Positions 1 to 24,000 of a stretch of 24,000 bases of DNA are shown one piece after another (the stretch's first letter is position 1; each line of letters opens with the position of its first letter). The stretch lies in the NCBI GenBank assembly GCA_963733055.1, contig CAVTBR010000003.1:564729-588728 (forward strand), written 5' to 3'. A model generated the notes under the pieces. It ran no database searches, had not been told where the DNA came from, and worked only from the letters and a program-made list of their open reading frames with translations. The position numbers were made by a program, and so were the translations under genes. Source of the stretch: Candidatus Bathyarchaeota archaeon (GTDB taxonomy: Archaea > Thermoproteota > Bathyarchaeia > 40CM-2-53-6).

Positions 1-1
1 G

Positions 2-505
2 GCACAGAAATTCGGCGACGTGCTGACTGTCCTAGCCGCGAACCCAAGGGCGACGGCGAGTGAGAAGAATGTTATCCCGCTCACTACCGGAGTCCAGAAC
101 CTTACGTCGCTAAACATTGAGCTTGTCAAGCTCGTGAAAGACCGCACTGGCACCGGAGCCAGGATTGTTCTGGACGTGGTCTCCGAAGTGATGCTTGCCC
201 AGAAGATGCTTACCACACGCAAATGGATATCGGACATTGTTCCACGTTTTGAGAACTGGGGTTTCACGGTCTTGGGAGTCTTCAACCCCTCCCTTCACTC
301 AACGGAAGAGGTGCAAGGTCTAATCGAACTTTTCAATGGGTACGTCCAGATCTACGACACAGATTACCAAGGGAGGACACGCAGAGTCATCGCCGTTCGC
401 AAGATGAGTAACTTGCAATACAACCAAGAAGAACTTGTCGTAGACAAGGAGAAACTAACACACAAGAAAGCGCCATCAGGCCTTATGAAACGACTGGGCA
501 AGTAA
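2..505 (+). CDS. RecA-superfamily (KaiC/RAD55-like, COG0467-type) ATPase, C-terminal part; the 5' end probably lies outside the window
   Basis: The frame is open from base 2 (AQKFGD...), so the GTG at 20 is probably internal. 'ARIVLDVVSEVML' resembles the Walker-B-like strand and 'RRVIAVRKMSNLQY...ELVVDKEKL' resembles the conserved tail of KaiC-like archaeal ATPases. No Walker A motif is present in the window. Confidence 0.45.
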   Translation, partial: AQKFGDVLTVLAANPRATASEKNVIPLTTGVQNLTSLNIELVKLVKDRTGTGARIVLDVVSEVMLAQKMLTTRKWISDIVPRFENWGFTVLGVFNPSLHSTEEVQGLIELFNGYVQIYDTDYQGRTRRVIAVRKMSNLQYNQEELVVDKEKLTHKKAPSGLMKRLGK

Positions 506-524
506 CAATCGTCGGTTCCAGGGA

Positions 525-779
525 TTACCCCTTGCGGGCTCGTCGCTCTAACTCTTGTTCGGCCAGCGATGTGAGCGAGTGGTCGAACTCTTCCAAACCG
601 AGTTTTGGAGCTTCTTTCAAATAGAGCCAGATAACAAGTACACGCCTGCTCTGCGTTGGTGTTTCTGAGGAAACAGCGAGCTCAAGGAGCTCACCATCAG
701 AAAGTCCCTCTAGGTTCACCACTAGCCCAAGCCTCCGTTCGAGTTGATCCTGTTCAACCTTCGCCATCCAGGCTGACAC
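525..779 (-). CDS. hypothetical protein (84 aa, GTG start)
   Basis: This ORF is convergent with the upstream ATPase gene and has no recognisable motif. The call rests only on ORF length and the absence of a competing ORF. Confidence 0.3.
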   Translation of the reverse strand: MSAWMAKVEQDQLERRLGLVVNLEGLSDGELLELAVSSETPTQSRRVLVIWLYLKEAPKLGLEEFDHSLTSLAEQELERRARKG

Positions 780-1315
780 CTATTTTGCTCTGTTGTAGCC
801 GAAGCCGAGCACCGGTATACTATGCCTCAAGTTAAAAGTTAAATGCTTGCACTGGTGTCGCATCCGAAGCGTCAGTACATTAAGTAGAATAATTCCACTC
901 TACTTTGCCGCAAAAAGAACATGAAAAATGCTGTCGAAAACGCAAGAGCTGGGTCGAGCCTGCGCATCAGACACAAACCTGCTTCCTTCTCTGACGCCCA
1001 ATTCTACTGACAACGAACGAAATTCTTTCAAACTTGTCTGGGCAACTAAACGGACAGCCCAAGCATCCTTTCTCGGCTGAAACTTTGACCTTTGATTCAA
1101 TGATTGTAGAGTGACTCCGCTGCCGGTCGATTGAAGTTGAACCCGAAACTCACAGCCGTAAACGAATTACGACGGAGGCTCTCGTTGAATCCCTTCCAAC
1201 CCGTCGCCTGTCATACAGGAGCCAATTTGCTTGTGTGAACTGTTCTATCTACACCAAAACTATTAACAAGTAGCGTGAGCAAGCGTATAACAACTGCATC
1301 CTGGAGCTGTGTCAA

Positions 1316-1759
1316 ATGGTCTCGTTTAAGAAACCGACAAAGGAAGACGCCAATATTATGCTTCAGCTTGAGGGACTCCTGTTGATGGAACCCAACTATA
1401 GAGCGATGTACTGGTTCTGGCGGGTATTTCACCCGCAGAAACTTGAGACCGCGGAAGAAATTCGTAGAACCTACCCGGCGACGTCTGAGGGACAACGAAA
1501 CTTGGACCGTATTGCAGCATTCTGGGAATCTGCTGGGACGCTGGTTAAGAATGGGCTTCTGAATGAGCACCTGTTCTTTGATCGTTTCCTCGTGACACCC
1601 TACTGGAATGCTTTGAAACCGGGCGTATTCTTGGACAGGAAGGAAACACGTGAACCACGACTAAGCGAGAACTTTGAGTGGCTCGCATTAAGACAAGAGG
1701 AAAGGAAACGTCAAGAAGAAGGAAGGAAAACGACTAGTAAGGCAAAATCTCGCGGGTAA
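1316..1759 (+). CDS. hypothetical protein with a Lys/Arg/Glu-rich C-terminal tail
   Basis: 147-aa ORF with an ATG start and ordinary amino-acid composition. I prefer it over the overlapping antisense ORF 1211..1570, which is Arg/Leu-rich and shadow-like. Confidence 0.5.
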   Translation: MVSFKKPTKEDANIMLQLEGLLLMEPNYRAMYWFWRVFHPQKLETAEEIRRTYPATSEGQRNLDRIAAFWESAGTLVKNGLLNEHLFFDRFLVTPYWNALKPGVFLDRKETREPRLSENFEWLALRQEERKRQEEGRKTTSKAKSRG

Positions 1760-1983
1760 CCCATGTGCGGGTAACCGGACTTATGCCTGCGCACTAAAGT
1801 GGTGTAAGACAGTTTCCGGGGGTGTTTGACACCCTGCAGCCCATGACTTTGTCAAAGAACTTCTTCTGAGAAAACGGTGCTGTATTCGATTGTGCGGCCG
1901 AGACTAACCACCTTTAGTTGTGAAATCTTATATTAGCTGGCTTGGAAAACCACGCGCATTGATCCGACTAGGAGTGTACTGGT

Positions 1984-2769
1984 TTGCCGGTAACAGATAG
2001 GGTACGGCGTTCGCTTCAAGAGTTCGGGCTCACGGACTACGAAATTCGATCCTACACCTCTCTGCTTGAGATAGGGCCTGCCACGGCGAGTGAACTGAGC
2101 GAAGCATCGGACGTCCCATACTCAAAGATTTACGAAGTGCTCGGGTCGCTCGAGAAGAAGGGGTGGATAGAGAGTGAACACGGACGACCGAGCAGGTACT
2201 ACCCCAAACCACCCTCAGTGGCGATGGAGATCACAAGATCCCAACTTGAGAATGCCTTGAAGACGAACGAAGCGCTCATTCATGACGAGCTCCAACCGCT
2301 GTACGAGAAGAAAGGCGTGAGGGAACATCCTGATATCTGGATTGTTCGCGGAAACTTCAACGTCCTCTCAAAGATCCGGGAAACAATCGAAAGTGTTCAG
2401 AAGGAAGTTCTGGCCGCGGTGCCCGCCATCCCGGACGAGATAGTGGAAATGTTGATTCCTCCGGTCAAGCTGATCGCGGAACGAGGAGTCAAGGTGCAAA
2501 TCATGACCATGAAAAGTCCTATGAGCGAGACGATGACGAAGCTCTCGAAATTCTGCGAGGTTCGTGTTCGTGAACAGATGTTCGGCGGCGGAATCATCGC
2601 CGACGGCCGCGAAGTCATCCTGCTTCTCGGCCAAAGTCGAGATGAAGCGGTCAGCCTTGCAATATGGTCCGACCACATCGGACTGTCAAAATTCGCCAAA
2701 AACTACTTCGAATACCTATGGTCCGATTCCCTTCCAACGAAGAACTTGAACAAACGAGACCAAACCTAG
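1984..2769 (+). CDS. TrmB-family transcriptional regulator (N-terminal winged HTH plus C-terminal effector domain)
   Basis: 'LQEFGLTDYEIRSYTSLLEIGPATASELSEASDVPYSKIYEVLGSLEKKGWIE' is the typical TrmB wHTH. The start is TTG, preceded by AGGAG (1971-1975) at 8-nt spacing. The length of 261 aa is typical for the family. Confidence 0.85.
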   Translation: MPVTDRVRRSLQEFGLTDYEIRSYTSLLEIGPATASELSEASDVPYSKIYEVLGSLEKKGWIESEHGRPSRYYPKPPSVAMEITRSQLENALKTNEALIHDELQPLYEKKGVREHPDIWIVRGNFNVLSKIRETIESVQKEVLAAVPAIPDEIVEMLIPPVKLIAERGVKVQIMTMKSPMSETMTKLSKFCEVRVREQMFGGGIIADGREVILLLGQSRDEAVSLAIWSDHIGLSKFAKNYFEYLWSDSLPTKNLNKRDQT

Positions 2770-2832
2770 CCTTTCCTCGGGACCATTGTTCGCTACTGGC
2801 GTGCTATCTGTAGGGTCGGTAGCCAGATGTTG

Positions 2833-3615
2833 CTACGGGGGCGTCAGGGTGATTGTGACTGAATGGTAAGGAACGCCGCTGCCCACCGCCGCGGCAGATA
2901 TTGTTACCGTGTACGTCTGGTTAGCAAGACCGGCAGTATAGATGGTCACTACGTCCCTGCATGAGAACTCAATCCTGCAGTATCCCGATGAAGGAACCTT
3001 CTGCGATTTGAAAAACCACACATTTTGGGCCGGGATACCGTTCACTGTCTCATGAACTACTCCTGTGAAGCGGTAGATGGAAGAATAGGTTAGTAGATAC
3101 GAGACCGACGTTCCCCCGCCTTGGTTTATGGGTGTTGCTGTTTGGGTGATAGCCATGTCGAAATCAGGACTGGGCCCATTACCGCTTCCAATCGTCCCAC
3201 TGCTGCAAGTATCGGAACTGGTCTGGGCAGGCGCAGTTAACGTTGTTGTCACGGAATGAGATACGCCAAACGAATCTGCAACAATGGTTAACATGTATGT
3301 CTTGCCGGGGCTGAGATTCCCGACGAATAATGTGTCTGTCGAGATCACGGCTAGGTAGAACGAGCCCATCGAGAAAGCCGCCACCGGAACACCTATTGCG
3401 GTTTCACTAATTGGCGATGTGAAACCTCCGTAGGGAAGGTATGAGACCGTGTATGTTGCTGTACAGCCAACCTGATTCGGCTGGGAAATGCTCAACCCAA
3501 AGTCTCCCCATTCTGCATAAACCCTCGGCGCAGAAGTCTGAAGAACACTGACGCACAAAATTACGGAAACGAGAAGGAAGGCCACCCCGATGCGGGCTAT
3601 CTTATGGACTCTCAT
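2833..3615 (-). CDS. secreted protein with two tandem Ig-like/beta-sandwich domains
   Basis: The signal peptide is 'MRVHKIARIGVAFLLVSVILCVSVLQTSAPRVYA|EWG', so the ATG at 3615 is more likely than the GTG at 3630 called in the track. An internal duplication is visible: 'DFGLSISQP...TYTVSYLPYGGF...ETAIGVP...GKTYMLTIVADSFGVSHSVTTTLTAP' against 'DFDMAITQT...SYLLTYSSIYRF...ETVNGIP...NQTYTVTISAAAVGSGVPYHSVTITLTPP'. Confidence 0.7.
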   Translation of the reverse strand: MRVHKIARIGVAFLLVSVILCVSVLQTSAPRVYAEWGDFGLSISQPNQVGCTATYTVSYLPYGGFTSPISETAIGVPVAAFSMGSFYLAVISTDTLFVGNLSPGKTYMLTIVADSFGVSHSVTTTLTAPAQTSSDTCSSGTIGSGNGPSPDFDMAITQTATPINQGGGTSVSYLLTYSSIYRFTGVVHETVNGIPAQNVWFFKSQKVPSSGYCRIEFSCRDVVTIYTAGLANQTYTVTISAAAVGSGVPYHSVTITLTPP

Positions 3616-3814
3616 AGAGTCAATGTCCACAACTATTCACCTAGTTGATCCTTGCAAAACAAGAGCTGCATATTCTCCTTATAACTCTGAAGGCCTCACG
3701 CAGGGCAAATGAACCGGAATTCTCCCCGAATAACCGGGCTTTTCCTTAGAGCCAATGGCTCTGCCCACCCAGTCAAAGGGCCCAGTTACGAGCGTTCGTC
3801 AAAATTGAACGTGG

Positions 3815-4204
3815 TTAGGAGGCTAGGATTGAGTATCTGAGTTGGAATAGTGGAACAAGCTGCTCTACGACCTCGCCTGATTTTATTTCGACGGTTGCCC
3901 ATTTCTCTCCTCCCGTATCTTCGGCCTCCTTGACGCAATCTACAACGTAGCTGTCAAGGTTCTCGTCTTGAAGGACCTTCTTCTCGAAGTTAGGTTCGAC
4001 CGGGAAGTTGACCCACAGGTGTTCGTCGAAATGCACCCAGACTAGGTCCGTCCCCTTGACTCTGTAAGCCGGGCACCATTCTCCCGAAACGTCGTCGATC
4101 TCTATCGTCTCTTCAATTTCAGGAAGCGTGCGTAGATTCGTTCTGAGTTGTGCGAAAAACTTCTTCTGTTTTGCATTTTTGACTTTCTCTAGAAATTCTT
4201 GCAT
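3815..4204 (-). CDS. hypothetical cytoplasmic protein (129 aa)
   Basis: Clean ATG ORF with balanced composition and no TM segment or signal peptide. I cannot name the family. Confidence 0.6.
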   Translation of the reverse strand: MQEFLEKVKNAKQKKFFAQLRTNLRTLPEIEETIEIDDVSGEWCPAYRVKGTDLVWVHFDEHLWVNFPVEPNFEKKVLQDENLDSYVVDCVKEAEDTGGEKWATVEIKSGEVVEQLVPLFQLRYSILAS

Positions 4205-4315
4205 GTTATCTCAGGGTCCTGTGAATTCGATTTCAAGTCAACTTCAGGCCTATTTGAAGCTGATGCGTGCGGGTTTGCAGAGAGAGGGTGAGCAGTCCGG
4301 TGAATGTTGCTGACT

Positions 4316-5773
4316 TTATGAGAGCTTCAAATATGCTTCATGTAGTTCTGTCATGAATTTTGTATGCCATCCCTCAAACCCTTCAGGTGTCGTCGGATAA
4401 TTCATGTAATGTTGTATGAGTTTCCTGCTCTTCTCAGCCGTATACCTTAATCCCCTGGCCAACGCGAGCCGGGGTAATGCCCAGAGAATACGTGCGGGGT
4501 TTCCTAGGCTTACACGTTTGAATTCCGGATGCTCTCGCCTTGTAATGCTATCCACATCGTCTTGGCCCAGGAAATGTTTCATTCCATAGTTCAGGTCATC
4601 GTTGCTAAGTATCTGCAGGAAACGTCGAAGGATTTCGAAACTCGCCATCCGATAACCATACGCTCTAACATAATCCGTGTTAAATTTCCAGAGGCCCTTC
4701 TCGGAGGTGTCGTTTGATTCCAGAGATTCAGCCACCACTTTGCCTGCGATCGTACTGGCGTATAGTGCGGGGCCTATGCCGCCGGCGTCGATCGGACGGG
4801 GCATCCACGCGGCGTCGCCCACAATCATGTAACCGTTGGCAACCATACAATCGTTCTGTCGTCGGACTGGCACTTGCCAACTTCCCTTCTCATTTCCCCG
4901 ATCCTCAACTTCGTCCGTTAGTTTCCAGTTCTTGATTACGGGGTTGGTTCTTACGTATTCATCTATGAGTGACTGAAGTGTATCGTTCTTTCCCAACTCC
5001 TTGTTTCGCCGTTCGAGCAGCCGCCGCTGAACTCCCAAGCCCACATTCATTTTGTGTTCGCCCTTTGGGAAGACCCAGGCGTATCCGCCTGGCGCAATCT
5101 CTTGATCCAAGTGGATTATGCAAATATCTGGATCGAAGAATGTGGTATCTTGTTGACCTGACTCGAACTTGAGGATGTATCGGCCAGTTGACTCCATGTC
5201 GTTCTCTTTGTCAATCTCTTTCTCAATGTGGCTCGCGATAGAAAGGCTGGTTCTGAGACGTGAGGCCGAACCCGTCGCGTCAACGACAAGCTGTGCCGTT
5301 TTCTTGAAGGTCGAGTTGTCTTTCGAAGAGCGGCATTGTACACCTCGAATAAAGCTGTCCTCTACGACGAGTGAGTCAGCGTATGCTTCAAATCGAAATT
5401 CAACGCCAAGTTTCTCAGCGTCCCGCAACTGTCGTTGGGGCAAGACTCGGCGGTTGAGCACGTATCCTTCGCCGTCGAACATCGCTTTGGATTGGTGATC
5501 CGGGGAATAGGCTACGACGCCGTGAACTGGCTGTTCAAGCTCGGGCTTTCCGTATCTTATTCCGACTTCTCGTTCTAAGTAGTCTAGACTATTCTTGCTG
5601 ACTGCATCACCGCAGACCCATCCAGCCGCGGTTTTTTTGCCGGCTTCGTCTCTTGAGTTTCGGTCAATTACCAAGATCTTGAGGTTCTGGTTGGAGTGTT
5701 TTGCAGCGGAGGCTGCCGTCACCATGCCGGCTATGCCCGCTCCGGCGATGATCACATCGTAATCGGTTTTCAT
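4316..5773 (-). CDS. geranylgeranyl reductase family flavoprotein (digeranylgeranylglycerophospholipid reductase-like)
   Basis: It has an FAD Rossmann motif 'YDVIIAGAGIAGMVTA', 'AGWVCGDAV' (the conserved Cys region of GGRs) and 'MIVGDAAWMPRPIDAGGIGPA'. GAGGAG lies about 8 nt upstream of the ATG. At 485 aa it is longer than many GGRs because of a C-terminal extension. Confidence 0.85.
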   Translation of the reverse strand: MKTDYDVIIAGAGIAGMVTAASAAKHSNQNLKILVIDRNSRDEAGKKTAAGWVCGDAVSKNSLDYLEREVGIRYGKPELEQPVHGVVAYSPDHQSKAMFDGEGYVLNRRVLPQRQLRDAEKLGVEFRFEAYADSLVVEDSFIRGVQCRSSKDNSTFKKTAQLVVDATGSASRLRTSLSIASHIEKEIDKENDMESTGRYILKFESGQQDTTFFDPDICIIHLDQEIAPGGYAWVFPKGEHKMNVGLGVQRRLLERRNKELGKNDTLQSLIDEYVRTNPVIKNWKLTDEVEDRGNEKGSWQVPVRRQNDCMVANGYMIVGDAAWMPRPIDAGGIGPALYASTIAGKVVAESLESNDTSEKGLWKFNTDYVRAYGYRMASFEILRRFLQILSNDDLNYGMKHFLGQDDVDSITRREHPEFKRVSLGNPARILWALPRLALARGLRYTAEKSRKLIQHYMNYPTTPEGFEGWHTKFMTELHEAYLKLS

Positions 5774-5929
5774 GCCGGACTCCTCTTGCGATTGTCAGTT
5801 AGAATTGGTTTCACAGAAAAACGTTCAGGTTCAAGAGTTCAGCGAAGTTACGTGTTACAATCAACCTTCAGAGAGTCCACTACTGAAAACTGAAACGGAA
5901 AGGAAAGGAGTTGGGGCTGGCTTTGGAGG

Positions 5930-7606
5930 TTACTTCGTCTTGATCATGCCGTTTTCGATGGTCAAGAGTTCGGAGCTGGGTGTGTTGAGTGCGCCGAGTG
6001 GGCATCCGCATCCTGCGGAGTGGCCTTTACCTTTTCGTAGAGTGCCCTTGTAGAGGCCTTGTTCAAGAGTTGTGTTATGGGCCTTCTCCCATTCCGCTAT
6101 TGGGATTCCGTACTTGGGCTGGATAGCGTCTCTGTACCATTCGGGGATTACGTTGAAGGCGCAGAATGGGATTATTCTCATGTCTGGGCTGAGGTAGTGG
6201 ATGTCGCATCGTCGTAGGCGTTCTTCGTCGTGGTTGTACTTGTCCATGAAGTGCATCATGCCGAGGAACATAGATTTGTGGTGGAATGCTCCCAGGGCGC
6301 TGTAGTCGTTCTTGACGAGTGCGTTGAAGAGTAGTTTACTCAACGCTAGGCCCTTGGGTTGTTTGCTTCTGTCGATGAATGTTCCCATCTTGGCCAGGAC
6401 TTTCGCTACGACTAGGTACTTGTTCTTGCCGGACTTCAGTTCGTCGGCTTTCTCCTCCAAATATTCCAGAAGTCCTTCTAAGTCGACGAAGGAGGCTATT
6501 GGGACGAGTTTGTCGCCGTCTTTGAAGACGTATGTACCTGCGCCGCACGCGAAGTGTATGGATAGTTCGTATCGGGGGCGTTTGGTTAGGGCTTCGACGA
6601 AGTGTGTGATTGGGACGCAGCTTGGTACTGGGAACCATGACTCTCTTCCGACCTCTCCGTTTGTTTGTTCCTCAATGCGTTCGATGCAGTCGGGGATTGT
6701 TATTCGGTACTTCTCTCTCTCTGACTTTGAGAGTCTGCCTGTGAGGGATACTGGTTGGAAGTTGACCGCGTGAATTGTATCCATGTTCCTTTGTCCGAAG
6801 CGGATTAGGCCGCCGAGTTCGTGGTCGTTAATGCTCTTGATGACGGTTGGGACTAGAACTACGCCCAAACCGGCCTTTCGGCATTGCTCAATCGCGATTG
6901 GGGCTTCCCAGTGATTCTTGGGGTTAGTTCTTGGTGTGACTCCGTCAAAACTCATGTAAACGGTGTTTACACCTGCGTTTCTAACTCTCAATGCCATCTC
7001 GGGGTCCTGTGCTAGGTTGATGGCGTTGCTGTTGAGCTGTATGTGCTCAACGCCTTCCTCTCTGCAGATCTTGATAATCTCAGGAAGGTCGTCCCGGAGG
7101 GTTGGTTCTCCACCGGTAATTTGAATTGCATTTCCAGGAACTGGCCTTTCCGCGCGTAGAACTTGGACCATTTCACGGATCTTCTCTTGGGTCGGCTCAT
7201 ACACGTAAGCGCCCTCGACGCCTTTCTTGGCGTAGAAGAAGCAGTACCAGCAGGTGAGGTCGCAGCGGTTCGTGATTACGAGGTTGGTTAAGCCTGAGTG
7301 GCTTAGGTGGCTTGTGCACAACCCGCAGTTGGTTGGGCAGGCACATTTCTCCAAGGGTACGTTCGGGTTCTCGATTCCCTTTCCGTTGTGCGAGAATTTG
7401 GCGAACTTGTAATACATGTCAGCGGAACCAAAGTAAAGTTCCTCAACCTCCCCGTGCTCTGGGCAGGTTTTGGCTATCCAAATCTTTCCTTCTCTTTCGT
7501 ATACGTTAGCGGGAAGGATTCGGTTGCAGTCGGGGCAGATGCTTCGAGTTTCTCGAATCTGTTTAGTCTCGGTCCTTTCAATCTGAATTGTTTCCATATT
7601 AACCAC
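5930..7606 (-). CDS. tes: radical SAM enzyme of the MJ0619 / tetraether lipid synthase (Tes, GDGT-MAS) family
   Basis: Radical-SAM motif 'NRCDLTCWYC' (CX3CX2C). Upstream of it is an auxiliary Cys cluster 'CACPTNCGLC' and an N-terminal ribbon 'CPDC...(20 aa)...CPEHG'. The length is 558 aa and the gene sits directly upstream of GGR on the same strand. Confidence 0.6.
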   Translation of the reverse strand: MVNMETIQIERTETKQIRETRSICPDCNRILPANVYEREGKIWIAKTCPEHGEVEELYFGSADMYYKFAKFSHNGKGIENPNVPLEKCACPTNCGLCTSHLSHSGLTNLVITNRCDLTCWYCFFYAKKGVEGAYVYEPTQEKIREMVQVLRAERPVPGNAIQITGGEPTLRDDLPEIIKICREEGVEHIQLNSNAINLAQDPEMALRVRNAGVNTVYMSFDGVTPRTNPKNHWEAPIAIEQCRKAGLGVVLVPTVIKSINDHELGGLIRFGQRNMDTIHAVNFQPVSLTGRLSKSEREKYRITIPDCIERIEEQTNGEVGRESWFPVPSCVPITHFVEALTKRPRYELSIHFACGAGTYVFKDGDKLVPIASFVDLEGLLEYLEEKADELKSGKNKYLVVAKVLAKMGTFIDRSKQPKGLALSKLLFNALVKNDYSALGAFHHKSMFLGMMHFMDKYNHDEERLRRCDIHYLSPDMRIIPFCAFNVIPEWYRDAIQPKYGIPIAEWEKAHNTTLEQGLYKGTLRKGKGHSAGCGCPLGALNTPSSELLTIENGMIKTK

Positions 7607-7642
7607 CGTCTAAGGTAAACTATCCTCGCCGAAGGTTTTCAT

Positions 7643-7652
7643 CTATATTAAC
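7643..7652 (-). promoter_or_regulatory. putative TATA box for the Tes-like gene (minus strand reads TTAATATAGA)
   Basis: An AT-rich TATA-like element is centred about 41 nt upstream of the ATG at 7606, in a divergent intergenic region. Confidence 0.35.
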
Positions 7653-7849
7653 GGTTTCCAAACCAAAGCTAAGGTGAAACGTGGGAACCGAAAACACCCC
7701 ATTTCCACCCTTTTCACCCCGCTACTAGGGGGATACGGAGTACCAACCGCTGGTCGGTTCCATCTGGATTCTTGAGTGCATCATACCATCGAGGGTCTCA
7801 AAAGCAATTAATTTGGTGTGTAGACTTGCGGTTTCCTGCTGGTTGACCC

Positions 7850-8332
7850 ATGTCCCAAGAGTCGAAGAGCCCGAGGGAGTCGTTGACGACTATGGTCAGG
7901 ATTATGATGCCTATGGACGCGAACAATTCTGGCAACGTCTTCGGTGGCGCAATATTACGACTAATCGATGAAGTGGGGTCCGTCGTAGCTCTCAAGCATG
8001 CACGCACAAACGTCGTGACCGCGTCCGTTGACAGAATGGACTTCTATTCCCCCGTCTACATCGGGGACATGCTCCGGCTTAACGCTTCCATCAACTTCGT
8101 TCACCGCACCTCGATGGAGGTAGGGGTTCGTGTAGAGGCTGAGAACCCTTTCACGGGCGAGGTCAGGCATACGGGCACCTCCTTCTTAACGTATGTCGGA
8201 CTTGATCAGAAACGAAAACCCACTATCGTCCCCGCGTTGAGATTGGAAACTGACGAGGACAAGAGGCGGTGGGCAGAAGGTCAGGAAAGGCGGAAGGCAA
8301 GGCTGAAAGAAATCGGCAGACACGAGGATTAA
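7850..8332 (+). CDS. acyl-CoA thioesterase (hotdog fold, YciA/acyl-CoA hydrolase type)
   Basis: 'MPMDANNSGNVFGGAILRLIDEVGSVVA...VTASVDRMDFYSPVYIGDMLRLNASI...TSMEVGVRVEAEN' matches the conserved core of acyl-CoA hydrolases. The C-terminal tail is basic. Confidence 0.85.
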   Translation: MSQESKSPRESLTTMVRIMMPMDANNSGNVFGGAILRLIDEVGSVVALKHARTNVVTASVDRMDFYSPVYIGDMLRLNASINFVHRTSMEVGVRVEAENPFTGEVRHTGTSFLTYVGLDQKRKPTIVPALRLETDEDKRRWAEGQERRKARLKEIGRHED

Positions 8333-8420
8333 CGATAAACCTCCATAGGTACGCGACTAGATTGGAAGGTTCAGGGACCTTGGCAAAGATTCAACAATCA
8401 GTGTTGTTAGGTAGAATCTT

Positions 8421-8660
8421 GTGGTTGAATCTGTGATTGGAGTAGTCATAACATTCGACGATCAGGAAAACAAGGCGTGGATAACGCTTTCCGAGCCGAA
8501 CCTTGACGCGTTCATTGGCCACGATGCAACATTCCAATTCTCCAAGACCAAGGATTTCAAGGGCAAAGTCGTTGGCGTGGAGGATGATTTTCTCGTCGTG
8601 AAGTTTGAGGAACCACCCTTAGGCCTTGGGCAGGGAAGCCAAGTAGCGATTGCAGAGTGA
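8421..8660 (+). CDS. small hypothetical protein (79 aa, GTG start), predicted all-beta
   Basis: This is the only sensible ORF in the interval and no motif was recognised. The antisense ORFs 8462..8749 and 8557..8772 look like shadows. Confidence 0.4.
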   Translation: MVESVIGVVITFDDQENKAWITLSEPNLDAFIGHDATFQFSKTKDFKGKVVGVEDDFLVVKFEEPPLGLGQGSQVAIAE

Positions 8661-8784
8661 TCAGGTTTCGAATATTGAGTAAATCGTGTACCCAGGCAGC
8701 CAGGCGACGGGTAACTATAATTCCATGAACAATCGCTGCAGTACTCCAATGGTATGATCGCGAGAGCTGCATGGGGTCGAATAT

Positions 8785-9129
8785 TTGATCAGGAATATAG
8801 AGAAAGATTGGCGCGAGCGTGTTGTGAAAAACAACCTAGACCTGATCATACTCCGACTCCTTAGGTCCAGGCCACAGTGGGGTTACGAGGTTAACATTGC
8901 AATTCGAGACCGATACCGAGTTTACCTGAGCGCAGGGACTCTATACCCGCTCCTCCACTCCCTGGAGGCTGACGGATTTATACAAGGGGAATGGGAAGCG
9001 CAGAAGGGCCGAGGAAGAAGAATTTATAAAATAACTGAAAGCGGAATCAATTTCTTAGAAGCGGGCGAGCGCGCCACCCTAGAGCTGGCGAGGCTTATAC
9101 AAGGACAAACCGCACCGCAGAAACCGTAG
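8785..9129 (+). CDS. PadR-family transcriptional regulator
   Basis: 'LIILRLLRSRPQWGYEVNIAI...LSAGTLYPLLHSLEADGFIQGEWE...GRRIYKITESG' is the canonical PadR winged helix. The start is TTG. Confidence 0.85.
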   Translation: MIRNIEKDWRERVVKNNLDLIILRLLRSRPQWGYEVNIAIRDRYRVYLSAGTLYPLLHSLEADGFIQGEWEAQKGRGRRIYKITESGINFLEAGERATLELARLIQGQTAPQKP

Positions 9130-9199
9130 CAGTGGTAGAATTTTCTCAGGACGGAAAGCAATATCAGTCGAGAGAATTAGTTCGAGGCTACGATTTAAC

Positions 9200-9745
9200 T
9201 TGTCAACGGGTCCAATCGCCGAAGTCAGAAATGTGCTCAAGGCCAACCCTGTCGCGAGGGTCGTGCTGCTTATCGTGATATTGTTTGGCATAACATTGGG
9301 GTCCGTGGGAGCGATGCGAGTTGCTCTTCACACCGACTCTCCATTGATGGTTGTATCTTCGGGCAGCATGATTCCCACACTGAATGTTGGCGATATTATC
9401 ATCGTTAGGGGTACGGACCCGAGCACTGTTACTGTCGGAACGATCATCATTTTCCACAGCCCTTACGATTACCAGACGCCAATCGTGCACAGGGTCATCG
9501 CTGTCGACAACGAAGGCGGAATGATATTTTTCCAAACTAAGGGCGACAACAATGGCGTTGCCGACGGATGGAAGGTGCCCGGCGCGAACCTGATAGGGGT
9601 TTACATCACTAAGATACCCTACGTCGGGCTGCTCAGCCTTGAACTACGAGGCCCACTAGGGTGGATACTAATCGTATTGCTCGTGTTTTTGATCATCGCG
9701 ATGGAATATGATGAGTCAAAGAAATCGCAAAAACGCAAGCGTTAG
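9200..9745 (+). CDS. signal peptidase I, archaeal/Sec11 type
   Basis: N-terminal TM segment, 'SSGSMIPTLNVGDIIIV' (Ser nucleophile box), 'IVHRVIAV' (general-base His), 'TKGDNN' box and a C-terminal TM segment. The start is TTG and an internal GTG at about 9230 is an alternative. Confidence 0.85.
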   Translation: MSTGPIAEVRNVLKANPVARVVLLIVILFGITLGSVGAMRVALHTDSPLMVVSSGSMIPTLNVGDIIIVRGTDPSTVTVGTIIIFHSPYDYQTPIVHRVIAVDNEGGMIFFQTKGDNNGVADGWKVPGANLIGVYITKIPYVGLLSLELRGPLGWILIVLLVFLIIAMEYDESKKSQKRKR

Positions 9746-9770
9746 CCCGGAAATAATGAACTCAATTGGG

Positions 9771-10043
9771 CTAGTCGCCTGTGGTCATGAGTTCGCCTAC
9801 GATAGCAGTGTGAGTTCGTAAAACACCTTCGATCGTCTGTATCTGAGACCTAACGGTTCCAGTAAGGTTGTTAATGTCGGATCCTTCAACGAAGGCGATG
9901 ATATCAAACATGCCCGTCACAGGATGGGCGGTCTTTACTCCCTCAACTTTGGAAATTCTCTCAGTGATCGCCCGAGATTTTCCGGGTGCAATCTTGATGA
10001 GAACATAAGCTCCGATCTTCCGCTTGTCTGCCAACACGACCAC
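9771..10043 (-). CDS. stand-alone Lrp/AsnC ligand-binding (RAM) domain protein with no HTH
   Basis: 'AYVLIKIAPGKSRAITERISKVEGVKTAHPVTGMFDIIAFVEGSDINNL...IQTIEGVLRTHTAIV' follows the AsnC_trans_reg domain pattern. At 90 aa there is no room for a DNA-binding domain. Confidence 0.75.
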   Translation of the reverse strand: MVVLADKRKIGAYVLIKIAPGKSRAITERISKVEGVKTAHPVTGMFDIIAFVEGSDINNLTGTVRSQIQTIEGVLRTHTAIVGELMTTGD

Positions 10044-10150
10044 GAACGTGTAATTGTTCCCAGCTTGCTATTCTTAGTTGCGCTTAACGGCCGGTTGGGT
10101 TAGAATGAGGCAACTGTTCGCGCCGGTCGCGCTACCGACGGCTCATTCTT

Positions 10151-10732
10151 TCAGGCTGGTTGTTCGTAGGCTATGAGGGCTTTCTCTTCGAGGGTCCCTT
10201 GCAGTTTTGCTACAGCCCTGTGTACTTCAGTTTCTTTCTTGGCGCCTGTACAAACGAGTTTTCCGCTAGCGAACAACAGAATAACCACTTTCGGGTCGTC
10301 CATTCGGTAAATCAGGCCAGGAAACTGTTCGGGTTCGTACATTGTGCGTTTGAGTGAATAGGTTGACTTCTCGAGGTCAATTGCGCCTCCAAGCCCGGCC
10401 GAGGCGACTATGTTCTGAATCATGATCTCAGGCTTTCCCAAGATCACAATCCCGTTTCTCTTCAGCTCGTCAACAACTTTCATAACCGCCTTCCTAGCCT
10501 GCCGCTCAGACTTGGCTCCGGTGCATACCATCTTTCCCGAACTGAAGATCAACGTCGCAGTCTTCGGCTTCTTCAGCCGGTAGACTAGGCCTGGAAATTG
10601 CTCGGGACGGTATTCAACGCCCGGGAATACTCGAACGATAGAGTTTAGGTCAATGTTCTGATGGAGAGTTGCAGATGCGACAACGTTTTCGATGTTGATG
10701 AAAGCTTTCTTGACTATTGGCAGGCTCTCCAC
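10151..10732 (-). CDS. tbp: TATA-box binding protein
   Basis: Two direct TBP repeats are present: 'IENVVASATL...EQFPGLVYRLKKPKTATLIFSSGKMVCTGAKSE' and 'IQNIVASAGL...EQFPGLIYRMDDPKVVILLFASGKLVCTGAKKE'. The start is GTG. Confidence 0.95.
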   Translation of the reverse strand: MESLPIVKKAFINIENVVASATLHQNIDLNSIVRVFPGVEYRPEQFPGLVYRLKKPKTATLIFSSGKMVCTGAKSERQARKAVMKVVDELKRNGIVILGKPEIMIQNIVASAGLGGAIDLEKSTYSLKRTMYEPEQFPGLIYRMDDPKVVILLFASGKLVCTGAKKETEVHRAVAKLQGTLEEKALIAYEQPA

Positions 10733-10774
10733 CTTATATAAAGCGGGCTTGACAAAATCGTAAATCGGCCTCCA

Positions 10775-10783
10775 TATATAAGG
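10775..10783 (-). promoter_or_regulatory. putative TATA box with an upstream A-rich BRE for tbp (minus strand reads AAAAAGGCCTTATATATGG)
   Basis: The TATA-like element is centred about 47 nt upstream of the GTG start. It forms a perfect 9-nt inverted repeat with 10732-10740. Confidence 0.4.
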
Positions 10784-10878
10784 CCTTTTTAAGCGCCAGC
10801 ACGCGAGGCACTGTTCGGACTAATGCGCTTTTAGTTTCGCGTTTCGGTGGTGGCGCTTTCAGTGGGTTTCGCGAAAGG

Positions 10879-11172
10879 CTAGGCGATTTGACGGGTGTCT
10901 TTCGGTTTTGATGGAGCCTGTTGCTGACCAAAAACGGATTTTGGAACTTTTACGGTCTTGCCGACTGGCGTTTTGATAGCGATGTTGAAGTTGATGTTTG
11001 TATGGTACTTAGGTACACCGCCAGCGCCAGCACTTTTGTCATCCTTCGCTTTCAGAATTTCGACATTAAGCGTGATTTTCATTTCGGTTCCGTCATCTAG
11101 TCTTACGAGAACGAAATCTGGACCGACAAATCTGTGACCTTCCACTATTGCATCTACAAACTCATCGCTCAA
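10879..11172 (-). CDS. hypothetical small protein (97 aa, TTG start)
   Basis: Clean ORF with GAGGG about 12 nt upstream and no recognisable motif. Confidence 0.45.
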   Translation of the reverse strand: MSDEFVDAIVEGHRFVGPDFVLVRLDDGTEMKITLNVEILKAKDDKSAGAGGVPKYHTNINFNIAIKTPVGKTVKVPKSVFGQQQAPSKPKDTRQIA

Positions 11173-11428
11173 ACGAAAATTTCCCTCAGTTTTCCAGTCG
11201 TCAGGCAGAGCTAAAAAGCTTGGCGATTTGGTTACTGGACAGCGGAATCATTAGCACTTTGCTGAATGAGTTGCTCCATCAATTGCAATTCAACTGTAGG
11301 TCCAATCCAACATGTTACGCATGAGACAAACAGGCAGGCGCTGTGTGTTCTGTCCGGTTTTAGACCAGTTTGATAGAATCGACGTTGGGTAGAAGGATTA
11401 TTCGTATTCAAGCAGAGTGTGTGTGTTC

Positions 11429-12264
11429 ATGGATTTTTCGGATCAGATGATCATTGATTCTTTGCCACGCACATATCACGTGCATGTACCGCCCGCTGGC
11501 TCTAGAGCTCCGAGTTGGCTGTTGTTGGTGTTTCATGGAGGCGGTGGGAGGGGAAGAGGTATGAATTGGCTTACACACTTCAACTCCATTGCGGACCGTG
11601 AACAGTTTGTCGTAGCCTACCCGGACGGGTGGAAGAGACACTGGACAAATAGTGATGAATCACGAGGCGTTGGAGACGAACTTCCTGACGATTTGCAGTT
11701 TCTATCCCAGTTGATCGACAAACTCGTTACAAACCATAATCTCGACTCGAACAAGCTGTACGCGGCGGGAATCTCGAATGGTGGTTTCTTCGCCCAACGG
11801 CTTGTTTTGGAGAACGTCGGGAAAGTTAGGGCGATAGCCACGGTTGCTGCCACGATGCCTGAACCCCTGTCCAAGGTGAAAGAAATTGATTACCCGACAC
11901 CCGTCATGATAATTCATGGAACGGAGGATCCACTCGTCCCATTTGAGGGAGGCCACGTGAAGGCTGGAGCGAGAGGAGCGATACTCTCAGCTCGTGACTC
12001 GGCGTCAAAGTGGGCGGAGTTGAACGAGTGCGACGCTAACCCCGAGATCACTGATCTTCCAAACATTGTCGAGGACTCGACGCACGTGCGGGTGGAAAGA
12101 TATGGCGGGTGTAAGGCTGGAGTGGAAGTTCTGTGTATGTCATCGAGGGTGGCGGCCACACGTGGCCTGGTGGTGCTCAATACTTTCCTGAACGGACAAT
12201 CGGAAGAACTACTCACAACCTAAACGCGAGCGAAGAGATAGTAGATTTCTTCAAAAGACATTAG
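11429..12264 (+). pseudogene. PHB-depolymerase/LpqC-type (COG3509, CE1-like) alpha/beta-hydrolase esterase, frameshifted near 12131-12136
   Basis: 'LLLVFHGGGG' (oxyanion region), 'LYAAGISNGGFFA' (GxSxG nucleophile) and 'MIIHGTEDPLVPF' (acid residue) lie in the annotated frame. The family's C-terminus 'YVIEGGGHTWPGGAQYFPERTIGRTTHNLNASEEIVDFFKRH*', which carries the catalytic His, reads in the -1 frame from 12136 to the TAG at 12262-12264. The annotated frame instead yields an unrelated tail, 'LCMSSRVAATRGLVVLNTFLNGQSEELLTT*'. Confidence 0.75.
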
Positions 12265-12274
12265 GCTCGTCGAC

Positions 12275-12973
12275 CTAAATGGACATGAGTGCTATCCCGA
12301 CTTCCACCCAACCCACTGCCGAATGAGTGGTCGCTGGAAAGTTTGTGGTTGAAGCGATGTTCGATATAGAGTACTGAGCGTGCGTAACTCCTATGCCAGA
12401 GTTTTCCTCGCTGGGGGCAAAACCCGTGCCGGCCGTGACGTTTCCCCCGGAACTATTCGTTGCTATGATTCCAAGTAGAAAGGCGCCGGGCTGAATGGCG
12501 ACTGGAGACGAAGTTGAGATTGACGTGCCAAGGCCGAAGCCAGTAGCCGTGGCCGCCCCTGTAGTTCTCACACCCGAAACCTCGTATACGTAGATACTCT
12601 CTGCCGGCGCGGCAGCGCTAAACGTCGCCGTGACTACGTCCGGGCCACTCGAAGAAGCGTTGGCGTAGAAAATGTAAACGGTCGGCGGAGGATCGTCATT
12701 TGACACTACGGCTTGAGTGAATGATAATCTCAGGGAATCTGTGAGGGAACTTAGCGTGAAAGAAGCATCCGCAATCACCACACCTACCACTATCACATCT
12801 CCACTAGCAACATTGTTTGTGAAGGAGACTGAGAGTCTACTTGAGCAACTGGAGCACTCAACATTGTTCTGTTGGACAAGTGCCGACGCGGCGTGAACAG
12901 GCAAGAGCCCAACGGTTAGCAGAAGCGTCGCTATGACGACACTCAGCATGAAAGGAATCCGGTTCCTAAGCAT
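12275..12973 (-). CDS. secreted hypothetical protein (232 aa), beta-rich, no membrane anchor
   Basis: Signal peptide 'MLRNRIPFMLSVVIATLLLTVGLLPVHA|AS'. The mature part is Ser/Thr/Gly/Ala/Val-rich with N-x-S/T sequons (NAS, NSS, NVT). It shares strand and neighbourhood with the other surface-protein genes. Confidence 0.65.
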   Translation of the reverse strand: MLRNRIPFMLSVVIATLLLTVGLLPVHAASALVQQNNVECSSCSSRLSVSFTNNVASGDVIVVGVVIADASFTLSSLTDSLRLSFTQAVVSNDDPPPTVYIFYANASSSGPDVVTATFSAAAPAESIYVYEVSGVRTTGAATATGFGLGTSISTSSPVAIQPGAFLLGIIATNSSGGNVTAGTGFAPSEENSGIGVTHAQYSISNIASTTNFPATTHSAVGWVEVGIALMSI

Positions 12974-13213
12974 GACCTACGCTTCTCGAACCGAAAAGGG
13001 TCTTGCGAACGCAAATTACTTTCTTGCCTCACGAGAATAAATCCCGTCTATCCCTCACACGTCAATAGAACATTCCTGCAACAAATATCTCTCCCTGCGT
13101 TCGAACAAATCATTGAATCTAGATTATGGCCCGTGTATACGATTAGGGCTAAACAAGGGGCCGATCCGACGATTGGGATGTTCTAGTGCTTTGGAGCGCG
13201 GTTAAGTGAATTT

Positions 13214-13768
13214 TCAGTTGGCAGTTCGGCGGCTCTTAGCGTACTTGACCATGGCTAGTGTGGCTAGGAGTGCGCCTAGTAGTGGGATGGCTAGGGTGGG
13301 GTATTCTGGGACGGGGGTCGGCCAGTTCACTGTGGCAGTTGCGTAACCCGGGTTGCCCCCGCTATTGTCGTAGACTACGACGGTGACCGTGTATGATTGT
13401 TGGAATGGAGGCTGGTAGGAATGGTACCGCACCTCGCTTACCACACTTTGGCAACAGTAGGGAACGCGAAGCATCGGGGTGCCGTCGCCGAATATCCAAT
13501 CCAACTCAGTTATCGTGAAACCTGACGAGGCCTTGGCGCTAACCCCGAATGCGTAAGCCTGAGGCGAACTGCTGTCCAGCTGAATGGAATTGAAGCTCAC
13601 CGTTGGTGGCCCGCCGGTCGTAACCAAATAGCTAGACGTGGTCGTCATAGTGAAGGATAACGTGGCGGACTGCTCCGGCGAGTTCATGGCGGAGGCCGCG
13701 GAGAGGCTTAGCATGCCTAGAACCGCTGCCAGCACCATGCACCCGACGACCAAGGAGCGTTTGCGCAA
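13214..13768 (-). CDS. membrane-anchored surface protein with one PKD-like domain
   Basis: Signal peptide 'MRKRSLVVGCMVLAAVLGMLSLSAASA'. PKD hallmark 'WIFGDGT...YTVTVVVYDNSGG...ATATVNW'. C-terminal 'PEYP-TLAIPLLGALLATLAMV-KYAKSRR' gives a motif, a TM helix and a basic tail. Confidence 0.75.
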   Translation of the reverse strand: MRKRSLVVGCMVLAAVLGMLSLSAASAMNSPEQSATLSFTMTTTSSYLVTTGGPPTVSFNSIQLDSSSPQAYAFGVSAKASSGFTITELDWIFGDGTPMLRVPYCCQSVVSEVRYHSYQPPFQQSYTVTVVVYDNSGGNPGYATATVNWPTPVPEYPTLAIPLLGALLATLAMVKYAKSRRTAN

Positions 13769-13968
13769 ATCGAATCTGAGGAAGTGCGGGAAACATTGAA
13801 GATAAACCTAACCAGGGCTGCACTCAAACATGTGTCATTTTCCAGTCGCTCACAAAAGAATAGTTAACAATGCGCTGTTTCGAGTCAACAATCGCCCTGC
13901 CTAGAAATCGTCGCTCGAAAGAAGTTTACAAGGAAACTTCAATATTCTGATTGAGTTCAGAAGGAGAC

Positions 13969-13990
13969 GGCAGGATGACGAAATCCTGCC
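13969..13990 (-). terminator. perfect 8-bp stem / 6-nt loop hairpin, 2 nt downstream of the stop of the 867-aa gene
   Basis: ggcaggat-gacgaa-atcctgcc. There is no adjacent long T-tract, so a terminator role is only plausible and an RNA-stability element is an alternative. Confidence 0.35.
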
Positions 13991-13992
13991 TG

Positions 13993-16596
13993 CTACCTCT
14001 TCCGTCGCCTAACTATCGCCAAAGCAGCCATCCCAACGATTGCGCCCACGATAATCGACTCCCACGGAAAGCCGGGGACTGCGGGCATAACTAATGGGGT
14101 TGAAACTGAACTAGTGCTCGAAGTGCTTGTCGTCGGAGTGCTCGTGACTGTCACAGTAGACGCGGCTGCGGTTGTCGACGCGGTTGAACTCGTCATGACT
14201 TCAGAGGTAGTCGACGTGCTGGACGATGTCGAGATTTCGCTTGACGAAGTAGTTGTCGCGGCTGTTGAACTTGCGCTCGAACTCGTCGAGTTTGTGGTAG
14301 TGGCTTGCTGTCCCACAACCGGCGGGTTTTGTGGGTCGAGGTGAATGATGCCCGATAGGGTTCCGCCAGTTACAGGTCGTCCAACTGCCCACCCATCTTC
14401 GGGGCCAGTCAGGTAGACGGAACGCAAAGACATGCCCGGCGTTACGCTTCCGGCCAGTATGGGCGGAACTAGGGGCGTGTAGACCCAAGCAACGCCATCC
14501 CAGTGAGCAAACACAACATTTCCAGGTGAAGACTGATCATCGCCGACGACCCATCCATCACCGTTTCCTGATCCTGTGCCGAAGGTATCAACAAAGACAG
14601 ATGTTAGATTAGCAGTGGCTATACCTGTAACCTGTCCGGTTCCACCGCTCCAAGTATTTCCTCCGTCGGTTGTTTGAACGATGGTGGATGAGGATCCGAC
14701 AATCCAGCCGTGAGTAGAATCTTTGAAGTAGACACCATTCAAATTGCTAGAGCCAACCTGTGGAATCGCATGTGCAGTCCAAACCGGGACACCGCCAGTT
14801 ATGGTCAGCACTAGAACGGTACCGGTGTTTCCGACCGCCCATCCAGCAGGTGTGCCAGAGGGGGCGCCTTGATTGTTGATGAAAACACCATTCAGATTGT
14901 TCAGTGTTGGCTGTGAAAATAGAGTCCAGCTACCGGATTGATGCCTCCAAATCTCACCGTGTAATCCAACTGCCCATCCATCTCCTCCAGTTCCTCCGCT
15001 CAACATGAAAACTGATCGCGGTTCACAAGGATTGCTGGCACCACATCCCGCAATCGGTTGACCGTTCCAGCTTTGGCCGTTCCACAACAAAGCCTCGGGT
15101 CCAGTGTGCGTACTATTACCGCCCATAGCCCATCCTTCCCCAGAGCTGAGCATGTAGATCGTCCAAATGTCGGGATGGATCGTCTGGCTGGGTGCGGCAT
15201 TCGCCCGGTGCCACTTGATACCATCCCAGTGGATCAGTGAACAACAATCATTACTTGCATTGTATAGCCCACCCGCCCAAGCATCGCTCGAGCCTAACTC
15301 CCAAACGGCGTTGAGTTGAGTACTGTCCAAAACGTTGGTGCTACCGCCCCAACACGGCTGGGGTACTGCGGAACCGCATCCTGAATTACCTGTTTGCAAG
15401 ATAACTCCGTTAGCACCCGATGCCCATCCATTACCGCTGCTTGGGAAGCTGGCGCTGAATAATCCAGTCCCCACATTTCCGTGGCCGTCTCCAACCGCAG
15501 TTTGCAACGGAGTTGTGAGGGTTAACCAGCTGTTGCTTCCTCCCAGTGTCGTTGAGTGAAGTATGGTGCCGTTAGAGCCTACGATCCATCCTTCGCTTGT
15601 ACTCACCAATTGAACGGAATACAAATCTCGGGATGTACCCGCAGGCGTCACTGGGCCCGCCCAGATACCTGTGGCGAAGTGCCAGACTTGTCCGCCGCGA
15701 CCAACAGCCCACGCATCGATCGGGTTTGTTTGATCAACAAAGATGCCAAGTAAACTGTTTGCTGCACCGCCAATTGAAGTGGCCGTCCAAGTGTTTCCTC
15801 CACTGAATAGCCTCGCCACGACCCCGCCCTCACCGACTGCGAATCCTTCTAGGTTCCCCGCTCCGTCTTGGAACATGTAGACACTGTTGTAACGCGTCGT
15901 AGGAACTCCGACCACCTTTTGTTCTATCCATCCACCGCTGGTCTTTGGATCCCCACTGAAAGCCCAAATTGACCCTTGATTTGTAGCATTAGTGCCGACG
16001 GCATACGTTAATCCCGAAACGAAAGCCGATCCGCTTGGGCATCCTGTTGAGTAGGCTGGAGAATGACAGACCATGAAGACTGAAGTTAGGTTCTTTGCGT
16101 CCGAAAGACCCGTGTCTTGCACCGTCAGTGCTGCCCCATCCCAGTAAAGCGCAATCCCTCCTGCTGAGCCGGAAGGATGAACTGAAGAATTGGAGTTTCC
16201 TACGATCCATCCGTCAGAGCCGTCACCATTTGGACTACAGAGTCCAACTCCCGGTGCACCGGAGTTCGTGCAGAAGTTTACGGAATTGTAAGTGGCATTA
16301 GGGAGCGGGGAAGCGATGATAGGCCATGAGAACCCGTCATAGTGAGCGAGAACAGGTTGCTGGGTGTTGCTGATGTTATCTCCGCCTACGGCCCAACCGT
16401 CTCCTGCTCCGATCGAGCCTGAGCCTCCATTTCGAACGTATATTCCTCGCAAAGATCCCTTTGGATCGGCGGTGTATTGGGTAGGGTTGATGTCCCGCCA
16501 TCGCCCGAAGGTTATTGCGGCTTGAATTGGGGCTGCGCTAAGAATCACCAACATGACTACGACGATCGAAGCTGTCCACAAGAGACGGTTCTTCAT
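13993..16596 (-). CDS. cell-surface protein with 14 Ycf48/BNR-like beta-propeller blades, a Ser/Thr-rich stalk and a PGF-CTERM archaeosortase signal
   Basis: Signal peptide 'MKNRLLWTASIVVVMLVILSAAPIQA'. There are 14 blade signatures (GDGWAVG, SDGWIVG, YAVG, EGFAVG, DAWAVG, EGWIVG, NGWASG, DAWAGG, EGWAMG, DGWAVG, AGWAVG, HGWIVG, DGWVVG, DGWAVG), and one carries a canonical Asp-box, 'TTDGGNTW'. A 76-aa S/T stalk follows. The C-terminus is 'PGFPWESIIVGAIVGMAALAIVRRRKR'. Confidence 0.85.
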   Translation of the reverse strand: MKNRLLWTASIVVVMLVILSAAPIQAAITFGRWRDINPTQYTADPKGSLRGIYVRNGGSGSIGAGDGWAVGGDNISNTQQPVLAHYDGFSWPIIASPLPNATYNSVNFCTNSGAPGVGLCSPNGDGSDGWIVGNSNSSVHPSGSAGGIALYWDGAALTVQDTGLSDAKNLTSVFMVCHSPAYSTGCPSGSAFVSGLTYAVGTNATNQGSIWAFSGDPKTSGGWIEQKVVGVPTTRYNSVYMFQDGAGNLEGFAVGEGGVVARLFSGGNTWTATSIGGAANSLLGIFVDQTNPIDAWAVGRGGQVWHFATGIWAGPVTPAGTSRDLYSVQLVSTSEGWIVGSNGTILHSTTLGGSNSWLTLTTPLQTAVGDGHGNVGTGLFSASFPSSGNGWASGANGVILQTGNSGCGSAVPQPCWGGSTNVLDSTQLNAVWELGSSDAWAGGLYNASNDCCSLIHWDGIKWHRANAAPSQTIHPDIWTIYMLSSGEGWAMGGNSTHTGPEALLWNGQSWNGQPIAGCGASNPCEPRSVFMLSGGTGGDGWAVGLHGEIWRHQSGSWTLFSQPTLNNLNGVFINNQGAPSGTPAGWAVGNTGTVLVLTITGGVPVWTAHAIPQVGSSNLNGVYFKDSTHGWIVGSSSTIVQTTDGGNTWSGGTGQVTGIATANLTSVFVDTFGTGSGNGDGWVVGDDQSSPGNVVFAHWDGVAWVYTPLVPPILAGSVTPGMSLRSVYLTGPEDGWAVGRPVTGGTLSGIIHLDPQNPPVVGQQATTTNSTSSSASSTAATTTSSSEISTSSSTSTTSEVMTSSTASTTAAASTVTVTSTPTTSTSSTSSVSTPLVMPAVPGFPWESIIVGAIVGMAALAIVRRRKR
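13996..14076 (-). other. PGF-CTERM sorting signal (PGF motif, TM helix, Arg-rich tail)
   Basis: Codons CCC-GGC-TTT (PGF) lie at 14076-14068 on the minus strand, followed by 'PWESIIVGAIVGMAALAIV' and 'RRRKR' before the stop. Confidence 0.8.
14077..14304 (-). repeat. low-complexity Ser/Thr/Ala-rich stalk-coding region (76 aa)
   Basis: 'ATTTNSTSSSASSTAATTTSSSEISTSSSTSTTSEVMTSSTASTTAAASTVTVTSTPTTSTSSTSSVSTPLVMPAV'. This bias creates the spurious Val/Glu/Asp-rich antisense ORF 14114..14344. Confidence 0.8.
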
Positions 16597-16628
16597 GCCT
16601 AATCGCTAATTCCTATTCCTTTCCGGTT

Positions 16629-16672
16629 CACATATAAGTGTTGTTTTGTGCAACACAAATACACTATATTGC
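16629..16672 (-). promoter_or_regulatory. promoter/operator region of the 867-aa gene: two TATA-like boxes embedded in nested inverted repeats
   Basis: The minus strand reads GCAATATAGTGT-ATTT-GTGTTG-CACAAAA-CAACAC-TTATATGTG. The proximal TATA is centred about 39 nt upstream of the ATG at 16596. GTGTTG/CAACAC forms a 6-bp palindrome (16638-43 / 16651-56), flanked by ATATAAGTGT and ACACTATAT. Confidence 0.4.
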
Positions 16673-16810
16673 TCATTTCTCCAGCTCCTTAAGGTAACGC
16701 CTCACAGCCTCACGAATGACGAACGACCGCGAGGGAACCTTGTCCTTGTCGATCAAGTCGTCCATCTTGTCGAGGAGCTGTATGGGGAGGGTTGCGGTGA
16801 TGTTTGCCAT
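16673..16810 (-). CDS. ribbon-helix-helix (CopG/Arc/MetJ-type) DNA-binding protein, 45 aa; absent from the ORF track because it is shorter than 60 aa
   Basis: My own translation of the minus strand gives 'MANITATLPIQLLDKMDDLIDKDKVPSRSFVIREAVRRYLKELEK*'. This is the textbook RHH pattern: N-terminal beta-strand 'ITATLP', helix 1 'LLDKMDDLI', then 'SRSxxIReAvrxYL'. The ATG is at 16810-16808 and the TGA at 16675-16673. Confidence 0.7.
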   Translation of the reverse strand: MANITATLPIQLLDKMDDLIDKDKVPSRSFVIREAVRRYLKELEK

Positions 16811-16845
16811 TCTGGACCTGCGGTTGGACAATGAGAGCTGCTCCG

Positions 16846-19668
16846 TCAACGTGTACGCCTCCGACGAAGGATCGCAAGCGTGCCTACACCAACAACGATT
16901 CCCGCTAAGATCGATTCAATCGGGAACCCGGGTATCAATCCTCCAGGAGTAACATTGAGGGTTAGTGTAAACACTTGGCCACCGCTCGTTGTGACCGTGA
17001 TTGTCTGTGTTGAAGTGACTCCATTCTTGCTGAGCGTAACTGTGTATGTTCCTGGCGGAACCGTGAAGGTAACCAGTCCTTGCGAATTCGTAACACCCTG
17101 CACTGGTGCTGGCAAACATGGCGTGAAAGCTGTGGGCGTAAGCACCACGTTAACGCCTGAAAGCGGGTTGCCTTGGTTGTCAACAACTTTGATGGTTAGG
17201 GTTACGTTGGGAGGACACACTGACGTAGTGGTCGACGATATCGTCGTAGTGAGAGCTGTGGTTTGAGTTGAGACCGTCGAGACGACGATCGAAGTTGATG
17301 TGGTGGAGAATATTCCGCCATACGTTGAAAATCTCAGAATTGTCGAAAGTGGGGTCTTGTAGCCGTACAGGCCAACAGGTCCTGCCTCTTTGAAGTAAGA
17401 GGCACTCACGAAGTCAGGACTTCCGCCCACGACCCAACCATTCGTCTCGCTCGTCATGTAGACTGAACTGAGAATCGGCGGGATCTCACCTAACAGTGCC
17501 GGTGATAGGGTTACGTGCTCCCAGGATACTCCATCCCAGTGAAAGATTGTTGCGACTAATTTGCCTGGGAACCCGACGGCCCATCCGTCGTTCGGGGCGT
17601 CAAGGAAAACTGACTTGAGAGTTGCACTTGTGTGTCCAAGAGATGTGATTCCGCCGGGGATTGTCGGAGTAGCCACCGGTTCCCATTTGGTTCCGTCCCA
17701 ATAGATTATGACCGGCCCAGCAGAAAATGAGCTGGCAGCTTGAATTCCTCCGACAGCCCAGCCAGATGTTGGAGTGAGCAGGAAAACTGATGTCAGGTTT
17801 GCGTCCAGGGACAGAGTGGGAGAACCACTCACAGTGACCAAATTCCAAGTTCCGACCCCTCCGCTAACCGTGTAGTGCAGAATCGTCGCATTGTCACCAA
17901 CCGCCCAGCCCTCATTTGCAGTAACCATGAAAACAGAATTCAATCCATGCACTGCAGCAGGGCTAGAAGGTGCCGGGAAGACCGCCCACGTTCCTACGCC
18001 CCCGGTAACCGTGTAATGCAAAATGATTCCTGTTGGATATGGGGAAGCGACTTGTTCTCCGACCGCCCAGCCCTCATTCGAACTAACCATGAAGATCGAT
18101 TTCAGAGAATACTGCCCTGGAGGCGGCGTAATCGTATTCCATGAACCTCCCGTGAAATGCAGGATAATAGGGCATGGAGCGACACTGCAACTTGCAGTTG
18201 GATGTGGTCCTCCGCCAACTGCCCAAACATCACCAGAGTTTACCATAAACACTGAATTCAGATTGTTCGTCGTTCCTATCGCAACGCCTTTCGTCCACGC
18301 GAACCCGTTCCAATGATAGATTGTCGGTTCGAACGGCGTTACGCCATCTGTAACCGACGAGTTGCCAACAGCCCAACCGTCATTGGGATTGATTGAACCG
18401 CCCACGATACTTGCATCGCAAGTTCGCAGTACAAGGCATGGTTCGCCAAACGAGATCGAAGTGAAGTTGTTGATTGTCGGACTAGTAACCGTCCCATAAT
18501 TCACGCCATCAAAGTGAACGATGACACCATCCGTTCCAACAACCCAACCGTCATTTGCTGAATTGAAGAAGCCTGACGCGAAGTTCAGCAATGATACAGG
18601 TGACGTTGGAACTAAGTTTGAGGGAAGGAGAGTCCAAGTCCCACCTGAGTAATGTAAAATCGACCCTTTAGCCCCAAACGCCCAGCCTTCAGTTGAACTA
18701 ACCATGAAAACCGAAAACAGATTATTCGACGTAGTTCCCGGGCTCACGGGGCCTGACCAAATCCCAGTTGAGTAATGAATTATGATTCCCCCATCGCCCA
18801 CCGCCCAGCCTTCCGTGGGTGAAATCATGTAGACCGATCTGAGAGACGTACAAGCAGGAGGAGTGATAGGGAGAGAAGCTGGACAGCTGTCTACTGGCGA
18901 GGTGAAAGTATTCCATACTCCACCAAAGTAGTGGAAGATAATTCCCCCCGCGCCAACAGCCCATCCCTCTGTAGAACTAACCATGAAAACTGAATAGATC
19001 CCGCACTTCGGTGCTGTGATAACCGCGGGGCAGGCAACTGGGGCTTGCGGCATGTTCCATCCTCCGCCGAGACCCGGGACACCGGTCCAATGCCAGAAGA
19101 CGCCCATACTTCCCGCTTGGTTCTGTCCTACAGCCCAAATGTCTGTACTGCTGACCATGAAAGCGGACCATAGCGGACCCGCGTTAGGTGCTGATAATCC
19201 AGCCAACTGACTCCGCCAAGTAATGCCGTCCCAATGAAGGGCAAGAGACACATTTTGTGAAAGTGGCGTACTGTTGTATCCGACGGCCCATCCATCAGTA
19301 CCCAGAGGCGTTATGGGATTGCCCGGCGGCCCGAAGGTGACCGAAGTCAAATTGTAAGCTGCTTGCTTGGCTGGAAAATCGGCAATCTTGGGAGCTGGGA
19401 CAAGGTTCCAGGTTGACCCATCGTAGTGAAATATCGCTGGTAAAGCGGTTGTGTCATTGGTTGTTGGTCTAGAATCTCCGACCGCCCAGCCGTTCGTGGC
19501 AGAGAGCATGTAGATCGAATTGAGTTGTGGGTTGGCTGGCGGGCTAATGTATGCGTCTGGGTTGATGTCGCGCCAGACTCCCATTTGGGCGGTTGCGGGA
19601 ACTGCGGAAACTGCTAGGGCGATTAGCGTAATGCCGATAATCATTGCACAGAGTCTTGTCTTTCTCAT
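16846..19668 (-). CDS. cell-surface protein with 14 Ycf48/BNR-like beta-propeller blades, a short S/T linker, a carboxypeptidase-regulatory-like (Cna-B-type) beta-sandwich and a PGF-CTERM signal
   Basis: The likely start is the ATG at 19668, giving signal peptide 'MRKTRLCAMIIGITLIALAVSAVPATA|QMGVWRDINP'. The track's start at 19722 would include the TATA-like region. There are 14 blades with the consensus 'L.SV[FY]MVS..EGWAVG..G.I[LI]H[YF].GG.W'. 'VTLTIKVVDNQGNPLSGVNVVL...TNSQGLVTFTVPPGTYTVTLSKNG' is a CarboxypepD_reg-like domain. The C-terminus is 'PGFPIESILAGIVVGVGTLAILRRRRTR'. Confidence 0.85.
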   Translation of the reverse strand: MRKTRLCAMIIGITLIALAVSAVPATAQMGVWRDINPDAYISPPANPQLNSIYMLSATNGWAVGDSRPTTNDTTALPAIFHYDGSTWNLVPAPKIADFPAKQAAYNLTSVTFGPPGNPITPLGTDGWAVGYNSTPLSQNVSLALHWDGITWRSQLAGLSAPNAGPLWSAFMVSSTDIWAVGQNQAGSMGVFWHWTGVPGLGGGWNMPQAPVACPAVITAPKCGIYSVFMVSSTEGWAVGAGGIIFHYFGGVWNTFTSPVDSCPASLPITPPACTSLRSVYMISPTEGWAVGDGGIIIHYSTGIWSGPVSPGTTSNNLFSVFMVSSTEGWAFGAKGSILHYSGGTWTLLPSNLVPTSPVSLLNFASGFFNSANDGWVVGTDGVIVHFDGVNYGTVTSPTINNFTSISFGEPCLVLRTCDASIVGGSINPNDGWAVGNSSVTDGVTPFEPTIYHWNGFAWTKGVAIGTTNNLNSVFMVNSGDVWAVGGGPHPTASCSVAPCPIILHFTGGSWNTITPPPGQYSLKSIFMVSSNEGWAVGEQVASPYPTGIILHYTVTGGVGTWAVFPAPSSPAAVHGLNSVFMVTANEGWAVGDNATILHYTVSGGVGTWNLVTVSGSPTLSLDANLTSVFLLTPTSGWAVGGIQAASSFSAGPVIIYWDGTKWEPVATPTIPGGITSLGHTSATLKSVFLDAPNDGWAVGFPGKLVATIFHWDGVSWEHVTLSPALLGEIPPILSSVYMTSETNGWVVGGSPDFVSASYFKEAGPVGLYGYKTPLSTILRFSTYGGIFSTTSTSIVVSTVSTQTTALTTTISSTTTSVCPPNVTLTIKVVDNQGNPLSGVNVVLTPTAFTPCLPAPVQGVTNSQGLVTFTVPPGTYTVTLSKNGVTSTQTITVTTSGGQVFTLTLNVTPGGLIPGFPIESILAGIVVGVGTLAILRRRRTR
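16849..16932 (-). other. PGF-CTERM sorting signal
   Basis: Codons for P-G-F-P lie at 16932-16921 on the minus strand, followed by a 19-residue hydrophobic helix and 'RRRRTR' before the stop. Confidence 0.8.
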
Positions 19669-19709
19669 CGGGAACCAACTTGACAGTGATGAGAGTCGCC
19701 TGTTCTGCA

Positions 19710-19725
19710 CAATTAATAACATTAA
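19710..19725 (-). promoter_or_regulatory. putative TATA region for the 958/941-aa surface-protein gene (minus strand reads CTTAATGTTATTAATT)
   Basis: This is the only strongly AT-rich element upstream. It is centred about 47 nt upstream of the ATG at 19668 and lies inside the longer ORF call, which argues for the shorter start. Confidence 0.35.
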
Positions 19726-19889
19726 GTAAGCATTACATGTTAAACCGTAGCATGTCTTTGGCCTAATTCTTGTCGCAAAGATGATTTCACAATGCAGAGT
19801 AACCCTCGGACCCCTCCCGCTCTCTCAGAGGGCAACTTTAGGCCTAGCTGGACGGCACCCTCCGGTTTCGACTGGAGATTTGAGGCGCC

Positions 19890-20183
19890 TTGATAATCTC
19901 GCTCAAGCTTTACGGAGTCTTCAGATCAGCCGCTGGAGCGGAGAGGATTGAGCTGGACATTCCTGTAAATGAACCAACAGTCCGAGCAGCCATATCCGAC
20001 ATAGCCAGTAGATCAAACCTTAGCCAGCTGAAACAACTCGTATTCGACGGAGAAACACATGACCCGCGCCCTAACGCCTTGATTATGGTTTCAGGCCGTG
20101 AGATCAGCACGCTGAACGGTTTAGATACGAAGCTGAAGGTTAGCGACGAATTAGCTTTGCTTCCGATCGCACACGGAGGATAA
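19890..20183 (+). CDS. MoaD/ThiS/SAMP-type ubiquitin-like beta-grasp protein ending in Gly-Gly
   Basis: 97 aa. 'ALIMVSGREIS...LDTKLKVSDELALLPIAHGG*' fits the MoaD family pattern (...vNg....l...L.dgDe.a..PpvsGG), and the stop codon follows the diglycine directly. The start is TTG. Confidence 0.7.
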   Translation: MIISLKLYGVFRSAAGAERIELDIPVNEPTVRAAISDIASRSNLSQLKQLVFDGETHDPRPNALIMVSGREISTLNGLDTKLKVSDELALLPIAHGG

Positions 20184-21065
20184 AAGCCCATTCATACTTC
20201 CAGAGCGATACCCAGTCATATCCAAGGCCACGTGAGCATACCCTAAAACGCGAAGAGCCTCCGAAATCTTATCGAGAAGTTGCTCGTCGAAGAACAAGTT
20301 TCTCTCGCTCTTTCCAACTTCGATCCTAGCTATGCTTCCGTGGTCTCGCACCCGAAGTTCCTTCACACCCGTTAGCGACCGAATCGTGGTCTCCGCCCGT
20401 TCGATACGCAACAACCTCTCGGGAGTAATCACTTCACCATAGGCAACTCTCGAGGACAAACACGGCATTGAGGGCTTGTCGTGATTAGGCAACCCAAGAG
20501 ATTTGGCTAACTCCCTAACCTCGTCCTTCATCATTCCCGCGTCTGAGAGTGGTCTCCGAATTCCCCTCTCAGATAGCGCTGCGGCTCCTGGCCTGTGGCC
20601 GATCAGATCCTCCGCATTGGTACCGTCCACGATCGTGTAATCTCCGAGTTCTCTCGCCAAGTCCACAAGTTTCTCCCCTAACTCCTTCTTGCAGAAGTAG
20701 CAACGGTTCACAGGATTGGCTACGTAGTTTGAGTCCTGCAGTTCATCCGTCTTGACGACGATGTGCTTGATTCCGATACGACCGGCGAGCTCCTTCGCTT
20801 CCCGAAGCTCAGATGACGGAAGGCTTGGCGAATCTGCCGTGACTGCGATTGCTCCATCTTCGAGCGCCATCTTCGCGAGAAGTGCCATGAGACTACTATC
20901 TACGCCTCCGGAAAAAGCAACCATTACCTTTCGGAAACTCGTCAGTTCGTTTAGGATTCGCGTGGCTTTCGCGCAAAGCTCCGGTGATAGCCCGAGGTCT
21001 TGGAAGGTCGGTAATCCACTCGGGCTCTCTTCTGTTAACATTTTATGAGACCTCTCGCAGCTCAT
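20151..21065 (-). CDS. larE: LarE, ATP-dependent sulfur transferase for nickel-pincer nucleotide (NPN) cofactor synthesis (PP-loop ATPase)
   Basis: PP-loop 'VMVAFSGGVDSSLMA', 'NRCYFCKKELG', 'VDGTNAEDL', 'PSMPCLSSRVAYGE' (the Cys-containing loop) and 'GYRSGSMN' near the C-terminus. Met9 (MLTEES...) is a possible alternative start. Confidence 0.85.
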   Translation of the reverse strand: MSCERSHKMLTEESPSGLPTFQDLGLSPELCAKATRILNELTSFRKVMVAFSGGVDSSLMALLAKMALEDGAIAVTADSPSLPSSELREAKELAGRIGIKHIVVKTDELQDSNYVANPVNRCYFCKKELGEKLVDLARELGDYTIVDGTNAEDLIGHRPGAAALSERGIRRPLSDAGMMKDEVRELAKSLGLPNHDKPSMPCLSSRVAYGEVITPERLLRIERAETTIRSLTGVKELRVRDHGSIARIEVGKSERNLFFDEQLLDKISEALRVLGYAHVALDMTGYRSGSMNGLLSSVCDRKQS

Positions 21066-21098
21066 GATACTTAGGCGTTTCCTAGTTGGCGAAACCTG

Positions 21099-21875
21099 TT
21101 GCGTGAAACTCTCGAAAAGCTTGCACAGGGCAAGATCTCCGTTGATGAAGCAGAGAAAGCGTTGAAGATGAACATTGTTGAAAATGTGGGCAATGTGGCG
21201 AAGCTTGATGTCGGTAGGGAAAAGAGACGCAGCGTTCCAGAAATAGTATTCGCGGAAGGAAAAAGTAAGGAAGATCTCGACGCTATTTGCAAGACGATGC
21301 TCGAGAAGACCGGGCGCATAATAGTCACCCGGCTAGACAATCAACAAATCGACGAATTACAAACCAAGTTCCACGCTTACGATACTCAGGTGTCCCCGCA
21401 CGCCAAGTCACTGGTCGTTAGAAGGAAGGAATATCATGGCCCGAAAACCGGGGGACGGATTGGTGTCCTGACGGCGGGCACTGTGGATTTGGCAGTGGCT
21501 GAGGAGGCCGTGATGATCGCGCAGGAGATGGGATGTGAAACATTCTTGGAGGCTGATGCCGGTGTGGCAGGAATTCATCGGTTAGTGGAACCCTTGAAGA
21601 GGATGTTGGCTAATGATGTGGATTGCCTAATTGTTGTGGCCGGTCGAGAAGGTGCGCTTCCCACAGTCGTCGCGGGGTTAGTAGATCTACCACTGATCGC
21701 CGTCCCGGCCTCATCCGGTTACGGCTATGGAGGCAAGGGGGAAGCAGCGTTGATGGCCATGTTGCAGGCTTGTTCTCTAGGCTTGGCAGTAGTCAATATT
21801 GACTCGGGCGTTGCTGCGGGTGTTGTTGCGGCACAGGTAGCGAATCGGGTTGCTCGTGCGAGGGCGTCTCATTAA
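21099..21875 (+). CDS. larB: LarB, pyridinium-3,5-biscarboxylic acid mononucleotide synthase (PurE-like NaAD carboxylase/hydrolase)
   Basis: 'DVGREKRRSVPEIVFAEGKSKEDL...GRIIVTRL' is the LarB N-terminal region. It is followed by a PurE-like domain, 'IGVLTAGTVDLAVAEEA...LIVVAGREGALPTVVAGLVDLPLIAVPASSGYG'. The start is TTG and the gene is divergent from larE across a 33-nt gap. Confidence 0.9.
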   Translation: MRETLEKLAQGKISVDEAEKALKMNIVENVGNVAKLDVGREKRRSVPEIVFAEGKSKEDLDAICKTMLEKTGRIIVTRLDNQQIDELQTKFHAYDTQVSPHAKSLVVRRKEYHGPKTGGRIGVLTAGTVDLAVAEEAVMIAQEMGCETFLEADAGVAGIHRLVEPLKRMLANDVDCLIVVAGREGALPTVVAGLVDLPLIAVPASSGYGYGGKGEAALMAMLQACSLGLAVVNIDSGVAAGVVAAQVANRVARARASH

Positions 21876-22814
21876 TCAGGATACGCTTACGGTTTTCAAG
21901 TGGCCGCACGCCGCTTTTACAACATCAACAGACTTCATGAAAGCGGTCCTCTCATCGTTATTCAATTTCAGTTCAATCACGCGCTCAACGCCTCGCGCAC
22001 CAAGAACCGCGGGAACGTCCACGTAGACATCCTTCAAGCCATACTCGCCGTTTAGATGTGCCGTGAGGCATAGAACCATCTTCTTGTCTTTGATGATGCT
22101 CTCAACCATTCTCGTTATTCCGTGTGCTGGAGCGAAAATCGTTGCTCCTTTGAGCGCTATCACTTCGGCCGCGATCTTCCTTGTCCGATCGATAGCCTCG
22201 TTTACTTGAGACTGAGAAAGCAATTCAGTGATGGGTGCACCGTTCACTGTTGAGAATCTGGGAAGGGGAACCATCGAGTCGCCGTGTTCGCCGATCACAA
22301 CGGCATGGATTGAGCTCGTTGATACTTTCAGAGCCTTGGCGATGAAGTACTTGAACCGCATCGTATCAAGCATCCCACTCTGTCCGAAGACTCTCAAGGG
22401 TTCGAACCCGGTAACCTTCCACGCCAAGAAAGTCATAACGTCAAGCGGGTTGGTAACCATCAACACAAGTGTCTTCGGAGCATACTCCCGAATCTTCTCG
22501 CAAATATCTCGAATTATGGTTTCATTCTTCTCCTGCAAATCGAGGCGCGTCATGCCTGGCTTCCTTCCCAGCCCCCCGATCACGACAACAAGATCCGAAC
22601 CCGCGATGTCTTTGTAATCGTTCGATCCGACTATATCGAGATCCGTTCCCTGCTCTGCCACCATTTGCCCCAAGTCAAGAGCCTCGCCTTGAGGTAGTCC
22701 CTGAATGATGTCGACGAGCCTAAGATCGCCAAGCTCTCTTTGAGCAACCTGAAGCGCCACCGCGCTTCCTAATTTACCCGTACCAATAATCGAGATTAGT
22801 TTCCGCGCAGTCAA
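21876..22814 (-). CDS. mdh: malate dehydrogenase, LDH-like type (NAD-dependent)
   Basis: 'ISIIGTGKLGSAVA' (NAD fold), 'GLGRKPGMTRLDL' with Arg at the substrate-discriminating position (Arg in MDH, Gln in LDH), and 'VIGEHGDSMVP' (catalytic His). The start is TTG. Confidence 0.9.
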   Translation of the reverse strand: MTARKLISIIGTGKLGSAVALQVAQRELGDLRLVDIIQGLPQGEALDLGQMVAEQGTDLDIVGSNDYKDIAGSDLVVVIGGLGRKPGMTRLDLQEKNETIIRDICEKIREYAPKTLVLMVTNPLDVMTFLAWKVTGFEPLRVFGQSGMLDTMRFKYFIAKALKVSTSSIHAVVIGEHGDSMVPLPRFSTVNGAPITELLSQSQVNEAIDRTRKIAAEVIALKGATIFAPAHGITRMVESIIKDKKMVLCLTAHLNGEYGLKDVYVDVPAVLGARGVERVIELKLNNDERTAFMKSVDVVKAACGHLKTVSVS

Positions 22815-23023
22815 CCATTACACCAAGAAACTACTTCTTTCTCTTGCATATGGTCTAATCGTTTTTGTCAATTCGCATGTCGGCACGATATGATTCTGAT
22901 ATACACTTTGTCTATTTCGCGGGAAAGTTCGCGTGTTTGGGTTCTCTAGCAAGGCTTTTATGGGTTGAACATCCGCTAAACTTAACTCGATTCAGAAAGG
23001 GGAGGGAATGTTCATTGGCTGAA

Positions 23024-23161
23024 ATGTTTTGTGTAAAGTGTAAAGAGAAGAAAACTGTTCCTGACGATCAGACTACGATGGAGAAGACAGCTAAGGGCCG
23101 CAACATGATGCGCGCGACCTGTCCAACCTGCGGCACAAAGATGACGAAGTTCACGAAGTAG
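23024..23161 (+). CDS. small zinc-ribbon protein (45 aa), DUF5679-like
   Basis: 'MFCVKCKEKKTVPDDQTTMEKTAKGRNMMRATCPTCGTKMTKFTK' has a CxxC...CxxC motif. AGGGGAGGG lies about 18-25 nt upstream of this ATG. The 53-codon N-terminal extension in the track (from 22865) has non-protein-like composition. Confidence 0.6.
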   Translation: MFCVKCKEKKTVPDDQTTMEKTAKGRNMMRATCPTCGTKMTKFTK

Positions 23162-23297
23162 TGCACTCCTTACATAAATTGAGAAACTGGTCCACTATTT
23201 CCATCAGTCGCTAGGATCGAACGACTCAAACATCCCACTTTTCATCGGGAGTATCCACTAGCAAGCCTTAGAGGCAGGGTAATCCACCCCCCCTTCA

Positions 23298-24000
23298 GTG
23301 AACAGGGGTTTGGAAATCAGCTCTTCAAGCCTGAGTTTTCGCTTGTCCCTGGTTGACCTTGAAGAACTGAAACCACATGAGGAAGTAATTCAGGAAGTCG
23401 TCCAAGCCCTCTCAAGAGAGATTCGCGAAACGGGAGTAGTTCACGATCCACTAATGGTGGATAAGGATGATTATGTCATCCTCGACGGAATGCACCGGTA
23501 CAATTCTCTGAAACAGCTAAACTGCCGATTTGCTCCCTGCTGTCTCCTCGATTATGACAGCCCGCGAATAAAGGTAGGCTCATGGTTCAGGCTGTTTACG
23601 GTAAGCGATCCAACAAGGCTTACGGAGACGGTACTTGAAGAGATGAAATTGGAATATTCGAGGAAGCGGGGGGATGCTTCAATTTTGAATTATGATACGG
23701 AGGCATTCATTCTTACTGGAGAGGGAGATGTGTTCTCATCCTCTCTAAACCCCTTTGAACGGTGCCGCATGGCAATTAGTGTGGAGAAGCGTATCGTCAA
23801 CTACGGCCACGATGTTGAATATCTATCTGAACCAATTGCGCTGCATCAACTTCGGTCCGGTCAAGCGAACCTCGTCATGGCAATGCCCATCTTCTCAAAA
23901 GCCGAAATCCGTGAGTTTGGTTTAGAGGGGAGACTCCTACCTCACAAGGTGACACGTCACATTATTCCTTCCCGACCGCTTGCGATGGATACCCCTCTCG
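23298..24000 (+). CDS. ParB/sulfiredoxin-fold domain protein, 3' end outside the window
   Basis: My own translation gives '(GTG)NRGLEISSSSLSFRLSLVDLEELKPHEEVIQEVVQALSREIRETGVVHDPLMVDKDDYVILDGMHRYNSLKQL...'. The 'L.PHE', 'dPl.V' and 'vilDG.HR' elements are the ParB-N/Srx signature. The frame is open from the stop at 23280-82 to base 24000. It is absent from the ORF track because it has no stop in the window. Confidence 0.6.
   Translation, partial: MNRGLEISSSSLSFRLSLVDLEELKPHEEVIQEVVQALSREIRETGVVHDPLMVDKDDYVILDGMHRYNSLKQLNCRFAPCCLLDYDSPRIKVGSWFRLFTVSDPTRLTETVLEEMKLEYSRKRGDASILNYDTEAFILTGEGDVFSSSLNPFERCRMAISVEKRIVNYGHDVEYLSEPIALHQLRSGQANLVMAMPIFSKAEIREFGLEGRLLPHKVTRHIIPSRPLAMDTPL

Follow-up and report, generated by a model that had tools for sequence, protein, structure and literature searches.

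Two long genes lie in tandem on the minus strand of the 24,000-nt stretch of contig analysed here (the window), and they raise the question of what kind of proteins they encode, how these would be held at the cell surface, and what they might do there. The host is an uncultured Bathyarchaeia archaeon from peat or soil, and the window also encodes TBP, TrmB and GGR, consistent with a non-photosynthetic archaeon. The two genes, pA and pB, were annotated from their open reading frames and translations:

13993–16596, minus strand: pA gene, 867 aa
16846–19668, minus strand: pB gene, 940 aa (stop codon 16846–16848)

An alternative upstream ATG at 19722 would give a pB product of 958 aa; it is counted here as 940 aa from M19, because orthologs begin at MRK. 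Both frames reported by the first-pass annotation are present, and their products are full-length paralogs (31% identity, E 8e-66). Each is retained as its own ortholog in other genomes, which bears out the claim that the pair is truly diverged and did not arise by assembly duplication. Codon usage (ENC 55–58) resembles that of adjoining genes and is uninformative. The best explanation we can offer, with about an even chance of being correct, is that pA and pB serve in the envelope as stalked binding or scaffold proteins without catalytic activity, and that a regulator is expressed from the same gene cluster.

Domain layout and predicted fold

Between the N-terminus and the C-terminal tail, the following parts were delimited:

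19585–19668, minus strand: pB signal peptide, about residues 1–28 (MRKTRLCAMIIGITLIALAVSAVPATA, followed by Q), by sequence reading
17326–19584, minus strand: pB ectodomain, residues 29–781, 14 blades forming two seven-bladed propellers, with the WRDINP N-terminal strand
17209–17319, minus strand: pB Ser/Thr-rich linker, residues 784–820, at least 60% S+T in 30-residue windows
16957–17202, minus strand: pB CarboxypepD_reg (PF13620), Ig-like beta-sandwich, about residues 823–904
14332–16509, minus strand: pA ectodomain, residues 30–755, 14 blades, by motif count and strand pattern
14083–14319, minus strand: pA Ser/Thr-rich stalk, residues 760–838 (about 80 residues), by composition

At the N-terminus of both proteins, a basic n-region precedes a hydrophobic h-region and an A-x-A-type site (A-T-A in pB, read directly from the sequence); next comes WRDINP, the residues of which are nearly invariant across the family; the Sec signal peptide and shared mature start described previously can thus be read in both. 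The AlphaFold2 model of pB shows a helix at residues 2–21 and then a low-pLDDT segment.

The 14 blades and two seven-bladed propellers claimed for each protein are reproduced by motif counts, predicted strands and structural matches alike. All 14 motifs of pA have the GW core, while pB has 12 of this type and two variants (DIWAVG and DVWAVG). AlphaFold2 models of pB (pLDDT 83, pTM 0.77; strands by DSSP) and pA (pLDDT 78, pTM 0.76) each contain approximately 14 four-stranded blades, the pattern of a tandem seven-bladed fold, and both gave full-length Foldseek matches to proteins with 7+7 blades (e.g., 1nr0, 4a2m, 6p2n and 5m11). The best match of pA was 1nr0, described as 'two seven-bladed beta-propeller domains' (E 2e-13), and pB matched the tandem propellers of BT4663 (E 3e-16), PorZ, GH74 and Aip1. 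The canonical Asp-box TTDGGNTW was located at residues 642–649 of pA (nt 14650–14673).

The Ser/Thr-rich stalks noted previously were found in both proteins, and are disordered in the models (pA 759–841, pLDDT 26–36; pB 784–816, pLDDT below 50). A CarboxypepD_reg domain was correctly assigned to the larger protein only: PF13620 scored 34.7 bits in pB (GA 32.3; residues 841–922 in the 958-aa numbering), where seven strands are modelled at a pLDDT near 90, and pA gave no match to it. Each mature protein contains five pairs of closely spaced Cys, which point to an extracellular location. The many N-x-S/T sequons described for these proteins (10 in each) prove to be at the level expected by chance from composition (10.5 ± 2.9 for pA, 9.4 ± 2.7 for pB), without enrichment. 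Overall, pA and pB are predicted cell-surface proteins, probably glycosylated, in which the Ser/Thr linker would be O-glycosylated and would raise the rigid propeller pair an estimated 10–25 nm or so above the membrane.

The resemblance of the blades to Ycf48 was confirmed. PSII_BNR (PF14870, GA 27) matched pA with 37.5 bits (best stretch, residues 617–704) and pB with 28.7 bits, each a partial match of about 80–100 residues, and a profile built from 61 family members detected only Ycf48 among PDB sequences (E about 1e-6), making it the sole family detectable by sequence. One propeller of each protein superposes on Ycf48 (TMt 0.68–0.70, with 0.70 for pB) at 17% identity.

The best matches to solved structures are to proteins that handle glycans, i.e., the heparin sensor BT4663, PorZ and GH74 xyloglucanases (E about 1e-11 to 1e-12), which raises the possibility that pA and pB are surface receptors or enzymes, with the cleft between the propellers binding plant or microbial glycans, or cleaving them as in GH74, to serve a polymer-degrading lifestyle in peat. 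Genes for CBM96, GH130/GH43-like and GH5 cellulase proteins adjoin some paralogs, and the family has expanded and diversified, as would fit carbohydrate capture. We nevertheless consider this unlikely. The structural alignments to these propellers have only 10–14% identity, and cytoplasmic WD40 double propellers were ranked equally high by Foldseek, so the matches reflect fold rather than function. No GH74 chain in the PDB was matched by the family profile at E ≤ 0.01, and the catalytic Asp pair of GH74 (one per propeller) has no counterpart among the conserved columns. The columns that vary little or not at all hold G, W, P, H and D and fall at repeat positions; acidic residues conserved outside the repeats are limited to D34 (in WRDINP) and E447, the latter missing in pA, and no conserved carboxylate pair was found there in the family alignment. 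The pB/pA locus itself has housekeeping genes on both sides. The preferred, non-enzymatic reading follows from the placement of conserved columns at repeat positions, the loss of E447 in pA and the profile match to Ycf48 rather than GH74; the propellers would form a non-catalytic platform, contacting other envelope proteins or extracellular glycans.

Homologs of pB are found in more than 3,600 database clusters, the best (93% identity) being from a Bathyarchaeia MAG, and genomes carry several members of the family. Pipelines at NCBI and JGI already name family members 'Loki-CTERM sorting domain-containing protein' or 'photosystem II stability/assembly factor-like', and one pA/pB ortholog carries the Loki-CTERM name at NCBI. 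The architecture had been thought to be undescribed; this holds for the literature searched, where no description of double Ycf48-like propellers as sorted archaeal surface cargo was found, but not for the databases.

The C-terminal tail

Both proteins end in a short tail that had been read as the PGF-CTERM tripartite signal processed by archaeosortase A:

16849–16935, minus strand: pB Loki-CTERM tail (NF033507), IPGFPIES, TM helix, RRRRTR
13996–14079, minus strand: pA Loki-CTERM tail (NF033507), VPGFPWES, TM helix, RRRKR

A PGF-type layout is indeed present, with PGF, a hydrophobic helix and a basic cluster at the extreme C-terminus (VPGFPWESIIVGAIVGMAALAIVRRRKR and IPGFPIESILAGIVVGVGTLAILRRRRTR), and the AlphaFold2 models show the helices at residues 917–938 of pB and 845–866 of pA. 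The class assignment is different, however. TIGR04126 (PGF-CTERM, cutoff 24.5) did not match either whole protein at E ≤ 1; the pA tail alone scored 6.2 bits and the pB tail gave no match at E ≤ 10, so that membership of this class was rejected despite the letters PGF. The Loki-CTERM model NF033507 (cutoff 19.9) was passed instead, by the whole proteins (pA 22.5 bits, pB 26.8 bits) and by the tails alone (30.5 and 34.8 bits, over model positions 1–26 of 27), and the match lies in the C-terminal 27 residues of both. Between PGF and the helix, the two tails share a conserved four-residue P-x-E-S.

To our knowledge, there is no experimental demonstration of the enzyme that processes Loki-CTERM proteins, and no paper using the name was found in the literature searched. 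Tails of this type occur on 95 of the 120 top homologs. A PGFP-x-E...RRR tail is also carried by unrelated proteins of 132–142 aa that consist otherwise of a signal peptide and a Ser/Thr stretch, a small sample from four loci (L004, L011, L013 and L014), indicating that the tail is a modular signal. About one fifth of close homologs lack PGF and have in its place a conserved cytoplasmic motif, RRRPRxPVVxYPxQRRP (class-2 paralogs). This motif is typical of permanent type-I membrane proteins, and counts against tail processing.

Sec export followed by C-terminal processing is the general logic of the PGF-CTERM/ArtA system, and descriptions of ArtA are confined to a subset of Euryarchaeota (PMC6098224); together with the failure of TIGR04126, this leaves processing by archaeosortase A, as originally stated, unsupported. 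A scan of related loci, about 20 kb per homolog match and some 420 kb in total, turned up no homolog of an archaeosortase or exosortase; the multi-TM reading frames there encode an ABC-2 permease, a rhomboid, DedA and an EamA-like protein. Cleavage and lipidation are therefore proposed purely by analogy. The architecture supports a Sec-exported, stalked envelope protein that is anchored at its C-terminus. After export and signal-peptide cleavage the tail would hold the protein in the membrane, and, by analogy with PGF-CTERM/ArtA, an archaeosortase-type enzyme would probably then remove the tail and add a lipid anchor. Alternatively, the tail may simply persist as a transmembrane anchor.

A conserved gene cluster and its promoter elements

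The two propeller genes belong to a larger cluster that was overlooked in the first-pass annotation, including a small gene in the 249-nt 'gap' between pB and pA:

16673–16810, minus strand: RHH (CopG family) gene, 45 aa, RHH_1 match, between pB and pA
13214–13768, minus strand: PKD184, a PKD-like small secreted protein ending in PEYP-TM-basic, conserved as the cluster's third member
12275–12973, minus strand: sec232, 232-aa secreted protein without a family match, downstream of the cluster

The RHH product matches RHH_1 (PF01402) with 27 bits (GA 20.5) over positions 2–38 of 39, its homologs are precomputed as PF01402, and translation could instead begin at a TTG at 16849, which overlaps the pB stop codon. 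Identity of the protein is 71–100% across all 12 syntenic loci, and 58% where it follows a paralog elsewhere; RHH genes lie 3′ of paralogs at two unrelated loci. RHH homologs fall into 210 clusters, and three look-ups from the RHH side all led to a pB-RHH-pA-PKD cluster (L026–L028). PKD184 scores below threshold for PKD_4 (23.8 bits, GA 27) and, in its tail, for PEF-CTERM (11.9 bits, cutoff 23). It is found 3′ of pA in 11 syntenic loci (44–90% identity) and also in L026–L028, while sec232 follows the cluster in the closest relatives alone (L001 and L010, 80–84% identity).

Twelve genome loci and the three contigs reached through RHH all keep the order MDH-LarB-LarE-SAMP / pB-RHH-pA-PKD-TBP, placing the cluster at the same site in at least 15 Bathyarchaeia contigs. 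Across the syntenic loci pB identity is 61–93%, similar to that of the adjoining enzymes.

Three conserved elements were found in the non-coding sequences:

19766–19784, minus strand: promoter box 1, TCATCTTTGCGACAAGAAT, about 20 nt upstream of box 2
19709–19745, minus strand: promoter/operator box 2 upstream of pB, GTTTAACATGTAATGCTTACTTAATGTTATTAATTGT, a putative operator
16632–16656, minus strand: inverted repeat GTGTTG-N7-CAACAC with TTATAT after it, in the interval from the RHH stop to the pA start

Box 1 keeps the pattern CAT..T..TG.TAAGAA in orthologous and paralogous loci (alignment A3). Box 2 is nearly invariant in 16 upstream regions, including those of paralogs at unrelated loci, and some copies are palindromic, that of L025 being a perfect 12-bp inverted repeat (TTTGACATGTAA-N13-TTACATGTCAAA). 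It is also present upstream of a paralog without an adjacent RHH gene (L009). From co-occurrence only, we infer that the RHH protein may bind box 2. L001 and L010 conserve the inverted repeat before pA, and L003 and L007 have sequences related to it; it may serve as a terminator hairpin, an operator and/or the TATA box of pA.

Fixed gene order, the conservation of pB, the presence of RHH genes after unrelated paralogs and the shared promoter element all suggest that this is a regulated, core gene set. The small RHH protein would be co-transcribed with pB, bind the promoter element and so set expression of the cluster and of the paralogs that share it.

The coupling of propeller and RHH genes at three unrelated loci, with stop and start codons overlapping or nearly so, could also be read as a sensory system, in which the propeller ectodomain relays an external cue to the RHH regulator through the TM helix and a cytoplasmic tail, or by intramembrane proteolysis. 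The fold of pB resembles the BT4663 sensor domain, class-2 paralogs carry the conserved proline-rich cytoplasmic motif, and rhomboid protease genes precede class-2 paralogs by about 2 kb in L009 and L025, although opposite-strand genes separate the two. We regard such a relay as very improbable. Both pA and pB end 4–6 residues past the basic cluster, leaving no cytoplasmic domain for signalling; removal of the tail by a sortase, if it occurs, would make a relay impossible; and autoregulation is the simplest reading of an RHH gene within the operon.

Surface layers and comparison with known systems

Another possibility is that the two proteins are subunits of the S-layer or of an outer sheath: pB and pA, possibly with PKD184 as a membrane adaptor, would self-assemble by side-on propeller contacts into a paracrystalline wall layer. 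A precedent is the surface-layer protein (SLP) of Dehalococcoides mccartyi (DET1407; Q3Z6N3, BNR/Asp-box), which was identified experimentally, is reported to have two N-terminal beta-propellers and a p6 lattice (10.1101/2024.05.28.596244), and ranks sixth in abundance in one proteome (PMC6646388 supplement). The fixed locus and strongly conserved promoter are in keeping with such a role, as is conservation spread evenly across all 14 blades. The haloarchaeal S-layer glycoprotein (SLG) combines a glycosylated stalk and a C-terminal sorting signal in the same way (PMC6098224), and the adjoining large and small genes resemble Thermoproteota SLP pairs tabulated in the preprint (10.1101/2024.05.28.596244). 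The cultured Bathyarchaeum tardum has an S-layer and a further layer of unknown composition (PMC10477458). Bathyarchaeia SLPs, however, are predicted to be Ig-like-domain proteins that form planar arrays with p4 lattices, one of them in B. tardum (10.1101/2024.05.28.596244), and the propellers of pA and pB differ from the fold described for these. The high copy number of the family (at least four copies on one contig of 1.36 Mb, and tandem copies elsewhere), the presence of an anchor on every copy, and a pB conservation that is unusually high for an SLP likewise argue against a lattice, and this role is judged to be doubtful.

The fuller version of this idea is that, in soil and peat Bathyarchaeia, pB, pA and PKD184 build a wall layer, either an S-layer lattice or an outer sheath of the Bathyarchaeum type, sorted by a Loki-CTERM/archaeosortase-like pathway and controlled by RHH and its own operator. 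It is quite unlikely, but if true would represent the first beta-propeller-based surface layer in Archaea, a counterpart of the double-propeller S-layer of Dehalococcoides, and would place Loki-CTERM/archaeosortase-like sorting outside Euryarchaeota. DET1407 (1001 aa) is similar in size to pA and pB, and its host is wall-less with an archaeal-type envelope; it is bacterial and differs in its anchoring and C-terminal domains, and the comparison is one of described architecture. A lattice is established or predicted for DET1407 but for neither pA nor pB.

Other comparisons concern the propellers. Ycf48/HCF136 shares seven blades and a degenerate Asp-box with pA and pB, whereas these have tandem propellers, are exported and membrane-anchored, and belong to a non-photosynthetic archaeon; both also fail the Ycf48 equivalog PRK13684 (33.9 and 30.8 bits for pA and pB, cutoff 326). 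A function as photosystem II assembly factors is therefore rejected. The BT4663 sensor domain, PorZ and GH74 xyloglucanases, all extracytoplasmic and glycan-binding, align over 750–970 columns but without a profile-level sequence match, and pA and pB lack the histidine-kinase/response-regulator module, the T9SS C-terminal domain and the conserved catalytic Asp pair of these proteins.

At the C-terminus, pA and pB have P-G-F, a hydrophobic helix, basic residues and an upstream Thr/Ser-rich stretch in common with haloarchaeal PGF-CTERM/ArtA proteins, while their ectodomains share no fold with the Ig-like domains of SLG. The closest correspondence of the tail is to Loki-CTERM, with the same tripartite arrangement of motif, helix and basic cluster, in a model named for Lokiarchaeum but matched here by proteins of Bathyarchaeia (Thermoproteota).

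Gene cluster and its conservation

The two adjacent paralogs pA and pB, predicted double-propeller surface proteins, are encoded together with a small ribbon-helix-helix gene (RHH) and a gene for a PKD-like protein (PKD184), as follows.

Protein-coding genes of the cluster
13214-13768, minus strand: PKD184, 184-aa secreted PKD-like protein with a PEYP-helix-KSRR tail
13993..16596, minus strand: pA, 867-aa ORF
16673..16810, minus strand: RHH (CopG family), 45 aa (RHH_1, 27 bits, GA 20.5)
16846..19668, minus strand: pB, 940-aa ORF, numbered from the start Met shared with orthologs in the alignment; with the ATG upstream, at 19722, it would be 18 residues longer

The pA and pB proteins align end to end (31% identity, E 8e-66) and each is retained as a distinct ortholog in other genomes, so they are old paralogs and not an assembly duplication, as the first-pass annotation had already argued. 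The content of the window is archaeal (TBP, TrmB, geranylgeranyl reductase), and the nearest relatives of each of its genes are found in MAGs of Candidatus Bathyarchaeia, recovered from peat (SPRUCE) and from soils in Denmark (Microflora Danica). A mobile or viral origin was rejected, since tblastn gave no match among phages and a single weak match, to an actinomycete plasmid, among plasmids. Across the whole window there was no tRNA and no Rfam family.

Gene order is fixed, in the form MDH-LarB-LarE-SAMP-like / pB-RHH-pA-PKD protein-TBP-signal peptidase-PadR. Across syntenic genomes pB is 61–93% identical, like the flanking enzymes, with the best related locus at 93%. The pA position is much more variable (31–89%), and some genomes carry two copies plus a stalk-only protein. 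PKD184 is a conserved third cluster member, as it lies downstream of pA in nearly all syntenic loci, and it is a possible partner or adaptor; its tail was rejected as PEF-CTERM (11.9 bits, cutoff 23). The propeller family as a whole comprises >3,600 clusters at 90% identity.

The genes adjoining the cluster (19890-22814) encode LarE (TIGR00268, 295 bits), a LarB-like AIR carboxylase domain protein, a lactate/malate dehydrogenase and a SAMP/MoaD-like small protein (42 bits, under cutoff). They look like a nickel-pincer cofactor set, with neither LarA nor LarC in the window. Further away, at 4316-7606 (minus strand), a geranylgeranyl-reductase-family flavoprotein adjoins a 558-aa radical SAM protein with an HMPTM-type zinc ribbon; these may be a lipid-modification pair.

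Among the related loci fetched around homologs in other assemblies (L001 to L028), two are filed as bacterial MAGs: L002 (DATIYC010000192.1) and L011 (DATKOK010000064.1), under the labels Candidatus Acidiferrales and Methylomirabilota. Both show the full Bathyarchaeia gene order, L011 also has an archaeal TBP, and mis-binning of archaeal contigs is almost certain. Several Microflora Danica assemblies carry propeller genes in frame-shifted pieces (L010, 13059-15651; L013, 10083-12881; L014, 10001-12655) that are intact in orthologs, which points to indels from assembly more than to pseudogenes.

Fold and C-terminal tails of the propeller proteins

Both proteins begin with a putative signal peptide (basic n-region, hydrophobic core, A-x-A-type site), followed by WRDINP, the residues of which are nearly invariant among 61 family members. 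Fourteen blades had been proposed for each, and the GW-core motif occurs 14 times in pA and 12 times in pB, which has two further variants (DIWAVG, DVWAVG). The Asp-box TTDGGNTW is located at pA 642-649. Confident AlphaFold2 models (pB: pLDDT 83, pTM 0.77; pA: pLDDT 78, pTM 0.76) contain about 14 four-stranded blades per protein, followed by a disordered stretch rich in S/T (pB 784-816, pA 759-841) corresponding to the predicted stalk, with a terminal helix last. Only pB has a beta-sandwich between the S/T segment and the helix, without a counterpart in the pA model, and of the two proteins only pB matches CarboxypepD_reg (34.7 bits, GA 32.3). The proposed abundance of N-x-S/T sequons was not borne out: the 10 per protein equal the expectation from composition (10.5 ± 2.9 for pA, 9.4 ± 2.7 for pB, by shuffling), and sequon enrichment is ruled out. 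Each protein carries five closely spaced Cys pairs. Charged residues are very scarce (K 0.9–1.5%, R 1.4–2.1%, D 2.8–3.6%, E 1.5%), and G, S, T and W are enriched.

Foldseek comparison of the models with the PDB gave full-length matches to two-propeller proteins, consistent with the predicted double seven-bladed arrangement. Among them were the sensor domain of BT4663 (E 3e-16), PorZ and GH74 xyloglucanases; Aip1/UNC-78, described as having 'two seven-bladed beta-propeller domains', also matched (E 2e-13). By sequence, Ycf48 is the sole family detectable, and the resemblance noticed at first reading is upheld by PSII_BNR (37.5 bits for pA and 28.7 for pB, GA 27) and by the family profile against the PDB (E ~1e-6). 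The same search matched zero GH74 chains. Conserved columns are G, W, P, H and D at the same position in every repeat, and the family alignment has no conserved carboxylate pair outside the repeats. These features, with the profile search, favour a non-enzymatic role; a GH74-like enzyme was rejected as the main reading, as it has neither a sequence match nor conserved catalytic residues. A glycan-binding receptor is another reading, suggested because the best structural matches are glycan-related and because some paralogs have CBM96, GH130-like and GH5 neighbours.

The C-terminal tail had been called PGF-CTERM, and this assignment fails: TIGR04126 scores 6.2 bits for pA and gives no match for pB (cutoff 24.5), despite the letters PGF in both. 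When the tails alone are scored against NCBIfam, Loki-CTERM (NF033507) gives 30.5 bits (pA) and 34.8 bits (pB), with a cutoff of 19.9. The consensus across the family is GIPGFPxESIxAGIxxGxxxLxLLRRRR, with four conserved residues between PGF and the helix. The tail is modular, also terminating small proteins in four related loci that otherwise consist of a signal peptide and S/T residues only. These stalk-only proteins (about 70 Ser/Thr residues and the same PGFP-x-E tail) lie amid propeller genes (L004, 15756-16151; L011, 15571-15966; L013, 15859-16254; L014, 15806-16231), and from their make-up the cell surface may bear a brush of mucin-like glycoproteins.

A Loki-CTERM-type tail is present on 95 of the 120 closest pB homologs. 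The other 25 lack PGF; in these a conserved motif on the cytoplasmic side, RRRPRxPVVxYPxQRRP, comes after a transmembrane helix, from which it follows that part of the family is permanently membrane-spanning. These class-2 paralogs, about one-fifth of close homologs and distinguished by their proline-rich motif, occur in L009 (9992-12595 and 18042-20594), L022, L024 and L025. Between the two in L009 is a 1,596-aa ORF (13086-17876, plus strand) made up almost entirely of Thr/Ser-rich repeats.

Across about 420 kb of related loci, every ORF with at least four hydrophobic helices was scanned for an archaeosortase, and plausible ones were checked. Neither an archaeosortase nor an exosortase was found among them; those seen were rhomboid, DedA, ABC-2 permease and EamA-like proteins. 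According to reviews (PMC6098224), archaeosortases occur in part of the Euryarchaeota, and searches for literature linking archaeosortase with Bathyarchaeota, Asgard or Thermoproteota returned general reviews and unrelated work only. Cleavage and lipid anchoring of pA and pB are therefore an analogy.

The RHH gene and candidate regulatory elements

RHH, an unannotated gene that the first-pass annotation had overlooked, lies within the 249-nt interval between pB and pA. Its start is 35 nt past the pB stop codon, and an alternative TTG at 16849 overlaps that stop (TTGA), suggesting translational coupling. The protein is 71–100% identical in 12 of 12 syntenic loci, and paralogous propeller genes at two unrelated loci also have an RHH gene directly downstream. 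RHH forms 210 database clusters, the contigs of which are repeatedly the same size as those of pB homologs, and look-ups from three distant RHH homologs all led to the same gene cluster.

Candidate regulatory elements
19784..19766, minus strand: second box (box 1), forming a bipartite promoter element with box 2
19745..19709, minus strand: conserved element upstream of pB (box 2), GTTTAACATGTAATGCTTACTTAATGTTATTAATTGT
16632-16656, minus strand: inverted repeat GTGTTG-N7-CAACAC, then TTATAT, between the RHH stop and the pA start

The element upstream of pB hardly varies over 16 upstream regions, some of which belong to paralogs at unrelated loci. At the L025 paralog (~9953-9989) it takes the form of a perfect 12-bp inverted repeat, TTTGACATGTAA-N13-TTACATGTCAAA, with an AT-rich 13-bp spacer. 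This is the form expected of an operator overlapping a promoter; it is likely to be an operator, possibly for the RHH protein. The GTGTTG-N7-CAACAC repeat is kept in closer relatives only, and could be a pB-RHH terminator hairpin, an operator and/or the pA TATA box.

The coupling to RHH, the cytoplasmic motif of class-2 paralogs and the rhomboid genes near them suggest that propeller and RHH protein might be a sensor-regulator pair, but pA and pB themselves have no cytoplasmic part for signalling. The genes for rhomboid-family intramembrane proteases lie about 2 kb upstream of class-2 paralogs, in L009 (~7423-8100, plus strand; Pfam Rhomboid, 90 bits) and L025 (~7167-7810, plus strand), the latter split from its paralog by opposite-strand genes and absent from the gene calls of that contig.

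The analysis shows the export signal, double propeller, disordered S/T linker, sorting and anchor tail, Cys pairs, fixed cluster and common promoter element, and the most likely working is inferred. A glycosylated stalk would present pA and pB at the cell surface, the 80-residue linker of pA spanning up to ~25 nm if extended. By analogy, the tail would probably be removed and a lipid anchor then attached. The propellers would act as non-catalytic binding or scaffold modules, and RHH would control the cluster via the promoter element.

The S-layer question and comparison with known systems

An S-layer role for pA and pB is rather unlikely, although it has a precedent in the S-layer protein (SLP) of D. 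mccartyi (Q3Z6N3, BNR/Asp-box, experimentally identified), in which two N-terminal beta-propellers make lattice contacts (preprint 10.1101/2024.05.28.596244) and which is among the most abundant proteins of the cell (PMC6646388 supplement). The pB-RHH-pA-PKD cluster also behaves as a core gene set, and cultured Bathyarchaeum tardum has an S-layer and an extra outer layer of unknown composition (PMC10477458). However, Bathyarchaeia S-layers, including that of B. tardum, have been assigned to Ig-like-domain proteins forming p4 lattices (10.1101/2024.05.28.596244). The propeller genes occur in multiple copies, with four or more on one contig and tandem pairs in other places, no copy lacks an anchor of its own, and pB is well conserved for an SLP. 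Nothing in the codon usage points to exceptional expression, codon bias being uninformative as an expression proxy for pA and pB. A query meant to retrieve the Dehalococcoides SLP itself, made up of three of its published tryptic peptides, gave no scoring match.

Bathyarchaeia are among the most abundant archaea of sediments and peat, and to our knowledge almost nothing is known experimentally of their cell surface. The family, with its thousands of sequences, constant core locus and dedicated regulator and operator, offers a well-defined candidate for a major component of the envelope that can be put to the test. C-terminal sortase-type signals would extend to Thermoproteota, a phylum for which the reviews consulted describe no archaeosortase, and the propeller-RHH-operator module is a simple way into gene regulation of an uncultured lineage, via DNA-binding assays. 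If the proteins are merely another set of stalked surface binders, the result is a useful annotation and no surprise; it would gain much weight only with a demonstration of lattice formation or of processing by an archaeosortase.

The first-pass annotation considered double Ycf48-like propellers undescribed as archaeosortase cargo. This stands for the literature searched, which has no paper on the family, none on 'Loki-CTERM' and none tying Bathyarchaeia to 'photosystem II stability', but annotation pipelines already name members ('Loki-CTERM sorting domain-containing protein', 'photosystem II stability/assembly factor-like'). Among the closest known systems is Ycf48, on which a single propeller superposes with a TM of 0.68–0.70 at 17% identity, but both pA and pB fail its equivalog model, scoring about tenfold under the cutoff. 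Neither the domain types nor this kind of sorting signal is new. The combination is: in Thermoproteota, a sortase-type signal has a tandem Ycf48-like propeller for its cargo, the family runs to >3,600 clusters, and the fixed four-gene cluster has its own small regulator and an element that resembles a promoter/operator and is, in some copies, palindromic.
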